Made by a program: the position numbers and the translations under genes
Notes under the pieces: model-generated
What the model was told of the DNA's origin: nothing
Databases searched by the model: none
Seen by the model: the letters and a program-made list of their open reading frames with translations, nothing else
In this document: positions 1 through 64,000 of the stretch, in pieces
Layout: the number at the start of each line of letters is the position of its first letter
How positions within the stretch are numbered: position 1 is the first letter of the stretch
NCBI GenBank assembly: GCA_017450465.1
Contig: JAFSUW010000029.1
Location: 41,572-105,571 of the forward strand
Reading direction: 5' to 3'
From: Clostridia bacterium
Lineage (GTDB): Bacteria; Bacillota; Clostridia; TANB77; RGIG9151
Length of the DNA stretch: 64,000 bases

Positions 1-1610
1 ATTATTTGTTTTAATACTGAATTTGGTAAAGAAATATTACTCTTTTTTAGCCCATGCTTTTCTATTTGCTTTGGCAACAAATGCTTTGAAGCAATATTTA
101 CTTTTTCTTCATCTGTATATGTTGAAAGCGTTATAACTTCCATTCTATCAAGTAATGGCCTTGGTATCGTATCTAAATTATTTGCAGTCGTAATAAACAT
201 TACCTGTGACAAATCAAATGGTAGTTCAAGATAATGGTCACGGAATGCAAAATTTTGCTCAGCATCTAATACTTCAAGCATTGCTGAAGCTGGATCCCCT
301 TTAAAATCACTGCTCATTTTATCTATTTCATCTAATAAAATTAATGGATTTTTACTGCCTGCTTGCTTCATAGCATTTAAAATTCTACCAGGCATTGATC
401 CAATATATGTTTTTCTGTGTCCTCTTATTTCTGCTTCGTCCCTAACTCCGCCAAGAGATACTCTTACATAATTTCTATTCATAGCTCTTGCGATAGATTT
501 TGCAATAGAGGTTTTACCTACGCCTGGAGGTCCATAAAGACAAAGTATAGGTCCATTTAATGAGTTAGTCATCTTTCTTACTGCTAAAAACTCTATTATT
601 CTATCTTTAACTTTTTCAAGTCCATAGTGATCTTCATCCAAAATCTCTTTTGCATGCACTAAATCTATATAATCATCGGTTTTCTTGTCCCAAGGGAGCT
701 CTAGTATGCATTCAAGATATCCTCTTATAACAGAACCCTCTGCTGAACCTGCTTGCATTTTTATAAGTCTATCTAATTCTTTATTTACCTTAGTTCTTAC
801 TTCTTCAGGCAAGTCTATTTTATCGAATTTTTCCCTAAATTCTTTTACTTCTCCAGCAACTCCATCTTTATCGCCAAGTTCATCTTGAATTACCTTCATT
901 TGCTCTTTTAAGTAATATTCTCTTTGAACTTTGTCTATTTGTTGCTTAACTTTAGTGCTTATATTTTTCTCTAACTCTAATATTTCAATTTCTTTAATTA
1001 AACAAGCAATTAACTTTTCCATTCTGCATTTTGTATCAAATTCAGATAAAATCGCCTGTTTATCCTCTACTGAAAGCATTATATTGCCAGCTATTACATC
1101 ACATAGTTCTGATGGTTCTTTTATACCTTCAAGACCTGGTAATATTTCTGGATTCATTTTTGTATTTAAACTTAAATATTCTTCAAAAGTTGAAATCATA
1201 TTACGAAGAAGTGCTTCAGATTCACGCGGATTAGAATTTTCATTTATATATAATTTTTCACAAACTTCTACTACATAAAAAGGTTCTTCTTGTACAAATT
1301 CCGCAATTTCTGCACGGCTTACCCCTTCTACCAATACTCTTACGGCATCGCCTGGAAGTCTTAGTATCTGCCTAATTCTCGATACTGTTCCAACACGATA
1401 TAGTTCTTCAGGGCTTGGGGCTTCGTTCGCAGCATCCTTTTGTGTTACCAAAAAGATAAACTGATTGCGTCTCATAGCTTCTTCTATAGCTTTTATCGAT
1501 TTAACTCTTCCGACATCAAGGTTCATTGTCATATATGGGAATACCGTAAGTCCCCTTAATGTTAACATCGGAAACATCTGTCTTTTAATAATCTTTTTTG
1601 TGTCAGCCAT
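1..1610 (-). CDS. lon: ATP-dependent Lon protease (N-terminal ~536 aa; C-terminus runs off the window start)
   Basis: Minus-strand translation from the ATG at 1608-1610 gives MADTKKIIKRQMFPMLTLRGLTVFPYM... (Lon N-domain). An AAA+ Walker A GPPGVGKTS lies further in. The ORF is absent from the track because it is partial. Confidence 0.9.
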   Translation of the reverse strand, partial: MADTKKIIKRQMFPMLTLRGLTVFPYMTMNLDVGRVKSIKAIEEAMRRNQFIFLVTQKDAANEAPSPEELYRVGTVSRIRQILRLPGDAVRVLVEGVSRAEIAEFVQEEPFYVVEVCEKLYINENSNPRESEALLRNMISTFEEYLSLNTKMNPEILPGLEGIKEPSELCDVIAGNIMLSVEDKQAILSEFDTKCRMEKLIACLIKEIEILELEKNISTKVKQQIDKVQREYYLKEQMKVIQDELGDKDGVAGEVKEFREKFDKIDLPEEVRTKVNKELDRLIKMQAGSAEGSVIRGYLECILELPWDKKTDDYIDLVHAKEILDEDHYGLEKVKDRIIEFLAVRKMTNSLNGPILCLYGPPGVGKTSIAKSIARAMNRNYVRVSLGGVRDEAEIRGHRKTYIGSMPGRILNAMKQAGSKNPLILLDEIDKMSSDFKGDPASAMLEVLDAEQNFAFRDHYLELPFDLSQVMFITTANNLDTIPRPLLDRMEVITLSTYTDEEKVNIASKHLLPKQIEKHGLKKSNISLPNSVLKQI

Positions 1611-1807
1611 AGCCTTACGTCTCCTTTTTTCTTTGGTATACTTTTATTGTAGAGTAAGTAACCACACTATTCAAGTGGTTATTTATGGGCATTTACAGGT
1701 ATTTTTTTCTTATGCTCACAAAACTCTTTTCATACCACTAATTTTGTTATCGTATAATTTTTTTAAAAGCATTAGTAGTAATTATTGTTATTTTTAAAGT
1801 TTTTTTG

Positions 1808-1840
1808 TAAAAAAAAAGAACTACTCACATAGTTCTTTAC
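1808..1840 (-). terminator. rho-independent terminator downstream of rpmE
   Basis: Hairpin aagaactactcacatagttctt, followed on the minus strand by a T-run. Confidence 0.6.
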
Positions 1841-1851
1841 CAAACCTAATA

Positions 1852-2070
1852 TTAGTCTTCATCCTTAATATTAAATTTCTTCTTAAATCTTTCACTTCTT
1901 CCACCTACTGCTGTATTCTTTTGAGAACCTGTATAGAATGGATGACATTTTGAACAAATTTCAACACGAAGTTCTGGTTTAATTGAGTATGTTTCAAATG
2001 TTTCCCCGCAAGCACATTTTACAACTGCTTTTTGATAATTTGGATGTATTCCTTCTTTCATGCAATTCAC
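1852..2070 (-). CDS. rpmE: 50S ribosomal protein L31
   Basis: 72 aa with the L31 Cys motifs: [11 protein letters not shown]...CACGETFET...[10 protein letters not shown]. Confidence 0.95.
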
Positions 2071-2167
2071 CTTCTTTCAAATATATATACATAACTTATT
2101 TTCGTTAATTTACAGAGTGTATTTTAACATATATTTGTAATTTTTGCAAGTAGTTAACCAAATTTAA

Positions 2168-3073
2168 TTACAACGTTAAAATATTGTTCACGCCTTGCTT
2201 TTTAATTTTTTCAACCAAACTATAGTTTCCATCTACTATAGATATCTCACCAGATTTTTTATTTGCTATAAAAAAGTCATCATTTAAAGTTTTTATTTCC
2301 CACGGATATTCCCCATAAGCCGGTATCTGCCTATCAAACATAAGCTTACCATCATCTTGTATAACAAAACTCGTTATTAAATCCGCTCCTCTATTTAATG
2401 CATATAGTCTATTGTTTTTTATTAACAAAGTAGAAGCATAACTTTCCTTTGCACCATCATAGGTTTTATATCTTTCAACAAATTTTAATAACCCTTTTGG
2501 CTCTATATCAAATAAATATACCTCGTTTGAATTTTCACATATTACATATGCATTATTTTTATTAAATATTATATGTCTTGGTTTAGAGTTTTCAGGAAAA
2601 GCTATTTTATCACAAAATTCAAATTTATTATTATATATGTACAAAGTATCTTCACCACAATTTACTACATAAAAACGATTGTTTTCATATTTTATGCAAT
2701 GAATACTACTATTCTCGCCACTTTTACTATATACTTTTAACTGCCAATTTTTTAGTACAAAAATCTTTCCATCAGTATACCCGCCACCAAAAAGAATATT
2801 TTCTTTTTGATTATAATTTAAGTACACTATCCCTTTTACGCCTGTTTCTATGCATTCTTTTATATTAAAATTATCATCTAATAAGTATAATTTCCCTGTA
2901 TTTGTATCTTCTTCTGCTATAGCATATCCGCCTTTTATTTTTACGATGCTAGAGGCGTTTTTTATTCCATCTATTGTTTTTCTATATGTTACCTTGTATT
3001 TATCATTAAATTTTATGTACTCACACGAATTTTCAGTATCGTATGCAGTAGCAACAATCTCTAATTTATCCAT
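2168..3073 (-). CDS. lactonase-family 7-bladed beta-propeller protein (6-phosphogluconolactonase-like), hypothetical
   Basis: Repeated blade-like motifs YVVNCGEDTLYIY, YVICENSNEVYLFD, LYALNRGADLITSFVI and FFIANKKSGEISIVD. Confidence 0.5.
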   Translation of the reverse strand: MDKLEIVATAYDTENSCEYIKFNDKYKVTYRKTIDGIKNASSIVKIKGGYAIAEEDTNTGKLYLLDDNFNIKECIETGVKGIVYLNYNQKENILFGGGYTDGKIFVLKNWQLKVYSKSGENSSIHCIKYENNRFYVVNCGEDTLYIYNNKFEFCDKIAFPENSKPRHIIFNKNNAYVICENSNEVYLFDIEPKGLLKFVERYKTYDGAKESYASTLLIKNNRLYALNRGADLITSFVIQDDGKLMFDRQIPAYGEYPWEIKTLNDDFFIANKKSGEISIVDGNYSLVEKIKKQGVNNILTL

Positions 3074-3091
3074 ATTTTCTCCTTTGTTTAA

Positions 3092-3886
3092 TTACATACC
3101 CTCTTGATAAGCAAGTATACTTGCTCCCCCATCTAACATTATTGTTTGACCTGTTAAATACTTAGACATATCTGAAGCAAGGTAAAGAGCAGTGTTTGCA
3201 ACATCTTCGCATGTGCCTACTTTAAGTGGCTGTGATAAATCATGCTTTTTATATGCAAGCTCCTTTTCTTCTTCAGTTGTTAAATGCGAATAAAGTGATT
3301 TCATCATATCTGACAAAATTACCCCTAAAGCAATTGTATTTACGCGTATATCATGCTTTGCATATTCTAATGCTGCAACTCTTGCCATCGCATTCATTGC
3401 ACCTTTGCTTGCGGCATACGCACCATAGTTTGGCATTGACATTATTGAATGTATTGAAGAAATGTTTATTACACTTCCCGTTCCATTACTTGTCATATCC
3501 GGCAAAAACGCTTTCATTAAGCGATATCCACTTTTGAAATTAACGTTTAATATTTTATCTAACGTATCTTCCTTAATGTCATGTATCGGTGAACGTTCAT
3601 TTATGCCAACAGAATTTACTAATATATCTATTGTCCCAAAGTCTTCCCTTATCGATTTTTCAAGGTTAACTATCGCCTCTTTATCACCCATATCACAAAC
3701 ATAGGCCTTGGCTTTTGTTATTTTATTTAACATTTCTACTGTTTTATCTAATTCTTCTTTATTTATATCTGCTATTATTACATTTGCACCATGCTCCGCA
3801 AACTTTAACGCAATACCTTTTCCGACGCCAAGCGCTCCACTTGTAATTAACGCTGTCCTACCAGCTAGTAATTTATTATATTCCAT
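3092..3886 (-). CDS. SDR-family short-chain dehydrogenase/reductase
   Basis: TGALGVGKGIALKF Rossmann motif and the YAASK catalytic motif. The start was moved to the internal MEYNKLL ATG, which has a GGAGG RBS. Confidence 0.85.
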   Translation of the reverse strand: MEYNKLLAGRTALITSGALGVGKGIALKFAEHGANVIIADINKEELDKTVEMLNKITKAKAYVCDMGDKEAIVNLEKSIREDFGTIDILVNSVGINERSPIHDIKEDTLDKILNVNFKSGYRLMKAFLPDMTSNGTGSVINISSIHSIMSMPNYGAYAASKGAMNAMARVAALEYAKHDIRVNTIALGVILSDMMKSLYSHLTTEEEKELAYKKHDLSQPLKVGTCEDVANTALYLASDMSKYLTGQTIMLDGGASILAYQEGM

Positions 3887-3911
3887 TATTACCTCCTTTG
3901 TCGGGGAAACC

Positions 3912-4760
3912 CTACAGAATAAAGTTACAAATTTCATCTATTATTTCTGGTGTTTGATAAGGTACTAAGCTTTCCTCACTACCCTTACCCATTTCTATAT
4001 AATCTTTTATTTTTGGTCCGTGATAATCACTGCCAAGTGTTATTCCTAAATCCTCTTTTTTAGCTATATCAAGCAAAAGTTCAACATCCTTTGGCGTGTG
4101 AAGACTATAATATACTTCAAGGCCTCTTAAACCATAACTTTTATAAAACTTTGTACGTCCTAAAATGTCTTTATAATCAGTAAGCCCAGATCTATATGGA
4201 TGTGCCCAAACAGGAATTCCACCTGCATCTATAATAAACTTTATGGCATCTTTTACAGATATCCTGCCTCGTTTCCTATCCTTCAATTCACCATTTATAA
4301 AATACCTTCTATATGCTTCACTCTCTTGTGTTTCATATCCATTTACTACAAGCCAATGAAGTATATGATATATTACAAACTTCTCCCCCGGAAAAAGCCT
4401 TTCCGTGTCCTCTCTTGTAACATTCATACCCTTTTTTTGAAAAAATTCAAATACAGCATTATCTTCTTCAAGGCCTACTTTTCTTACATATTTTTTATAA
4501 TCTTCAATTACACTTTTCGTACTATCTAGCTTATAGCCCAAAATATGTAGTTCTGTTTCATCAAAGGCCGTTACTTCTATCCCTGGTATTACAGTAACGC
4601 CTAGCATATTGCCAATACCAATCGCTTCTTCTGCAATACCAAGTGAATCGTGGTCTGTTAATGAAAGTACTGTTATACCCATATCTTTTGCTATTTCTAT
4701 ATTTTTTGCTGGCGAAAACTCACCATCAGAAAATATTGTATGCGTGTGTAAATCTATCAT
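3912..4760 (-). CDS. PHP-domain metal-dependent phosphoesterase
   Basis: MIDLHTHTIFSDGEFSP...LTDHDS, the PHP N-terminal signature. Confidence 0.8.
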   Translation of the reverse strand: MIDLHTHTIFSDGEFSPAKNIEIAKDMGITVLSLTDHDSLGIAEEAIGIGNMLGVTVIPGIEVTAFDETELHILGYKLDSTKSVIEDYKKYVRKVGLEEDNAVFEFFQKKGMNVTREDTERLFPGEKFVIYHILHWLVVNGYETQESEAYRRYFINGELKDRKRGRISVKDAIKFIIDAGGIPVWAHPYRSGLTDYKDILGRTKFYKSYGLRGLEVYYSLHTPKDVELLLDIAKKEDLGITLGSDYHGPKIKDYIEMGKGSEESLVPYQTPEIIDEICNFIL

Positions 4761-4770
4761 AAAAAATCAC

Positions 4771-5868
4771 CTAATCCTCTATAGGCCATTTTGATTTCAT
4801 CATTTCGTTATACATTTCTGTATATGGCTTTGACATACGTTCTTTCATGTCTTTTGTCATATATGAACGTACTTCAGCTATAATTTTGCATATGTCTATA
4901 ACGTCTTTATATGAACCTGCAATTATCTTTCTAAGTAGTATTGATAAAGACTTTTGACAAGCAGGTACATTTAATGTTTGTCCAAGTTTATAGTACCAAC
5001 GCATTTCAGATAATATTTCTATTCTATCCTCATCTGTTAAAAGTGTTGAATCAATAAACTTATATAGCATATATGTAGAACTTCTTGCATACATAAACCT
5101 ATAGAAATCTATTTTATTAAATTCAACAAATTTTTCATATAGTGCCTTATATGCAGTATTTATTTGTGAAAAATATTCTCTTGAACAGTTCCATGAAACT
5201 GATAATGAATTATTATTTCTTTGTCTATAATTGTAGATTATATTGCTAATGTAAAATACCTTTTTAGCTACTAAAAATGACGACATTGTAAAGTATGCAT
5301 CTTCAGCCGGTACACCCTCTAGACATTTTATATTGTTCTTCATTATAAATTCTCTATTAAATATCTTATTGCACATTGATGAATTCATTACGAAGAACGA
5401 ATCGCGATAGTCTGTCATTGTCATTTCAAAATCTTTATACTTTTCTAAATCGAATACTGGTTTTTCCCAAGGTGTGCCGTCTTCATCAGCATTACGCCAG
5501 TTTGCGTTTATAAAATCTGCTTTCTTTTCTTCAATTGCGTTATACATGATTTCGCAAGCATCTAAAGTATAAAAATCGTCTGGATCAGTAAACATTAAAT
5601 ACTTACCAGTTGCAAGTTTTATACCCACATTACGCGGATGACCTGCCACTTTACTTCTTTCTTCTGTTCTAGTTACTGTGATGTTATTATATTTCTTTTC
5701 ATATTCTTTGGCCATTTCAAAACTTCCGTCATCTGAATGGTCGTCTACAATTATTACTTCAATATTGTTAAAACCAATTGTTTGATTTAGTAGTGAATCC
5801 ATACAATCCTTAAAATATGCTTTTACATTGTACATTGGTATTACTACACTAACTTTATAATCCATCAT
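4771..5868 (-). CDS. family 2 glycosyltransferase
   Basis: VSVVIPMYNVKAYFKDCMDSLLNQT...IIVDDHSDDGS. Start taken at MMDYKV with a GGAGG RBS. The upstream ORF extension covers a GC hairpin and is rejected. Confidence 0.8.
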   Translation of the reverse strand: MMDYKVSVVIPMYNVKAYFKDCMDSLLNQTIGFNNIEVIIVDDHSDDGSFEMAKEYEKKYNNITVTRTEERSKVAGHPRNVGIKLATGKYLMFTDPDDFYTLDACEIMYNAIEEKKADFINANWRNADEDGTPWEKPVFDLEKYKDFEMTMTDYRDSFFVMNSSMCNKIFNREFIMKNNIKCLEGVPAEDAYFTMSSFLVAKKVFYISNIIYNYRQRNNNSLSVSWNCSREYFSQINTAYKALYEKFVEFNKIDFYRFMYARSSTYMLYKFIDSTLLTDEDRIEILSEMRWYYKLGQTLNVPACQKSLSILLRKIIAGSYKDVIDICKIIAEVRSYMTKDMKERMSKPYTEMYNEMMKSKWPIED

Positions 5869-5878
5869 GTCCTCCATT

Positions 5879-5906
5879 TCACGGGCAAACTTGTTTGCCC
5901 CTACAG
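5879..5906. repeat. GC-rich hairpin repeat (CTGTAGGGG family) between glyQS and the GT2 gene
   Basis: cacgggcaaacttgtttgcccctacag. Same signature as the hairpins at 9.7, 18.9, 24.5, 44.5, 58.5, 60.8, 61.8 and 62.9 kb. Confidence 0.6.
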
Positions 5907-5923
5907 TGTTTGTGGTAATCACA

Positions 5924-7321
5924 TTAGAATTTTAATCTATCTGTTATATATTTTTCTACTTCATCTATCTTTATTCTTACTTGTTCCATTGTATCTCTAT
6001 CTCTTATTGTTACACAATTATCTGTCTCTGAGTCAAAGTCATAAGTAATGCAGAAAGGTGTACCAATTTCATCTTCTCTTCTATATCTTTTACCTATACT
6101 TCCTGCCTCATCGTATTCACACATAAACTTGCTTGAAAGCTCCTCAAACAACTTTGTAGCTGGCTCTGAAAGTTTCTTAGAAAGTGGTAAAATTGCAGCT
6201 TTAATTGGTGCTAACGCTGGATGGAAATGTAGTACTACTCTTACATCTCCCTCTGCAACTTCTTCTTCATCATAAGCGTTACACAAGAACATTAAGAATA
6301 ATCTATCTACACCAACCGCTGGTTCTACGCAGTATGGCACATATTTTTCATTTGTTTCTGAGTCTAAATATGTTAAATCTGATTTTGATGCTTCCATATG
6401 TCTTGATAAATCGTAATCAGTTCTATCTGCAATGCCCCATAACTCGCCCCATCCAAATGGGAATAAGTACTCTATGTCTGTTGTACCTTTACTGTAGAAT
6501 GATAATTCCTCTTTAGAATGTGCACGAAGACGTAAATTTTCTTCTTTTGCACCTAAACTTATTAACCAATTTTTGCAGTAGTCTTTCCAATATTCATACC
6601 ATTCTAAGTCTGTTCCTGGCTTACAGAAGAATTCTAATTCCATTTGCTCGAATTCTCTTGTCCTAAATATAAAGTTACCTGGTGTGATTTCATTCCTAAA
6701 AGATCTACCCATTTGTCCGATGCCCATAGGCATTTTTCTTCTTGTTGTTCTTAAAACATTTTTGAAATTTACAAACATGCCTTGTGCTGTTTCTGGTCTT
6801 AAATATACTTCGGATTTTGCATCTTCAGTAACTCCCATATATGTTTTAAACATTAAATTAAACTTTCTTATATCTGTAAAATCTGTTTTACCGCAATCAG
6901 GGCAAGGGACATTATTTTCTTTAATAAAGTTTACTAACTGTTCGTTTGTCCAACCATCTAGACCACTTATATTTTCACCTTTACTAAATGCCCATTCTTC
7001 TATTAATTTATCTGCTCTATGTCTTGTTTTACAAGCTTTACAGTCGATTAGTGGATCTGAGAAACCACCAACATGTCCAGTTGTTACCCAAACTTCAGGA
7101 TTCATTATTATTGCAGCATCTATACCTACATTGTATTTTGATTCACGAATAAATTTTTGCCACCAAGCATCCTTTATGTTTTTCTTTAATTCACTACCTA
7201 TTGGGCCGTAATCCCATGAATTTGCAAGACCTCCGTATATTTCAGACCCTGGATATACAAAACCTCTTGTCTTTGCTAATGCTACTATTTTATCCATTGT
7301 TAATTCTTCCATTTCGTTCAT
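5924..7321 (-). CDS. glyQS: glycine--tRNA ligase (dimeric class II)
   Basis: 465 aa. [34 protein letters not shown] is typical of GlyQS. Confidence 0.95.
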
Positions 7322-7339
7322 CCTTTCAGTTTTATAATA

Positions 7340-8272
7340 TTAATTACCGCGTCTATCTTTTACATAAGAACTACCAGCTATACTTTTGGCAAGTTTTTTT
7401 ACTTCTGCTGCTATTTCTGCAACTTGTGCTGGACATATTAGGCGCCTTACTTCGTTCGTAACGCCTGCAACCGATATTGACATTATTGGGAACTGCTTTA
7501 CCGTTCCATCACGCCCTTTTGCAGTTATATAGCCATTTTTTCTATCATCTGGATTATAGAAATTTAATATATCCTTTGAAAATTCTTCAGCAATTTTGCT
7601 TCCCATGGCATCCATTCGCTCTGGTGAAGTAATAACAACAAAATCATCGCCACCGATATGACCTATAAAATCAGTATCACCGCCATAGTGCCCTACAACA
7701 TTGTTTAACACATCAGCAACTTTTTTTATTACTCTATCGCCATTTTCAAAACCATAAACATCATTATACGCTTTAAAGTTATCTAAATCACAATAAAGTA
7801 TCCCAAAAAGTTCTCCAGAATCTATGTTGTCACTTATTTGGCTTTGAATCTCTACATTGCCTGATAACCCAGTAAGTGGATTTACATCACGATTCCTTGA
7901 AACCCTTTTTAGCAAATTTATTGTCCTAAAATATAGTTCCTGCTCATTAAACGGATAATATAAATAATCATCAACACCCATCGACAAAAACTCTATTTTT
8001 TCGCCAATATCTGCATTATCATTTATAACAATAATAGGGAGCAAATCTTTAGTATAATCATTTCTAATCATCTTAACTAATTCAAATTCATCAAATATGC
8101 TTCTTTCAAGATTAACAATTAACAAGTCAACATTTTCATTATTAAGTTCAGCTGTGATATCACTTGTTAAAACCTTATTAACGACTTCATAAAATTCTTC
8201 TTTAAAAACTTCTTTTAAGTTATTAATTCTAACTACTGAATCCCCCGTAACAAGAATCCTTTTCTTCTTCAT
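7340..8272 (-). CDS. response-regulator-like protein with a degenerate GGDEF domain (GGDDF)
   Basis: N-terminal REC-like fold in which the usual phospho-acceptor Asp context reads LLIVNLE. C-terminal GGDEF-like domain has HIGGDDFVV in place of GGEEF. Start set at MKKKRILV, which has an RBS. Confidence 0.7.
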   Translation of the reverse strand: MKKKRILVTGDSVVRINNLKEVFKEEFYEVVNKVLTSDITAELNNENVDLLIVNLERSIFDEFELVKMIRNDYTKDLLPIIVINDNADIGEKIEFLSMGVDDYLYYPFNEQELYFRTINLLKRVSRNRDVNPLTGLSGNVEIQSQISDNIDSGELFGILYCDLDNFKAYNDVYGFENGDRVIKKVADVLNNVVGHYGGDTDFIGHIGGDDFVVITSPERMDAMGSKIAEEFSKDILNFYNPDDRKNGYITAKGRDGTVKQFPIMSISVAGVTNEVRRLICPAQVAEIAAEVKKLAKSIAGSSYVKDRRGN

Positions 8273-8326
8273 AAAAAGTATCCTTTCTTTAAAATATTCC
8301 ATTAATTAGACATTATATATTATACG

Positions 8327-9664
8327 TCAAATAGGTAATTTTTTCAATATACAAATGAAAAAGCCGTCTGCACCTTCAATATATGGATAAAGTTCCAAAG
8401 TTCCTGTATTTTTGATACCACTTAAAAATTTTTCTGGCACATCTATATGTTCAATACAAAAATTCGCATGCTCTTTTATAAATTTTTCTATCATTCCCTC
8501 GTTTTCAACGTCTGTATTTGTGCAAGTACTATAAACGATAATTCCATTCTCCTTAACATATCTTGCAGCATTTTCAAGAATTTTATATTGTGTTTTCGCA
8601 ATTTCTTCTATATCACTATATTCTGTGTTCCACTTAATATCTGGCTTTTTTCTTATTACTCCAAGTCCTGAACATGGCACATCAGTAAGTACTTTATCAA
8701 ATTTGTTTTCAAAATCTGGCTCAAAAATAGTAGCATCCTTTGTGTATACTTTTATATTTGTAATGCCTAATCTTGCCGCCAAATCTTCTACTAATTTTGC
8801 ACGTTTTTCATATAGTTCTAGGGCAATAATTTCACCTTTATTATTCATAAGCTCTGCAATATGAGTGGTTTTTCCACCTGGGGATGCGCACATATCTAAA
8901 ACTTTATCGTTTTCTTTTGGATTTAATATATGTGCAACCAAACTTGGCGACTCATCTTGAACTGTAAATAGGCCCTCTAAAAAATACTTATGATTTAATA
9001 ACTTCCTAATATCTCTTGTATAAATAATATCTTGGACTGCTCCTTTTTCTACATCAAACCCTTCGGCTTTTAACTTACTTATTAACTCATCGCGTGTTAT
9101 TTTTAGTGTATTTACCCTTATTGAATCATATGCCTTTTTATTTCCTGCTATTAAAAGCTTTTCTGCATCCTCTTCTCCTAACTTTTCTACCCACATTTTT
9201 ACCATCCAATATGGATATGAATATTTTTTTGATAACCTATCTATTACATCATCTATGCCATCAAAAAGGCTATTAAATTCAGTCTTTGACACGTTTCTAA
9301 GTATTGCATTCACATATCCACTTGAAGCCGTGTGTCCATACTTTTTGGCTAGTTTTACACTTTCATTTACTGTGGCAGATACCGGTATTTTCGTTAAATA
9401 ATAAAGTTGATAAATGCCAAGGCGCAATATATTTAATATTGGTACAGATATTTTATTTAGTTTTATTTTTGAAAACTTAGATATTATAAAATCAAGAGTA
9501 AGTTTATACGATATTACACCGTATACAAGCTCCGTCAATAATTTTTTATCTAATTCATTTAATTCTAATTCGTTTAATTTTGCATTTAATAAAAGGTTAG
9601 AATAAGAATTGTTCTTTTCCGCCTCTATTAAAGTTTTTAATGCTACTTCACGAGCAGACAACAT
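8327..9664 (-). CDS. rsmB: 16S rRNA (cytosine967-C5)-methyltransferase
   Basis: NusB-like N-terminal domain, then the SAM-MTase motif VLDMCASPGGKTTHIAEL and a PCSG motif. Start set at MLSAREVALK. Confidence 0.9.
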   Translation of the reverse strand: MLSAREVALKTLIEAEKNNSYSNLLLNAKLNELELNELDKKLLTELVYGVISYKLTLDFIISKFSKIKLNKISVPILNILRLGIYQLYYLTKIPVSATVNESVKLAKKYGHTASSGYVNAILRNVSKTEFNSLFDGIDDVIDRLSKKYSYPYWMVKMWVEKLGEEDAEKLLIAGNKKAYDSIRVNTLKITRDELISKLKAEGFDVEKGAVQDIIYTRDIRKLLNHKYFLEGLFTVQDESPSLVAHILNPKENDKVLDMCASPGGKTTHIAELMNNKGEIIALELYEKRAKLVEDLAARLGITNIKVYTKDATIFEPDFENKFDKVLTDVPCSGLGVIRKKPDIKWNTEYSDIEEIAKTQYKILENAARYVKENGIIVYSTCTNTDVENEGMIEKFIKEHANFCIEHIDVPEKFLSGIKNTGTLELYPYIEGADGFFICILKKLPI

Positions 9665-9698
9665 ATGTATATCACTTCCAAAAAATAAATTGTTGTAT

Positions 9699-9767
9699 CT
9701 GTAGGGGCGATTATTAATCGCCCGCAATATACTATCATTTGTGATATGGGCGAATAATATTCGCCCA
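9699..9767. repeat. pair of GC-rich hairpins (CTGTAGGGG family)
   Basis: ctgtaggggcgattattaatcgcccg and tgggcgaataatattcgccca. Confidence 0.6.
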
Positions 9768-9844
9768 TACACTTTTGTGCATATTCCAACATACAACCAT
9801 TATTAAGCATTAATCTATCACATTTTGGCAAAAATTGCAAATTA

Positions 9845-11488
9845 CTATATGCTGCTATCTAATATCTCAAGCGTAAAAGGCCTAAATTCACTATTTATTT
9901 TATCTAGTATTTCCTCTTTGCTCTCTGAAATAATAATCTCCTTTGGCGTTTTACTATACAAATATCCACATAAATGATATAAGTAATCCACAGGTGATTT
10001 ATTTATATCACTTCCAAAACTACTTAATATTTTTTCTGCTTTTTCTGCTAATTCATACTCTCCAAACAATCTCGAAAGTTTCATGAAATTCATTATTGCT
10101 ACTGAATTTACCGATGGAATCGCCCCATCGTAAGTCTCTTTTATATTTACAATTAACTGTTCACCTGCTTTGCTATATAAATATAGTCCATTATCATCCC
10201 AAAAATTTTCCAAAAGCTCGTCGTTTAGTTCCTTTGCTTTTACCAAATACTTGTTATTGTATCCTGCTTCATATAGTTCAATTAATCCCCAAATCATATA
10301 AACATAGTCTATAGCATACGCATCGCCAACTATATTACCATTTATATAATACGCCTTTAAGTGTTTCTCATTTAGCGTTTCTAATATAAAATCTGCGCAT
10401 TTCGTCGCTATTTTTATATAATCTTCATTGTTGAAAGTCTTACCTGCATATGCAAAACAAAGAATCGCCATACCATTTAAGTTAGTCGCAATTTTTTTAT
10501 CAATAAATACTTCCTGACTATCTTTATCGTCCTTTTGAATTTCTGAATCTTCTGCCGAATAGAACCCACCTTCAATAGATAGTAATCTCTTTTTTATATA
10601 ATCTAGCGACTCTTCTATTACATCTTTATACTTAATCTTTTTCATAACCTTGTAACACTCTGTAAATGCTAATATCATCAATGCATTAGTATATAGCATT
10701 TTCTCATAGTGAGGGCTTTTCCAATCTTGCGTCGTCGCATACCTATAAAATCCGCCATTTTCTTTATCATATATTTCGCCTTCAGCAATATTGTCTAACG
10801 TCTTTTCTACCATATAAAGTACATATTCTTCTTTATATAGATACCAATACCTAAGCAAGAAAAAAATCTGATGTGCTATGGGGAATTTAGGTGCACCACC
10901 AAAACCGCCATATTTATCATCAAATATGGATTTCATAATCCATATAGCATTAGCTACTGTATCATCCGTTACCTTTTCTAAATCTTTTGGCACATATTCC
11001 ATCTTTTTTACAACTTCATCAGCAGATTCATATATCGCTTTCTTATTTTCTTTCCAATTCTTCAAAATGGCTTTAAGCAGGGTTAAAAAATCTATACTAC
11101 CTTCTTCTTTTTTATCTGGATAATACGTTCCCGCAAAAAACGGTTTCCCCTCTGGCGTTAAAAATATATTAAGGGGCCACCCTGCGTTTTCAGTCATTCT
11201 CACTGCCGCATCCATGTATATTGCATCAATATCTGGTCTTTCTTCTCTATCTACCTTTATTGAAACAAAATTCTCATTCAAGAATTTTGCAATTTCTTCA
11301 TCGCTAAACGCTTCCTTGGCCATCTTATGACAAAAATGGCACGTTGAATAACCTATACTTAAAAATATTGGCTTATCTTCTATAACTGCTTTATTTAGTG
11401 CTTCATTGCCCCATGGATACCAGTTTATTGGATTATCCGCATGCTGAAGCAAATATGGAGAATTTTCGTTAATTAATAAATTAGGCAT
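9845..11488 (-). CDS. thioredoxin-domain protein, YyaL/DUF255 family
   Basis: [40 protein letters not shown]. Start at MPNLLINE with a GAGGTG RBS. Confidence 0.85.
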
Positions 11489-11537
11489 ACTTTTCACCTC
11501 GTAAAAAGTATGCCCTATTAATAAAAAACTATGTATT

Positions 11538-12251
11538 TTACAAACCAATTTTACTTATTAATTCTTTTTTGGTAATGTATCTCCATTTTCCCACTTCTAA
11601 ATCGTCTGCCGATAATTTACCTATCGATTTTCTATGAAGCGTTACTACCTTGTGATTAATTTCTTCACACATTTTCTTTACTTGCCTATTTCGCCCTTCA
11701 TGTATCTTTATTTCAACTACAGAAAACTTACCTTTTTCTTCTATTATTTTTATTTTGGCAGGACTAGTTTTTTCACCATCTATTATAAGTCCCTTCATGA
11801 ACTGTGCCATCTCGCTAGAAGTTGGTTTACCCCATATTTTCGCAATATATGTTTTTTCTATCTCGTTTTTTGGGTGCGTTATTTTATTCACAAGGTCGCC
11901 ATCATTAGTTAGTATTAAAATGCCCGTTGTGTCCTTATCTAATCTTCCAACCGGAAATAAACGCTTTTTACAATCTTTTATTAAGTGTAGTACAGATAAA
12001 TTATCGAACTGGTCTTTTGCGGCACTTATATAACCTTGCGGTTTATTTAAGACTATATAAATTTTATCATCTTGTGGCTTTATTATCTTATCGTTAAATG
12101 TAACTTTGTCTTTTTTTAAGTCTACTTTCGTACCAAGTTCAGTAACGGTCACACCATTTACTTTTACTTTGCCACTTAATATATATTCTTCTGCTTTTCT
12201 TCTAGATGCCACACCTGCGTCTGCTAAATATTTTTGTAATCTAACTTCCAT
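11538..12251 (-). CDS. rluB: rRNA pseudouridine synthase (RsuA/RluB family)
   Basis: S4 domain [18 protein letters not shown] and the catalytic [18 protein letters not shown]. Confidence 0.9.
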
Positions 12252-12261
12252 ACAGTACCCC

Positions 12262-13629
12262 TTATTCTTCTTCTACTTCGTCTTCATCTAATTTATCTGG
12301 TTTTTCTCCTGTATCGCAAATCTTTACCTTGGTTATACGCTTTTCCTCTATTTCTTCAACTTTAAATACCAAGCCGTTATACTCAAATTCTGGTCTTTCA
12401 TCATCTTCAGGGACAATTCCAAGATGTCCCATTATGAAGCCACCTAATGTATCATACTCATCTACAGGAAGTTCTCTATCAAATTTCTTAGAAACATCAA
12501 GTAAACTTACTGTTCCATCAACCATCTGTGTTGTTTCATCTATTTTTTCAAATTCTGATTTCTCTTCGCCATCATATTCATCAAAAATATTGCCTACTAT
12601 TTCTTCCATCAAATCTTCCATTGTAACAATACCACTTGTTCCACCATATTCATCAATTACAACAGCCATGTACATTTTGTTTTTTTGGAGTTCACGGAAT
12701 GTATCATCTGTTTTCTTCGACTCTGGCACATAATATATTTGACGAAGAATATCTGATATCTTAAATGTCTTCTTAGTCTTACCACTAATGTATTTTATTA
12801 CGTCTTTTACATGAACCATACCAATAATGTTATCGATATCTTCCTCATAAACAGGAAAACGAGTAAACTTTTCTTGCTCTACAAGTTCTAAAACATACTC
12901 TAAATCCGCATCTTTAGGAATTGCTACTATATCTTTTCTATGTGTCATTGCCTCTGATACAGATGTATTGTTAAAGTCAAAAACATTTTCTATCATTTCT
13001 TTTTCAGCAACTTCTATTGTTCCTTTTTCTTCTCCTATATCTACCATCATTCTAATTTCTTCTTCTGTAACTTCCTCAACAACTGCATTTGGATCTAATC
13101 CAAACATTTTTATAATAACATTTGTCGACCATGTTAAGAACATTACGAATGGTCTTGTAAGTTTTTCAACTAAATTTAACACACCAATAATAGCCATAGA
13201 AATTGGCTCTGGTTTTTGCATAGCAAATCTTTTTGGCACAAGTTCGCCAAAAACTAATGTAAAATATGACAAAACAATTGTAATTAATACTACTGCAATG
13301 CCATGTATTAAATCGGAATAAACTGCTAAACTCTCATTAATGCTAATAACCCAAGAAGTTATTGGCCCAGCAAAACCTGAAGCTGCTATAGCACTGGCCA
13401 AGAAACCTGCAAGTGTTACTCCAACTTGTATAGTTGCTAAGAATTTACTTGGCTCTTTCGTAAGTTTAACTATTTGTTTCGCTTTCTTATGGCCTTCTTC
13501 CGCCATTTTCTTTATTTTATTATCATTTAATGAAATTATTGCAATTTCTGCCGCAGCAAATAAAGCATTAATTGCTATAAGTATTATTAATAAGAAAAAC
13601 TTCAGCAACAAATGACTGCTATTCCCCAT
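12262..13629 (-). CDS. hemolysin-family CNNM/CorC transporter (DUF21-CBS-CorC_HlyC)
   Basis: N-terminal transmembrane DUF21, tandem CBS domains, C-terminal transporter-associated domain and an acidic tail. Confidence 0.8.
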   Translation of the reverse strand: MGNSSHLLLKFFLLIILIAINALFAAAEIAIISLNDNKIKKMAEEGHKKAKQIVKLTKEPSKFLATIQVGVTLAGFLASAIAASGFAGPITSWVISINESLAVYSDLIHGIAVVLITIVLSYFTLVFGELVPKRFAMQKPEPISMAIIGVLNLVEKLTRPFVMFLTWSTNVIIKMFGLDPNAVVEEVTEEEIRMMVDIGEEKGTIEVAEKEMIENVFDFNNTSVSEAMTHRKDIVAIPKDADLEYVLELVEQEKFTRFPVYEEDIDNIIGMVHVKDVIKYISGKTKKTFKISDILRQIYYVPESKKTDDTFRELQKNKMYMAVVIDEYGGTSGIVTMEDLMEEIVGNIFDEYDGEEKSEFEKIDETTQMVDGTVSLLDVSKKFDRELPVDEYDTLGGFIMGHLGIVPEDDERPEFEYNGLVFKVEEIEEKRITKVKICDTGEKPDKLDEDEVEEE

Positions 13630-13744
13630 TTATCTTCTGTGTCTCCTTTCAGACTGGTCTTTAGTTTAATATACAATAATATAGATGTAAAGTCAAATTA
13701 CGTTGAGTTTGTGAGATTTTGTGTTTTGGCTTAAGTTAAACTAC

Positions 13745-14134
13745 GCAAATTATTGTTTGTCTTTCTCTTTAATAACCACGTGAACTAACCATTACGTTTG
13801 TTAACATTTCTTGCCAAAATAATTGGTGGCCGTTCGCACGATGCATCCTGCATCGATTCTCACTCAAAAAAACATCCAGTTTTTTTGACCACCAAAAACT
13901 ATTTTGGAGAAATGTTACAAACTTCATTTAATCGTTCGCTATGGTTATTAAAGGGATTAAACTAAAATCATAATTTTATATATTTAAACTTTATGTTTGT
14001 CAAAGATTTGATGTTTTGGCAAGGCAAACGAGCGAGAAAACCGGAAGCGTACGAGTTGTACGTTGAGGATTTTCGATGCGAAGTTTAACGTAGCCAAAAC
14101 GCAAATATTTGACAAACTCAGTGATAAACAATAA
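13745..14134. repeat. MITE-like element with nested inverted repeats, bounded by AAATTATTGTTT / AAACAATAATTT
   Basis: Perfect 12-bp terminal inverted repeats. Internal ~70-bp arms (ctttaataaccac... / ...ggttattaaag) pair with each other. A central core is shared with 44950-45085. Confidence 0.55.
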
Positions 14135-14140
14135 TTTACT

Positions 14141-15040
14141 CTAATAGTTCTCTATCGTAGTTCCCCTATAATAATGTGCTAGTATTTCTTTATATGTTTT
14201 CCCTTCTCTTGCCATGGCTTCTGCGCCCCATTGGCTTAACCCTACACCATGACCATAACCTTTTACATTAATCTCTATATTAATATCGTCATTTTTTATA
14301 TTAAAATTACTAGAACGTAAATTAAAAATATTTCTTATCTTTGTACCCTTAAATTCGGTGTTTCCAATCTTTATTCTCCCTACACTTCCGCCTTCAGTCC
14401 TACTCAAAATTTTTATGTTGCCATCGTATGAAAAATTTTTATCCACTTTTTTTAAAGCATTCACAAATTCTTTTTTACTTATTACCACTTTAGTCTCATA
14501 ATTTTGCATTATTTCTTCGCCGGGGCTATCAACAGACGATAGATAAACTACATCACCACCTGCAAAAACTTCCGAAACGTTTTCAGTTTTCCCTCCACTT
14601 GCCGAATGATATAGCGCATTTATTATATTCCCCTCAAAAGTAAGGACTTCTCCTTTGGTTGATTCTACCGCTTCACTTATTTTCTTATAACTTGTAGAAT
14701 CATCCTTTTCACAAAATCCTTGGCAATGCGCCGGGTTATCACATATATCTGCATTTTTATGTGCATTTTGTCCAATTTTTCGATACGTATATGTACGTGC
14801 AGCAACTGTCTGCGCCTTTAATGCTTCAATATTAAAACTCGCTGGCATTTCTTTATATATTACTCCTTTTATATACTCTTCTAAATCCATCTCCTCCACT
14901 TTATCTTGAGCTGTTCTATATAAACGAATTTTAGCTATTTCTTCCTCATCATTTTTTATATCAATTCTAATATTAAAAATATAGCAAAAAATATATGGAA
15001 TTAAATTTAGTAAAAATATGTAATAAAAAAATTTTTTCAT
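14141..15040 (-). CDS. spoIID: stage II sporulation protein D
   Basis: SpoIID/LytB domain: YHSASGGKTENVSEVF...VGLSQWGAEAMAREGKTYKEILAHYY. Confidence 0.9.
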   Translation of the reverse strand: MKKFFYYIFLLNLIPYIFCYIFNIRIDIKNDEEEIAKIRLYRTAQDKVEEMDLEEYIKGVIYKEMPASFNIEALKAQTVAARTYTYRKIGQNAHKNADICDNPAHCQGFCEKDDSTSYKKISEAVESTKGEVLTFEGNIINALYHSASGGKTENVSEVFAGGDVVYLSSVDSPGEEIMQNYETKVVISKKEFVNALKKVDKNFSYDGNIKILSRTEGGSVGRIKIGNTEFKGTKIRNIFNLRSSNFNIKNDDINIEINVKGYGHGVGLSQWGAEAMAREGKTYKEILAHYYRGTTIENY

Positions 15041-15186
15041 TCTATATCATTCCCTCTAGCACTATTTATTGCCAATTTTTATTCAATATTTAAACTTTTT
15101 TAAAAATATTCAAAAAAAGTGTTAAGTTTTTTTAAACCTAAATCGATATATGGAGTAGATAGTAAGATGTTTAAAGGAGGAAAAAA

Positions 15187-16288
15187 GATGTCTAAAACAA
15201 CAGCTACTCTGTTTACAGAGTTTGAAAAAGATTTATTAAAGAATATGCAAGAACTTGAAATTTCAAAACCACAAAAAGAATATGTATTGAAAAATATCAA
15301 TATTCCTTTTAGTAAGTGGTTATATTCTGACACAACAAATTCATCAAAGGAAACACCTTATGCAACACTAAATACAAATTATAATAAAGGAACAGTAGTA
15401 TTCCCAAAATTACACATTAACTTAAACAAAACACAAAATACTTTCGTTTCAAAATATAATTTGTATGAAATCACAGCAAAAAATCATCCAATGGTAGATG
15501 ACTCTATTAAATTACTTAAGAACTTATCTAAAAAAATACCTTGTTCAAAAAACAATACTTTACTTGGTCAAACTAAAGCAACACTTACAGAAGAGATGTT
15601 CTTTGAAGATGCTACTTATTTAGATTATCTTACTAATTTAATGCTTACATTAAACTTAATTGAAAGACACACAAAGAAAACAAGCAGATATGACTCAATA
15701 AAGATTTCTGAAGCTGGTAAAGAATATTTAACTCTTTCAAAAGAAGCAAAATTTGCTGCTCTTAAAAAAGCCGCTATTAGTTATGCTTCATATCAATTAA
15801 AAACAGCTTTAATTAGCAAAGCAGATATGCTTGCAACATTAATTGAAAGAACAAATGAGAAAGCTAATGAAAAAGTTTCATTAGACTTCTTCTCAGAAGA
15901 AAGATTAACATCACTTCTAACAGCTAAAACAGTTAATCTCGAAGCATATTATGATGAAATATTTAGTTCTATGGGAATTGATAGAAAGAAATACGTTAAC
16001 TACTTCAATTCTAAAGCAAGCAAAGTAAATTCAATGGAAGCTGCTTTCGAAGATGAAAAGTTATTCTTAGCTATCTATGTAATGGATATCCAGAATATGT
16101 TTGATACATATTTCGTAAATCCATTTAGCTATTACTTTATGACTTTAGTACCAACATATTCAGCACAATTTAATTGTCAATCAACAATTATGGAAATGTT
16201 ACTTGCTAAAGAAAATAAGAGAATGTGCGAACACTTAAGTTATTCAGTTCCTATTGCTTTAACTGCAACACCAATTGCAAATATGTAA
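15187..16288 (+). CDS. hypothetical protein
   Basis: 367-aa ORF with an AAAGGAGG RBS before MSKTT. No recognisable motifs. Confidence 0.55.
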
Positions 16289-16295
16289 ATTATTA

Positions 16296-16330
16296 AAATA
16301 CCCAGTACTAAGTACTGGGTATTTTTTTAT
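16296..16330. terminator. bidirectional rho-independent terminator between convergent genes
   Basis: aatacccagtactaagtactgggtattttttt. Confidence 0.7.
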
Positions 16331-16335
16331 TATTC

Positions 16336-16623
16336 TTATTTAAGTTCAATAACTAGCTTTTTCCCTAATGCCATGGCCATAGAGTTTAAGTCATAAATAG
16401 TTGGGCTTACATCTCCTGTCTCTATATCTAACACTGTTGTATCCTCTAAATTGGCCCTTTTAGTTAATTCTTCTTGTGTTATATTTTGTTTATTCCTTTC
16501 CTCTATAAAAAGGTTTATTATTTCTTTTTCATATTGTAGTTTATCCCACTCTTTTTTAAAACCTTCATCCTTTAATTTTTCATTTAAATGCTCATCAAAA
16601 TTCATAGTTTCCCTCCTTATCAT
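16336..16623 (-). CDS. XRE-family HTH antitoxin (HigA-like)
   Basis: 95 aa with an HTH (NITQEELTKRANL). A 4-nt ATGA overlap with the upstream toxin gene indicates translational coupling. Confidence 0.8.
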   Translation of the reverse strand: MIRRETMNFDEHLNEKLKDEGFKKEWDKLQYEKEIINLFIEERNKQNITQEELTKRANLEDTTVLDIETGDVSPTIYDLNSMAMALGKKLVIELK

Positions 16624-17183
16624 TTCTGAAATGATCCTCGTTTAGCCGAGCGCCGTTTTTTATCACTCTTATTTACTTGTGCTTTGGCAGCTTTTAATTC
16701 ACCTTCAACCTTTTTTAGTTCTTCTTTCAATTCACCAAACTCTTCTATTTCAGATTCGAGTTCGTCGTCCTCGTTATCATCAGCACCACTATCATCAATT
16801 TCAACATGTTTAAGAGGACCTAGTTTATTTTTTCTTTTTCTAGTCTCATAATCCGCTTTATATTTTTGTGCCTTACTAAATTCTCCTGGATCCATTTTTT
16901 CTTGCTTTTTTGTATAACCATTCGACAAAATTATAGTATTATCTCCTGCGAAAAAGTAAAATATCCTAAATATATCTGTCCCAAGTTTAACACGTAGCTC
17001 AAATATACCATCTCTAGCTGGGCTTGAATATGGATATCTCAAGTTGTTTCCTTGTTTATTTAACATTTTTAATCTATCCATTACTTTTGCTGCTTTTCTA
17101 TCAGATAATGTGGCTATATAATCTGCCACAGGCATTTTCCCACTGGATGTATGATAATAAACAAGTTCAAACAACTTTTTCAC
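16620..17183 (-). CDS. type II toxin, RelE/ParE superfamily, Gp49/HigB-like, with a ~70-aa C-terminal extension
   Basis: RYPYSSPARDGIFELRVKLGTDIFRIFYFFAGDNTIILSNGYTKKQEKMDPGEF matches the Gp49/DUF891 pattern. The acidic and Lys-rich tail is atypical. Confidence 0.75.
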   Translation of the reverse strand: MKKLFELVYYHTSSGKMPVADYIATLSDRKAAKVMDRLKMLNKQGNNLRYPYSSPARDGIFELRVKLGTDIFRIFYFFAGDNTIILSNGYTKKQEKMDPGEFSKAQKYKADYETRKRKNKLGPLKHVEIDDSGADDNEDDELESEIEEFGELKEELKKVEGELKAAKAQVNKSDKKRRSAKRGSFQK

Positions 17184-17201
17184 CTCTACTTTTACTCTAA
17201 C

Positions 17202-18797
17202 TTATTTTGCTGCTTCTTTATTTTCTACGCTTAATGATGCTGCTTTATTACCCCTTTTTAAGTCTTTATCAGTGCTAAACTCTTGCAAGATTTCATTTAC
17301 ATTTTTGCTAGCCATAGATGTTGTTGGATCTAAGTTATTTTCCCAAACTTTGCCGCCCCTTAAGCAATTTTTATTTATTTTACCATTCACATAAACAACA
17401 ACTTCATGCGTAGGATTATTGTTCGATGGGACCTTACTTAAATCCATACTCTCATAGCATAAACTTATACTGCTATTCGCATAAGATATCATATCATAGC
17501 CATATTGCTGATGAATTACCTCGTTTTGCTTCCCGCCCACATAAAACTTAGTGCTTGTGCTTGCTGGAATTCTTACCTCTTCCATAAGAGTATTTAAGAA
17601 AGCCGTAACATCTATTTCTACTATTTTCCCTATCAGTGGACGTCCATTTAATTTATCTATATGATTTGATATAAACGAAACTTTACGTAATGGGCAAAAT
17701 GAAAATACTTGCTGCCCTAAAGAAATATTATATAGTGTAGCTACTTGAAGACCACTTCCCAAAAATGCTCTATCACCAATCTTTAATGTTTTTTCAACTG
17801 AATCATAATTAAAGCTTTTTAAATTTTTTAATCCTAAACAAGCTTCAGTTCCAATCTCTTTTAATTCTACAGGAAAAATTATGTCTTCAACTTGTGCTGC
17901 CATTTTATATTGTTTTATAGAAAGTTCACCCGGTTTAATTTGTTCTACTTTTTTATTGTATATAACTGCCACTATAATTGCATTTTTATTGCCTATACCA
18001 TTAATAGCATTTACGAATTTTATTTTATATTTAGCATTATTCATAGTATATATTAAAGCCATCCTAGCAGAAGTTTTTAATATAGCTTTTTCATATCTCG
18101 TAGGCAATTTATACTTAACTAGTACGTCAATCACCCTTTTACGATATACGTCTAAATCACTTAATTCTGGTTCTTTTGGGCGTGCACTCTTTCCTCCCAC
18201 GCCACTTCTTATAAATCTACCTAAGAAATTCGTATCTTTTTTAACTTCTTTTTTTTCTTCTTTTTTATGTTCTTTTTCGTGCTTGGCTTCTTCTTTCTTT
18301 TCTAGTGCAGCATCTTCACCTAAATCTAAATTTTCGCCAAGTAAAATGTTCCACATTCTTCCTTGATGCAACACAGCATTTACATTCTTCATATCTACTT
18401 TGCCACTACCATATGCGCCTCTTTTTATTTCTGTTATTAGCATCTGCCTTTTCATATCTTGCTTTAAGTCAGATATTTTTAAGTTTTCTAGCATATCTAT
18501 TAATTCAGCAACTTGGTCGTCTGTTGTAAATTCTGGTATATCTACCTTCTTTAGTGTGCCCTTTTGCTTTATTTGTGAGGCAGTATATAACATTCTTATT
18601 CGCATAATTTGTCTAGAGACATCAATTAACTGCTCTTTATTAAACTGTTCTTCTAGCATATTATAATAATCCTGCACGATTTTTAAAAGTTCATCATCTA
18701 CAGAATCAATATCATATTCCATCGTATTAAGTCTAGTCTTAAATTCCTCAATTTCATTTGGCAATGCATCATTTATTGTATCTGCCATATATAACAC
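17202..18797 (-). CDS. hypothetical protein (531 aa; coiled-coil N-terminus, KE-rich linker)
   Basis: Long ORF separated from the toxin gene by only 18 nt, which suggests an operon. No recognisable motifs. Confidence 0.5.
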   Translation of the reverse strand: MLYMADTINDALPNEIEEFKTRLNTMEYDIDSVDDELLKIVQDYYNMLEEQFNKEQLIDVSRQIMRIRMLYTASQIKQKGTLKKVDIPEFTTDDQVAELIDMLENLKISDLKQDMKRQMLITEIKRGAYGSGKVDMKNVNAVLHQGRMWNILLGENLDLGEDAALEKKEEAKHEKEHKKEEKKEVKKDTNFLGRFIRSGVGGKSARPKEPELSDLDVYRKRVIDVLVKYKLPTRYEKAILKTSARMALIYTMNNAKYKIKFVNAINGIGNKNAIIVAVIYNKKVEQIKPGELSIKQYKMAAQVEDIIFPVELKEIGTEACLGLKNLKSFNYDSVEKTLKIGDRAFLGSGLQVATLYNISLGQQVFSFCPLRKVSFISNHIDKLNGRPLIGKIVEIDVTAFLNTLMEEVRIPASTSTKFYVGGKQNEVIHQQYGYDMISYANSSISLCYESMDLSKVPSNNNPTHEVVVYVNGKINKNCLRGGKVWENNLDPTTSMASKNVNEILQEFSTDKDLKRGNKAASLSVENKEAAK

Positions 18798-18837
18798 CTC
18801 ATTACGTTTATCGGCAGATTATTAATAGAAATTAATA

Positions 18838-19014
18838 AGATAAATTATTGTTTATAGGGATGATGTAAATGTGTGTTGGTAAATTATCAAACTGTAGGGG
18901 CGAGTCTCCTGGCTCGCCCGTGTACAATGTTTGCGGGCGGGGGTGGAACCCCGCCCCTACAGAAATTTTAATATTTCATATTAAAATTTCTCCCCTACAA
19001 ACAATAATTTATCT
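18838..19014. mobile_element. MITE-like element (~177 bp) with 22-bp terminal inverted repeats
   Basis: AGATAAATTATTGTTTATAGGG ... CCCCTACAAACAATAATTTATCT. Inside are a CTGTAGGGGCG...CGCCCCTACAG double hairpin and an AT palindrome. Confidence 0.6.
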
Positions 19015-19028
19015 CTTCACAAAAAAAT

Positions 19029-19051
19029 AACGCTAACTAATAGTTAGCGTT
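19029..19051 (-). terminator. terminator downstream of rplL
   Basis: aacgctaactaatagttagcgtt followed by T-rich sequence. Confidence 0.6.
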
Positions 19052-19064
19052 ATTTTTATTTTAA

Positions 19065-19451
19065 TTACTTAATTTCTACTGTTGCTCCAGCTTCTTCAAG
19101 TTTTGCTTTCATGCTGTCAGCTTCTTCTTTAGATACTCCAGCTTTTAATTCCTTTGGAGCTCCATCTACTAATTCTTTAGCTTCTTTTAAGCCAAGACCT
19201 GTGATTTCTCTTACTGCCTTGATAGCGTTAATCTTGTTTGCGCCACCATCTTTTAAGATTACTGTAAATTCAGTTTGTTCTGCGCCACCAGCTGGTGCTG
19301 CTCCACCTGCTACTGCTGCGCCTGTAGCTGCTACAGGAGCTGCTGCTGTTACTCCAAATTCTTCTTCTAATGCCTTAACTAAATCTGATAATTCTAATAC
19401 TGTTAAACCTTTAACATCTTCCATTAACTTTGTAACTTTTTCACTTGCCAT
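19065..19451 (-). CDS. rplL: 50S ribosomal protein L7/L12
   Basis: Ala/Gly-rich hinge and the conserved C-terminal domain. Confidence 0.95.
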
Positions 19452-19496
19452 TTTATATTACCTCCATTTATAAATTTTGATTTGTTTTTATTTTTA

Positions 19497-20006
19497 CTAA
19501 GCATTTGCCTCTGCTTCTTTTTTATCAGCAATTGCTTTTAATGTATAAGCCAAAGATGCGATTGGTGAATTGAAACCACCAAGTATTTGTGCAATAAGTA
19601 CTTCTTTTGAAGGAATCTTTGCAAGTTTCTTTACTCCTTCAGCATCATAAATACTTCCTTCGGCCCAAGCTGCTTTTAATTTTAATGCTTCAACTTCTTC
19701 AGCAACTTTTGAAACTATTCTTGCTGGTGCTGTACAATCATCGTGACTTATAACTATCGCTGTAGGTCCTTCTAAATATTCTGCTAAACCTTCATAGTCT
19801 GTTCCTTTGATTGCAAGTTTTGCTAGACTGTTTTTAGCTACTTTATAATAAACGTTTTCTTTTCTTAAATCGTTTCTTAAACCTGTAACTTCATCTACTG
19901 TTATTCCTCTATATTCAAGAATAACAACTCCCTTTGCACCATCAAATTTTTCAGAAAGATTTTTTACTTCTCCTTCTTTTCTCTCTAATGCTTTTTTACC
20001 AGGCAT
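19497..20006 (-). CDS. rplJ: 50S ribosomal protein L10
   Basis: Start at MPGKKALERKEGEV with a GGAGG RBS. Confidence 0.9.
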   Translation of the reverse strand: MPGKKALERKEGEVKNLSEKFDGAKGVVILEYRGITVDEVTGLRNDLRKENVYYKVAKNSLAKLAIKGTDYEGLAEYLEGPTAIVISHDDCTAPARIVSKVAEEVEALKLKAAWAEGSIYDAEGVKKLAKIPSKEVLIAQILGGFNSPIASLAYTLKAIADKKEAEANA

Positions 20007-20170
20007 TTTTTTATTTCCTCCTTTCGTAGTATAGGAAAATCTCACCGTAACAACAAAAAACTCTTATTACCTTGGGCAATAAGAGTCAAGCTCTATGTTA
20101 TTGCCTCGGTAGGATATAGTTTTAAGATTTCTCTCCTACTTTCTTAGGTAAAATTTTCAAATTTATTAGT
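20007..20170 (-). promoter_or_regulatory. rplJ (L10) leader region, likely autoregulatory
   Basis: 164-nt untranslated region between rplA and rplJ. This is the position of the L10 leader in Firmicutes. The structure itself was not verified. Confidence 0.4.
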
Positions 20171-20174
20171 GTAA

Positions 20175-20870
20175 CTATTCTCCAACTTTTGAAGTACTGA
20201 TTCTAATACCAGGTCCCATTGTTGAAGAAATACTTATACTCTTTAAGTATTGTCCTTTTGCAGCTGATGGTTTTGCTTTTATTACTGCATTAATTAATGT
20301 TTTGAAGTTATCATTTAACTTCTCTGCACCAAATGATGCTTTTCCGATAGGACAGTGAATAATATTTGTTTTATCAAGTCTATATTCAATCTTACCAGAT
20401 TTAATATCAGCAACTGCTTTAGCTACATCAATAGTAACTGTACCTGATTTTGGGTTTGGCATAAGTCCTTTAGGGCCTAAAACTTTACCAAGACGTCCTA
20501 CAACACCCATCATATCTGGAGTTGCTACTACTACGTCAAAATCGAACCAGTTTTCACCTTGAATTTTTGTAACTAATTCTTCGCCACCTACATAATCTGC
20601 ACCAGCAGATTCTGCTTCTTTTACTTTATCACCCTTTGCGAAAACAAGTACTCTTAATGTTTTACCTGTTCCGTGTGGTAATACTACAACGCCTCTTACC
20701 TGTTGGTCAGCGTGTCTTGAATCAACGCCAAGTCTAATATGTGCTTCGATGCTTTCATCAAACTTAGCTTTTGCTGTTTCTACAACAATTTTGAATGCTT
20801 CATCTGTATCGTACATTTTGTTTGCATCGATAAGTTTAGCACCCGCATCGTATCTCTTTCCTCTTTTCAT
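20175..20870 (-). CDS. rplA: 50S ribosomal protein L1
   Basis: 231 aa, typical L1 sequence. Confidence 0.95.
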
Positions 20871-20917
20871 AATAAATACCTCCTTTGGTTCAAACGGCTT
20901 TTAGCCTCCCAATAAAT

Positions 20918-21346
20918 TTACTCAACAACTATTCCCATGCTTCTTGCTGTGCCTTTAACCATGCTCATAGCTGCTTTAATTGATGCTGCATTTAAGTCTT
21001 GCATCTTCATTTCCGCAATCTTTCTAACTGTTTCTTCAGAAATCTTAGCTACTTTATCTCTATTTGGTTTTGCTGATGCTGTAGCAATTCCTGCTTCTTT
21101 CTTTAACAAAACAGCAGTTGGCGGTGTTTTTGTAATGAATGTAAATGATTTATCTGCATAAATTGTTATAACTGCTGGAATGATCATACCAGGTTGACTT
21201 GCAGTTTTTTCATTAAATTCTTTACAAAATTGCATAATATTGATACCGTAAGGTCCAAGTGCTGGTCCAATTGGTGGTGCTGGATTTGCTTTTCCTGCTT
21301 CACATTGTACTTTTACGCTACCAACAACCTTCTTAGGTGCTGCCAT
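20918..21346 (-). CDS. rplK: 50S ribosomal protein L11
   Basis: Start at MAAPKKVVG with an AAAGGAG RBS. Contains the PPIGPALG motif. Confidence 0.95.
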
Positions 21347-21367
21347 TATTCTCACTCCTTTCATTAA

Positions 21368-21910
21368 CTAGATTTTTTGTATTTGTGTAAATTCAAGCTC
21401 TGCAGGTGTTTCCCTGCCAAACATTGATACTAATACTCTTACTTTACGTTTTTCCATATTTATTTCTTCGATAATTCCTATAAAGTCTTGTAATGGGCCA
21501 TTTGTAACTTTTACATTATCACCTACTGCAAAATCAATTACTATGTCAAGTTCCTCAATACCCATATTTATTATTTCTTGGTCACTAAGTGGAATTGGTT
21601 TGTTACCGCTTCCTACAAAACCTGTAACACCACGGATATTTCTTACAATATACCATGTGTCATCAGTCATATACATTTTTACTAGAACGTATCCTGGAAA
21701 AACCTTTTTGAGAGATGTCTTTCTTTTACCATCTTTAATCTCAATTTGCTCTTCCATAGGAACTATAATTTCTAATATTTTGTCATGTAAATTTCTGTTA
21801 TCTACCATTTTGTCTAGATTTGCTTTTACTTTGTTTTCATAACCTGAATATGTGTGTACTACATACCATTTAGCATCTTGTTCATAATCTTCGTGAGCCA
21901 ACAATTTCAC
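21368..21910 (-). CDS. nusG: transcription termination/antitermination factor NusG
   Basis: NGN domain followed by a KOW domain (KVTNGPLQDFIGIIEE). Confidence 0.95.
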   Translation of the reverse strand: MKLLAHEDYEQDAKWYVVHTYSGYENKVKANLDKMVDNRNLHDKILEIIVPMEEQIEIKDGKRKTSLKKVFPGYVLVKMYMTDDTWYIVRNIRGVTGFVGSGNKPIPLSDQEIINMGIEELDIVIDFAVGDNVKVTNGPLQDFIGIIEEINMEKRKVRVLVSMFGRETPAELEFTQIQKI

Positions 21911-21939
21911 CTCCTAAATTAGTTTTATTATTGTACCCC

Positions 21940-22281
21940 TTAAGATTCTGATGTTTCTTGTGCTTGTGTAGTTTCTGTTGTTGTACCTTCGGTAGTATCA
22001 GTAGCTTCAGTACCTTCTGATTCTACATTTACTAAATCACTTAAATCAATGTCCTGCGTATATTCATCTGGAGTATCTGTATCTGTAACACCGATATCTG
22101 ATTTAATAATCTTACCAATTGCCCAACCACTTGCAAAATCAAAAGCAAATATTATAATACCTACAATAGCTACCATAACAATAACTGTAGCAGTACCATT
22201 AATAACTTCTTGACGTGTTGGCCAAATTACTTTTTTTAGCTCTGTTTTTGTTTCTTTTATAAAACTTTTATTATTATCCAT
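21940..22281 (-). CDS. secE: preprotein translocase subunit SecE with an acidic C-terminal extension
   Basis: SecE transmembrane core KKVIWPTRQEVINGTATVIVMVAIVGIIIFAFD, plus a ~55-aa D/E/T-rich tail. Confidence 0.85.
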   Translation of the reverse strand: MDNNKSFIKETKTELKKVIWPTRQEVINGTATVIVMVAIVGIIIFAFDFASGWAIGKIIKSDIGVTDTDTPDEYTQDIDLSDLVNVESEGTEATDTTEGTTTETTQAQETSES

Positions 22282-22315
22282 GCTTTCACATCCTTTGGTT
22301 TATTTTAAAATAAGC

Positions 22316-22465
22316 CTACTTTGTCTCTTTATGATCAGTATGTTTTTTGCAGAATTTGCAATACTTTTTCATTTCAATTCTATCAGGGTTATTTTTCTTA
22401 TTTTTCATAGAATCGTAATTTCTTTGTTTACATTCACTGCATTCTAATGTTATTTTTTCGCGCAT
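22316..22465 (-). CDS. rpmG: 50S ribosomal protein L33 (49 aa; absent from the ORF track)
   Basis: Manual translation gives [52 protein letters not shown] is AGGAGGTG. Confidence 0.85.
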
Positions 22466-22548
22466 TTTTATACACCTCCTGATTATTTCCGAAAGATATA
22501 AATATTTTTAGATACCAAAAAAAAATATCCTAGACGGAAATCAATAAT

Positions 22549-22579
22549 AAATTTAACATAATAAGGCAAATAAGTCAAT
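22549..22579 (-). promoter_or_regulatory. candidate sigma-A promoter for rpmG-secE-nusG-rplKA
   Basis: On the minus strand, TTGACT-17 nt-TAAATT. Found by eye, so tentative. Confidence 0.35.
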
Positions 22580-22635
22580 AGTTTTAACAAAAGTTTTTTT
22601 CTTTATTCATCGATTTTTTTCAATTTTCAAACTAA

Positions 22636-23136
22636 CTATTTTTGAATACCACTACTTCCAAAACCGCCACCGCGGTTTCCCTCAATTTTTGTAATGTCGT
22701 CTACCTCCACAAATTTAATCATAGGGACCCTTTGCAAAACCATTTGTGCTATTCTATCCCCTTTATTAATTTTATAAACACCTTTTTTATTACCTTTTTC
22801 ACCAATACTAAATGGGCCCTCATTTTTATAAGATTCTTCAGAGATATTGGTCATTATTATTCCTACTTCATCTCTATAACCAGCATCAATCGTACCTGGA
22901 GTATTTGGGACTCTTAAAGGATTTTTAGCAGATATTCCACTTCTTGGCCTTATTTGAATTTCAAACCCTGCTGGTATAGCAACTTTTAAGCCGGTTGGCA
23001 CTATTACTGTTTCGCCAGGATTTATTATCATATCCTCCGCTGCTCTTACATCCATTCCCGCATCATTTATATTTGCATATGCTGGTATTTCTACACCTTC
23101 TCGACATTTTTCAATATAAACCTCTATTTGTTCCAT
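22636..23136 (-). CDS. dut: dUTP diphosphatase
   Basis: dUTPase motifs AGMDVRA, RSGIS and GTIDAGYRDEVGI. Confidence 0.9.
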   Translation of the reverse strand: MEQIEVYIEKCREGVEIPAYANINDAGMDVRAAEDMIINPGETVIVPTGLKVAIPAGFEIQIRPRSGISAKNPLRVPNTPGTIDAGYRDEVGIIMTNISEESYKNEGPFSIGEKGNKKGVYKINKGDRIAQMVLQRVPMIKFVEVDDITKIEGNRGGGFGSSGIQK

Positions 23137-23149
23137 ATAAAAACCTCCT

Positions 23150-23836
23150 TTACGAAATTAATGCTATTATTTGAGCAATAATGGCCATTATGCCGCCTTG
23201 AACTAGAAAATTGATAAAGTACATTGGTATGGATTCATAAACCTTTATTTCGACTTTATCGGTGAATTTCGCTGCCGTGTCTTGCCCTATTTTCTGTGTT
23301 AAATAATCTTTTGCAAACTGTACCGACCGATAACACGCATCTGATTCTATTACCATTTTTACAAATGTCGTTATAAACCATATAAATATCTGTATTACAA
23401 GAAGCATAAGTTTTAGCTCTTTACTATCTATATAAAAGAAATATATACACACGAACAGAAAATATAATATCTGCAAGTTAGAAAATACCTTGTTCATTAC
23501 TAAATACTTCTTGTTTTGCGTTGTATGGACACATTCATGTGCAATATTTATTATGCGAGTGTATTCGCTTTTCTCAAAGCCGCCTACCACAATCTTATCT
23601 TTTGAATGGTCATAATAGCTAATTTTAGCATTCTTTTCTTTGTTATTTTCAACTTTAGTATGGTTATTACCATGCATTTTAAGTATATCAGTTGCTATTT
23701 CTACATTTTCTCCAAGCGTTTCAATATCTTTTGATAACTCACTATCGTATTTTAACTCTTTATAATTGATTTTCTTAAAATACACTATGCTAAGTAACAC
23801 TAATAAACTTAGTGTAGATACAAAAATATATATCAT
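23150..23836 (-). CDS. membrane protein with an HExxH motif (putative zinc metallopeptidase)
   Basis: AHECVH motif between transmembrane segments. Confidence 0.5.
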   Translation of the reverse strand: MIYIFVSTLSLLVLLSIVYFKKINYKELKYDSELSKDIETLGENVEIATDILKMHGNNHTKVENNKEKNAKISYYDHSKDKIVVGGFEKSEYTRIINIAHECVHTTQNKKYLVMNKVFSNLQILYFLFVCIYFFYIDSKELKLMLLVIQIFIWFITTFVKMVIESDACYRSVQFAKDYLTQKIGQDTAAKFTDKVEIKVYESIPMYFINFLVQGGIMAIIAQIIALIS

Positions 23837-23844
23837 ATTCCCTC

Positions 23845-24045
23845 CTATTTTTTCTTTAGTTTTGTTTTATTGCCAAATTCATCAACTATATAAGTGTTAT
23901 CAAGCTGAACTTTTAAACTATTTTTATACTCTTCGATATATTCTTTACGAAGACGTGCCTGTTCTTCTTTCTCTTCACTAGTTAATGTTCCTTCTTTCTG
24001 CTTTTTGGCAAGTAAGTTTATTCTTTCTATTTTTTCTTTTTCCAT
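23845..24045 (-). CDS. DUF896/UPF0291-family small protein
   Basis: MEKEKIERINLLAKKQKEGTLTSEEKEEQARLRKEYIE pattern. Confidence 0.75.
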   Translation of the reverse strand: MEKEKIERINLLAKKQKEGTLTSEEKEEQARLRKEYIEEYKNSLKVQLDNTYIVDEFGNKTKLKKK

Positions 24046-24150
24046 AACATACTCCTTTTAATATACCGGTCCCATACCTGCCTCATTATATTACATTATT
24101 CGTTTTTTAGCAATATAAAAGCACTTGTTTTAACAAGTGCTTTTTATCTA

Positions 24151-24384
24151 TTATTTTTCAACCAATATTGGTTTTATAGGTTTTGGTACTGGAATTGGAT
24201 TTTCTATTGGTTTTACTATTTTACTTCTAATAATTTTTTTAGCTTTCAAATCTTGATCCAACTTGATTGTTATTTTTGAATTTGTTTCTAGCTTCTTATT
24301 AAAGTTTAATGTTGTTGCCATTGCTGGCGCCATAGTAAACATTCCTATAATTACCACCATTAATAAAGATATTATTTTTTTCAT
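24151..24384 (-). CDS. small secreted protein with signal peptide, hypothetical
   Basis: 77 aa. Signal peptide plus a Pro/Lys-rich C-terminus. Confidence 0.45.
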   Translation of the reverse strand: MKKIISLLMVVIIGMFTMAPAMATTLNFNKKLETNSKITIKLDQDLKAKKIIRSKIVKPIENPIPVPKPIKPILVEK

Positions 24385-24542
24385 ATTACTTCCTCCTTTT
24401 TAGCGTCCTTAATAGTTATTTAACTAATTATATCTAACATTAATATTATACCACGTTTTCTTGAGTTATGTCAACTAAAGTGCATAAAAAATAAGGTACC
24501 CGTATAGTAAACGATAATTAATTGTTTTGCTTCGCAAAATTT

Positions 24543-24616
24543 GGTCGCTGTAGGCAGCGACCACTACAATAAAATAGCATTTTTCAAACTGTAGTGGCCG
24601 ATGCCCACATCGGCCA
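24543..24616. repeat. cluster of three GC-rich hairpins (CTGTAG family)
   Basis: ggtcgctgtaggcagcgacc, then ccactaca...tgtagtgg, then ggccgatgcccacatcggcc. Confidence 0.6.
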
Positions 24617-24658
24617 TATATTAATTAATCATCACTTACTAAAGAGTACCTTATTATA

Positions 24659-27600
24659 TTATTGCGCTTGTGTAAGATTTCTTAATACTGTTAAACTATC
24701 GCTTGGCGTTACTACTGTACTACCATTGTTATATGTTTGATAATAACTATCAATTAATGTAGTGTTATCTCCTGTACTCATTACCTCTAACGATGGTTTT
24801 GTTGGGTCTGTTGGAACCGGAATCGGTTCTTCAATAGTAGCACTTCCTAAATCAGTTAACTCTTTCTTTGCAGTATACTTTGCAACCAAAGTGGTTTCGT
24901 TACCGCATACATCAGTAGCTTTTATTGTTAATGTGTAACTACCTATTGTATTACCAATTTTAACTGTTACTGTCTTACCTGTTAGGTTAGCTCCAATGTT
25001 TACATTTACTAGATTACTTCCTGACATTTGATAAGAAAGTGCTTTTAAATGTCCTGTATCTTTAGCTATTATTTTAATACTTGCGCCAGTTTCTACTATA
25101 CTACCGCTTTCAGGAGATACGGTTATTGATGGTGGTGTTTTGTCATTAGTTTTGGCTTTAATTGTAAATGTCTTCGTAACGGATGTCTCCTCGCCATTTA
25201 CATTTTTAGCCGTTATCTTTAATGTTGCTTTTCCTTCATCTCTTGGTGCATACGTTGACTGTGTGAAACTTGCTGTGTTCTTTCCATCTATTGTTTTTAC
25301 AGTTCCATTATTCCACGAATAACTTAACGATGCTACGTTTACTTTATTATATGCACTTACATTTATTTTTACATTTGCTTCTGGATCGATTGTACCTCCA
25401 TCTGGTGTTACTGTTACTGTTGGAGGATTAACTGCTACAATTTCTTCCCATACTGCATATAATGTCATGTCTGAACTTATAGAAAGTTTTTCTCCATCCA
25501 CATATCTTACTGTTCCATTATTTGCATTTGTTTTAGTAGTTGCCCAACCTACAAAACTATATCCTGAACGTGTAAATTGGTTATTACTTAACACTTGTGC
25601 TACACCTGATCTAAAGGTTTGATTTGACATTGTGCCTGTTCCACCATTTGAATTAAATGTTATTGTGTAAGTTGCTATTTCTTGCTTACCATAACCGCAT
25701 TTTGTGCAAATTTCATTTTGTATAAAATGTCCCTCTTTTAAGGTAAATTTATCTAATTTACCACATTCACACTTGAAATCTAATTGATGCTCATTTGCAT
25801 CAACGGGCTTAACGTTGATTATAACGTATTTACATGTGTGTGGTAATTTTACGCTTGTGTTTGTTAAAGCTAATTTTAGTAAATAATAATCTGTAAGATC
25901 AATATAACCATTATTATCTACATCACCATATTTCATTTGAATATCTGTAAATCCAATTTCGTTATTTAAGAAACTTTCTAACCATGTTAAATCAGACGAA
26001 TTTACCACTCCATCCATATTAACATCGCCATAAATTTTCTTAACCTCACCACAGGCACATTTACCTGAAGAATATTTATGTGCTTCTGTTTCTTGATAGT
26101 TTATTTCACCACAATTACATGTATACACTATTATATGATTTTCATCACTATATCTTATTAATCCCTTATAATAACCAGATTTTGTACTACCTATACATAA
26201 GTGTGGTAAAATTGTGTTTTTACCACTTCTTAAAGAATATTTAAGAGTTACAAGATCCATTACATCTGTTTTACCATCACTAAATACATCAGCAGCTTTA
26301 GCATTCGCTAATGCAACTTTATTATTAATATAGTTACTAAATGCAATAATATCATCTTCATCTACTTTACCATTGCCATCTACATCACCATATAATACTG
26401 TTTGTTCTGTCGTATTTTTCTTAAATGATACGCTTATTTGATGATTCTTCATAACACCTTCAAAACGATATCCACCTTGGCTTTTATCACTATTAGGTGC
26501 TACAGGTGATACTTCCTTGCTATCTACTGTAAGTTTATCTAGTGTATAGCCATCATTTGCTTTATATGAAAATGTTTGTATTGCACCAGGAGCAACTTTT
26601 ATTTCTCCACTTGGAGTTATTGTACCATTTGCGCCTGCTTTTGCTGTAATTGTATACGTAGTTACTGTTCCTGATACTAAGTTATATGAACCTCCAATTT
26701 TTTGAGAAATTTGACCACAATTTACATATCCATAAAGTTCTATCTCACCAAGCCATGTATCTTTTGTTTCAATAGAAGTTTCTGCTGTATTTGTCCCTGG
26801 CTTAACTTCTTTTGTAACTAATACCCCATTATCAGATCTTAATTCTAAATAAATCTTTTCAATAGGTGCAGTTCCCATATTAGATGCACTAACCTTTATT
26901 GAACTTCCTGGGACTAAATTACCATTTGATGGATTTATATCTATTATTAAGTTATCAGACTTTTTAAATCCAACAATTATTTGGTGTTTTTCTAGAACAT
27001 TTTTAAATGTATATGTTCCTTGTCTTTCTCCACTATAGTTTGCTACTTCATTCCCATCTACTATAATTTTATCTATTACATATCCACTTTTTGCAGTAAC
27101 TGAAAAAGTTTGATCTGTACCTCTTTTAACTTTTACATCTCCGCTTGGTTCTATTGTACCATTTGAATCAGCCCTTGCTGTAATTACATATGAATCCGGT
27201 ACCTTTTGGAACACAGCACACGCTGATACTGTATTAGCAGGCATATTAAATACTAATTCACTACTATTTACACTATATATTTCTATGCCTTTTATATCTT
27301 TAAAACTTACAAATTCGTAACCTTTGCTAGGTACTGCATTAATTGTAACTGTGCTACCCGCTTCATAGTTACCATTACCTTTTACTTCACCACTACCTGA
27401 TTTTGTTACATTTACTTTATATGTAGGGATTTTAATAAACTTAGCTTTTAATGTTACCTTTACTTGTGGCATATTAAATGAAATTTGAGGATTATTTACT
27501 TCACTTACTGTAATACCTTTTACTGACGTCCATGAATCAAAAGTATATCCTGTATCAGGAGTTGCTTTAACTACTACTGCTGTACCTGGTGTAAATTTAC

Positions 27601-28186
27601 CACTGCCTTCAACAGTTCCTCCTTTTGTACCCGATGCTTTTACTTCAAACAATACATTTGACATATCTTTTTCGAAGTTGGCTTTCATTTTTACTTCATT
27701 TTTAGGCATCTTAAATGTAACTTGGCTACTTGTTACATCTATATTTACTCCAGTAACATCTGTCCAACCTGCAAATCTATAGCCACTATCTGCCATAGCC
27801 GTTACAAGTACTTGTGCATTTTCTTCATATTTACCAGCACCAGTTACTTTGCCTTTACCAGCTTTATTCACTTTTAAGCTATAAGTTGCTACTTTCACAA
27901 ATTTTGCCTTTAATGCTACTTTACTAGCAGGCATTGTGAATGTAACTTTATTACTCGTAGTATTAATGGTCACACCACTAACGTTAGTCCATTCACTAAA
28001 AGCATATCCACTTTTAGGAGTAGCTTCTACTGTTACTCTTGCTCCTTCCTCATATGTTCCTGCTCCTGTTACTGTCCCACTACCAGTTTTAGTTACCGCC
28101 ACTTTAAAGCCTGTAGCAGCAAAACTTAGCATCATTAATGACATAATAACAGTAATTGCCATTAATACAGCAATAATCTTTTTCAT
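24659..28186 (-). CDS. large secreted multidomain protein with InlB-B-like repeats, Ig-like domains, a Flg_new/Listeria-Bacteroides repeat and dockerin-type Ca-binding repeats
   Basis: Signal peptide. Repeats of GAGTYEEGARVTVEATPKSGYAFSEWT type, and dockerin-like YGDVDGNGKVDEDD / GDVNMDGVVNSSD. TFNSNGGTGT...GYSFVGWATT matches the Listeria-Bacteroides repeat. Confidence 0.8.
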   Translation of the reverse strand: MKKIIAVLMAITVIMSLMMLSFAATGFKVAVTKTGSGTVTGAGTYEEGARVTVEATPKSGYAFSEWTNVSGVTINTTSNKVTFTMPASKVALKAKFVKVATYSLKVNKAGKGKVTGAGKYEENAQVLVTAMADSGYRFAGWTDVTGVNIDVTSSQVTFKMPKNEVKMKANFEKDMSNVLFEVKASGTKGGTVEGSGKFTPGTAVVVKATPDTGYTFDSWTSVKGITVSEVNNPQISFNMPQVKVTLKAKFIKIPTYKVNVTKSGSGEVKGNGNYEAGSTVTINAVPSKGYEFVSFKDIKGIEIYSVNSSELVFNMPANTVSACAVFQKVPDSYVITARADSNGTIEPSGDVKVKRGTDQTFSVTAKSGYVIDKIIVDGNEVANYSGERQGTYTFKNVLEKHQIIVGFKKSDNLIIDINPSNGNLVPGSSIKVSASNMGTAPIEKIYLELRSDNGVLVTKEVKPGTNTAETSIETKDTWLGEIELYGYVNCGQISQKIGGSYNLVSGTVTTYTITAKAGANGTITPSGEIKVAPGAIQTFSYKANDGYTLDKLTVDSKEVSPVAPNSDKSQGGYRFEGVMKNHQISVSFKKNTTEQTVLYGDVDGNGKVDEDDIIAFSNYINNKVALANAKAADVFSDGKTDVMDLVTLKYSLRSGKNTILPHLCIGSTKSGYYKGLIRYSDENHIIVYTCNCGEINYQETEAHKYSSGKCACGEVKKIYGDVNMDGVVNSSDLTWLESFLNNEIGFTDIQMKYGDVDNNGYIDLTDYYLLKLALTNTSVKLPHTCKYVIINVKPVDANEHQLDFKCECGKLDKFTLKEGHFIQNEICTKCGYGKQEIATYTITFNSNGGTGTMSNQTFRSGVAQVLSNNQFTRSGYSFVGWATTKTNANNGTVRYVDGEKLSISSDMTLYAVWEEIVAVNPPTVTVTPDGGTIDPEANVKINVSAYNKVNVASLSYSWNNGTVKTIDGKNTASFTQSTYAPRDEGKATLKITAKNVNGEETSVTKTFTIKAKTNDKTPPSITVSPESGSIVETGASIKIIAKDTGHLKALSYQMSGSNLVNVNIGANLTGKTVTVKIGNTIGSYTLTIKATDVCGNETTLVAKYTAKKELTDLGSATIEEPIPVPTDPTKPSLEVMSTGDNTTLIDSYYQTYNNGSTVVTPSDSLTVLRNLTQAQ

Positions 28187-28337
28187 AAGTTTATCCTCCC
28201 TTTATTTCCCAAAAAAACATACTCCTATTCATTTATATTATCGCCTAAACAAATTATTTATGCAATGCGAATTAAAATGTTGTTTTATATAGAATATACC
28301 ATTATTTTTTCAATATTTTTACTGATTTATACACAAA

Positions 28338-28367
28338 AAAAGTAGACAAATTTGTCTACTTTTTTGT
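28338..28367 (-). terminator. terminator after the giant surface-protein gene
   Basis: aaaaaaagtagacaaatttgtctactttttt. Confidence 0.65.
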
Positions 28368-28398
28368 ATGAATAATTATAAGTGCTGAAGTATATTCT

Positions 28399-31300
28399 CT
28401 ATCTTGCTGTAACCTCATAGATAACTTTATCTGTAGTTACTCCACAAACACATGCACCATCTACAAAAGTATGAGTATGTGGCAATTCAGTTATTTTTCC
28501 TTCTGCATATGCTCTTATTATTATTGAATCTTCCTTTGTAACTTTTCCGTCACTATCTACGTCGCTATTTGCTGCAACATAATCCATGCTGAAACCTGAT
28601 AATACATTATAGAGTACAAGATTTGCATCATCTACTGTTACTATTCCATCACCATCAGCATCGCCTAGTATCTTAACGAATTTTAAGTATGGTAATGTTT
28701 CATAGTCACTCCATTTTGCTAAATGTCTAGATAATATTACATAATCTAAGTGATTTATCATACCATCTACATTTACATCAGCATTTACTGGATTAACTTG
28801 TTCTATATAACCTTCCCAGTCTTCTAAGGCTCTTATTAATATTACTCTATCTATTGCTGTTACTGTACCATCACTATTTACATCACCATATACAATTGGC
28901 TCTTCTATCATATATGTTATATTTTTTAATATCTTCTTGTTACCAGCTACATCTTTAGCTGTTACTGCTAATTTATGTACTCCTGGTTCTTTTGATATAT
29001 TAGTTGTCACTACAACCTTTGTTTTCCCTGTTACACTTGATACATTAACAATAGTACCTTCGTCCCATTGATATGTAATTTCATCAAGTTTACCAGCATC
29101 TGTTACTGTCATTGTTATTTTGCTTCCTGGTTCTACTATACTACCATGTTCTGGATTTAAGACTATTTCTGGTACTTCTCTATCAGAATTTATTGTATAT
29201 TTTACTGTTAATGTCCTTGAGTTTCCAGAAGTATCTTTTGCAATTATTTTTAGTGTATAGTTTCCATCAGCTGTTGGAGAGTCAAAACTTTTAGCAACTT
29301 CAGTTTTACCCTTTACATCACTAAATGATACTGTTTTTTCATTGTTCCACTGATATGTTAATGATGCTAAGCCAACATTATCAGTTGCTTTAATTGATAT
29401 TGCAACACCTGGTTTAATATTTGATAAAACTGGTGATATTACAGTTATTTCAGGTGACTCTGAATCAAGCTTACTCGTATCTAACACTTCAATATCTACT
29501 GTAAATATTCTACTATTTCCAGCCACATCTGTTGCTACTACTTTAAGTACATGATTTCCATCAGTAGTAGGGGCAGCAAATGTTGTAGTTATAGTTTCTT
29601 TATTAGCTACGCCAGGAACAGATTTAGCAGTACCGTTATCCCATTGATATGTTAATGTATTAAGCATTTTATTATCAGTTGCCTTTATAGTAACATTTGT
29701 GCTTGGCTCTACTGGACCTTTTTTAGGGCTTACTAATACAATTTCTGGTGCTTCTCCATCAATCTTATCTGCATCTAACACTTCATATTCAGTAGTTACT
29801 GTCTTAGCATTTCCTGCAATATCTTTTACTATTAATTTTAATGCATGTTTTCCATTAGCAGTAGGAGCATTAAATGTTGCAGTTACAGTTTCTTTGTTGC
29901 TTACATTTGCTATAGCTACTGCTTTTTCATTATCCCATTGATATGTTAGTGTACTAATTCCAATATTATCAGTTGCTTTTACAGTAATTACTGTATTTGG
30001 CACTATTGGATTTGTTGTTGGGCTTACTATTTCTATTTCTGGTGGAACTTGATCTTGTTTATCCTTACCTAGTACATTATATTCAGCTGTTACAGATCTA
30101 TCATTTCCGCCTAAGTCTGTTGCTAATAGTTTCAGTACATAATTTCCCTCAACTGATGGGGCAGGGAATTTTACAAGTGATGTTAATTTACCATTTACTG
30201 CCATAATAGTTTCAGTTTGACCATTACCCCATTGATATGTGAATGTATTAAGTCCCTTGTCATCAGACACATTTACTTCAAATATCGTACCTGGTTCTAT
30301 TGGATTTGATCTTGGGCTTATTATTTCAACATCTGGTGCTATTGAATCTGTATTTGAGAAAAATTTCTCTCTTAATGTCTTACTTTCACCAAATACTGTT
30401 TCACCTGTAATCAATTCAACAACATCCCAAGTAGGTATATCTAATGTTCTAAACATTAATATTACGAAATTATCCCATGTTAATTTATCTGTTCCATGGT
30501 CAAATAAACTAGCTGTTAATTGTAGCTTTGCAGCCTCTTGTGCATAATTTCCTGGCCATGTGCCTTGTTTTTCAACATATTGGCCTCTACCTGTTATCCT
30601 TATTAAATAAGTTATTGCTTCATTGAATGTAACTTTAGTGGTTGGCTTAAATGTACCATCTTCATAAGCACTCATTATGCCATTTTCCACTGCTAATTCT
30701 ATCCAACCAGCATTCTTGTTACTCTTAATATCTGACATTGTTATGTAATTTTTAGCAACATTCGCTTCTTCCTCAGTAATTCCATACATTTTGCAGATAT
30801 ATTTTGCAAATTCTGCTCTCGTTATAGTAGCTGTTACCTTCTTTGATTCAGATGTACTTACTATACCTAAATCTATCAAATCTTTTAATGAAAACTCATA
30901 GTACTCATTCAAGTCATCACTTAATACATCATAACCAAATTCCTTCATTGCCACATTACCATAAATATCTGTAGCAGTAATGGTTACACCCAAATGTCCT
31001 GTTTTATTCAATACAACATTTACTTGAGCTTTCTTTCTACTATCTGTATAAGTTGATTTTACTGGGTTCTCATTATTTACTTGATATGTTAATTCTTTTA
31101 ATCCACTATCATCTGTTACAGTAAATGCTATAACAGTATTCATTTCTACATCAGAATTATGTTGCATATTTGTAGTAATTACTGGAGCAACCTTCTCTGT
31201 TGGAGGTGGTGTTGTACCATTATCTACTATATACTCAGTTACTAATGTTCTACTATTTCCAGCTAAATCTTCTGCTACTACTTTTAATGCATGAATTCCA

Positions 31301-34300
31301 GTACTACTTGGAGCAGACACAGTGTCTACGATTTCAGTCATTCCTTTTGCATAAGCAAATGTTGAAGAAGGATATGCCTCATCATCCCAATAACATTTAA
31401 CTGTTTCAAGTCCTATGTTGTCAGTTACTTTTACTTCTATATCTGCTCTTGGTTTTATAGGATTTGTCTGACTTACAGTAATTTCTGGTGGTTCTTGTTC
31501 TAATTTGCTTTCATCTACTACTTCATAAGTTACTGTTAACGTTCGACTATTACCCGCCAAATCTGTTGCTACTATTTTTAATGTATGAGTTCCTTCAGTA
31601 CTTGGACCATCCAATGTATATGGTGCTAATCCCTTCAAGCCCTTTACATCAGGTATTGATTTAACCGTACCATTATTCCATTGATATGTAACCGTATCAA
31701 GACCTTGATCTTCATCTACATTCAAATGAATTTTTTCTTTTAGTTTTATTGGGCTTGTTGCTGGAATTACATTTATTTCTGGTGGTGTTATATCATCATT
31801 ATCTGGTTCTGCTGCACTTCCGCCATTACCTACTTCATATGTAATCGTACGTTCAGTTTTATTACCTTTTTTATCTGTAGCAGTTACGCTAACTTTATAT
31901 GTCCCTTCAAGCTTTAATACAAGTTGATTATCCGAAACTTCTTTTGAATATATTACACCACTTGTTCTGCCTTTATCCACTGTTCCTGTACCCATTGCAG
32001 GTTGTCTATTCCAATGCTCTTCTGATGCAACCGTTCCAAAGCCATAGCCTAACCCTTCTGGTGGTGTTACAGAAATCATTATTGAGCCCATTGCTGTCTC
32101 ATCTGTAGCTTTTACAGTTACTTTTGTGCCAACTGGAACTTTACCACCATCTGGAGACGCAGTAATTACTGGGCCTTTATTATCTAGCACATTAAATTTA
32201 CCAGTAAGTGTTGTCTGATTCATTGACATATCTACTACTGTTACAGTTAACTTATGCTCCCCATCTTCAAAAGGTGCCGCAATTAATGCTGTAGTTTTAG
32301 CTACATTAGAAAGGTTCTTTACAGTTTCTATATAGCCATCATCATCCCAGTTGTAAGTTACTTCTTTTATATTATTTGCATCACTTACATTTACTTCTAT
32401 ATTTGATAATGGGAATATTGTACTACCTGTTTTGGTTACTAATTTTGCAGTTGGCTTTGTGTTATCATTTTTATCTACAGCAACCAAATATTTATATGTT
32501 TTACTTGTATTCTTTCCATTAATATCTGTTACACTTATTACAAGGGTTCTTTCAGCTGAATAGTTAGAAGTCTCTGCAAAACCTGTTATTTTCTTAGGTG
32601 TGCCTTCTGCTTCTTGCTCTGCTGCAATGAAACTACCAGCTAACCATACTGCCTTATAACTCTTTATTCCAACATCTGAAGTTATTGTATAATTAATTTT
32701 TTCATTATAACCAACTTTTGAACCATCTTTTGGTTCAACCAAAATCACTGGTTCATTTGACTTAACTTTTTCATTAATTATATAAGTTTCTGTCTTTGTC
32801 CCAGTTGCTGCCTTTACAGTTACTTCTAAAGTATATTCAGCATCTTGTGAAGGTATATTTATTGTAGCTGTTTCTTTTTGAACACCTGGAAATCTACCAG
32901 GAATTTGTCCAGCCGCACCTGACATTCCACCAAATAAACTCCAACTTATACCACTTAAGTATTTACTATCAGTTACTGTCATTGTTAGTGTTTGACCTGG
33001 TTTTACTGTTTTTATATCTGGACTAAATGTTATTGTTATTCCAGCACCTGCCGCACTCACTTCACCACAAACACATACATTATCAATGAATTCGTGTTCT
33101 ACATGTGGTAATGTTGTTCTACCTTCTATATATGCATTAATAAGATTTGAATCAAGTCTTGATAAATTTCCATCAAGGTCTACATCTGCATTTGCAAATT
33201 TAACTATACTATAGTTATTAGAATCTATTGCACCTATTATTAAACTTGCATCATATGTTGTAATTTCACCATCACCATTTGAATCACCATATAAGATTTC
33301 TCCATCTGGCTGTGCAGCCCATGGTGTTTCGCCTTCTTCACTAATTAATTCTTGATATTTAGTTTCTGTTACAAAAATACCTTTTACTGTTACATTTTTA
33401 CCAGGTAATACAAGTGTTAATACACTATCTTTTTGATTCATTAAACCTAATTCTGGTACTTCCCAATGATAGAACACATATCCATTATTTGGTGTAGCAG
33501 TAAATATTAATGTATCGCCTTCCTGAAATTTCTTGTTCCCTTCTACAACTATACTACCTTTCCCTTCTCTTTGAAGAGTTAATTTATATGTAGGAACTTT
33601 TTCGAAAGTTGCCTTTACTTTAGCATTACTCATAGGCATTATAACTGTTGCTTCTGCTGAATTTGGATTATCAATTACCATTCCTTCTGTTGACCATCCA
33701 GTAAATTTGTATCCAGTTTTTGGTGTTGCTGTTATTTGAACAACACTATTTGGATAATATTTACCAGTACCTGTAACTGTTCCACTTCCAACTTTACCAA
33801 CTGTTAATTTATATAACACTTTTGTTGGATCTTTTATGAAGTTAGCTTTCATGCTTACTGCTGTGGCTGGCATTGAAAAAGATATTTCATCTAGTGTAGG
33901 AACTTCTATACCTTTTACATTTGTCCATCCGTTAAAAACATATCCGTCATTTGGGATTGCTTTTACAGTAACAAAATCTCCTTCTTGATACTTACCTGCT
34001 CCACTTACTGTTCCACCTGATGTTTTTGAAACTGAAACTTTGTAAGTAGCAATTTTAGTAAATTTTGCTTTCAGACTTACCTTCTCTCCTGGCATTCTGA
34101 ATGAAACTTGTGAACTAGTTGTATCTATGCTTACGCCAGATACATTAATCCATCCTGTAAAAATATATCCGTCCTTGGGAGTTGCTGTTACAACAACTTG
34201 AGCTCCTTCCTGGTATGTACCTGCACCTGTTACTGTTCCGCTTCCTGTTTTCCCTACGGAAACCTTAAAGCCAGTAGCCGCTGTTGCTGGTACCATAAGT

Positions 34301-34347
34301 TGCAAAATCATTGTCATTGCAACCACTAATGAAATTATTCTTTTCAT
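28399..34347 (-). CDS. giant secreted multidomain protein (1982 aa from MKRIISL): InlB-B-like repeats, dockerin modules, tandem Ig-like repeats, SLH-like domain, C-terminal double dockerin
   Basis: Signal peptide after the MKRIISLVVAM start, which has a GGAGG RBS. At least six ~95-aa tandem repeats with the pattern P.I....P....I.V.ATDN.GL..LTYQW.N......AGN. An SLH-like TRAEFAKYICKMYG segment. Dockerin repeats YGDVNSDGTVTAIDRVIL and LGDADGDGIVTVDD. A C-terminal LPHTHTFVDGACVCG motif. Confidence 0.8.
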   Translation of the reverse strand: MKRIISLVVAMTMILQLMVPATAATGFKVSVGKTGSGTVTGAGTYQEGAQVVVTATPKDGYIFTGWINVSGVSIDTTSSQVSFRMPGEKVSLKAKFTKIATYKVSVSKTSGGTVSGAGKYQEGDFVTVKAIPNDGYVFNGWTNVKGIEVPTLDEISFSMPATAVSMKANFIKDPTKVLYKLTVGKVGSGTVTGTGKYYPNSVVQITATPKTGYKFTGWSTEGMVIDNPNSAEATVIMPMSNAKVKATFEKVPTYKLTLQREGKGSIVVEGNKKFQEGDTLIFTATPNNGYVFYHWEVPELGLMNQKDSVLTLVLPGKNVTVKGIFVTETKYQELISEEGETPWAAQPDGEILYGDSNGDGEITTYDASLIIGAIDSNNYSIVKFANADVDLDGNLSRLDSNLINAYIEGRTTLPHVEHEFIDNVCVCGEVSAAGAGITITFSPDIKTVKPGQTLTMTVTDSKYLSGISWSLFGGMSGAAGQIPGRFPGVQKETATINIPSQDAEYTLEVTVKAATGTKTETYIINEKVKSNEPVILVEPKDGSKVGYNEKINYTITSDVGIKSYKAVWLAGSFIAAEQEAEGTPKKITGFAETSNYSAERTLVISVTDINGKNTSKTYKYLVAVDKNDNTKPTAKLVTKTGSTIFPLSNIEVNVSDANNIKEVTYNWDDDGYIETVKNLSNVAKTTALIAAPFEDGEHKLTVTVVDMSMNQTTLTGKFNVLDNKGPVITASPDGGKVPVGTKVTVKATDETAMGSIMISVTPPEGLGYGFGTVASEEHWNRQPAMGTGTVDKGRTSGVIYSKEVSDNQLVLKLEGTYKVSVTATDKKGNKTERTITYEVGNGGSAAEPDNDDITPPEINVIPATSPIKLKEKIHLNVDEDQGLDTVTYQWNNGTVKSIPDVKGLKGLAPYTLDGPSTEGTHTLKIVATDLAGNSRTLTVTYEVVDESKLEQEPPEITVSQTNPIKPRADIEVKVTDNIGLETVKCYWDDEAYPSSTFAYAKGMTEIVDTVSAPSSTGIHALKVVAEDLAGNSRTLVTEYIVDNGTTPPPTEKVAPVITTNMQHNSDVEMNTVIAFTVTDDSGLKELTYQVNNENPVKSTYTDSRKKAQVNVVLNKTGHLGVTITATDIYGNVAMKEFGYDVLSDDLNEYYEFSLKDLIDLGIVSTSESKKVTATITRAEFAKYICKMYGITEEEANVAKNYITMSDIKSNKNAGWIELAVENGIMSAYEDGTFKPTTKVTFNEAITYLIRITGRGQYVEKQGTWPGNYAQEAAKLQLTASLFDHGTDKLTWDNFVILMFRTLDIPTWDVVELITGETVFGESKTLREKFFSNTDSIAPDVEIISPRSNPIEPGTIFEVNVSDDKGLNTFTYQWGNGQTETIMAVNGKLTSLVKFPAPSVEGNYVLKLLATDLGGNDRSVTAEYNVLGKDKQDQVPPEIEIVSPTTNPIVPNTVITVKATDNIGISTLTYQWDNEKAVAIANVSNKETVTATFNAPTANGKHALKLIVKDIAGNAKTVTTEYEVLDADKIDGEAPEIVLVSPKKGPVEPSTNVTIKATDNKMLNTLTYQWDNGTAKSVPGVANKETITTTFAAPTTDGNHVLKVVATDVAGNSRIFTVDIEVLDTSKLDSESPEITVISPVLSNIKPGVAISIKATDNVGLASLTYQWNNEKTVSFSDVKGKTEVAKSFDSPTADGNYTLKIIAKDTSGNSRTLTVKYTINSDREVPEIVLNPEHGSIVEPGSKITMTVTDAGKLDEITYQWDEGTIVNVSSVTGKTKVVVTTNISKEPGVHKLAVTAKDVAGNKKILKNITYMIEEPIVYGDVNSDGTVTAIDRVILIRALEDWEGYIEQVNPVNADVNVDGMINHLDYVILSRHLAKWSDYETLPYLKFVKILGDADGDGIVTVDDANLVLYNVLSGFSMDYVAANSDVDSDGKVTKEDSIIIRAYAEGKITELPHTHTFVDGACVCGVTTDKVIYEVTAR

Positions 34348-34497
34348 TATACTGCCTCCTTTGTTTTTTCTACGTCTACTATATCGTAACAAATTATATT
34401 TTTTATGCAAATTAATAAAATGTTGAAAATACTATTAAAATGCTATTCTCGTTCAATATGTGAACTAAAAAGTTAAAATTTTTATTAAAAAATTTTT

Positions 34498-34533
34498 ATA
34501 AAAAAGCAGCAATTTCTAATGAAATTGCTGCTT
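34498..34533 (-). terminator. terminator downstream of tRNA-Arg
   Basis: aaagcagcaatttctaatgaaattgctgcttt followed on the minus strand by a T-run. Confidence 0.6.
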
Positions 34534-34610
34534 TGGCGTGCCTGAGACGATTCGAACGTCCGGCCAACGGCTTAGAAGGCCGTTGCTCTATCCTGCTGAG
34601 CTACAGGCAC
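34534..34610 (-). tRNA. tRNA-Arg (anticodon TCT), CCA encoded
   Basis: Reverse complement reads GTGCCTGTAGCTCAGCAGGATAGAGCAACGGCCTTCTAAGCCGTTGGCCGGACGTTCGAATCGTCTCAGGCACGCCA. Cloverleaf with the TPsiC motif GTTCGAATC. Anticodon loop is CTTCTAA. Confidence 0.9.
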
Positions 34611-34627
34611 ATAACTCTTGCCTAAAT

Positions 34628-34656
34628 ATAATACAACAGATTTAAGCAAAAATCAA
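34628..34656 (-). promoter_or_regulatory. candidate sigma-A promoter for tRNA-Arg
   Basis: On the minus strand, TTGATT-17 nt-TATTAT, about 17 nt upstream of the mature tRNA 5' end. Confidence 0.4.
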
Positions 34657-34945
34657 GTACTTTTTAGTTTATTTGAGAAATTGTTGCTTAGTTGAGTAAT
34701 TTCGGCGAAAGAAGGGACGGGGGTAAATGACACAAACAGGTTCAGTTAGCCCCGTCCCACCTCCCGCATTTCCGCCTTTGGCGGATAATGCGAGTGGCGA
34801 ACACACCTCGGAAATCACTCGCCATAAGTTCGAATAGCAAAATCAAAGATTTTGATTCTCACTTATGTTCGCCGCTACAAGTTTGCGAATAACTCTAACT
34901 TTAAATTCTCTCATGTAAACAATAATTTATCTTTCCTCCTATTAT

Positions 34946-35239
34946 TTAGCCACCTATCCCTTTATATAAATTATATACATTCTTATAACCAAGTTCTACA
35001 AGGCGTTCCCCTGCGGCTAAACTCCTTACACCCTTTGCACAATATACAACTATTTTGTTTTCCTTATTTGGTACAATTCTTAAAATTTCATCAACGTTTG
35101 ATATATTTAGGTTAATTGCACCTTTTAACCTATTTTCACGAAATTCTTCTTTGTCCCTAAAATCAAATACATATAAGTTTCCTTCCTTTATTAATTCTTT
35201 TAACTTTTTTATATCTATATTTGTTAACATTTTATACAC
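34946..35239 (-). CDS. rhodanese-domain protein (single-domain sulfurtransferase)
   Basis: 97 aa. The CAKGVRS active-site Cys loop is typical of rhodanese. Confidence 0.8.
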   Translation of the reverse strand: MYKMLTNIDIKKLKELIKEGNLYVFDFRDKEEFRENRLKGAINLNISNVDEILRIVPNKENKIVVYCAKGVRSLAAGERLVELGYKNVYNLYKGIGG

Positions 35240-35301
35240 CTTTTTTCTTCATATATTATTATATGAAAAAAACAAGCTACCGATACACTCGGTAGCTTTA
35301 T

Positions 35302-35469
35302 TTACATCATATCTACTACATCATTCATCACTTTTGTAGCTTTTTTTATCGCATGTTTACTTGGCTTTAACACACTGTCTTTCATCCATTTGCTATTTGT
35401 CTTACTTATCATGCCAACTGTTGTGCCAACTATGCTTCCAATAACCATGCCACGCGTAAAATTATTCAT
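35302..35469 (-). CDS. small hypothetical protein (55 aa), not in the ORF track
   Basis: Manual translation gives MNNFTRGMVIGSIVGTTVGMISKTNSKWMKDSVLKPSKHAIKKATKVMNDVVDMM. RBS is GAGGTGAGG. Confidence 0.4.
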   Translation of the reverse strand: MNNFTRGMVIGSIVGTTVGMISKTNSKWMKDSVLKPSKHAIKKATKVMNDVVDMM

Positions 35470-35525
35470 TTGCCTCACCTCATGTATTTATTTTTTCAAA
35501 ACACACAAAATAAATACATAGAAAA

Positions 35526-37412
35526 TTAATCTGTAAGACTTCCAAATAATTCATCAAATTTCGCTTCAAGTTGCTTTTGAATATCTAAGTCTTCTAAATC
35601 ATCCTTTTCAAGACCGTTTTCAACATTTACCGAACCAACTGTTCCTTTGCCTATTTCATAAGGATTAATTATCCTAAATTCTTTTCTATGATTTAAGCTT
35701 GGGTCATTATGGCTCATTTTATACATTTGACGCTCTTTGTCTTTTGGATGCATACTTACATCGTATTTTTTAGCTTTTATAGGACGCATACCTTTAACCA
35801 TTACGATACTCGTATCAAGTGGCAAACGTTTTAACTCATCAATTGTCATAAGTACTCTTCCCATTGACTGATCAGATATGCTCTGTGACATTTGTCCTGA
35901 ACTGGTTCCAAATATACCGCCTAACTGGCCACTTACTGAATTTTGTTTCTTGGTTATTGTTGCCTCTCCTAAGCTTTTTGATATATACTCACAAGTTTTT
36001 ACTGCTTGGCTACCCAAAAATAGATGCGTATCGCAGTTTGCCATGATGTTTTCGTAAATATCTTTATACATATCCATTAATTGGTCAATACTCTGTAAAA
36101 CTATGCTAATGTTTATATTTCTACTTCTACTTGTACTTAATTTTTGGTTAAAATCAGGAATTTGTCCTGTATTTGCGAACTCATCTAGGAGGAAGAATAC
36201 TGGTATATCAAGCCGTCCTCCATTTTGGTCTGCCATGAAATATAATCTTTGAAGCACCTGCCCAAAAAACATGGTAGGCAAGAAGTTAAATGCACTATGG
36301 CTATCTGGGGTTATAACGAATGTTGCCATTTTCTTTTGCCCCATAGCATCTATATCTATTGAACTACTACCTGTTATAGCAGATATTTCCGGTGTATCAA
36401 AAACGTTTAGCCTTGTAGCAAGTCCTACTAAAACTCCGGCCCTTGTCTTATCTACAGCTAATCTAAACGTTTCATAACTCTTTCTTGCCATACATTCGAA
36501 AGGAAGACGCATAAAGATGTCATCCATCCAGTCAAAATCCTGTCCTGCTCTTACCATAGCAAGGCAGCTTGCAAGCGATTGTTCTTCCTTTGGTGCTTCT
36601 TGTAATAAATAATATATACATGAGTTAAGTAAAGCACGCTCTGCTTGTGGCCAGAATGGGTCTTCGTTTGTTGAACCCTTACTTGTATTTTTTATTAATG
36701 CATCACTTACGATATCTACATCGAGAGTTCCACCAATATGATGTAGAGGGTTATATGAATCACTACAGCTTGGATTTACTAAGTTTATGCAACGAACTTC
36801 ATAGCCATTTTCTTTTAAGAAACCTGCTGCAGTATCAAAGTTTTCACCTTTTGGGTCGGTTACGATATATGAGCCAAGCATTTGAAGCATATTAGGCATA
36901 ATGTAACCTCTTGATTTCCTAGAACCAGCACCACCTATGATTAATACATTTTTATTTATAAATTTATTATCTACTGTTAAATAATTTTTTTGTGCAAGTA
37001 TTATACCTGTATTTGGATTTAATATTTCGTATTGGTCACCATTTGCCCATCCGCTTGAACCATGTTCAATATTTTCATACTCGCCGGTAAAGAACCTAAG
37101 TTTTATTTCATAAGCACCAAAAATAATTAAACAAAAAATTGTAATTGGTGTTACACTACTTAAAAAACCGTGTTGAGCATCTGAGTTATTAATATATTTA
37201 GTAAACGTAAGAGGATTTAAGTTTTTAAAAAAATTAGGCGCAAAAAGAACAGCATCTACAGACGAAATGCTGCTATCTTTTTCTTTTTTATACTGTTCCC
37301 ATTGTGCTTTGGTGGCACCATAAGCACCACCTAAGAACGTTAGGAGTAATAAAAAAACTATTCCATAAAATATATATCTTTGTTTTCTTTTTTTAAGAAT
37401 ATTTAATCCCAT
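35526..37412 (-). CDS. TraG/VirD4-family type IV secretion coupling protein homolog with a degenerate Walker A
   Basis: N-terminal transmembrane segments. GGAGSRKSRGYIMPNML lines up with the VirD4 Walker A/PNLL region but lacks the canonical GxxxxGK[ST]. The FFLLDEFANTGQIP Walker B region is typical of TraG/VirD4. Confidence 0.7.
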   Translation of the reverse strand: MGLNILKKRKQRYIFYGIVFLLLLTFLGGAYGATKAQWEQYKKEKDSSISSVDAVLFAPNFFKNLNPLTFTKYINNSDAQHGFLSSVTPITIFCLIIFGAYEIKLRFFTGEYENIEHGSSGWANGDQYEILNPNTGIILAQKNYLTVDNKFINKNVLIIGGAGSRKSRGYIMPNMLQMLGSYIVTDPKGENFDTAAGFLKENGYEVRCINLVNPSCSDSYNPLHHIGGTLDVDIVSDALIKNTSKGSTNEDPFWPQAERALLNSCIYYLLQEAPKEEQSLASCLAMVRAGQDFDWMDDIFMRLPFECMARKSYETFRLAVDKTRAGVLVGLATRLNVFDTPEISAITGSSSIDIDAMGQKKMATFVITPDSHSAFNFLPTMFFGQVLQRLYFMADQNGGRLDIPVFFLLDEFANTGQIPDFNQKLSTSRSRNINISIVLQSIDQLMDMYKDIYENIMANCDTHLFLGSQAVKTCEYISKSLGEATITKKQNSVSGQLGGIFGTSSGQMSQSISDQSMGRVLMTIDELKRLPLDTSIVMVKGMRPIKAKKYDVSMHPKDKERQMYKMSHNDPSLNHRKEFRIINPYEIGKGTVGSVNVENGLEKDDLEDLDIQKQLEAKFDELFGSLTD

Positions 37413-37446
37413 TAAATATCTCTCTCCTCTTTAGTAACCTAAAAAA

Positions 37447-37947
37447 CTATCTTCCCCTAGCAGCTATTTGTGCTCTTGTCAACTCGTTATTATCTGGATT
37501 GCCACGCTTTACATCTCTACTATCTTCGATTGAAGTAGACTCTATTCCTCTTTCTTCTCTTCCTTGTGCATTTTCAATCATATCTAGTGCTTCTTCCATT
37601 GAAGTTGCTTTTGCTTCTATTTCCAAAGCTACCTCAGCTGACACTGGCGATTTTGATACAAATGCCCAACCAGGACCTATAATCTTTGAACCTCCTTGAG
37701 TATCAACTGTTATAACTGCAACATCTCCAATTGGCATCGGATGTTTTTCTGCAAATTCTTTAGATCTACTTCTAAAATCTTCTAATAGTTCTTTATATGC
37801 CTTAATATCTTGAATTTCTGGTAACCTATCTATTAATTCTTGTGTTAAAGTAGGCATATCACAAACATACATTACCCCTTGATCTTTATCCTTTACTTTT
37901 CCTTCTTCAATTGCAAATGCTCTTGCCCCAATAACAACCTCGTTCAT
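37447..37947 (-). CDS. hypothetical protein (166 aa)
   Basis: ORF closely spaced with its neighbours. No recognisable motifs. Confidence 0.5.
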   Translation of the reverse strand: MNEVVIGARAFAIEEGKVKDKDQGVMYVCDMPTLTQELIDRLPEIQDIKAYKELLEDFRSRSKEFAEKHPMPIGDVAVITVDTQGGSKIIGPGWAFVSKSPVSAEVALEIEAKATSMEEALDMIENAQGREERGIESTSIEDSRDVKRGNPDNNELTRAQIAARGR

Positions 37948-37958
37948 TGTTTAACCTC

Positions 37959-38564
37959 CTAAATTTTCATATTTGCTATATCTTCCATCGACGGACTCAT
38001 CTTTTGACTTCCACTAAATGGTGGATTACTAAATTTTATTGCTAATTCCATTGCTACATAATTTTTATAAGGCACTAATTTATATTTGCCATTAAATCTT
38101 TGTGTTACCTCATCTTTTGAAATTCTAGGAATTACTTGTTCTCCAGTTTCGGCATCAATTATAACTATTTGCCTCTTTGGATTATATTTGAATGTAAATT
38201 CTTTTTCTTCAGTTTCAATTTCTCCCATATTTGTATATTGGAGATGCACAGTTTCACTATCTGCAATAAACTGATTGTCATGTAACTTTCCGTGTCCTAT
38301 AACACATCTGTTTTTAGCTAGTGATAAAACGATGATGTTTAATACATCTTCGTCTGTAGGAACACTAAATGTTTTTAGGACTTTCCCATTTTCCTCAAAC
38401 TGTGTACACTCTAATTTATCTAACATGTATAGAGGTAGTGTATCCCATTTTTCTGGTGAAGTCTCATTTACTAAGAAAGCTACTACATTTACTCCTGCTG
38501 GTTGTGGTACTGTGAATTCTTGTCCTTCTAAAAAACTCATACCGTACTCCTCCTTGGTATACAT
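37959..38564 (-). CDS. hypothetical protein (201 aa)
   Basis: ORF with an RBS. No recognisable motifs. Confidence 0.5.
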   Translation of the reverse strand: MYTKEEYGMSFLEGQEFTVPQPAGVNVVAFLVNETSPEKWDTLPLYMLDKLECTQFEENGKVLKTFSVPTDEDVLNIIVLSLAKNRCVIGHGKLHDNQFIADSETVHLQYTNMGEIETEEKEFTFKYNPKRQIVIIDAETGEQVIPRISKDEVTQRFNGKYKLVPYKNYVAMELAIKFSNPPFSGSQKMSPSMEDIANMKI

Positions 38565-38650
38565 AATTACAATTTTATTTTAACAGAAATTTCGATAAAA
38601 TGCAAGATATATAAACAAATTTCCAAAAAATATATTCGGCAAAAATTAAA

Positions 38651-40435
38651 TTAAACTTTAGTCTTATTTAATTTTCTCATTGTAGAATTTTTATCTTTTA
38701 ATAGTTTATCAATCTTTTCCTTTTCAATATTTCGCTTTATTTTAAGGGTTGTAGTCTTTACTAATTCTTCATTTGTTACTACAAAATATCTTAAAATTTT
38801 ATACTTTGGTAATGTATTATTTATTTCTTTTATTTTTTCATCAATAATTTTTATTGCCTCTTTTTCATCTACTTTTTCTTTCAAGACAATTTTTGCACAT
38901 ATATCTGTATTTCCATCAGGCGACTTTTGACCAAAAACAAATGAATCCTTTACTGTTTCTATTCGATTTAGCAACACCTCATATTCTTCTGGGAATGCCT
39001 TTTTACCGTTTTCAAAAACTATCATAGACTTTGCACGCCCAGTAATTTTAACAGCTCCTTCATCACTTATAATCGCAAGATCACCAGTCTTAAACCAACC
39101 ATCGTCAGTAAAAGCTTCTTTCGTTGCTTCATCGTTTTCATAATAACCAAGCATTACTAAATCGCCTTTTACCAATAGTTCGCCCATACCGTTATTGTCT
39201 ATGTTATCTAAGGCAACTTTAACACGTTCCATTGGGAAACCGACTGTATCGTATAAATTTTTAAATGGGTTATTTACACAAACAAGCGGTGCAGTTTCTG
39301 TTAGACCAAAGCCCTGTATAAATGTTATTCCTATATCTTCAAAAAATTTTGCGATATTTACATCTATTGGTGCAGCACCAGATATCATAAGGCGCAAATT
39401 TTTACCCACTTTATTTCTAATCACAGAAAATAGCGGTTTTCTTAAATCAATGTGTATTTTGCGTAAAGAATTTGAAAAATTAATTAAATTGTTAATTGTT
39501 TTTTCTTTACCAGATTTTTTTATACCATCTTGAATTTTGCTATACATTACTTCATATATTGCAGGAACCGCAATTAACGCAGTAACATCAAATTCTTGTA
39601 TATTATCTGCTACATGTTTTAAGCCCTCACAATAAGATATTGGTACACCCATATATATCATAAACATAAGGCCAATTGTATTCTCTAAAGTATGATGTAA
39701 TGGAAGTAAAGATAAATATATATCATTATCATAAACTTTTATTAAATTGGCTATAGTTCTAACATTACTTGTAATGTTTTTATGGCAAAGCATTACGCCT
39801 TTAGACAAGCTTGTTGTTCCAGATGTAAATAAAAGCATCGACATTTTATCTCTATCAATTGGTAGTGTCAAAAATTCGTTTTTGCCGCTTGTTAAACTTT
39901 TTTTACCTGCTTCTAATAAATTTTTTACACTAAAAAATTTACCTTTATTTTCTATATCATCCATACAAATATAGTATTTTACCGTTCCGTCATTCTTTTC
40001 TATCTCTTCCATAATTTCAAGATATGATTTACTAAAGAATATTGCCTTTGCGCCACTACGTTTTATCAAGTTTTCTATCTCTAGTTTTGGCAAATGCTTA
40101 TCAAGAGGTACACCAATACCAAGACCATTGATAACTGCTAAATAGCATACTCCCCATTCATATCTATTTTCACCAATTACGGCAACTTTTTCATCTTTTA
40201 ACCCTAAATCATATAAACTTTGCCCTAATGCTTCTACATCTGCCTTTAATTCTATATATGATTTTGTCTTTATTTCACCATTTTCTTTATATTTAAAAGC
40301 GGCTTTATTACCAAATTTAATAGCCGAATTATTCATCATTTCTCTTAAATCTTTGGGCTCTTCAAAATTGTATAATCCAATTCCCTCAAAAACTTTACGC
40401 CCATTTTCTTCGTATGCTTTGGTAAAATTTTTCAT
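38651..40435 (-). CDS. AMP-dependent synthetase/ligase (long-chain fatty-acid--CoA ligase-like)
   Basis: AMP-binding motif LLFTSGTTSLSKGVML and GFGLTET. 594 aa. Confidence 0.85.
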   Translation of the reverse strand: MKNFTKAYEENGRKVFEGIGLYNFEEPKDLREMMNNSAIKFGNKAAFKYKENGEIKTKSYIELKADVEALGQSLYDLGLKDEKVAVIGENRYEWGVCYLAVINGLGIGVPLDKHLPKLEIENLIKRSGAKAIFFSKSYLEIMEEIEKNDGTVKYYICMDDIENKGKFFSVKNLLEAGKKSLTSGKNEFLTLPIDRDKMSMLLFTSGTTSLSKGVMLCHKNITSNVRTIANLIKVYDNDIYLSLLPLHHTLENTIGLMFMIYMGVPISYCEGLKHVADNIQEFDVTALIAVPAIYEVMYSKIQDGIKKSGKEKTINNLINFSNSLRKIHIDLRKPLFSVIRNKVGKNLRLMISGAAPIDVNIAKFFEDIGITFIQGFGLTETAPLVCVNNPFKNLYDTVGFPMERVKVALDNIDNNGMGELLVKGDLVMLGYYENDEATKEAFTDDGWFKTGDLAIISDEGAVKITGRAKSMIVFENGKKAFPEEYEVLLNRIETVKDSFVFGQKSPDGNTDICAKIVLKEKVDEKEAIKIIDEKIKEINNTLPKYKILRYFVVTNEELVKTTTLKIKRNIEKEKIDKLLKDKNSTMRKLNKTKV

Positions 40436-40544
40436 AATTCTCCCCCATTCTTAAAATTTATAATATCATAAATTTTTATATTTATCAAAAAATGTATAAA
40501 TTTTATTTTAGTGGCAAAACTTAAACTATGTTGGAGGGAATCAC

Positions 40545-41144
40545 ATGAAGAAGAAAAGCGTTTTTATAATATTTTTTATATTCTTGTTAATTAGTATGGC
40601 TATTACTGTAAATGCCGTAAATACTCAAAAAAATCTAGCAAATAAAGTAATTCGGCTTCATATTATTGCAAATAGTGATAGTAAAGTAGATCAAGAAATA
40701 AAGCTAAAAGTACGTGATGAAATTATAAAAGAATTATCTCCTATGCTAGTAAAAGCCACAAATATAGCCGAAAGTAGAGAAATAATTTTTAGTAACATTA
40801 GGAATATTGAAAAAATAGCTAATGTTACACTAAAAAAATATTGTGATTATACAGCTTCTGCCATCCTTACTCAGTCTAATTTTCCAACAAAAAATTATAA
40901 CAATATTTCTTTCCCCGCCGGTGAATATGAAGCACTAAAAGTAACTATTGGCGAAGGCAAAGGCAAAAACTGGTGGTGCGTTATGTTCCCGCCATTATGT
41001 TTTACCAATTCCTCAATTTCATTTTCAGACGAGTCTATCGAAACATTAAAGCAAAACCTATCAAACGAAGAATTTGAACTAATTAGTAGCAAAACACCAA
41101 AAGTTAAAGTAAAATTCAAAATTTTAGAATTGTTTAATAAGTAA
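40545..41144 (+). CDS. spoIIR: stage II sporulation protein R
   Basis: Signal peptide followed by VIRLHIIANSDSKVDQEIKLKVRDEI, the SpoIIR signature. Confidence 0.85.
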   Translation: MKKKSVFIIFFIFLLISMAITVNAVNTQKNLANKVIRLHIIANSDSKVDQEIKLKVRDEIIKELSPMLVKATNIAESREIIFSNIRNIEKIANVTLKKYCDYTASAILTQSNFPTKNYNNISFPAGEYEALKVTIGEGKGKNWWCVMFPPLCFTNSSISFSDESIETLKQNLSNEEFELISSKTPKVKVKFKILELFNK

Positions 41145-41199
41145 TTTGTCTTGCAAAACTTCTCTCTTTGTGCCATAATTTAGCATGTGAGGTGAAATT

Positions 41200-42804
41200 A
41201 TGGCTTTTGATGGATTAGTTACTCGTAGCGTCGTAAATGAACTAAATAACACTATATTAAACTGCAAAATAGATAAGGTGCATCAACCAAATAAGGATGA
41301 TGTTATTTTTGTTATCCGCAGTTTTAATAAGAACTTAAAACTTATCTTATCAAGCAACGCTACACTTTCGAGGGCTCATTTAACTAACATGGTCTATGAA
41401 AATCCTGAAAAGCCATTTAACTTTTGCATGGTTTTAAGAAAACATTTAAGCGGTGCTAAAATCACTAAAATTGAGCAAATTTCTAATGACCGTATTATAA
41501 AATTCACATTTGAAAACAGTAACGAGTTAGGCGATAGAGAAACCAAAGTTTTAATTGTCGAAATAATGGGTAAATATAGCAACATAATACTACTTACCGA
41601 AAATCTTACCATCATAGATAGCATAAAACACGTCGATTTTGAAACAAGTAGTGTTCGTGAAGTTATGCCTGGTAGAAAGTATGAACTTCCTCTTACCGAC
41701 GGCAAGAAAAATCCTTTTATCGAGCAAGAAAACTCAAACTCCATAATTGCAAGTGATATTACAAAGAATTATTTAGGGATATCTACACTATTTGCAAAAG
41801 AAATTGAAAACAATAAGCTTAACCTGTTCGATGAAATAGTTAAACCTATATCACCTTGCATTTTAATGAAAAATGGTGAATTTATTGATTTTTATATATA
41901 CCATATTCATGAGTATGCAGTAAAAGATTTTGATTCTATCTCGGAAACTATAGATACATATTTCACTAACAAAATCTCGCAAGATGGCCTTAAATCAAAG
42001 AAAAATGAGTTACTTAGCATCGTTTCTTCTAGTTACACCAAAAATGAAAAGAAACTAAAAATAGTCATGGATAAATTAAAAACTACTGAAGATATGGAAA
42101 ACTTACGAGTATACGGCGAACTTCTTACTGCAAATCTATATAAAATAACTGAAAATGCTAGTGAAATAACTGTATTTAACTATTATACCAACGAAGATAT
42201 CACTATTCCACTTGATATAAACTTATCTCCAGCAGGAAATCAGAAGAAAATATTTAAGAAATATACCAAACTAAAAAACACTTATACGGCTTGTACTTCG
42301 CAAAAAGAAGAAATCGAATTAGAATTAAACTATCTTGAAAGCATATTTTTTGAAATAGATTCTGCAGAATCCGTTGATGAACTTTACGACATACGTTTAG
42401 AACTAATAAATAGTGGCTTCATAAAAACCACTAAAAAAGCTCAAAAAATCGAGCCATCGAAACCTATCAAGCTTATTTATAAAGATTTTACAATATATGT
42501 TGGCAAAAATAACATCCAAAACGACTACTTAACCTTCGATGTCGCACGTAAAACTGATATATGGTTACACGCCAAAAACATTCCTGGTTCACACACTATA
42601 ATAAAAACAGACAATCGTGACGTGCCTGATGATGTAATCTTGTATGCTGCAAGTTTTGCCGCAAAACATAGTAAAGCAAAAAATTCACCAAAGGTTGATA
42701 TTGACTATACAGAAGTCAAAAACGTAAAAAAAATACCAGGTGCAAAACCCGGTATGGTTATCTATAATAATTTCAAAACCGTTTATGTAGAGCCCGCACT
42801 ATAA
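41200..42804 (+). CDS. rqcH: NFACT-family ribosome quality control protein (fibronectin-binding protein A homolog)
   Basis: MAFDGLVTRSVVNELNN...KIDKVHQPNKDDVIF N-terminal NFACT-N domain. C-terminal NFACT-R region with PGSHTIIK. Confidence 0.85.
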   Translation: MAFDGLVTRSVVNELNNTILNCKIDKVHQPNKDDVIFVIRSFNKNLKLILSSNATLSRAHLTNMVYENPEKPFNFCMVLRKHLSGAKITKIEQISNDRIIKFTFENSNELGDRETKVLIVEIMGKYSNIILLTENLTIIDSIKHVDFETSSVREVMPGRKYELPLTDGKKNPFIEQENSNSIIASDITKNYLGISTLFAKEIENNKLNLFDEIVKPISPCILMKNGEFIDFYIYHIHEYAVKDFDSISETIDTYFTNKISQDGLKSKKNELLSIVSSSYTKNEKKLKIVMDKLKTTEDMENLRVYGELLTANLYKITENASEITVFNYYTNEDITIPLDINLSPAGNQKKIFKKYTKLKNTYTACTSQKEEIELELNYLESIFFEIDSAESVDELYDIRLELINSGFIKTTKKAQKIEPSKPIKLIYKDFTIYVGKNNIQNDYLTFDVARKTDIWLHAKNIPGSHTIIKTDNRDVPDDVILYAASFAAKHSKAKNSPKVDIDYTEVKNVKKIPGAKPGMVIYNNFKTVYVEPAL

Positions 42805-43635
42805 TGTGCTGGCTTTTATTGTATTACTCATAAGCATTACCATTGTCATGGGTCCAACACCACCAGGCACTGGTGTAATTTTACTTGCGACTTCTTTAAC
42901 ATTATCAAAATCGACATCGCCTATTAATTTACCATCTATTCTATTTATTCCAACATCTATAACAACCGCATCTTTCTTTACCATATCTTTTGTTATAAAC
43001 TTTGGCTTTCCAATCGCAACAATTAGAATATCTGCTTGTTTTGTAATTTCAGTAAGATTCGTGGTTTTAGAATGGCATATGGTTACCGTAGCGTTTTCCT
43101 TAAGCATAAGACTTGACATTGGCTTACCCACAATGTTGCTACGTCCTACAATAACGCAGTGTTTACCGCTAATATCAACATTTTCATGCTTTAGCATTGC
43201 TAAAATTCCATTTGGCGTACATGAAACAAATGTATCTTTGCCAATAACTAATTTGCCTATGTTTACGTCTGTAAAGCCGTCTACATCCTTTTTAGGTGAT
43301 ATCCGATTAAATGCAGCATACTCATCAATATGTGAAGGCACAGGATGTTGTAGTAAAATGCCATGAATGGCTTTATTTTCATTTAATTTATCAATTAAGT
43401 CTAATAATTCGCTCGTCGTTGTGGATTCTGGTAGTCTATAAACTTCGCTTTTTATGCCAAGTTCCCCGCACATTTTCTCTTTATTTCTTACATAAACCGT
43501 AGATGCAGGGTCTTCTCCAACCAATATAACTGCAAGACCTGGTGTTATGTTTTTTGCTTTTAGCTCCTCTATCTTTGCCTTTATATCTTCTTTTATTTTA
43601 GCTGAAATTAACTTACCATCAATTAATGTAGCCAT
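42799..43635 (-). CDS. folD: bifunctional methylenetetrahydrofolate dehydrogenase/cyclohydrolase
   Basis: GKHCVIVGRSNIVGKPM and PVPGGVGPMT motifs. Confidence 0.95.
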   Translation of the reverse strand: MATLIDGKLISAKIKEDIKAKIEELKAKNITPGLAVILVGEDPASTVYVRNKEKMCGELGIKSEVYRLPESTTTSELLDLIDKLNENKAIHGILLQHPVPSHIDEYAAFNRISPKKDVDGFTDVNIGKLVIGKDTFVSCTPNGILAMLKHENVDISGKHCVIVGRSNIVGKPMSSLMLKENATVTICHSKTTNLTEITKQADILIVAIGKPKFITKDMVKKDAVVIDVGINRIDGKLIGDVDFDNVKEVASKITPVPGGVGPMTMVMLMSNTIKASTL

Positions 43636-43645
43636 GCCATCCTCC

Positions 43646-44470
43646 TTATTTAACTAGCCAAAAATATAAAATTACAATTAAGCCCAAAACAATTCTATAC
43701 CAACCGAAAACTTTGAAATCATGCTTTTTAATGTAATCCATCAGGAATTTAATTACGAATATTGATACTATAAATGCAACAGCCATGCCTGTAATTAACA
43801 CTCCTAGTTCCATAGTTGTGAATGCAAAGCCAAATTTTAATAATTTTATAAAACTTGCACCAAACATTACTGGAACTGCAAGCAAGAAAGTAAATTCTGC
43901 AGCAACACTCCTACTTACACCAATCATTATCGCACCTAAAATCGTTGCTCCAGATCTTGATGTGCCAGGGAAAATAGCTGCAATTACTTGAAACATACCA
44001 ATTATAAAGGCTGTTAAAAATGTTATCTCACCTAGAGTATTTATCTTGCTTTCCTTATTTTTGTTATTATTTTCAACAATTATAAACAAAATACCGACTA
44101 ATATTAGCATAATTGCTACAACTACCGGATTATAAAACATTTCTTCTATTTTATCTCCAGCGGCAAGTTCAATTATAGCAGCAGGCACACAAGCAACTAC
44201 TATCTTAAACCACTGCATTATTATATCTTTTTTTATAAAATACTTTTCCTTCGTGCTAAAAGGCCATAATTTGCTCCAAAAAAGTATCACTACAGCCATT
44301 ATTGCTCCAAGTTGTATTACAACCAAGAACATATCCCAAAATTCCTTAGATAAGTCAAATTTCAAGAATTCTTCAAGTAAAATCATATGCCCTGTACTGC
44401 TTATTGGTAACCATTCTGTTATTCCTTCAACAATACCGAATATTACCGCCTTTAAGATGTTAATTAGCAT
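43646..44470 (-). CDS. uppP: undecaprenyl-diphosphatase
   Basis: BacA/UppP motifs PISSTGH and PGTSRSGATI. Confidence 0.9.
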   Translation of the reverse strand: MLINILKAVIFGIVEGITEWLPISSTGHMILLEEFLKFDLSKEFWDMFLVVIQLGAIMAVVILFWSKLWPFSTKEKYFIKKDIIMQWFKIVVACVPAAIIELAAGDKIEEMFYNPVVVAIMLILVGILFIIVENNNKNKESKINTLGEITFLTAFIIGMFQVIAAIFPGTSRSGATILGAIMIGVSRSVAAEFTFLLAVPVMFGASFIKLLKFGFAFTTMELGVLITGMAVAFIVSIFVIKFLMDYIKKHDFKVFGWYRIVLGLIVILYFWLVK

Positions 44471-44494
44471 TTTTAGTCATCCTTTCTTATCTAC

Positions 44495-44520
44495 GGACGG
44501 GCAAGGACACCCGCCCCTAC
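44495..44520. repeat. GC-rich hairpin (CCGCCCCTACA family, inverted orientation)
   Basis: ctacggacgggcaaggacacccgcccctacaaa. Confidence 0.5.
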
Positions 44521-44523
44521 AAA

Positions 44524-44808
44524 TTATAACTCTATTTTAGGGTTATTTTTAGATTTTTTGTATAAAACAATTTTATTACCTATAACTTGTACTGGCTCTG
44601 CACCTACTTTTTCTGCAAAGCACTTACAAAACTCTTTTGCAGTATCTCCGCTCGTCTCTAAAACAGTTATTTTAATTAATTCACGTGCTTCTAAAGCATC
44701 CGATATCTGTTTTATAAAGTTTTCTGATATTCCTTCCTTACCTATCTGAAATATAGGGCTTAAAGTATTTGCCATACCTCTTAATTTTGCTCTTTGCTTA
44801 CTTGTCAT
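44524..44808 (-). CDS. yhbY: YhbY-family CRS1 RNA-binding protein
   Basis: LSPIFQIGKEGISENFIKQISDALEARELIKI. Start at MTSKQ with a GGAGG RBS. Confidence 0.8.
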   Translation of the reverse strand: MTSKQRAKLRGMANTLSPIFQIGKEGISENFIKQISDALEARELIKITVLETSGDTAKEFCKCFAEKVGAEPVQVIGNKIVLYKKSKNNPKIEL

Positions 44809-44887
44809 AATTTTTTCCTCCATTTTCTGCTATAATATTACCATTATTTTGACCATTTTACAACACGTGTGATATAATTAAATAAAC

Positions 44888-45189
44888 AAATTATTGTTTT
44901 TAGAGTTACAAATAATAAAAAACAAATCGCTTCATTCTAACACTTCGTTTGTTGCATTTTATACCAAAACAAATGATGGTCGTTCGTATTCGGCATCCAT
45001 ACCTCATACTCACTCAAAAAAACATCCGGTTTTTTTGACCATCATAAGCCGTTTTGGAAAAATGCTAACAAACTACGTGATGAATTCGCTTTATTTGTTT
45101 TTTATTATTAAATTGTAACTACGCAAGATTACTAAATGTAGAGTTTGATTATGGCAAGCCATAATCAAACTCCCCAACAAACAATAATT
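44888..45189. mobile_element. MITE-like element bounded by AAATTATTGTTT / AAACAATAATTT, with a core shared with 13813-13930
   Basis: Perfect 12-bp terminal inverted repeats. Internal arms gtttgttgcatttt...tgatggtcgttcg and cgaattcatc...gtttgttagcatttt are inverted copies. Contains the core ctcactcaaaaaaacatccggtttttttgacca. Confidence 0.55.
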
Positions 45190-45210
45190 TATCTTAATAG
45201 GAGAAACAAA

Positions 45211-46041
45211 ATGATTAATTTTTCAGTACCAAAAAATTATAACAATACCCAATTGTTATCCACAGTTTCAAAACTATATCCACAAATTTCATATTCTACT
45301 CTTTGCAAACTACTCCGAAAAAAAGACATAAAAATAAATGGCAAAAGAATAAACGAAAACACAAAAATTTTTGCAAATGACTTAATTGAAATTTATTATG
45401 AAAATAAACTAGATATAGTCTTTGAGGATGACAATATTATAGTTATTAATAAAACAATTGGTTTAGAAGTAAATGAAGAAAATACAACCAAATCGCTACT
45501 TACTTTACTTAAGGAACAACTAAAAATAGATTTATATCCTTGCCATCGGCTTGACCGTAACACTACTGGGCTTGTTATTTTTGCTAAAAATACTGACGCC
45601 TTACACATACTCGAAGAAAAAATAAAAAATAAAGAAATCCAAAAATACTATCGTTGCCGCGTAATTGGGCACTTGAAAAAGGATTCTGATACACTAAGTG
45701 CATATCTTTTCAAAGATAGCAAGAAAAGCACAGTTTATATAAGTTCTGAAAAAAAAGAGGGCTATATGCCTATAACCACTAAATATAAAGTTCTATCAAC
45801 CGATGCTGAAACTTCAACCCTAGAAGTTTTATTGGTTACCGGTCGTACGCATCAAATACGTGCCCATATGGCTTTTATTGGGCATCCTATTGTTGGCGAT
45901 GGTAAATATGGCAATAATGAATTTAATAAAAAACACAAGAAAAAATTTCAGGATTTAACCGCATATAAGCTAGTATTTAATTTCACAACAGACGCCGGTA
46001 TTTTAAACTACCTAAATGGTAAAGAAATAAAACTATTTTAA
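45211..46041 (+). CDS. RluA-family pseudouridine synthase
   Basis: S4-like N-terminus and the catalytic HRLDRNTTGLVIFAKN. Start at MINFSV with an AGGAG RBS. Confidence 0.85.
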   Translation: MINFSVPKNYNNTQLLSTVSKLYPQISYSTLCKLLRKKDIKINGKRINENTKIFANDLIEIYYENKLDIVFEDDNIIVINKTIGLEVNEENTTKSLLTLLKEQLKIDLYPCHRLDRNTTGLVIFAKNTDALHILEEKIKNKEIQKYYRCRVIGHLKKDSDTLSAYLFKDSKKSTVYISSEKKEGYMPITTKYKVLSTDAETSTLEVLLVTGRTHQIRAHMAFIGHPIVGDGKYGNNEFNKKHKKKFQDLTAYKLVFNFTTDAGILNYLNGKEIKLF

Positions 46042-46755
46042 TTTATTCATATTTCCTGCTATCTTTTCTATTGCTTTTTTCTCAATGCGACTCACATAGG
46101 AACGCGAAATGTTAAGCATTTTTGCTATTTCATTTTGCGTTTTTTCACCTTTATCAGTAAGTCCATACCTAAGTGCAATAATTAGCTTTTCCCTATCAGT
46201 TAAAACATTCTCAATATCGTTATATAAGGCATTTGTATTAAGTTTTAAATTAACTTCTTCAAATGTTTCTTTTGCATCTGATTCTAAAATATCTATTAAG
46301 GATATCGAATTTCCTTCTTTATCGCTTCCTATTGGCTCATCTAGAGATATTTCGTTTTGCAGTTTCTTGCTACTCCTTAAATGCATCAAAATTTCGTTTT
46401 GAATGCATCTTGCAGCATATGTGGCAAATTTATGGCCCTTCATATAGTCAAAGGTTGTAACGGCTTTTATGAGCCCTATAGTGCCTATTGAAATTAAATC
46501 ATCATTATCTTTCCACGAAACAGAATATTTCTTCGCAATATGGACAACCAATCGCAAATTTCTTTCAATCAAAACATTTTTTGCGTCATTATCACCATTT
46601 TTGTATAATTCAAAATACATTTTCTCTTCGCTAGGCGTAAGTGGTTTTGGAAATGCATTCCCGCTACCACCTATAAAGCCAAACATAAATAATATGTTTT
46701 CAATTATGTATTTAATAATAGCAATAAATAACAAATATAGGCCCCCTTTTCGCAT
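46033..46755 (-). CDS. sigK: sporulation sigma factor SigK (pro-sigma-K); start codon uncertain
   Basis: Pro-sequence ...GGSGNAFPKPLTPSEEKMYFELYKNGD matches the SigK NAFPxPL processing region. Also has the sigma-70 regions 2 and 4 (ISRSYVSRIEKKA). The gene is not interrupted. Confidence 0.85.
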   Translation of the reverse strand: MRKGGLYLLFIAIIKYIIENILFMFGFIGGSGNAFPKPLTPSEEKMYFELYKNGDNDAKNVLIERNLRLVVHIAKKYSVSWKDNDDLISIGTIGLIKAVTTFDYMKGHKFATYAARCIQNEILMHLRSSKKLQNEISLDEPIGSDKEGNSISLIDILESDAKETFEEVNLKLNTNALYNDIENVLTDREKLIIALRYGLTDKGEKTQNEIAKMLNISRSYVSRIEKKAIEKIAGNMNKLK

Positions 46756-46812
46756 TAAAAAAGCAACTACACTATAATATGTAGTTGCCTTTATTTTTTT
46801 GCTTGTCAAAAA

Positions 46813-47574
46813 TTAAATTTCTGCTGCTACTTTTAATGCGATTTTTAAGCATTTTGTAAGCATATCTGTTCTATCATCGATAAGAGTTCTTGCATCATAT
46901 TCTTCACCATCTAATACGTCATCTGTATATAAGAATTGATATGTATCTACATTCCTTAAATGGCTTACTGCCATTATAGGAGCGCATTCCATTTCTACAA
47001 TACTGCACCCTTCTTGCGACATCTTCTTAAACCTATCTTCTGTTTCTCTATATAATGCATCGGTTGTCCAAGTGTTTACTTTTGTGTATTTTATATTGTT
47101 TTTGTCAAAAAGTTCTGATAATTTACTTGCTGTTTTTACATCTATATATTCACTTGCTGGAATATAGTGATAACTTGTTCCTTCATCTCTATATGCCTTT
47201 TCAGGTATAAAAATTTCACCAGCACCCAGCGCGCTTGAAAGTGCACCACATGAGCCAAAGAATATAAACTTCTTTACTCCACGAGATATCATTTCCTCCA
47301 TTATCATAGCAGTTATTGGGCCACCTACAAAAGTCCTATATATCGCTACTTCTTTACCATTTACCTTTGTACTAAATATAGGCAGATTGTCGCCCATCAT
47401 TCCATATGTACTATACTCGCAAAACTCTTTATTGTTCCTTAAAACATTTGTAAGTTCTGATTTAAAATAAACTATCGCCGTTTCAGGTAACTTTTTTAAG
47501 CTACTTGTGAAAACGCTTGGCATAAATAATTCTTTACTGTTATCATATGCATCTATTATACTCATTTCATTCAC
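46813..47574 (-). CDS. nucleoside phosphorylase (PNP/UDP family 1)
   Basis: FFGSCGAL and SIVEMECAP motifs typical of the PNP/UDP phosphorylase family. Confidence 0.75.
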   Translation of the reverse strand: MNEMSIIDAYDNSKELFMPSVFTSSLKKLPETAIVYFKSELTNVLRNNKEFCEYSTYGMMGDNLPIFSTKVNGKEVAIYRTFVGGPITAMIMEEMISRGVKKFIFFGSCGALSSALGAGEIFIPEKAYRDEGTSYHYIPASEYIDVKTASKLSELFDKNNIKYTKVNTWTTDALYRETEDRFKKMSQEGCSIVEMECAPIMAVSHLRNVDTYQFLYTDDVLDGEEYDARTLIDDRTDMLTKCLKIALKVAAEI

Positions 47575-47609
47575 CTCGGTTTTAGAGTAACATATTTATT
47601 TTTATTTAG

Positions 47610-47639
47610 CAACAAAAAATCCACCATAGGTGGATTTTT
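47610..47639 (-). terminator. terminator at the end of the flagellar late operon
   Basis: aaaaatccaccataggtggattttt. Confidence 0.6.
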
Positions 47640-48123
47640 ATCTGTTTTTATCAAAATATACTGGATTTTGTAAATTGTTGTATCCGTAATTGGATACTAC
47701 CTTTTTACCTTTTTTTAAATCTTTTATTTTGCTTTCTACTGCATTCTTTTTTTTGCTTAAACTTTCGCTATTTTTTAACTCAATGTCATGTATCTGTTTT
47801 ACTTTTTTCATTATCATGTCTACGATATACTGAATTCTTTTTACTTCTTCAGTACATACATTAAGTTCCTTTAATTCTTTTATTCCATATACTACTTTTA
47901 TATCATCAACTATTTTCTCAAATTTGATGTCGAGTGCTTTTATACTATTTATTTCGATCTGCTTTTTATCGATAAAATCATTGAGTAATTCAATGTTTTC
48001 ATCATCTATTGCTGTAGTTTGTTCCTTAGTAAATTCATATATTTTTTCTAAAGAGCCATACTTTTCTTCGCTAAGACCGATTAGTGTTTCCATTACATTT
48101 TCTATTTCAAGCACTACTCTCAC
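47638..48123 (-). CDS. hypothetical flagellar-operon protein (FliT-like position, 161 aa)
   Basis: Immediately downstream of fliS on the same strand. Helical and charged, as FliT chaperones are. Homology was not verified. Confidence 0.4.
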   Translation of the reverse strand: MRVVLEIENVMETLIGLSEEKYGSLEKIYEFTKEQTTAIDDENIELLNDFIDKKQIEINSIKALDIKFEKIVDDIKVVYGIKELKELNVCTEEVKRIQYIVDMIMKKVKQIHDIELKNSESLSKKKNAVESKIKDLKKGKKVVSNYGYNNLQNPVYFDKNR

Positions 48124-48135
48124 CTCATTAGTTCA

Positions 48136-48552
48136 TTATACTCCAGCAGCATATCCTTGGTTTTCTCTTTGTGAATTTTCTATTCTTGCTTCTTTAATAG
48201 CTTTGCTCCAAGTATCTCTAATGTCTTCTACAAAATGTAGAATCTCTTCTAAGATGTCTCTATTTTTCTTAACATTTGCTTCAATTAATCTATCTAAGAA
48301 ATATGTATATAAATCATATAAGTTTTTAGCTATATCATATTTCATATCAAGTGTATTTCTAAGCTCTCTTACTATTGCCTCCGCTTTGCAAATGTAGAAG
48401 TTAGCTTTTTCATAGTCGTTTTCATCTATTGCTATTTGAGCAAACTTTATTCCTTTTATACAGCCATTATACAACATTAAAGTTAGTTCTTCTGGCGTTG
48501 CAGTAAGGACTGAATTTTGTTGATATTGGTAAACCGCTTTATTTAATGACAT
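48136..48552 (-). CDS. fliS: flagellar export chaperone FliS
   Basis: AVYQYQQNSVLTATPEELTLMLYNG is the FliS signature. Confidence 0.9.
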   Translation of the reverse strand: MSLNKAVYQYQQNSVLTATPEELTLMLYNGCIKGIKFAQIAIDENDYEKANFYICKAEAIVRELRNTLDMKYDIAKNLYDLYTYFLDRLIEANVKKNRDILEEILHFVEDIRDTWSKAIKEARIENSQRENQGYAAGV

Positions 48553-48575
48553 GTAATTAACCTCCCTGTTAACAA

Positions 48576-50756
48576 TTAGCTATCTAAACCTAACATACTG
48601 TTTATGTAAGAGCTTTGTGAATTTAATTTAGAAAGCGCATCCTCCATGGCTGCAAATTGTTTATAATATCTTTCTTCCAAAGTTGCTAGTCTATCTTGTT
48701 GCTTTGAAATATAGCTATTTAATCTAGACATCTTTTGACCTAACACACTATCATCAGTACCTGTTTTCGATGTACCAGCTTTTTGTTGTACTGCTTGCAT
48801 TGCTGTAGACATTACTGCATACATTCTATTTGCAAAACCAACTTTTGTACCATCATATGTTGCGCCATCATCAAGTCTTAATACTGATAATGCATCGCCA
48901 CCACTTGTACCAGTATTTACAGTAACTGTATTTTGTTTTGCAGAATTGATTACAAATCTGCCACTTGAAATAGATACTGTTACGTTGTTAGCACCAAAGT
49001 GTGTTGCAAGTTGTTCATTGATATATGATGTTAAATCACTTTGCCCTTCTGAAGTTGAGATATCATAGTTTTGGTTAAATGCAAGTGTATATGTATTACT
49101 ACCTACTGTAATATTCATTGATTTACCATTTAACGCTAATGTTGACTCTCCGCTAAGTGAAGTACCTGTTATATTTGTTGGTGTACTTGTAAAGAAATTA
49201 GCTACTCCATCGATATCATTATTTATTGCTTCTTTTAACTTATCTGAATCAACAATTAATTTACCATTGTTATTTCCATATGCACTATATGTAGTTGTTG
49301 AAATACCCATTTGGAATAATGAATTTATTCCTGTTGTATTCATAACTTGTTGTACTGCACTTCTCATATCGGAAATAGCACTTTGTAATGTTGAATCTCT
49401 TCTTAAGATACCGCTACGAGCCATCTTCTCCCATTTTTCTTGTTGGGTATCTGATAATTTTTCTCTTTCTGCATCTGTTAATGGTTCATAGTTTTTATTC
49501 TTTTCTTCGTTATATAATTCATTTAGTTTTCCCAATAAGTTGTTATATTTATCAACAAATCCCATTATAGAATTGTAAATTGCTTCTGTATCTTTAGCAA
49601 CTGTAATTGCAACTTCTGATTCAGGATCTGCCTTTAATACTGAAAACGCAACGCCTTGATATTCGAAGTTATTTGATGTCATTTGAACATCTTCTATAAC
49701 TCTTCCTTCTGGGTCAGTAATTGTTACTACTGCGTTTTGTCCCATTGTATACGTTCCGCCAGCTTCTTCTGTTAAACCTAAAGCAGCAAAGAAACCATGT
49801 TCATCGGAAATATCAATTTCACGGCCACTACCAGTATTATCTCTTTGCATTATGATAGAGTTTGCAATCTTATCATATTTCATGCTTATATCTATGTCTT
49901 CGTCGTCTGATAATGTTTTGAACACTTCTGATAAAGTTCTTTCACCGCTAAATTCAAATGTTTTACCATTGATTTTAACAGATATGTTTCCAGAAGCATC
50001 TAATGCTTCTTCACCTATTAAGTCTTTAACAGTTTTTCCTGTATTGAATATATTGTTAGCATTGTTTTCTAATTTTAATTTTGATAATGCGTCAGCACCT
50101 TCTTCACCAGAACCAACAACTATTGAATAATTCATGGCTGATTTACTAGAGATACTTACTTTTACCATTCTACCACTTGACATTGAGCTTACGTCAACAG
50201 CGATTTGCTCACCACCAAATGCGTTGTTTATTTTGTTACTGAGTAACTCTTCAAGTTTACCAGGAATTTCACTTGATGTCATTCCTCTAAAGTCGCCTTC
50301 ACCTTCACCAAATGAAATTGTCTTTGTTTCACCATTTAGTGTTATCTTCATACTTGTACCACTTAAATTTAAGTTTGTAGTTGTGGCCCAACCTGTACTT
50401 GTTATTGCTGTATCTCTTTGTGAACCAACTCTTGTTGTTGCTGAAGCAAGTTGCGAAGCTTTTAATCTATAAGTACCCTCGATAGCACTAGTTCCCGCAA
50501 CTGCACTAGCTATTAAAGAGTTTGAAGAATCAGCATTATATTTTTTATATGTCCCTTCTAATCGCATATCAAAAGCGGCATTTTGGAAAGCCAACATTTC
50601 TGAATTTAAATCAAGAAGTGTTTCTCTTTGCCAAGTTACCGTAGTTTTTTGCTTCTCAAATTTATCAAGTGGTGCACGTGCTGCACTCATCATTTCTTGA
50701 ATTAACGAGTCAGTGTCCATACCTGACATTAAAGACGTAATTCTTGTAGTTGCCAT
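48576..50756 (-). CDS. fliD: flagellar filament capping protein FliD
   Basis: 726 aa with the FliD N-terminal ITSLMSGMDTDSLIQ and C-terminal coiled coil. Confidence 0.9.
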   Translation of the reverse strand: MATTRITSLMSGMDTDSLIQEMMSAARAPLDKFEKQKTTVTWQRETLLDLNSEMLAFQNAAFDMRLEGTYKKYNADSSNSLIASAVAGTSAIEGTYRLKASQLASATTRVGSQRDTAITSTGWATTTNLNLSGTSMKITLNGETKTISFGEGEGDFRGMTSSEIPGKLEELLSNKINNAFGGEQIAVDVSSMSSGRMVKVSISSKSAMNYSIVVGSGEEGADALSKLKLENNANNIFNTGKTVKDLIGEEALDASGNISVKINGKTFEFSGERTLSEVFKTLSDDEDIDISMKYDKIANSIIMQRDNTGSGREIDISDEHGFFAALGLTEEAGGTYTMGQNAVVTITDPEGRVIEDVQMTSNNFEYQGVAFSVLKADPESEVAITVAKDTEAIYNSIMGFVDKYNNLLGKLNELYNEEKNKNYEPLTDAEREKLSDTQQEKWEKMARSGILRRDSTLQSAISDMRSAVQQVMNTTGINSLFQMGISTTTYSAYGNNNGKLIVDSDKLKEAINNDIDGVANFFTSTPTNITGTSLSGESTLALNGKSMNITVGSNTYTLAFNQNYDISTSEGQSDLTSYINEQLATHFGANNVTVSISSGRFVINSAKQNTVTVNTGTSGGDALSVLRLDDGATYDGTKVGFANRMYAVMSTAMQAVQQKAGTSKTGTDDSVLGQKMSRLNSYISKQQDRLATLEERYYKQFAAMEDALSKLNSQSSYINSMLGLDS

Positions 50757-50793
50757 AGCTATCCTCCTCTTCTAGTTTCATATATATAGGTAG

Positions 50794-51174
50794 TTAATTT
50801 TTTGCATCAAAAAGTACACCTGCAATTTCTCGCAGTTTCTCTGAAAGCTCAATAGCTTCCTCAGATGGGATTTCAGCTATTACCTCTTTACTTTCTCTAT
50901 CAACTACTTTAATAGAAACCCTATTTAATTCTCCTTCTGTTTCATGAATCTTGAATTTAATTTGACTACCAGAGATCTTTTCAAACTGTTTATTTAGTTT
51001 TTCAACAGCTTCCTCGACTTTCTTTCTGTCAACCTCTTGGTTTGTCTTTTCAGGTTCATTTTTAACAACGGGTTCTCTTCCTGTTTGAACCCTTGTTTCG
51101 ACTTTTTGGGTTTCTGGGTTTGTAGTTTCAACCCTTTCATAATTTGAAACTACATTTGCAAATTCTACTTTCAT
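50794..51174 (-). CDS. flaG: flagellar protein FlaG
   Basis: FlaG family pattern ...KFKIHETEGELNRVSIKVVDRESKEVIAEIP. Confidence 0.8.
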   Translation of the reverse strand: MKVEFANVVSNYERVETTNPETQKVETRVQTGREPVVKNEPEKTNQEVDRKKVEEAVEKLNKQFEKISGSQIKFKIHETEGELNRVSIKVVDRESKEVIAEIPSEEAIELSEKLREIAGVLFDAKN

Positions 51175-51231
51175 TTTTACACACCTCCATGTGTGAGAAT
51201 CAGAGAGAATTATCCTACTCTCTTATATTAT

Positions 51232-51259
51232 ATATCGGTATAAGTTCACATAAACTTTA
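51232..51259 (-). promoter_or_regulatory. candidate sigma-D (sigma-28) promoter for flaG-fliD-fliS
   Basis: On the minus strand, TAAA-N15-TACCGATAT, compared with the consensus TAAA-N15-GCCGATAT. Confidence 0.5.
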
Positions 51260-51384
51260 GTGTTTTTACGAAATTTTTCCAAAAAAATAGCAAAAAATCA
51301 GTATTTTCTTAAAAAATCTGATTACCCATATAATTTATCGGTATTTTTTAAAATTTTCTTAACAAAATTGCTATTTAAAACGCA

Positions 51385-51417
51385 AAAGAGGCGGAAGTTT
51401 TTCTTCCGCCTCTTTTA
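51385..51417. terminator. terminator downstream of flagellin 51424..52584
   Basis: aaaagaggcggaagtttttcttccgcctctttt. Confidence 0.7.
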
Positions 51418-51423
51418 TTTTTA

Positions 51424-52584
51424 TTATAGTCCTTGTAATAATTGTAATACTTGATTTGGTTGTTGATTTGCTTGTGCAAGCATTGCTGTAGCTGTTTGGT
51501 TAAGTATACTATCTTTTGTATATGTAACCATTTCAGCTGCCATATCAACATCACGAATACGTGATTCAGCAGCTGTTAAGTTTTCTTCACTCGCAGCTAA
51601 GGCATCTAAGGTATATTCCAACCTGTTCTGATAAGCACCAAGATCGCCTCTTGCGCTTGTTAATATATTTAACGCATTATCTATTGCATCTAGAGTATCA
51701 CATGCTTGATCTACGTCATCTATACTTAAATATGTAAGTCCAAGTGCAGCTGAACGCAAGTCTGGCATTTCTATTGTAAGAGCTCTATCTATTGAATTTG
51801 CACCAATTTGAAGGTTTGTCTTTCCTCCAGGTGATGTTTGTATCTTAAGTCCACTAATACTTGCAAGTGTCATATCCTTAAAGTTAAACTTAATACCAAC
51901 ATTTGAGCCATCTGCACCTTCAAACCTCATAAATCCAGAATATTTTGCATCTGTAATTGGGCCTGTTGTACTTGTTGCTGTATGTGTAGCTCCTTGTATT
52001 GAATAAGTAACTGTTACAACACCATCGCTATCTACACTAAAAGTATATTCTGTTTCATTCTCTGCGCCTGCAACATCTAATGTTTTTATTCCTTCAATTA
52101 AATCATATCCACCATCGGCATTTGCTTGATAAACAGTTGAATTAGCCTTGTCAGCTGACATTCCAAGTGTACCTTTTAATAAGTACGTACCATTAAATGA
52201 AGCTGTTTCTGCTATTCTATCAACCTCATCCCTAAGTTGTACTATCTCGGCTGTTATTGCTTCTTTTTCACCTGTTGATAGTATACCATTCATAGATTGA
52301 ACTGAAAGTTCTCTCATTCTTTGGAAAATATCACTAACTTGTTGTAATGCACCTTCTGCTGTTTGAATCATTGATATACCATCTTGTGCATTAAGCTGGG
52401 CCTTTTCCAAACCTCTTATCTGTGCTCTCATCTTTTCACTAATAGCAAGACCTGCAGCATCATCGCCTGCACTGTTAATTCTTAAGCCTGATGATAATTT
52501 CTCAAGTGAGCTTACTGTTCCTCTCTGGTTTACTACCAATTGATTTTGGGCATTAATTGCCGAAATGTTGTGATTAATCCTCAT
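51424..52584 (-). CDS. flagellin (386 aa, divergent paralog)
   Basis: MRINHNISAINAQNQL N-terminus and ...QPNQVLQLLQGL C-terminus. Confidence 0.95.
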   Translation of the reverse strand: MRINHNISAINAQNQLVVNQRGTVSSLEKLSSGLRINSAGDDAAGLAISEKMRAQIRGLEKAQLNAQDGISMIQTAEGALQQVSDIFQRMRELSVQSMNGILSTGEKEAITAEIVQLRDEVDRIAETASFNGTYLLKGTLGMSADKANSTVYQANADGGYDLIEGIKTLDVAGAENETEYTFSVDSDGVVTVTYSIQGATHTATSTTGPITDAKYSGFMRFEGADGSNVGIKFNFKDMTLASISGLKIQTSPGGKTNLQIGANSIDRALTIEMPDLRSAALGLTYLSIDDVDQACDTLDAIDNALNILTSARGDLGAYQNRLEYTLDALAASEENLTAAESRIRDVDMAAEMVTYTKDSILNQTATAMLAQANQQPNQVLQLLQGL

Positions 52585-52678
52585 GATTAATTCCTCCTTA
52601 TTTTTCTACCGTCTTGTCATTCCATGATCTTAAAGCTTTAAACATCCATAATAATGTCTTAAATCCTTTTCAAAAACA

Positions 52679-52705
52679 TTATCGTATTTTAGCGAAAATA
52701 CTTTA
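52679..52705 (-). promoter_or_regulatory. candidate sigma-D promoter for flagellin 51424..52584
   Basis: On the minus strand, TAAA-N15-TACGATAA. Confidence 0.4.
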
Positions 52706-52838
52706 TAGTTTTTTTAAACTTTTTTTGGTTTTTTAAAAAAAATATAGTGCATTTCCGCATAAACAGGGGGTTTTAATATTATTAATTTTTTTATTAAAAT
52801 ATTAACCCGCCTGTTTATACTTAAAAAGCACCATATAA

Positions 52839-53948
52839 TTATTGCAATAATGATAAAATTGTTTGAGGCTGCTGATTTGCTTGAGCAAGCATTGCCATAG
52901 CTGATTGGTTAAGTATACTATTCTTTGTATACGATACCATCTCACTAGCCATGTCTACATCACGAATACGTGATTCTGCATTGGTCAAGTTTTCATGTGT
53001 AGCCGTCAAGTTCTCAACTGCATACTCCATTCGATTCTGCATTGCTCCTAATACGGAACGTTGGGCCGATACTTTATCTATTGCATAATCGATTGCAATT
53101 AGAGTATTGTTGGCTTCTTCATTAGTTGCAATTGAAATAGTCATCTTTTCTGAGTTTGCTGATAAACCTGTAGAGCTCATATCATCAATACCAATAAATA
53201 ATAAATCTTCTTCATAAGTATTGGCACCAATTTTGAATACTGCTCTTTTGCCATCATCAGATTCAGTTTGTGTTGTAATAGTTGCGCCATTTAATTCTGA
53301 TGCAGCAATTGGAGTTTTACCAAGATTTATTTCAATTCCTGCGGATGCAAATCTGACAACTCCGCTTATTGTCTGACCTATAGTAAGTTCTTCTTTACCA
53401 TCTGTTCCCCAGGTGATTTTTGCCTTACCATCTGTCACCTCTATCGAATACGTTGTACCTTCTTCGGCATTTGATACACTAACTGAATACTTCTCATCTA
53501 CTGTGGTTGAATCCAGTTGTGTTGCAAGAGAACCATCTAGTATTTTCTTTGAGTTAAACGTACTAGATGTTGCAATTCTGTCTATCTCATCTCGAAGTGT
53601 TGCAAGTTCTGTCGAAACAGAAACTCGATCATCTTCTGTTAATACACCTGTATTTTGTGATTTAACTACTAGTTCTCTCATTCTCTGCAATATATCAGTA
53701 GTTTGTTGAAGAGCACCTTCTGCCGTTTGTATCATTGAGATACCATCTTGGGCATTGTTTTTAGCTTGTGCTAAACCTCTAATTTGTGCTCTCATCTTTT
53801 CACTGATTGCAAGTCCCGATGCGTCATCTGCCGCACTGTTAATTCTTAAACCTGACGATAGTTTCTTTATAGAACCCTCAACTCTTGATTGGTTCCCTGA
53901 TAATTTGTTTTGGGCATTAATAGCCATTATATTTGTATTTATTCTCAT
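52839..53948 (-). CDS. flagellin (369 aa)
   Basis: MRINTNIMAINAQNKL...[16 protein letters not shown]. Confidence 0.95.
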   Translation of the reverse strand: MRINTNIMAINAQNKLSGNQSRVEGSIKKLSSGLRINSAADDASGLAISEKMRAQIRGLAQAKNNAQDGISMIQTAEGALQQTTDILQRMRELVVKSQNTGVLTEDDRVSVSTELATLRDEIDRIATSSTFNSKKILDGSLATQLDSTTVDEKYSVSVSNAEEGTTYSIEVTDGKAKITWGTDGKEELTIGQTISGVVRFASAGIEINLGKTPIAASELNGATITTQTESDDGKRAVFKIGANTYEEDLLFIGIDDMSSTGLSANSEKMTISIATNEEANNTLIAIDYAIDKVSAQRSVLGAMQNRMEYAVENLTATHENLTNAESRIRDVDMASEMVSYTKNSILNQSAMAMLAQANQQPQTILSLLQ

Positions 53949-54115
53949 TTTACATTCCTCCTTGAATTTTTAAGAAAACCCTTCCGTGGGCTTCCTAGAG
54001 AGCTTTTTACCTCGGCCCTGAGTTTAACTCTCTAAAACCTTCATCGTCATTTTTTTTCATTACTTAACATTTATTTAAAAAATTTTTTAGAGAACAAGTT
54101 TATATTTAAAAATAA

Positions 54116-54143
54116 AAAGGAGGCCTAAGCCTCCTTTTTATTT
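54116..54143. terminator. terminator downstream of flagellin 54148..55254
   Basis: aaaaaggaggcctaagcctccttttt. Confidence 0.65.
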
Positions 54144-54147
54144 TTTA

Positions 54148-55254
54148 TTAACCAAGTAATGATAAGATTTGTTGTGGTTGTTGATTTGCTTGTGCAAGCA
54201 TTGCCATAGCTGATTGATTTAAGATGCTATTCTTTGTGTAAGTTACCATTTCAGCAGCCATGTCTACATCACGGATACGTGATTCAGCAGCTGTTAAGTT
54301 TTCACTTGTTGTTGATAAGTTTTCTACTGCGTATTCCATTCTGTTTTGAACAGCACCTAAACTTGCTCTTTGGCTTGATACTTTGTTGATTGCATTATCA
54401 AGATTTTTTAATGCTGCATCTGCATTTGCTGTTGTACTTATATCAATAGTTACACCTAATGCTGCTGATCTCATATCACCAATACCAACAAATAATTGGT
54501 CTTCGTCATATGTGTTAGCACCAATTTTAAATGCAGCTTTTTCTTTTCCACCTGCAGCAGATGCTGCTTTTGTTACTATATTTTTGCCGTTTATTGATGT
54601 TGCTGCAACATCAGTTGTACCAACATCAATTTCTATTCCAGCATTTGCAAATTTAATTACACCATTTATTGTTTGTGGTACAGCAACTTCTTCTGTTTTT
54701 GCAGTACCATCAGTCCAACTAAGCGTAATCTTACTTGATGTAGCTGCTATAGAATATGTAATTCCTTCTTTTGCGTTTGCTACATTTACTTTGCAATTAC
54801 TGCCAAGTGTTGTAGTGTTTAATTGTGTACCCATATCACCATTTAATAATTTCTTTGTATTAAATGTTGTTGAGTTTGCAATTCTATCTACTTCATCTTT
54901 TAATGCTGTTAATTCTGTTGTGATTGATGTTTGGTCATTTGATGTTAAAACACCAGTGTTTTGTGCCTTTACAACTAGTTCTCTCATTCTTTGAAGTATA
55001 TCTGTTGTTTGTTGTAATGCACCTTCTGCTGTTTGTAACATAGAAATACCATCTTGAGCATTACTTTGTGCTTGATTTAAGCCACGAATCTGTGATCTCA
55101 TCTTTTCACTTATAGCAAGGCCAGATGCATCATCTGCAGCTCCGTTAATTCTTAAACCTGATGATAATTTTTTGATTGATCCTTCTACTTTACCTTGATT
55201 ACCTGTTAATTTGTTTTGGGCATTTAATGCCATAATATTGGTATTAATTCTCAT
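54148..55254 (-). CDS. flagellin (368 aa)
   Basis: Conserved flagellin N- and C-termini. Confidence 0.95.
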   Translation of the reverse strand: MRINTNIMALNAQNKLTGNQGKVEGSIKKLSSGLRINGAADDASGLAISEKMRSQIRGLNQAQSNAQDGISMLQTAEGALQQTTDILQRMRELVVKAQNTGVLTSNDQTSITTELTALKDEVDRIANSTTFNTKKLLNGDMGTQLNTTTLGSNCKVNVANAKEGITYSIAATSSKITLSWTDGTAKTEEVAVPQTINGVIKFANAGIEIDVGTTDVAATSINGKNIVTKAASAAGGKEKAAFKIGANTYDEDQLFVGIGDMRSAALGVTIDISTTANADAALKNLDNAINKVSSQRASLGAVQNRMEYAVENLSTTSENLTAAESRIRDVDMAAEMVTYTKNSILNQSAMAMLAQANQQPQQILSLLG

Positions 55255-55311
55255 AATAATTCCTCCTTGAATTTATTAATTTCTTAACCTCCATGTAACC
55301 TTATCTCTTAA

Positions 55312-56136
55312 TTAGCTTAAGAGTGATAAAATTTGTTGTGGTTGTTGATTAGCTTGTGCAAGCATTGCCATAGCTGATTGATTTAAGATACTATTCTTTG
55401 TGTAGTTAACCATTTCAGCAGCCATATCTACGTCACGAATACGTGATTCAGCAGCTGTTAGGTTTTCCTTAGTTGTTGATAAGTTCTCAATTGCATATTC
55501 CATTCTATTTTGTACAGCACCAAGACTTGCTCTTTGGCTTGAAACTGTATTTATGGCAGTATCAATATTGGTTAAAGCAGCATTTGTGTTTGTTGCATTA
55601 CTAATATTGATTGTTACGCCTAAATCAGATGATTTCATAGAAGCAATATTTACTGTAATTGAGTCAACTGTATCTGTATTTGCACCTATTTTAAATGTTG
55701 CACCATTTGTTGCTAAACTACCATCTAACAATTTTTTGGTATTAAAAGTTGTTGAATTAGCGATTCTATCAATTTCACTGTTTAGTGCTGTTAATTCTGT
55801 CGTTATTGATGTTTTATCGTTATCTGTTAAAACACCAGAGTTTTGTGCTTTTACAACTAGTTCTCTCATTCTTTGAAGAATGTCTGTTGTTTGTTGTAAT
55901 GCACCTTCTGCTGTTTGGATCATTGATATACCATCTTGGGCATTGCTTTGTGCTTGACCAAGACCACGAATCTGTGCTCTCATCTTTTCACTTATAGCAA
56001 GACCAGATGCATCGTCAGATGCACTGTTAATTCTTAAACCAGATGATAATTTCTTAATTGATCCTTCAACTTTACCTTGGTTACCGGTTAATTTGTTTTG
56101 AGCATTTAATGCCATAATATTGGTATTTATTCTCAT
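55312..56136 (-). CDS. flagellin (274 aa)
   Basis: Conserved flagellin N- and C-termini with a short central domain. Confidence 0.95.
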   Translation of the reverse strand: MRINTNIMALNAQNKLTGNQGKVEGSIKKLSSGLRINSASDDASGLAISEKMRAQIRGLGQAQSNAQDGISMIQTAEGALQQTTDILQRMRELVVKAQNSGVLTDNDKTSITTELTALNSEIDRIANSTTFNTKKLLDGSLATNGATFKIGANTDTVDSITVNIASMKSSDLGVTINISNATNTNAALTNIDTAINTVSSQRASLGAVQNRMEYAIENLSTTKENLTAAESRIRDVDMAAEMVNYTKNSILNQSAMAMLAQANQQPQQILSLLS

Positions 56137-56198
56137 TTTACATTCCTCCTTGAACTATAAACATCTTCCCTGACTTATTAAAGTCATGAGCCTATATT

Positions 56199-57023
56199 CT
56201 AACCTAATAGTGAAAGTATTTGTTCAGGTTGTTTATTTGATTGTGCAAGCATTGCCATAGCAGTTTGATTTAATATACTATTCTTTGTATAGTTAACCAT
56301 TTCAGCAGCCATATCTACGTCACGAATACGTGATTCAGCAGCTGTTAAGTTTTCTTGTGTTGTAGATATGTTTTCAATAGCATATTCCATCCTGTTTTGG
56401 ACAGCACCAAGATTTGCTCTTTGGCTTGAAACTGTATTAATAGCAGCATCAAGTTTTGTTAGAGCTTCATTAGTCTTAGCGGCAGTCGAAATATCAGTAG
56501 ATATATTAAGTGCTGATGAAGTCATCGCATTAATATTTACTGTTATTGAATCAACCGCATCTGTGTTTGCACCAATTTTAAATGTTGCACCAGTACTTGC
56601 TAAATCACCGTTTAGCAACTTTTTGGTGTTAAATGTTGTTGAATTAGCGATTCTATCAACTTCACTGTTTAGAGCTGTAAGCTCTGTAGTGATTGATGTT
56701 TTATCGCTATCCGTAAGAACACCTGAATTTTGTGCTTTAACTACTAGTTCTCTCATCCTTTGTAAAATATCAGTCGTTTGCTGAAGTGCACCCTCTGCTG
56801 TTTGAATCATTGATATACCATCTTGGGCATTACTTCCAGCTTGGGCAAGTCCTCTAATCTGAGCTCTCATCTTTTCACTTATAGCAAGACCAGATGCATC
56901 ATCAGATGCAGTATTGATCCTTAAGCCAGATGATAATTTCTTGATAGAAGACTCAACGTGACCATTATTTTTACTAAGCATATTCCTAGCATTTAAGGCC
57001 ATAACATTGGTATTAATCCTCAT
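56199..57023 (-). CDS. flagellin (274 aa from MRINTN)
   Basis: Start moved two codons in, to MRINTNVMALNARNML, which has an RBS. Confidence 0.9.
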   Translation of the reverse strand: MRINTNVMALNARNMLSKNNGHVESSIKKLSSGLRINTASDDASGLAISEKMRAQIRGLAQAGSNAQDGISMIQTAEGALQQTTDILQRMRELVVKAQNSGVLTDSDKTSITTELTALNSEVDRIANSTTFNTKKLLNGDLASTGATFKIGANTDAVDSITVNINAMTSSALNISTDISTAAKTNEALTKLDAAINTVSSQRANLGAVQNRMEYAIENISTTQENLTAAESRIRDVDMAAEMVNYTKNSILNQTAMAMLAQSNKQPEQILSLLG

Positions 57024-57064
57024 ATACATTCACCCTCTTCCTTGAAGGATTATGTATGAGGCTC

Positions 57065-57112
57065 AATATTCTTTTGGTTTAATTTTTAATGTGGCTCACA
57101 ATATTGAGCCCC
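57065..57112. terminator. hairpin terminator between flagellin genes
   Basis: gaggctcaatattc...gaatattgagcc inverted repeat. Confidence 0.5.
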
Positions 57113-57126
57113 ATACGACCTACTTA

Positions 57127-57960
57127 TTACCTAAGTAATGATAAAATTGCTTGTGGTTGTTGATTAGCTTGTGCAAGCATTGCCATAGCTGATTGATTTA
57201 AGATACTATTCTTTGTGTAACTTACCATTTCGCTAGCCATATCTACATCACGAATACGTGATTCAGCAGCTGTTAAGTTTTCACTTGTTGTTGATAAGTT
57301 TTCTACTGCATATTCCATTCTGTTTTGAACAGCACCAAGTTTTGCTCTTTGACTTGAAACTGTATTAATAGCAGCATCAAGTTTTGTTAAAGCTGTGCTT
57401 GCTCCACCAGCTGTTGTAATATCTAACGCATTAATTTGAAGACTTGTTGCATCCATAGCACCTATTGTAACTTTAATTGAGTCAACTGCGTCTGTGTTTG
57501 CACCAATTTTAAATACTGCTGCATCAGCAGCGTCTTCTAAGTCACCATTTAATAATTTCTTGGTGTTAAATGTTGTTGAAGAAGCAATTCTATCAACTTC
57601 ATTTTTTAATGCTGTTAACTCTGTTGTAATAGATGATTGGTCTTGGCTTGTTAACACACCAGTATTTTGTGCTTTTACAACTAGTTCTCTCATTCTTTGA
57701 AGAATGTCTGTTGTTTGTTGTAATGCACCTTCTGCTGTTTGAATCATTGATATACCATCTTGAGCATTACTTTGTGCTTGATTTAAGCCACGGATCTGTG
57801 ATCTCATCTTTTCACTTATAGCGAGGCCTGATGCATCATCAGCAGCTCCATTAATTCTTAAACCTGATGATAATTTCTTGATTGATCCTTCAACTTTACC
57901 TTGGTTACCTGTTAACTTATTTTGGGCATTTAATGCCATAATGTTTGTATTAATTCTCAT
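57127..57960 (-). CDS. flagellin (277 aa)
   Basis: Conserved flagellin termini. Confidence 0.95.
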   Translation of the reverse strand: MRINTNIMALNAQNKLTGNQGKVEGSIKKLSSGLRINGAADDASGLAISEKMRSQIRGLNQAQSNAQDGISMIQTAEGALQQTTDILQRMRELVVKAQNTGVLTSQDQSSITTELTALKNEVDRIASSTTFNTKKLLNGDLEDAADAAVFKIGANTDAVDSIKVTIGAMDATSLQINALDITTAGGASTALTKLDAAINTVSSQRAKLGAVQNRMEYAVENLSTTSENLTAAESRIRDVDMASEMVSYTKNSILNQSAMAMLAQANQQPQAILSLLR

Positions 57961-58016
57961 AATAATTCCTCCTTGAATTTTTTTTAATAATTTTTCTTCC
58001 TTGATCTAACAAATTA

Positions 58017-58457
58017 CTATTCTAGCAATTTTAGTATCTGTTCGGGTTTTTTATTTGCTTGGGCTAATATCGCACTCTTTGAATGGTTAATCATACGACT
58101 CTTGGTCTCATTTACCACTTCTTCAGCCATATTAACATCACGAATACGAGATTTAGATGCATTGATGTTTTCAGCAACAATATCATCTTCTCCTTTTATA
58201 GCTACTTCCTTAGATTCGAATAAACCTTCCATATCAGCTAATACTTCATTAGCTTTTGAGTATACTACTTCTGGTTCTTGGCGTTTATCGATTTCCCTCA
58301 TTTGTTCATGCATTTTCTCGTTAACACGAGGATCTACATTTTTCTTGTTTTCGCTTATTTTAAGTCCAGAATTTCTCTCTTCACGAGATTCATCTGGTTT
58401 TCTTGACGCTATGTTTTGAAGACTAAGCGCAGCTACATTATCTATTCTCATATTCAA
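58017..58457 (-). CDS. mini-flagellin-like protein (146 aa; flagellin D0 N- and C-terminal segments only, charged linker)
   Basis: MNMRIDNVAALSLQNIA... at the N-terminus and ...SRIRDVNMAEEVVNETKSRMINHSKSAILAQANKKPEQILKLLE at the C-terminus. Confidence 0.7.
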   Translation of the reverse strand: MNMRIDNVAALSLQNIASRKPDESREERNSGLKISENKKNVDPRVNEKMHEQMREIDKRQEPEVVYSKANEVLADMEGLFESKEVAIKGEDDIVAENINASKSRIRDVNMAEEVVNETKSRMINHSKSAILAQANKKPEQILKLLE

Positions 58458-58504
58458 TCCCCTCCTCCCTGAAACAATAAATTCCTTTTATTTTTTTTAC
58501 TCAT

Positions 58505-58530
58505 GTAGTAGGCGAGTAAATCGCCCCTAC
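58505..58530. repeat. GC-rich hairpin (GTAGTAGGCG...CGCCCCTACA family)
   Basis: gtagtaggcgagtaaatcgcccctacaa. Confidence 0.5.
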
Positions 58531-58532
58531 AA

Positions 58533-59357
58533 TTAGCTTAAGAGTGATAAAATTTGTTGTGGTTGTTGATTAGCTTGAGCAAGCATTGCCATAGCTGATT
58601 GATTTAAGATGCTATTCTTTGTGTATGTAACCATCTCAGCAGCCATATCTACGTCACGAATACGTGATTCAGCAGCTGTTAAGTTTTCACTTGTTGTTGA
58701 TAAGTTCTCGATAGCATATTCCATTCTGTTTTGTACTGCACCAAGTTTTGCTCTTTGACTTGATACTGTATTGATTGCTGTGTCAAGGTTTGTTAAAGCA
58801 TCATCTGCAGCTGTCTTTATATTGATTGTAATACCTAAAGCAGCAGATCTCATGTCACCAATTGTGATTGAGATTGAGTCAACTGCGTCTGTATTAGCAC
58901 CAATTTTAAATGTTGCTGCATTTGCTGCTAACTTCAAATCACCATTTAATAGTTTCTTTGTGTTGAATGTTGTAGAACTTGCGATTCTATCAACTTCATC
59001 TTTTAATGCTGTTAATTCTGTTACTATTGAGTCTTGGTCATTTGTTGTTAAAACACCAGTATTTTGTGCTTTTACAACTAGTTCTCTCATTCTTTGAAGA
59101 ATGTCTGTTGTTTGTTGTAATGCACCTTCTGCTGTTTGGATCATTGATATACCATCTTGAGCATTACTTTGTGCTTGGTTAAGTCCACGAATCTGTGATC
59201 TCATCTTTTCGCTTATAGCGAGGCCTGATGCATCGTCAGAAGCTCCGTTAATTCTTAAACCTGATGATAATTTCTTGATTGATCCTTCTACTTTACCTTG
59301 ATTACCTGTTAATTTGTTTTGGGCATTTAATGCCATAATGTTTGTGTTAATTCTCAT
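58533..59357 (-). CDS. flagellin (274 aa)
   Basis: Conserved flagellin termini. Confidence 0.95.
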   Translation of the reverse strand: MRINTNIMALNAQNKLTGNQGKVEGSIKKLSSGLRINGASDDASGLAISEKMRSQIRGLNQAQSNAQDGISMIQTAEGALQQTTDILQRMRELVVKAQNTGVLTTNDQDSIVTELTALKDEVDRIASSTTFNTKKLLNGDLKLAANAATFKIGANTDAVDSISITIGDMRSAALGITINIKTAADDALTNLDTAINTVSSQRAKLGAVQNRMEYAIENLSTTSENLTAAESRIRDVDMAAEMVTYTKNSILNQSAMAMLAQANQQPQQILSLLS

Positions 59358-59751
59358 AATTATTCCTCCTTGAATATTTTTTTCTTCTTATAATAAGAAG
59401 AGTTCCTTAAGAAGATAAATCCTTTTACCTTCTCTTTACTAATTTACTTAGTACCATCCTCCTTTAGGTGAATGATTTTCTTCCGTGAATTTAGGTGTCA
59501 TTAAAATATTTTTGACTTATTATGTCCCGACCAATTCTTTTGGAAGTGACTAATCTACTTCGCCGTATCATAAATTAATCATTTATGTAATTTTTACAAC
59601 GCTAAAGTTAAAGCCGTATAACCTTATTATTGTAAAAAAATTACCAAAACTTTTTAAACCTTAAATAGAACAGTAAATTTAGTTTGTAGTTCTAGATATT
59701 AGTTATAAGAGTAGCCCCCTCACTAATATCTAGAAATACATTTACTGCTTA

Positions 59752-60576
59752 CTATCTAAGTAATGACAAAATTTGTTGTGGTTGTTGATTAGCTTGTGCT
59801 AACATTGCCATAGCTGATTGATTTAATATGCTATTCTTTGTGTAACTTACCATCTCAGCAGCCATATCTACGTCACGAATACGTGATTCAGCAGCTGTTA
59901 AGTTTTCACTTGTTGTTGATAAGTTTTCAATTGCATATTCCATTCTATTTTGTACTGCACCAAGTTTAGCTCTTTGGCTTGATACTGTGTTTATTGCATT
60001 ATCTAAGTTTGTTAAAGCTGTACTTGCTGCACTTGCAGTTGTAATATCAGTTGTTACTCCTAAAGCTGTTGATGTCATTGTACCTATTGTTACTGTTATT
60101 GAGTCAACTGTATCTGTATTTGCACCAATCTTAAATGTTGCACCATTTGTTTTTAAATCACCATTTAATAATTTCTTTGTATTAAAGGTTGTTGAAGAAG
60201 CAATTCTATCAACTTCATCTTTTAATGCTGTTAACTCAGTTGTGATTGATGATTGGTCTTGTGCTGTTAAAACACCAGTATTTTGTGCTTTTACAACTAG
60301 TTCTCTCATTCTTTGAAGAATGTCAGTTGTTTGTTGTAATGCACCTTCTGCTGTTTGTATCATTGAGATACCATCTTGTGCGTTACTTTGTGCTTGGTTA
60401 AGTCCACGAATCTGTGATCTCATCTTTTCACTGATTGCAAGGCCTGATGCATCATCAGCAGCTCCATTAATTCTTAAACCTGATGATAATTTTTTGATTG
60501 ATCCTTCAACTTTTCCTTGGTTTCCTGTTAATTTGTTTTGTGCGTTTAATGCCATAATGTTTGTGTTAATTCTCAT
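59752..60576 (-). CDS. flagellin (274 aa)
   Basis: Conserved flagellin termini. Confidence 0.95.
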   Translation of the reverse strand: MRINTNIMALNAQNKLTGNQGKVEGSIKKLSSGLRINGAADDASGLAISEKMRSQIRGLNQAQSNAQDGISMIQTAEGALQQTTDILQRMRELVVKAQNTGVLTAQDQSSITTELTALKDEVDRIASSTTFNTKKLLNGDLKTNGATFKIGANTDTVDSITVTIGTMTSTALGVTTDITTASAASTALTNLDNAINTVSSQRAKLGAVQNRMEYAIENLSTTSENLTAAESRIRDVDMAAEMVSYTKNSILNQSAMAMLAQANQQPQQILSLLR

Positions 60577-60626
60577 AATACATTCCTCCTTGAATTTTTT
60601 TGTATAAAGTAAATCCCTTTACTTTT

Positions 60627-60762
60627 ACTTATTATGTAATTTTTATGACGCTATACTTTTAAATCCAGTACACCCATAAAATTATTACGTTTTTACTTAT
60701 TATGTAACCTTTGGGGTGTTATACTTTTAAATCTAGTACGCCCATAAAATTATTACCTTTTT
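60627..60762. repeat. 2 x 68-bp tandem direct repeat in a flagellin intergenic region
   Basis: acttattatgtaatttttatgacgctatacttttaaatccagtacacccataaaattattacgttttt, then a ~85%-identical second copy. Confidence 0.7.
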
Positions 60763-60794
60763 TTAAATTCAACAAATAAATCTCTTAAATTTTT

Positions 60795-60829
60795 TTGTAG
60801 TAGGCGGACTTATAGTCCGCCACTACATT
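60795..60829. repeat. GC-rich hairpin (TGTAGTAGGCGG family)
   Basis: tgtagtaggcggacttatagtccgccactacatta. Confidence 0.55.
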
Positions 60830-60876
60830 AACGGCTATTTCAATTACTTTTTGTGGGTAAAGAAATCCCTACATTA

Positions 60877-61701
60877 TTAGCTTAAGAGTGATAAAATTTG
60901 TTGTGGTTGTTGATTAGCTTGTGCAAGCATTGCCATAGCTGATTGATTTAATATGCTATTCTTTGTATAACTTACCATTTCGCTAGCCATATCTACATCA
61001 CGAATACGTGATTCAGCAGCTGTTAAGTTTTCACTTGTTGTTGATAAGTTTTCAATTGCATATTCCATTCTGTTTTGTACTGCACCAAGTTTAGCTCTTT
61101 GTGTTGATACTCTATTAATAGCAGTATCTAAGTTTGTTAAAGCTGTTTTTGCATTTTCTGCTGTTGTGATATCAATTGTTACACCTAAATCTGCTGATTT
61201 CATTGAACCAATTGTTACAGTTATTGAGTCAACAGCATCTGTGTTAGCACCAATTTTAAATGTAGCTCCGTTTGTTCCAAGATTTCCATTTAATAATTTC
61301 TTGGTGTTAAATGTTGTTGATTCTGCTATTCTGTCGATTTCATCTTTTAGTGATGTTAACTCTGTTGTGATTGAAGCTTGGTCTTGGCTTGTTAACACAC
61401 CTGTGTTTTCTGCTTTTACAACTAGTTCTCTCATTCTTTGAAGAATGTCTGTTGTTTGTTGTAATGCACCTTCAGCTGTTTGGATCATTGATATACCATC
61501 TTGTGCGTTACTTTGTGCTTGATTTAATCCTCTTATCTGTGCTCTCATTTTTTCACTGATAGCAAGACCAGATGCATCATCTGCTGCACCATTGATTCTT
61601 AAACCTGATGATAATTTCTTGATTGATCCTTCTACTTTACCTTGGTTACCTGTTAATTTGTTTTGAGCATTTAATGCCATAATGTTTGTGTTAATTCTCA
61701 T
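60877..61701 (-). CDS. flagellin (274 aa)
   Basis: Conserved flagellin termini. Confidence 0.95.
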   Translation of the reverse strand: MRINTNIMALNAQNKLTGNQGKVEGSIKKLSSGLRINGAADDASGLAISEKMRAQIRGLNQAQSNAQDGISMIQTAEGALQQTTDILQRMRELVVKAENTGVLTSQDQASITTELTSLKDEIDRIAESTTFNTKKLLNGNLGTNGATFKIGANTDAVDSITVTIGSMKSADLGVTIDITTAENAKTALTNLDTAINRVSTQRAKLGAVQNRMEYAIENLSTTSENLTAAESRIRDVDMASEMVSYTKNSILNQSAMAMLAQANQQPQQILSLLS

Positions 61702-61810
61702 AATAAATTCCTCCTTGAATTTTTTGTTTTTACATCCTTGTGTTTCTATGTAATTTTTATAGCATCATATACTTAGCCGTTAGTATAAATACTATAAAAT
61801 AATTACCAAC

Positions 61811-61838
61811 ACTTGTAGGCGAAGTTTCCTTCGCCTTA
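61811..61838. repeat. GC-rich hairpin (TGTAGGCG family)
   Basis: ttgtaggcgaagtttccttcgccttaag. Confidence 0.5.
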
Positions 61839-61848
61839 AGTCTTGTTA

Positions 61849-62682
61849 TTAGCTAAGTAATGATAAAATTGCTTGTGGTTGTTGATTTGCTTGTGCAAGC
61901 ATTGCCATAGCTGATTGATTAAGTATGCTATTCTTTGTGTAACTTACCATTTCTTGAGCCATATCTACATCACGGATACGTGATTCAGCAGCTGTTAAGT
62001 TTTCGCTTGTTGTTGATAAGTTTTCAATTGCATATTCCATTCTGTTTTGTACAGCACCAAGTTTTGCTCTTTGTGTTGATACTGCATTGATTGCAGCGTC
62101 AAGTTTTGTTAATGCTGTACTTGCTCCAGATGCTGTTGTAATGTCTAAGTTATTAACTTGAAGACTTGTAGCATCCATAGCACCTATTGTTACTGTTAAT
62201 GTATCTACTGTTTCTGTATTAGCACCAATTTTGAATTTTGCAGCATCTGCTGCATCTTCTAAGTCACCATTTAATAATTTCTTTGTATTAAATGTTGTTG
62301 AACTTGCGATTCTATCGATTTCACTTTTTAATGCTGTTAACTCAGTTGTAATAGATGTTTGGTCTTGGCTTGTTAACACACCTGTGTTTTCAGCTTTTAC
62401 AACTAGTTCTCTCATTCTTTGTAATATATCTGTTGTCTGTTGTAACGCGCCTTCTGCTGTTTGAATCATTGATATACCATCTTGTGCGTTACTTTGTGCT
62501 TGGTTTAAGCCCCTTATCTGTGCTCTCATTTTTTCACTTATTGCGAGTCCTGATGCGTCATCTGCTGCACCATTGATTCTTAAACCTGAAGACAATTTCT
62601 TAATTGATCCTTCTACCTTATTTTGGTTACCTGTTAATTTGTTTTGGGCATTTAATGCCATGATGTTTGTGTTAATTCTCAT
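61849..62682 (-). CDS. flagellin (277 aa)
   Basis: Conserved flagellin termini. Confidence 0.95.
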   Translation of the reverse strand: MRINTNIMALNAQNKLTGNQNKVEGSIKKLSSGLRINGAADDASGLAISEKMRAQIRGLNQAQSNAQDGISMIQTAEGALQQTTDILQRMRELVVKAENTGVLTSQDQTSITTELTALKSEIDRIASSTTFNTKKLLNGDLEDAADAAKFKIGANTETVDTLTVTIGAMDATSLQVNNLDITTASGASTALTKLDAAINAVSTQRAKLGAVQNRMEYAIENLSTTSENLTAAESRIRDVDMAQEMVSYTKNSILNQSAMAMLAQANQQPQAILSLLS

Positions 62683-62892
62683 TTTACATTCCTCCTTGAA
62701 TTTTTTGATAGGAAAAGCACATCCTTATACTTTTCTTTATCTTTTGTAGACTTTTTACTATATTTCTTTGCCGTGTCAAAATATAGTGCTTCTTTATAGT
62801 ATCTAAAGTCCTAAAATACTATAAAGCTAAGTAATATTTACTTAGTGAAAACAATTAAAACATTTTAATTGCTTTCATTAAGTAAATGTTAC

Positions 62893-62928
62893 TGTAGGGG
62901 GCGATATTAGTCGCCCTCTACAAAACAT
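62893..62928. repeat. GC-rich hairpin (CTGTAGGGGGCG...CGCCCTCTACA)
   Basis: actgtagggggcgatattagtcgccctctacaaaac. Confidence 0.6.
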
Positions 62929-62936
62929 TTAGGCAA

Positions 62937-63770
62937 TTATCTAAGTAATGATAAAATTTGTTGTGGTTGTTGGTTAGCTTGTGCAAGCATTGCCATAGCT
63001 GATTGATTAAGTATGCTATTCTTTGTGTAACTTACCATTTCTTGTGCCATATCTACATCACGGATACGTGATTCAGCAGCTGTTAAGTTTTCACTTGTTG
63101 TTGATAAGTTTTCTACTGCATATTCCATTCTATTTTGTACTGCACCAAGTTTTGCTCTTTGTGTTGATACACTATTAATAGCAGTATCTAATGCTGTTAA
63201 TGCAGCACTTGCTCCTTCTGCTGTTGTTATGTTTAAGTTATGAATTTGAAGTGTTGTTGCATCCATAGCACCTATTGTTACTGACAAAGTATCTACTGTT
63301 TCTGTATTTGCACCAATCTTAAATTTAGCAGCATTTTCATCAGTTCCTAAACTACCATTTAATAGTTTCTTTGTATTGAATGTTGTTGAAGAAGCAATTC
63401 TATCTACTTCATCTTTTAATGAACTTAACTCAGTTGTAATAGATGCTTGGTCTTGTGCTGTTAACACACCTGTGTTTTCTGCTTTTACAACTAGTTCTCT
63501 CATTCTTTGTAAAATATCTGTTGTTTGTTGTAATGCACCTTCTGCTGTTTGGATCATTGATATACCATCTTGTGCGTTACTTCTTGCTTGGTTTAATCCT
63601 CTTATCTGTGCTCTCATTTTTTCACTTATTGCTAAGCCAGATGCGTCATCAGATGCACCATTAATTCTTAAACCTGATGATAATTTCTTAATTGATCCTT
63701 CTACTTTACCTTGATTACCTGTTAATTTGTTTTGGGCATTTAATGCCATGATGTTTGTGTTAATTCTCAT
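62937..63770 (-). CDS. flagellin (277 aa)
   Basis: Conserved flagellin termini. Confidence 0.95.
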   Translation of the reverse strand: MRINTNIMALNAQNKLTGNQGKVEGSIKKLSSGLRINGASDDASGLAISEKMRAQIRGLNQARSNAQDGISMIQTAEGALQQTTDILQRMRELVVKAENTGVLTAQDQASITTELSSLKDEVDRIASSTTFNTKKLLNGSLGTDENAAKFKIGANTETVDTLSVTIGAMDATTLQIHNLNITTAEGASAALTALDTAINSVSTQRAKLGAVQNRMEYAVENLSTTSENLTAAESRIRDVDMAQEMVSYTKNSILNQSAMAMLAQANQQPQQILSLLR

Positions 63771-63888
63771 AATAAATTCCTCCTTGAATTTTTAATTTTT
63801 TAGTACTTCCATGTACTTTTTTTCTATTGTTTTATAATTTTTTATACGACTAATAAACAGTTAGAATTTTTAATCATTCTACTGTGAA

Positions 63889-64000
63889 TTAGCTAAGTAA
63901 TGATAGAATTGCTTGTGGTTGTTGATTTGCTTGTGCAAGCATTGCCATAGCTGATTGATTAAGTATGCTATTCTTTGTGTAACTTACCATTTCAGCAGCC
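63889..64000 (-). CDS. flagellin, C-terminal end only (gene continues past the window end)
   Basis: ttagctaagtaatgatagaattgcttgtggttgttgatttgcttgtgcaagcattgccatagc matches the conserved flagellin 3' coding end. Confidence 0.85.

Follow-up and report, generated by a model that had tools for sequence, protein, structure and literature searches.

Thirteen intact flagellin genes and a conserved mini-flagellin lie head to tail in a single array in an uncultured Clostridia bacterium of the ruminant gut. A sequence-only reading had offered two explanations, a multi-flagellin filament and the recombinational shuffling of antigenic cassettes. The first was the better fit, since several intact, selectively maintained flagellin paralogs were found in one genome while the architecture of a silent-cassette system was not. 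We consider it probable that the locus is a tandemly amplified family of functional flagellins, which would have grown by repeated unequal duplication with occasional gene conversion between copies.

Extent and layout of the array

The window, which is the whole stretch of 64,000 nucleotides that was analyzed, holds the array on its minus strand; the array runs from 51424 to the last position of the window and has flaG, fliD, fliS, and a flgN-like gene directly downstream. This placement next to flaG-fliD-fliS had been proposed at the outset and was borne out by the ORFs and by Pfam matches to the filament cap and chaperone genes, which adjoin the array downstream on the same strand. The features are as follows.

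47638-48123, minus: FlgN-family gene, export chaperone (Pfam)
48136-48552, minus: fliS, export chaperone (Pfam)
48576-50756, minus: fliD, filament cap (Pfam)
50794..51174, minus: flaG (Pfam FlaG)
51424..52584, minus: F1, 386-aa flagellin with a divergent D2-like insert (ORF; Pfam Flagellin_N and Flagellin_C)
52839..53948, minus: F2, 369-aa flagellin with a D2-like insert (ORF; Pfam)
54148..55254, minus: F3, 368-aa flagellin with a D2-like insert, mosaic (ORF; Pfam; insert comparison)
55312..56136, minus: F4, 274-aa D0/D1-only flagellin (ORF)
56199..57023, minus: F5, 274-aa D0/D1-only flagellin (ORF)
57127..57960, minus: F6, 277-aa D0/D1-only flagellin (ORF)
58017..58457, minus: M, mini-flagellin of 144 aa (ATG 58451) or 146 aa (TTG 58457) (Pfam Flagellin_C only)
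58533..59357, minus: F7, 274-aa D0/D1-only flagellin with a 394-nt upstream region (ORF)
59752..60576, minus: F8, 274-aa D0/D1-only flagellin (ORF; end-to-end match to 6t17)
60877..61701, minus: F9, 274-aa D0/D1-only flagellin with two sample-variable patches (ORF; inter-sample comparison)
61849..62682, minus: F10, 277-aa D0/D1-only flagellin with three sample-variable patches (ORF; inter-sample comparison)
62937..63770, minus: F11, 277-aa D0/D1-only flagellin with one sample-variable patch (ORF; identity tract with F12)
63889..64000, minus: F12, 3' end only in the window (full gene of 275 aa in L081)
Beyond the window: F13, thirteenth full copy, 274 aa (L081)

Eleven complete flagellin genes lie within the window (five of 274 aa, three of 277 aa, and one each of 368, 369, and 386 aa), together with one mini-flagellin (144 or 146 aa) and one more copy of which only the 3' end is included. 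The initial count of 13 copies was therefore correct when the mini gene and the partial copy are included, but 11 genes are complete rather than twelve and the 274-aa class has five members, not six; the other sizes stand. The mechanical ORF of F5 begins two codons earlier, at another ATG, and is 276 aa long. F1, with which the array ends, has diverged furthest, sharing 52-61% aa identity with the other copies, and F8 is identical to MBQ7668894.1 (MAG: Clostridia bacterium).

A tblastn search of the whole window with N-terminal and C-terminal probes returned 11 N-termini and 13 C-termini, all inside the array, and no flagellin termini in the rest of the window. A repeat search recovered 11 full units and a 124-nt 3' end in 13 copies. 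The near-identity of the 3' DNA among copies was confirmed by a 48-mer that occurs nine times at ≤3 mismatches, compared to zero expected by chance. All the full copies contain Flagellin_N and Flagellin_C, as seen in our Pfam scan for F1, F2, F3, and F8 and in precomputed gene calls for the others, and the mini gene matches Flagellin_C alone. The four scanned copies scored 144-157 bits for Flagellin_N (PF00669; cut-off 26.6) and 93-104 bits for Flagellin_C (PF00700; cut-off 23).

The copies beyond the window were counted on L081, a contig of another sample with the same gene order and 99.87% identity to the window across 14.2 kb, gap-free. On this contig F12 is full and F13 is also present, for a total of 13 full genes and the mini gene, bordered by a gyrA/parC-like gene on one side and flaG-fliD-fliS on the other. 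Three more contigs (L082-L084) matched parts of the array at 98.0-99.7%. Recovery of the same locus in independent assemblies indicates that the array is not an assembly artefact.

Domain structure and divergence of the paralogs

The central D2/D3 regions had been described as completely different from copy to copy, and this description did not hold. Ten copies are D0/D1-only flagellins without D2/D3, and only three (F1-F3) carry a D2-like insert, of ~95-110 aa. Two solved D0/D1-only flagellins, 6t17 (276 aa) and Bacillus subtilis Hag (304 aa), match the 274-277-aa copies from end to end; F8 residues 1-273 match 6t17_A residues 1-275 with E=3e-80, and F8 also matches Hag. F3 (residues 2-368) matches Vibrio flagellins of 376-379 aa over its full length. 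The central ~60 codons of the short copies are homologous (48-77% aa identity per 15-codon window), and the inserts of F2 and F3 are 45% identical to each other and 19-24% identical to that of F1. A D2/D3 "cassette" architecture was rejected, since most copies have no D2/D3 at all. The predicted products are thus ten minimal filament subunits, three that add a D2-like surface domain, and a mini-flagellin.

Conserved and variable segments were mapped by aligning the copies at the DNA level. Identity between paralogs is 74-89% (60-72% for F1 and F2), and synonymous identity is ~0.6-0.7 but peaks at 0.8-0.9 in the last ~60 codons (codons 211-270). The termini are near-identical, as first reported, only at the protein level. 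By region, dS was 0.65 (N-terminal), 0.92 (central), and 0.40 (C-terminal), and omega was 0.09, 0.29, and 0.15. Diversifying selection on the central segment was considered and rejected at the region level (median omega 0.29; 0/45 pairs >1). These values argue that every region of the full copies is under purifying selection, that the short exposed linker, which is alignable, has merely relaxed constraint (dN/dS about 0.3), and that the paralogs are old, diverged duplicates (dS 0.4-0.9). The conserved termini mostly reflect purifying selection (dS 0.4-0.65) on the D0/D1 helices that every flagellin requires for export, FliS binding, and filament-core packing. Conversion may have added further homogenization, most evident in local tracts and over the last ~60 codons, although the low C-terminal dS could come from codon or mRNA constraints instead.

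For the mini-flagellin, the sequence-only reading was right about its existence but gave a length of 146 aa; the likelier start is ATG 58451, which gives 144 aa, as in the gene calls of L081. In this protein the N-terminus is still flagellin-like (MRIDNVAALSLQN) and the C-terminal ~50 aa are retained; the middle is charged, and most of D1 is missing. It scored 39.9 bits for Flagellin_C (cut-off 23) with no Flagellin_N match. Six orthologs were found, with 82-99% identity and all 144-146 aa long; dN/dS against the L089 ortholog was 0.27, and the family was narrow in a search of 1.84 billion representative proteins. By analogy, it is probably not a normal filament subunit. YvzB of B. subtilis and FlaC of Campylobacter are likewise reduced flagellin homologs (PMC8929632; PMC4863622), and the mini-flagellin was compared with them at the level of the generic flagellin C-terminus. 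The mini-flagellin is far shorter than FlaC, and it differs from both proteins in that it keeps both termini, lacks most of D1, lies inside an array, and belongs to a narrow family. We regard this conserved gene as the most original piece of the locus.

Another possible explanation for the array is that one or two copies make the filament and the rest are neutral duplicates heading for loss. Motility requires just one copy in several multi-flagellin bacteria, among them B. subtilis with hag versus yvzB (PMC8929632) and Vibrio cholerae with flaA (PMC12607845). However, all 13 copies here are intact despite dS of 0.4-0.9, with omega of 0.09-0.29; the mini gene has kept its frame and length across its 82-99% identical orthologs with an omega of 0.27; and arrays are kept in several related species. 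Redundancy is therefore very unlikely to account for the locus.

Exchange between copies

The PHI recombination test on the paralogs gave p=0.0015. F11 and F12 are identical from nt 27 to 243 across 86 polymorphic sites, a globally significant tract. Between L081 and the window there are 18 differences in 14,249 positions, none outside flagellin coding sequence, and each of the multi-SNP patches that differ between samples (6/6) has a zero-mismatch donor paralog elsewhere in the array. In F9, the alternative allele is that of F11 at nt 15-235 and that of F6 at nt 730-755. The three alternative alleles of F10 (nt 50-245, 650-730, and 700-735) are each identical to F11 or F12, and that of F11 (nt 560-645) is identical to F12. 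F3 is a mosaic: over the N-terminal 140 aa it shares 96% identity with F6/F7/F8, which are short paralogs, its two termini are 96%/85% identical to short paralogs of the same genome, and its insert has F2 and long flagellins of other species as nearest relatives.

The patches come from short-read metagenome assemblies, in which switching of paths between paralogs yields an identical pattern and could mimic conversion, and the F11/F12 tract could in principle be a collapsed repeat. Segmental conversion, as first proposed, is thus supported by the PHI test, the F11/F12 tract, the donor-identical patches, and the F3 mosaic, but it appears sporadic, laid over old diverged duplicates, and partly confounded by short-read assembly.

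The same data bear on programmed antigenic variation, in which the expressed gene or genes would be rewritten by segmental conversion in the style of pilE/pilS or vlsE, varying the exposed surface. Neisseria pilE/pilS and Borrelia vlsE use one expression site and promoterless, truncated donors, and have very high within-population turnover. The array resembles them in its many related tandem sequences and in conserved flanks able to guide segmental conversion; the termini offer recombination homology, including the 48-mer common to nine copies, and the PHI result, the F3 mosaic, and the sample-variable patches that exactly copy other paralogs would all be expected. Unlike in those systems, however, every copy here is a complete gene, and the locus hardly varies from sample to sample. 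An expression site with silent cassettes was ruled out because all copies are full ORFs preceded by strong ribosome-binding sites; none is a promoterless or truncated donor, and each has a start codon and a Shine-Dalgarno sequence. Furthermore, most tracts sit in the conserved N- and C-terminal parts, outside the variable exposed segment; central omega is about 0.3 with no pair >1; dS of up to 0.9 marks the paralogs as old and diverged; the patches could be explained as assembly chimeras; and the 18 differences per 14.2 kb suggest slow turnover. We therefore find antigenic variation highly improbable.

In Campylobacter, segments are exchanged between the flagellin paralogs flaA and flaB. Flagellin is also among the genes with long-lasting concerted evolution, as in the fla genes of Alteromonadales (PMC6053082). 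In both cases paralog exchange homogenizes parts of genes, as it may here, but it involves two to a few near-identical copies compared to 13 copies at 74-89% DNA identity with local tracts.

Expression and comparison with known arrays

A start codon and the same strong Shine-Dalgarno sequence (ttcaAGGAGGaat) are present in each of the 13 full copies and in the mini gene, and none of these genes is truncated. SigmaD-like sites, which are motif matches only, were good before flaG (51362-51335 and 51259-51232), F1 (TAAA-N15-TACGATAA at 52705-52679), and F13, and weak before F2 (54067-54041), with TAAA-N15-GCCGATAT as the general type. The search upstream of F7-F12 revealed no recognizable promoter of the sigmaD or sigma70 type, and the upstream gaps of F3, F4, and F6 are too short for one. 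The upstream regions in the window vary from 56 to 394 nt with differing motifs, and a distinct conserved AT-rich hairpin module precedes F7, F8, F9, and F12.

Most copies had been credited with their own hairpin terminator. Hairpins of ≤ -13 kcal/mol do follow 8/13 genes, but only F1 (a strong terminator at 51417-51383) and F3 (a canonical one) also have a U-tract, and no hairpin was found downstream of F4 or the mini gene, where the gaps are 56-57 nt. The hairpin-less 57-nt gap suggests that F4 and F3 are probably co-transcribed. The GGA motif [AC]A[ACG]GGA[ATG] occurs 30 times in the 14 leaders versus 4.6 +/- 2.1 in shuffles, at the Shine-Dalgarno in 13/14 leaders and with at least one further motif upstream in 10/14. 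At the motif level, the leaders resemble the CsrA-FliW-flagellin translational control of B. subtilis hag; the genes that flank the array, both in the window and on L081, include neither csrA nor fliW.

We infer that most copies would be expressed in several transcription units, with F13, F1, and flaG having sigmaD-type promoters and genes separated by gaps of 56-62 nt probably being co-transcribed, although some copies could be silent. Translation may be controlled via the CsrA-like GGA sites in the leaders, and the copies may enter the filament together or by turns. Such use would supply flagellin at high dosage and let the filament surface differ among copies and strains.

It is also possible, though rather unlikely, that the copies are a repertoire for alternative use, switched or differentially expressed so that one or a few flagellins build the filament at a time, with the choice suited to viscosity, host immunity, or flagellotropic phage. 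Each block would then be regulated on its own through its separate upstream regions and hairpins. The heterogeneous upstream regions (56-394 nt; sigmaD-like sites at F1, weakly F2, and F13 only), the AT-rich module before four genes, the hairpins after 8/13 genes, and the two structural classes, with and without D2, are consistent with this, as is the unequal expression of the nine flagellins of Ca. Epulopiscium (PMC10756260). However, no switch was found in the array, neither invertible-promoter repeats nor a recombinase gene (all coding-strand ORFs ≥80 aa are flagellin-family), and the short terminator-less gaps (F5-F4-F3, M-F6) point to polycistronic expression of several copies.

The amplified functional family also has counterparts in other genomes. 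Flagellin arrays are shared by related rumen species: L085 has a 7-gene array that includes a mini-flagellin, L090 has at least five tandem long flagellins running off the contig end, and in L091 an array again follows the gyrA-like anchor. Among 80 FliD-anchored loci of reference genomes, 67 had a flagellin match, usually one or two near fliD and at most six (Paenibacillus sp. S-38, L076). The statement that few genomes exceed five or six flagellins was broadly right; counts of 14-15 have been published (PMC7175107), as has one of 11 in a Clostridia genome (bioRxiv 10.1101/2025.07.18.665615). That survey covered 518 genes in 163 genomes of gut Clostridia, most flagellated members of which encode several flagellins. 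Ca. Epulopiscium viviparus has nine, seven of them adjacent in an operon (PMC10756260). The multi-flagellin loci of Ca. Epulopiscium, Roseburia/Lachnospiraceae, and '... cellulosolvens' share the class and gut habitat of our locus, which has more copies in a single array (13 plus 1) than any Clostridia case we found.

The locus is thus of a known multi-flagellin type, with a count near the highest on record. Magnetococcus marinus MC-1 has 15 flagellin genes and strain MO-1 has 14, most in one tandem array, and all 14 tandem flagellins of MO-1 are expressed and found in the filament (PMC7175107). The copy number is comparable, and in both cases no IS elements or flanking duplications explain the amplification (PMC7175107). 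In contrast to the ruminant-gut Clostridia MAG, MC-1 and MO-1 are marine magnetotactic bacteria with sheathed, bundled, glycosylated flagella (PMC7175107). They have a separate single fliC with flaG/fliD/fliS, whereas here the whole array adjoins flaG-fliD-fliS. MC-1 and MO-1 are Gram-negative. The array described here also differs from theirs in consisting mainly of D0/D1-only subunits with a mini-flagellin.

Layout and copy number of the flagellin array

A head-to-tail series of flagellin genes runs on the minus strand from 51424 to the end of the window. The genes were numbered F1 to F13, with F1 being the last gene of the array, beside flaG.

Flagellin genes of the array within the window
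51424-52584, minus: F1, 386 aa
52839-53948, minus: F2, 369 aa
54148-55254, minus: F3, 368 aa
55312-56136, minus: F4, 274 aa
56199-57023, minus: F5, 274 aa (mechanical ORF start two codons earlier)
57127-57960, minus: F6, 277 aa
58017-58457, minus: M, the mini gene, 144/146 aa
58533-59357, minus: F7, 274 aa
59752-60576, minus: F8, 274 aa
60877-61701, minus: F9, 274 aa
61849-62682, minus: F10, 277 aa
62937-63770, minus: F11, 277 aa
63889-64000, minus: F12, 3' end only (partial copy confirmed directly)

Probes made from the N- and C-termini of F8 found 11 N-termini and 13 C-termini in the whole window, all within the array region. Together with the open reading frames, this gives 11 complete flagellin genes, plus the mini gene and a single partial copy. 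The count of at least 13 in the sequence-only reading was therefore correct, but its breakdown, with twelve complete genes and six of 274 aa, was one too many. Flagellin_N and Flagellin_C (Pfam) were found in all four full copies scanned, while the mini gene has Flagellin_C only. Downstream of the array are flaG, fliD, fliS and a FlgN-family gene. A repeat search returned 11 units of 300 nt with 66-91% identity and 13 copies of a 3' 124-mer, and the 3' 48-mer quoted in the earlier reading did recur, with nine occurrences at three or fewer mismatches against none expected. Thus, the repeat structure is far beyond chance; the array is real and its size is striking.

The F8 protein has the same sequence as MBQ7668894.1 ('MAG: flagellin [Clostridia bacterium]'), which is encoded on a 331-kb contig, and it also occurs on contigs of four other samples labeled XIEF21-1, which, going by the label itself, probably belong to a ruminant gastrointestinal metagenome study. 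One 179-kb contig (L081) matches the window with 99.87% identity over 14,249 nt without gaps and contains the complete array: F13 (274 aa), F12 (275 aa) and then F11 to F1 in the order of the window, with the mini gene again between F7 and F6. The copies left past the window end could thus be counted, and the locus totals 13 full genes and one mini gene. Its upstream neighbor is a gyrA/parC-like gene in divergent orientation, and flaG-fliD borders it on the downstream side. The possibility that the array itself is an assembly artefact was rejected because independent assemblies agree in order and sequence.

A FliD-anchored scan found no close relative among the GTDB species genomes, with the best FliD match being 42% identical. 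A flagellin match was present at 67 of 80 FliD-anchored reference-genome loci, and the number near fliD was usually one or two and never more than six. Related rumen contigs have flagellin arrays of seven and at least five genes, and they often terminate inside the arrays.

Flagellin arrays on related contigs
L085, 9117-16101: seven-gene array, 278-277-280-mini154-380-278-378 aa, between rapZ and rpoD/dnaG
L090, 7562-13154: at least five long flagellin copies; contig ends within the array
L091, 6867-11147: same gyrA-like anchor as the window locus; contig ends within the array

The L085 array, from a related rumen organism, is in a different genomic context from the window locus. In L087, a contig from a different sample, rapZ is followed at the first array position by the protein that is second in L085, which suggests copy loss, conversion or misassembly. 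MAG catalogues probably under-count flagellin copies in this clade, since arrays break or scramble short-read assemblies.

This kind of locus is already known, as multi-flagellin tandem arrays and flagellin gene conversion have been described before. In a 2020 review, the highest bacterial flagellin paralog numbers to that date were 14 (MO-1) and 15 (MC-1), mostly in tandem, and in MO-1 every copy is both expressed and found in the filament (PMC7175107). Ca. Epulopiscium encodes nine flagellins, with seven of the genes adjacent (PMC10756260), and a survey of 163 gut Clostridia genomes counted 518 flagellins, with 11 in one genome (bioRxiv 10.1101/2025.07.18.665615). [quoted passage not shown] With 13 intact paralogs in two structural classes and a conserved mini-flagellin, this array is an extreme natural case in a commensal, and it could be used to ask whether copy number serves dosage, filament mechanics or surface variation.

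Divergence of the copies and exchange between them

The ten proteins of 274-277 aa share 77-93% amino-acid identity, and the three long copies are 79-88% (F3), 69-75% (F2) and 52-61% (F1) identical to them. Two minimal flagellins of solved structure, the 276-aa 6t17 and the 304-aa Hag of B. subtilis, align end to end with the short proteins. Both consist of D0 and D1 only and, therefore, the short copies are without D2/D3. F1-F3 have an insertion of ~95-110 aa after 'KKLLNG...' and align end to end with Vibrio flagellins of 376-379 aa. The earlier description of central D2/D3 regions that differ completely was therefore incorrect; in the short copies, even the most variable part (codons ~136-195; 48-77% amino-acid identity per 15-codon window) is clearly alignable.

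Synonymous divergence and constraint by region in the ten short paralogs
N-terminal 135 codons: median dS 0.65, omega 0.09
Central segment: median dS 0.92, omega 0.29
C-terminal 77 codons: median dS 0.40, omega 0.15

No pair of short paralogs had an omega above 1 in any region. The conserved termini of the sequence-only reading held at the protein level, but synonymous-codon identity is only ~0.6-0.7 across most of the gene, rising to 0.8-0.9 at codons 211-270. These values and those of dS indicate that the copies are old duplicates whose termini are conserved chiefly as protein sequence, as filament-core helices would be. Lower dS toward the 3' end would fit either extra homogenisation via gene conversion or nucleotide-level constraints.

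Recombinational shuffling of antigenic cassettes had been proposed for this array, and signals of exchange between paralogs were indeed detected. The PHI test on the array gave p=0.0015. A GENECONV-like permutation test found one globally significant tract, in which F11 equals F12 at nt 27-243 over 86 consecutive polymorphic sites; several further tracts had pairwise significance only. Between the window and L081, 18 differences were counted across 14.2 kb; every one of them is in flagellin coding sequence, and three clusters account for 17. The alternative allele in each cluster is a zero-mismatch copy of the homologous segment in another paralog.

Variant patches between the window and L081
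F11, nt 560-645: alternative equals F12
F10, nt 650-730: alternative equals F11
F9, nt 730-755: alternative equals F6

On a short contig of another sample (L083), the first ~200 nt of F9 and F10 are both replaced and identical to F11, and on a second short contig (L084) one F10 patch equals F12. An in-array donor was found for all six multi-SNP patches, in a comparison of short-read metagenome assemblies, where path switching between paralogs would yield identical patches. Over its N-terminal 140 residues, F3 shares 96% identity with short paralogs from its own genome (F6/F7/F8), while its insert is nearest to that of F2 (45%), followed by long flagellins of other species (28-39%). Long and short forms in a related species are likewise most alike at the N-terminus. 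This is the pattern that concerted evolution of the termini would leave in the sequences, and flagellin is listed among the genes with recurrent concerted evolution (PMC6053082).

Despite these signals, cassette shuffling as stated was without support. Every copy is complete, with an ATG and the same strong Shine-Dalgarno sequence (ttcaAGGAGGaat), and truncated or promoterless donors are absent from the array. Most of the tracts are in conserved parts and not in the exposed segment, which is under relaxed constraint without diversifying selection at the region level, and the locus is nearly invariant across samples. A site-specific recombination or phase-variation switch was also rejected, since the inverted repeats in the array are hairpins only, none resembling an invertible switch, and no recombinase was found. 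The array is best read as a functional, amplified family of flagellins that evolves by duplication, divergence and sporadic conversion. Its points of note are the conserved mini-flagellin and possible ongoing conversion between strains. The flagellins made by gut Clostridia are dominant targets of both the innate (TLR5) and the adaptive immune response of the host, and the array could be used to ask whether gene conversion shapes the flagellar surface in a gut population.

The mini-flagellin gene

The N-terminus of M (MRIDNVAALSLQN) is flagellin-like and its last ~50 residues (SKSRIRDVNMAEEVV...AILAQANKKPEQILKLLE) are retained as well, with a charged middle and most of D1 gone. Six orthologs with 82-99% identity are all 144-146 residues long, and their indels preserve the frame. 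Compared to the ortholog on the related contig L089, where synteny around M is conserved, dN/dS is 0.27 for M and 0.11-0.14 for the flanking flagellin genes. A profile search of 1.84 billion representative proteins found very few full-length relatives, and the other matches cover only the generic flagellin C-terminus. One relative, P0129 (222 aa, from another organism), has N- and C-terminal signatures in common with M and keeps remnants of D1. Ortholog length and frame, dN/dS, synteny and the relatives from the profile search show that M is a maintained gene and not debris. A fresh deletion remnant of a neighboring copy was rejected as its origin, given the 29-37% identity to the copies, the conserved length and the 222-aa relative; comparison of the sequences suggests instead an old, progressively reduced flagellin-like lineage. 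A 154-aa mini-flagellin of a separate N+C fusion type is located mid-array in a related species.

An AlphaFold2 model of M, built on a 7-sequence alignment, had low confidence (pLDDT 65, pTM 0.29) except at the C-terminal helix 88-132. The N-terminus of M resembles an export signal, and the C-terminal segment of full flagellins is the FliS/FliW-binding region. We speculate that M might coordinate the output of the 13 flagellin genes by titrating chaperones, or by terminating or seeding assembly, and that it might act as a decoy for chaperones or regulators, or as an assembly modulator. The array offers a way to ask what role a flagellin stripped to its termini has. The joint proposal that M is a dedicated regulator or decoy and that ongoing paralog conversion creates strain-specific mosaic filament surfaces in a gut commensal seems to us rather unlikely. 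If true, ongoing conversion would make the array the flagellar counterpart of a diversity-generating gene family, but one that lacks silent cassettes.

Expression signals and neighboring genes

SigmaD-like motifs, TAAA-N15-(G/T)(C/A)CGATA(A/T), were found upstream of flaG (two), F1 and F13, with a weak one before F2. A sigma-70 promoter scan was uninformative (42 sites versus 55 expected). F3, F4 and F6 start 56-62 nt after the preceding gene; the gaps ahead of F3 and F6 contain no hairpin and that ahead of F4 only a weak one, and for this reason each is probably co-transcribed with the gene upstream, as far as motifs and spacing indicate. Downstream of F1, F3, F6, F7, F8, F9, F10 and F11 there are hairpins at or below -13 kcal/mol, with a U-tract beside them at F1 and F3 only, and a strict terminator scan returned only the F1 terminator. 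The F11-F10 intergenic region also contains a palindrome at 62830-62893 (31-nt arm, 90% complementary, 2-nt spacer), distinct from the GC-rich hairpin directly 3' of F11.

An AT-rich hairpin, GGTAAT(T/A)ATTTT...TAAAAATTACATA, is common to the upstream regions of F7, F8 (where it is duplicated), F9 and F12, followed at F7 and F12 by ACGGCnAAGTAGAT.

Copies of the AT-rich hairpin
59582-59649: before F7
60623-60758: before F8, two tandem 68-nt copies
About 61745-61810: before F9
L081, about 5580-5640: before F12

Its stem is 14 bp, with compensatory change at three pairs among the five copies. It has no Rfam match, and an Rfam scan of the array found no known RNA family. The hairpin could form an RNA structure in the leader, act as a 5' stabiliser or serve as a site for protein binding. 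CsrA-type GGA motifs (CACGGAA, CAAGGAT, CAAGGAG) are strongly enriched in the leaders of all array genes (window 52585-63888 and L081 4016-5860), with 30 found and 4.6 expected. A motif overlaps the Shine-Dalgarno in 13 of 14 leaders, and additional upstream motifs are present in 10, a pattern that at the motif level resembles the B. subtilis hag leader. Neither csrA nor fliW was found within the window.

The other genes of the window, among them those for dockerin-bearing giant surface proteins, SpoIIR and a sigma-70-family factor, are in keeping with a Clostridia organism that forms spores and is associated with fibre. The giant proteins, of 1175 and 2003 aa (minus strand, 24659-28186 and 28399-34410), both have Flg_new/InlB B-repeats, Ig-like/PKD domains and dockerin type I modules, and the 2003-aa protein additionally has an SLH domain; they are cellulosome-type proteins, which agrees with a fibre-degrading rumen organism. 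The sigma-70-family gene (46033-46809, minus), two genes downstream of the flagellar genes, has Pfam regions 2 and 4 only and is not obviously FliA; we take its hydrophobic N-terminal extension to resemble the pro-sequence of the sporulation factors sigma-E/sigma-K. A gene for a TraG/VirD4-like type IV secretion coupling protein (35526-37412) adjoins a tRNA gene (34537-34610), and the two may mark the boundary of an integrated conjugative element. An ordinary feature is the L10 leader (ribosomal protein; Rfam RF00557, 75 bits) at 20046-20166, directly 5' of a 182-aa ORF (19497-20045).

Follow-up and report, generated by a model that had tools for sequence, protein, structure and literature searches.

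Why should an array of 13 flagellin genes contain one gene that encodes a protein only about half the length of a flagellin? The question arises in a 64,000-nucleotide stretch of DNA (the window) from an uncultured ruminant-gut Clostridia bacterium, in which the short gene has seven flagellin genes upstream and six downstream on the locus map. Short flagellin-like reading frames are generally written off as pseudogenes or leftovers of assembly. The original prediction described a 146-residue protein encoded at 58017-58457 that had kept only the D0 termini of flagellin, joined by a charged linker. The reading frame is real and lies on the minus strand, but it starts at the ATG at 58451 and not at the TTG, giving a mini-flagellin of 144 residues (58017..58451, stop codon at 58017-58019; minus strand, as for all coordinates written with two dots in the following). 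This coding sequence is matched exactly by an NCBI record, MBQ7668892.1, which is named hypothetical protein and belongs to a MAG labelled "Clostridia bacterium". In the relative at locus L002, an in-frame TAG stands at the position of the TTG.

The C-terminal 52 residues of the mini-flagellin are a genuine flagellin CD1 tail and CD0. This module (codons 92–144, 58020..58178; VAENINASKSRIRDVNMAEEVV...AILAQANKKPEQILKLLE), which by homology is the FliS-binding region, matched the second half of the Pfam Flagellin_C profile only (positions 36–86 of 86), with an E-value of 6.2e-10 and a score of 39.7 bits against a gathering threshold of 23, in agreement with the conserved flagellin C-terminus that had been predicted. 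BLASTP comparison with the neighbouring flagellin gave 54% identity and 81% positives over the same 52 residues. Residues 92–143 aligned without gaps to residues 252–303 of Hag (6gow_D), and the C-terminus also aligned to residues 3–54 of 1ory_B, the FliC peptide that was crystallized with FliS. CD0 is complete (≈40 residues, up to the conserved hydrophobic LxLL at its end), and about 16 CD1 residues are retained, including the invariant Glu-Asn. The Asn, N95, corresponds to Hag position 255 in the alignment to 6gow_D and is invariant in the mini-flagellin, in its 222- and 102-residue relatives (described below) and in flagellins. The polar surface of CD0 has become recharged with Lys and Glu (YTKN to ETKS, QQPQ to KKPE and LSLL to LKLLE). 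In the AlphaFold2 model from the larger, 88-sequence alignment (see below), the C-terminal module had pLDDT values of 82–93.

The flagellin-like N-terminus also reflects true homology. Pfam Flagellin_N (PF00669) did not match the mini-flagellin even at E ≤ 1, and the relationship was recovered by profile–profile comparison only: hhalign aligned residues 1–79 to flagellin residues 1–95 with an E-value of 2.6e-6, or 5.9e-11 when the 222-residue relatives were added. Codons 1–33 (58353..58451; MRIDNVAALSLQNIASR...SGLKIS), aligned by hhalign to flagellin residues 1–37, are derived from ND0 and retain the flagellin-invariant M1, N5, A8, S-S-G and I32, with residues 17–27 being variable. Since the homology extends to residue 79, the K/E/R-rich linker that had been thought to replace D1 is largely a diverged ND1a helix (codons 43–80, 58212..58325; VNEKMHEQMREIDK...VVYSKANEVLADMEGLFES), as seen both with hhalign and in the alignment of the 222-residue relatives. 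This helix carries an 11-residue deletion, the NAQDGISMIQ block having been lost, and corresponds to flagellin through EKMHEQMREIDK, equivalent to EKMRSQIRGLNQ, and YSKANEVLADMEGLF, equivalent to EGALQQTTDILQRMREL. With these residues and the CD1 tail, more than D0 has been kept. An alternative HMMER alignment, which assigned residues 65–91 to the CD1 helix, was rejected in favor of ND1a because the YSKANExLxDME block of the 222-residue relatives sits inside their Flagellin_N-matching region. Far from behaving as a linker, this segment is under the tightest constraint of all residues N-terminal to the CD1–CD0 module, with a pN/pS of 0.127 for residues 41–91, compared to 0.37 for residues 1–40. 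The truly variable, linker-like stretch comprises residues ≈17–42. By the homology of both its ends, the mini-flagellin is descended from a flagellin.

All of the universal D1 and spoke motifs of flagellin have been deleted or substituted, namely the DDAxGLA spoke, NAQDGIS (NAxxGISxIQ), QRxRE, the IGAN hairpin and LGAxQNR, each of which is at least 85–100% conserved in 73 aligned flagellins. The alignment also shows that ND1b is absent, and the β-hairpin and most of CD1 are missing as well. No NCBIfam flagellin model reached its cut-off; the best score, 46.4 bits, fell below the corresponding cut-off of 352 (the cut-offs range from 332 to 983), and the matches covered only the C-terminal ≈52 residues. 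These losses bear on the possibility, which we consider unlikely, that the mini-flagellin is a minor structural subunit. Such a subunit would enter the filament by way of its ND0/CD0 coiled coil (the inner tube), so that a gap or a half-height D1 would result. It might occupy a defined position, such as the boundary between two flagellin types, the filament's proximal end or the space below the FliD cap, where it would alter the mechanics of the filament or terminate its growth. Both halves of D0 keep their hydrophobic positions, CD0 is constrained as in real flagellins (pN/pS 0.115 for the C-terminal 52 codons, versus 0.119 in the neighbouring flagellins), and the gene sits in the middle of the array. 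Moreover, helices are predicted at residues 41–57, 60–80 and from 88 onward, and the highly conserved central helical segment could form a small substitute for D1 together with the CD1 tail. However, the blocks that form D1 and the spokes, invariant in the 73 flagellins, are lost or charge-reversed, polar surface positions of D0 have turned to Lys or Glu, and the 102-residue relative has no D1 at all, whereas even the smallest structural flagellins that have been characterized retain D0 and D1 in full (PMC5895748). The loss of every universal D1 assembly motif instead supports a non-polymerizing protein that may still be able to bind its partners.

The mini-flagellin is under purifying selection and is not a remnant. 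Seven full-length variants were found, 144–146 residues long and 82–99% identical, and a flagellin–mini-flagellin–flagellin synteny is common to all the contigs; the identical protein is present on 10 contigs from different ruminant samples. The seven variants are free of frameshifts and stops, with synonymous divergence reaching 0.6, and dN/dS was 0.04–0.27 in all 15 pairwise comparisons and low in all three regions of the protein. The C-terminal module is constrained as tightly as that of the flanking flagellins (0.115 versus 0.119, as above). It had been suggested that frameshifted homologs or a lack of conservation would mark the gene as decaying, whereas the homologs are full-length, unframeshifted and syntenic. 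A decaying remnant, or a reading frame kept for an effect in cis, such as translation or RNA spacing or the coupling of neighbouring flagellin genes, is therefore disfavored, and we regard it as very improbable. An origin by internal deletion, the rarity of the family, its annotation at NCBI as a hypothetical protein and the occurrence of singleton deletion derivatives such as P0009 (see below) would all fit such a reading. Besides the selection, the conserved Shine–Dalgarno sequence and leader and the intact 222- and 102-residue sister families speak against it. Even in its best-conserved part, the mini-flagellin is only 54–60% identical to the neighbouring flagellins, a distance showing that gene conversion is not what maintains it.

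A search for similar proteins in related genomes, as the original prediction had proposed, found the 222- and 102-residue forms in equivalent slots on other ruminant-gut contigs. Throughout the resulting series of 222, 144 and 102 residues, ND0, SGLKI and the last ≈50 residues, starting from the invariant "EN", are always kept; all members match Flagellin_C from profile position 34–36 onward and have both E94 and N95. The 222-residue relatives match Pfam Flagellin_N, while the 102-residue relative has neither any D1 nor the central conserved segment and still keeps the termini, which argues that the termini themselves are functional. Together, these proteins, all of them under purifying selection, constitute a natural deletion experiment on flagellin, in which precisely the polymerization core is gone and the termini recognized by chaperones, FliW and the export gate are kept, and the series delimits the minimal flagellin module still worth keeping.

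The same series weighs on the idea that the mini-flagellin is a secreted non-flagellar effector that, like C. jejuni FlaC or the flagellin-homologous proteins of Vibrio, uses the export apparatus as a route only and has an extracellular role, for example in adhesion, within the matrix, or as a signal to other microbes or the host. The export N-terminus and the FliS-binding C-terminus are kept and the assembly motifs lost, as would be expected of such a protein; secreted flagellin homologs that are not part of the filament have precedents (PMC5466977; PMC6692518), and the conserved central segment could be an effector surface. That segment, however, is short, resembles only flagellin ND1a, and is dispensed with in the 102-residue relative. 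Because the TLR5-relevant D1 is gone, the mini-flagellin could not work in the way that Campylobacter jejuni FlaC does. Overall, an effector role appears rather improbable.

From its spacers and terminators, the region at 54148..59357 appears to be one transcription unit of six genes, consisting of a flagellin, the mini-flagellin and four further flagellins, with internal spacers of 56–103 nt. The flagellin upstream of the mini-flagellin (58533..59357; 274 residues, D0 and D1 only) follows a 394-nt intergenic region and is likely the first gene of the operon. The flagellin downstream (57127..57960; 277 residues, from the ORF list and Pfam) is probably co-transcribed with the mini-flagellin; its ATG at 57960 lies 56 nt downstream, exactly as predicted, and the spacer (57961..58016), which contains AUCAAGGAAGAA and UUCAAGGAGGAAU (two GGA motifs), is too short for a promoter. 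Only the genes at 54148 and 51424 were followed by a hairpin with a U-tract, the one after 54148 being the first strong intrinsic terminator. The only site recovered in a search for SigD-type promoters precedes flaG, with none close to the mini-flagellin, and an Rfam scan of the array identified no known RNA element. The GC hairpin that had been noted just before the gene does exist (58508..58530; GUAGGGGCGAUUUACUCGCCUAC) and lies between the upstream flagellin, whose stop codon it directly adjoins, and the mini-flagellin leader, but it is followed by an A-run instead of a U-run. It is thus not a classical terminator, nor was it called by the terminator scan. Equivalent hairpins with other stem sequences are present in L001–L004 and L097.

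The leader of the mini-flagellin is conserved and of the flagellin type, with two GGA motifs, similar to the leaders of the flagellin genes in the array. Its Shine–Dalgarno sequence (58459..58473; UUCAGGGAGGAGGGG), which ends 7 nt before the ATG and is nearly identical in five relatives, has a GGA embedded in it and resembles the Shine–Dalgarno-overlapping CsrA site BS2 of Clostridioides difficile fliC (CTAAGGAGGG; PMC8523840), suggesting that it may bind CsrA. The upstream GGA motif (58481..58489; AAAAGGAAU) is a putative BS1-like site; the flagellin gene at 58533 has a comparable GUAAAAGGAUUUA in its leader. A tblastn search of the 64-kb window with a Bacillus subtilis CsrA sequence gave no match, and the gyrA-to-flgN map of locus L090 contains neither fliW nor csrA. 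A 73-residue gene call in L006 was considered as a possible csrA, but contains a stop codon and is spurious. The gene for the presumed chaperone partner, fliS (48136..48552; Pfam FliS, E 6e-39), is one of the flaG–fliD–fliS–flgN genes clustered at the array's distal end.

The regions kept in the mini-flagellin coincide with the published FliS and FliW maps. FliS binding requires an intact CD0, and FliW requires the N-terminal domain of flagellin (PMC5466977). In Hag, the N-terminal 72 residues are sufficient for FliW, a second site lies in D1-C at residues 240–260, and FlhA-C protects residues 275–300 (PMC6070490); a conserved Asn falls within the second FliW site, according to Titz 2006 as cited in PMC5466977. 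The original view of a protein that keeps its partner-binding and secretion ends and cannot polymerize is thus partly supported, by the maps and the missing assembly motifs, and was wrong in the detail of its anatomy of D0 plus a charged linker. Judging by these comparisons, the mini-flagellin is presumably no longer a filament subunit and would be maintained for its terminal modules. With the export and chaperone ends kept and the filament-building parts missing, it may tune flagellin traffic. Our leading explanation, to which we assign a probability of about 45%, is that it mimics flagellin without polymerizing and interacts with FliS, FliW and the export gate.

According to this model, the mini-flagellin would be produced together with the 13 structural flagellins and captured by FliS through CD0 and, if the genome has FliW–CsrA, also by FliW through the N-terminal part and Asn95. 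It would then dock at FlhA and leave by the flagellar type III system, but the outer (D1) tube of the filament could not lock it in. Being captured and exported without D1 locking, it would act as a mimic that competes with, or buffers, the structural flagellins at FliS, FliW and the export gate, thereby tuning flagellin translation, export rate or filament length. Its probable fate would be release into the medium. Several observations count against the mimic. Segments homologous to the FliW-sufficient ≈72 N-terminal residues are present, but the contact region is strongly diverged, with DDAxGLA lost and residues 17–42 poorly constrained. C. jejuni FlaC has the conserved Asn and yet does not bind FliW (PMC5466977), and the model provides no partner for the tightly constrained residues 41–91. 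The 64-kb window carries neither a fliW nor a csrA gene. AlphaFold2 predicted extended helices and no compact fold, both with a 14-sequence family alignment (pLDDT 62, pTM 0.23) and with an 88-sequence alignment that included flagellins (pLDDT 67.7, pTM 0.28), and Foldseek searches of the PDB returned nothing significant for either model, so that the mimic receives no support from the low-confidence fold.

The closest known relatives are minimal D0–D1 flagellins, such as B. subtilis Hag, the B. cereus flagellin and the flanking 274–277-residue proteins, with which the mini-flagellin shares ancestry, as seen in MRI(N/D)xN...SGL(R/K)I...EKMxxQxR and in the C-terminal ENLxAxxSRIRDxxMA...LAQANxxPxxxLxLL. 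It also shares an operon with the flanking genes and a similar leader, with a GGA embedded in the Shine–Dalgarno sequence. Unlike these flagellins, it is half as long, lacks ND1b, the β-hairpin and most of CD1, and has a Lys/Glu-recharged polar face on CD0. The C. jejuni FlaC protein and flagellin-homologous proteins of Vibrio are likewise flagellin paralogs with conserved termini that are not needed for, or built into, the filament; FlaC is both a FliS-binding protein and an export substrate of the flagellar type III system (PMC5466977). Those proteins, however, have complete D0 and D1 domains and 250 residues or more, whereas all that the mini-flagellin retains of D1 is part of ND1a and about 16 CD1 residues. 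Moreover, the mini-flagellin sits inside a structural flagellin operon and its secretion is only predicted.

FlaG, a regulator of filament length that is represented at this locus by a genuine 126-residue FlaG (50794-51174), is similarly small (about 120–145 residues) and encoded in the flagellin locus, but is unrelated in sequence; the FlaG domain (PF03646) had no Pfam match in the mini-flagellin. FlaG antagonizes delivery of FliS–flagellin complexes to FlhA (PMC11536152), the kind of effect proposed for the mini-flagellin, but does so by targeting FlhA directly, whereas the mini-flagellin would be a FliS-bound substrate mimic. With the Hag–FliW–CsrA switch of B. subtilis, C. difficile and C. 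jejuni, it has in common the mapped FliW regions (the N-terminal part and the Asn) and, like CsrA-controlled flagellin leaders, two GGA motifs, one of them within the Shine–Dalgarno sequence. There, however, the sensor is the structural flagellin itself and not a dedicated truncated paralog, and the N-terminal contact region of the mini-flagellin has diverged. The B. subtilis YvzB protein corresponds to the C-terminal part of a flagellin and lacks the N-terminal D0. Like YvzB and other truncated flagellin reading frames, which may lie close to the main flagellin gene or elsewhere, the mini-flagellin is short and flagellin-homologous, but it has kept both termini and selection on it has been demonstrated. 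A literature search for characterized equivalents of a natural mini-, truncated or D0-only flagellin, or of YvzB, found none.

If the mini-flagellin is a substrate mimic, it would be a regulator of a new type, acting on flagellin export and homeostasis beside FlaG, FlgM and FliW–CsrA, and would help to explain how bacteria with more than 10 flagellin genes coordinate them. A broader proposal, which we find doubtful, is that ruminant-gut Clostridia with very large arrays carry a lineage of flagellin proxies, an old divergent paralog whittled down from 222 to 144 to 102 residues and stripped of all but its export signal, FliW contacts and FliS-binding CD0. The cytoplasmic level of the proxy, set by type III export, would titrate FliW and FliS and so coordinate the translation and delivery of the 13 flagellins. 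It would constitute a protein-level checkpoint similar to FlgM, but derived from the substrate, and would build nothing itself. The mini-flagellin is also predicted to be a ready-made minimal FliS- and type III-targeting tag for secretion engineering.

The family is small, consisting of three groups at the 90% level, all from ruminant-gut metagenomes, so its effect may be subtle or lineage-specific. A scan of GTDB species representatives with the single protein found no relative of the mini-flagellin, and a scan of the same representatives with the family alignment gave no family member among the best 80 matches, which were ordinary flagellins matching at the C-terminus only. P0009, a 155-residue protein that is 76% identical to flagellins, was considered as a further family, but was rejected: it is represented by one 998-bp contig alone, and either a recent deletion or a mis-assembly may account for it. 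A scan of JGI metagenomes returned two loci only, both with already known variants; locus L097 provided the DNA for P0002.

The mini-flagellin ORF lies on the minus strand, where a TTG at 58457 gives the 146-aa protein of the original prediction and an ATG at 58451 a protein of 144 aa. The ATG is the true start (58017-58451), because the NCBI product from the same MAG (MBQ7668892.1, "hypothetical protein", Clostridia bacterium) has 144 aa, every homologue opens with MR[IV]DN, the Shine–Dalgarno sequence GGAGGAGGGG stops 7 nt 5' of the ATG, and relative L002 has an in-frame TAG at the TTG position.

The C-terminal part of the protein is clearly flagellin as judged by its alignments. It matched Pfam Flagellin_C with an E-value of 6.2e-10, over profile positions 36-86 of 86 only, and residues 92-143 showed 54% identity and 81% positives to the next flagellin by BLASTP. 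[quoted passage not shown] Despite the absence of a Pfam Flagellin_N score, profile–profile comparison identifies the N-terminal part as flagellin too: residues 1-79 matched flagellin 1-95 with an E-value of 2.6e-6 for the mini family alone and 5.9e-11 with the 222-aa relatives added, and these relatives match Flagellin_N themselves (P0007, E 6.8e-8). Most of the charged linker thought to have replaced D1 is therefore a diverged ND1a helix, in which EKMHEQMREIDK corresponds to flagellin EKMRSQIRGLNQ and YSKANEVLADMEGLF to flagellin EGALQQTTDILQRMREL, with the NAQDGISMIQ block deleted. Also absent are the end of ND1a, the whole of ND1b, the beta-hairpin and variable region, and CD1 except for its last ~16 residues. 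The proposed flagellin homology at both ends was thus borne out, but the protein consists of more than D0 termini. These comparisons establish its ancestry and anatomy.

The window holds 12 flagellin genes (51424-63770) and the 3' end of a 13th. The full locus was found in a second sample (L090, 1-20435), in the order gyrA (divergent), seven flagellins, the mini, six flagellins, flaG, fliD, fliS and a flgN-like gene, the last four confirmed by Pfam and NCBIfam. Thirteen flagellin genes and the mini run head-to-tail from gyrA to flaG-fliD-fliS-flgN (window 51424-64000, minus strand), an unusually large array. Ten of the 13 flagellins are of a minimal D0-D1 type (274-277 aa), and the three closest to flaG are longer (368, 369 and 386 aa). 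The flagellin at 56199-57029 (minus strand) is listed with the start MYMRINT, two codons 5' of the MRINT start common to its paralogues; its start is probably the ATG at 57023. The mini itself is not FlaG.

Six further mini variants, 82-99% identical and 144-146 aa long, were found in metagenome assemblies, and ten contigs, from different ruminant samples, encode the identical protein. Flanking genes, where available, always placed the mini between two flagellins. Nei–Gojobori estimates on codon alignments gave dN/dS of 0.04-0.27 in all 15 pairs, with dS up to 0.6. By region, pN/pS was 0.37 for residues 1-40, 0.127 for 41-91 and 0.146 for 92-144; over the last 52 codons in the same four taxa it was 0.115 for the mini versus 0.119 for the adjacent flagellin. 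Even the best-conserved part is only 54-60% identical to flagellins, so gene conversion from the neighbors cannot explain its preservation. Evidence of a decaying remnant, or a lack of conservation in relatives, had been named as the case against a functional gene. Purifying selection, the six intact further variants and constant synteny argue that the mini is not such a remnant, and it is very improbable that it is one, or an ORF retained only for an effect in cis.

A search for related short flagellin-like proteins, as originally proposed, recovered on metagenome contigs not only the 144-146-aa variants but also longer (midi) and shorter (micro) relatives. When 1.84 billion representatives were searched exhaustively by profile, only two proteins fell below E 1e-30. 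The midi proteins (P0007, P0156-P0161; 221-225 aa) are encoded in the order gyrA, flagellin, midi, 53 nt, flagellin; they have ND1a and ND1b and a shortened CD1, and lack the hairpin. The mini proteins (the window ORF and the six variants) retain part of ND1a and ~16 CD1 residues, and their genes are followed by a flagellin after 56 nt, the spacing noted originally. The micro proteins (P0246-P0249; 102 aa) have no D1 at all: ND0 is followed by SGLKIN, a 16-residue connector and a C-terminal module formed by the last 52 residues. Their gene lies between two flagellin genes with a flagellin-type leader upstream, as on ruminant-gut contig L099 (1357-1665). There are five near-identical copies of the micro form, two of which appear as 116 aa through a gene caller's read-through across a TGA codon. 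Common to all three size classes are a Flagellin_C match from profile position 34-36 to 86 and an invariant Glu-Asn (E94-N95 in the mini). Micro and midi share the derived residues ENLNA, IHN, KKH, SAIL and PE, suggesting, though not proving, that the three are one old paralogue lineage that was progressively shortened. The series is a neat natural experiment, whose weight is limited by the uncultured organisms, the very small family and a function proposed by analogy. None of the three was found in 185,579 GTDB species representatives, probably because short-read MAGs collapse flagellin arrays. A singleton on a 998-bp ENA contig (P0009, 155 aa) corresponds to an array-type flagellin with a clean deletion in its interior (junction ...TGVLT|EENLTAAES...) and is substituted at many invariant positions; it may be a mini-flagellin of recent origin, a pseudogene or an assembly error. 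A 73-aa gene call on a JGI contig (L006, 952-1173) was rejected as spurious, since it contains an in-frame stop under translation table 11; its neighbor is gyrA, as in the window's species.

Compared with columns at least 85% conserved in 73 flagellins, the mini has kept M1, N5, A8, Ser-Ser-Gly, I32, Glu-Lys-Met, Q50 and R52 on the N-terminal side, and E94, N95, A98, S101, R102, I103, R104, D105, M108, A109, E111, V113, T116, K117, A127, L129-N133, L140, L142 and L143 on the C-terminal side. It lacks the DDAxGLA spoke motif (100% conserved in flagellins), NAxxGISxIQ, IGAN and LGAxQNR; the QRxRE arginines have become Asp and Glu, and several polar CD0 surface positions now carry Lys or Glu. Because it stays below the Flagellin_N threshold and the NCBIfam cut-offs and has none of the D1 motifs, the mini appears to fall outside the structural flagellin family in a functional sense. 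We consider it unlikely to serve as a minor structural or terminating subunit. Structure prediction, proposed originally as a check, yielded helices at 6-15, 41-57, 60-80 and from 88 onward, but confidence was high at 91-144 only, no compact fold appeared, and fold searches with the AF2 models returned no matches. Such an extended, low-confidence model would be expected of flagellin termini, which are disordered in the monomer, and carries no information on function.

Published binding maps offer a guide to what was kept. In C. jejuni, binding by FliS requires an intact CD0 and binding by FliW the N-terminal domain, and a conserved Asn on the C-terminal side is reported to be crucial when FliW binds Hag (PMC5466977). 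N95 of the mini falls opposite Hag position 255 in the alignment. In B. subtilis, FliS wraps D0-C, FliW protects flagellin residues 11-34, 50-72 and 240-260, with 1-72 sufficient for binding, and FlhA-C protects 61-72, 236-249 and 275-300 (PMC6070490). By analogy, the pieces kept by selection would be those contacting FliS, FliW and the export gate, and the pieces lost those building the outer tube. The best-supported reading, to which we assign a probability of about 0.45, is that the mini mimics flagellin without polymerising and acts on FliS, FliW and the export gate. It would be made together with the flagellins, bound by FliS and perhaps also FliW, then handed to FlhA for export, yet unable to lock into the filament, and would therefore compete with or buffer real subunits. 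We infer all of these binding, export and regulatory steps. Such a mimic would be conceptually close to FlaG antagonism at the FliS–FlhA step (PMC11536152). The mini also recalls the non-filament flagellin paralogues already known, although none found described in the literature searched is nearly as reduced; that it is a secreted effector of the FlaC/FHP type seems rather improbable.

An exact 12-mer, TCAAGGAGGAAT, a Shine–Dalgarno sequence with an embedded GGA, occurs upstream of nine flagellin genes (nine sites within 53954-63787, minus strand; 0.38 expected by chance). Flagellin genes with long upstream regions have a second motif, A(A/C)AAGGAT(G/T)T, ~25 nt further upstream. The pair resembles the two proposed CsrA sites of C. 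difficile fliC (TGACAAGGATGT and CTAAGGAGGG; PMC8523840) and looks like a BS1/BS2 pair. The same arrangement of two motifs is seen in the mini leader, AUAAAAGGAAUUUAUUGUUUCAGGGAGGAGGGG, which is near-invariant in five relatives, while the hairpin beside it has a different sequence in each. CsrA might thus control the mini and flagellin leaders; no csrA was found in the 64-kb window. The hairpin that had been placed directly before the mini does adjoin its leader (58508-58530, minus strand), and its structure is conserved through differing stem sequences, but it has no U-tract. Strong intrinsic terminators follow just two genes, those at 54148 and 51424, and spacers from 58533 down to 54148 are 56-103 nt; the layout suggests a six-gene operon with the mini as second gene.

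Hairpins of the form GUAG...GC-rich stem...CUAC, again with no U-tract, follow several flagellin stops (58508-58530, ~60790-60820, ~61810-61835 and ~62890-62920, minus strand). The stems vary from gene to gene and from relative to relative; these hairpins may serve in mRNA stabilisation or processing and thereby adjust how strongly array members are expressed relative to one another. Long regions upstream of flagellin genes (59358-59751, 60577-60876 and 61702-61848, minus strand; L006 2214-2605) share GTAAT-N-TTTT...TAAAAATTACATA elements, present twice in one region, and an ACGGC(T/G)AAG box. Elements and box may be the array's promoter or operator, and do not fit the SigD consensus TAAA-N15-GCCGATA. 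TAAA-N17-CCGATA (51233-51259, minus strand), the window's single SigD/sigma-28-like match, lies upstream of flaG, and none was found upstream of any flagellin gene there.

Adjoining the flagellar block are genes for SigK (46033-46809, minus strand; NCBIfam equivalog score 317.8 versus a cut-off of 298.65) and SpoIIR (40545-41144, plus strand), so the organism is probably a spore-former. Two very large proteins of 1175 aa (24659-28186) and 2003 aa (28399-34410), both on the minus strand, carry divergent InlB B-repeats, Ig/PKD domains and a type I dockerin, with an SLH domain in the larger, suggesting that this motile organism has a surface system of the cellulosome type. Finally, a gene for a TraG/VirD4-type coupling protein (35526-37412, minus strand) adjoins a tRNA gene (34537-34610) and may mark the edge of an integrated conjugative element.
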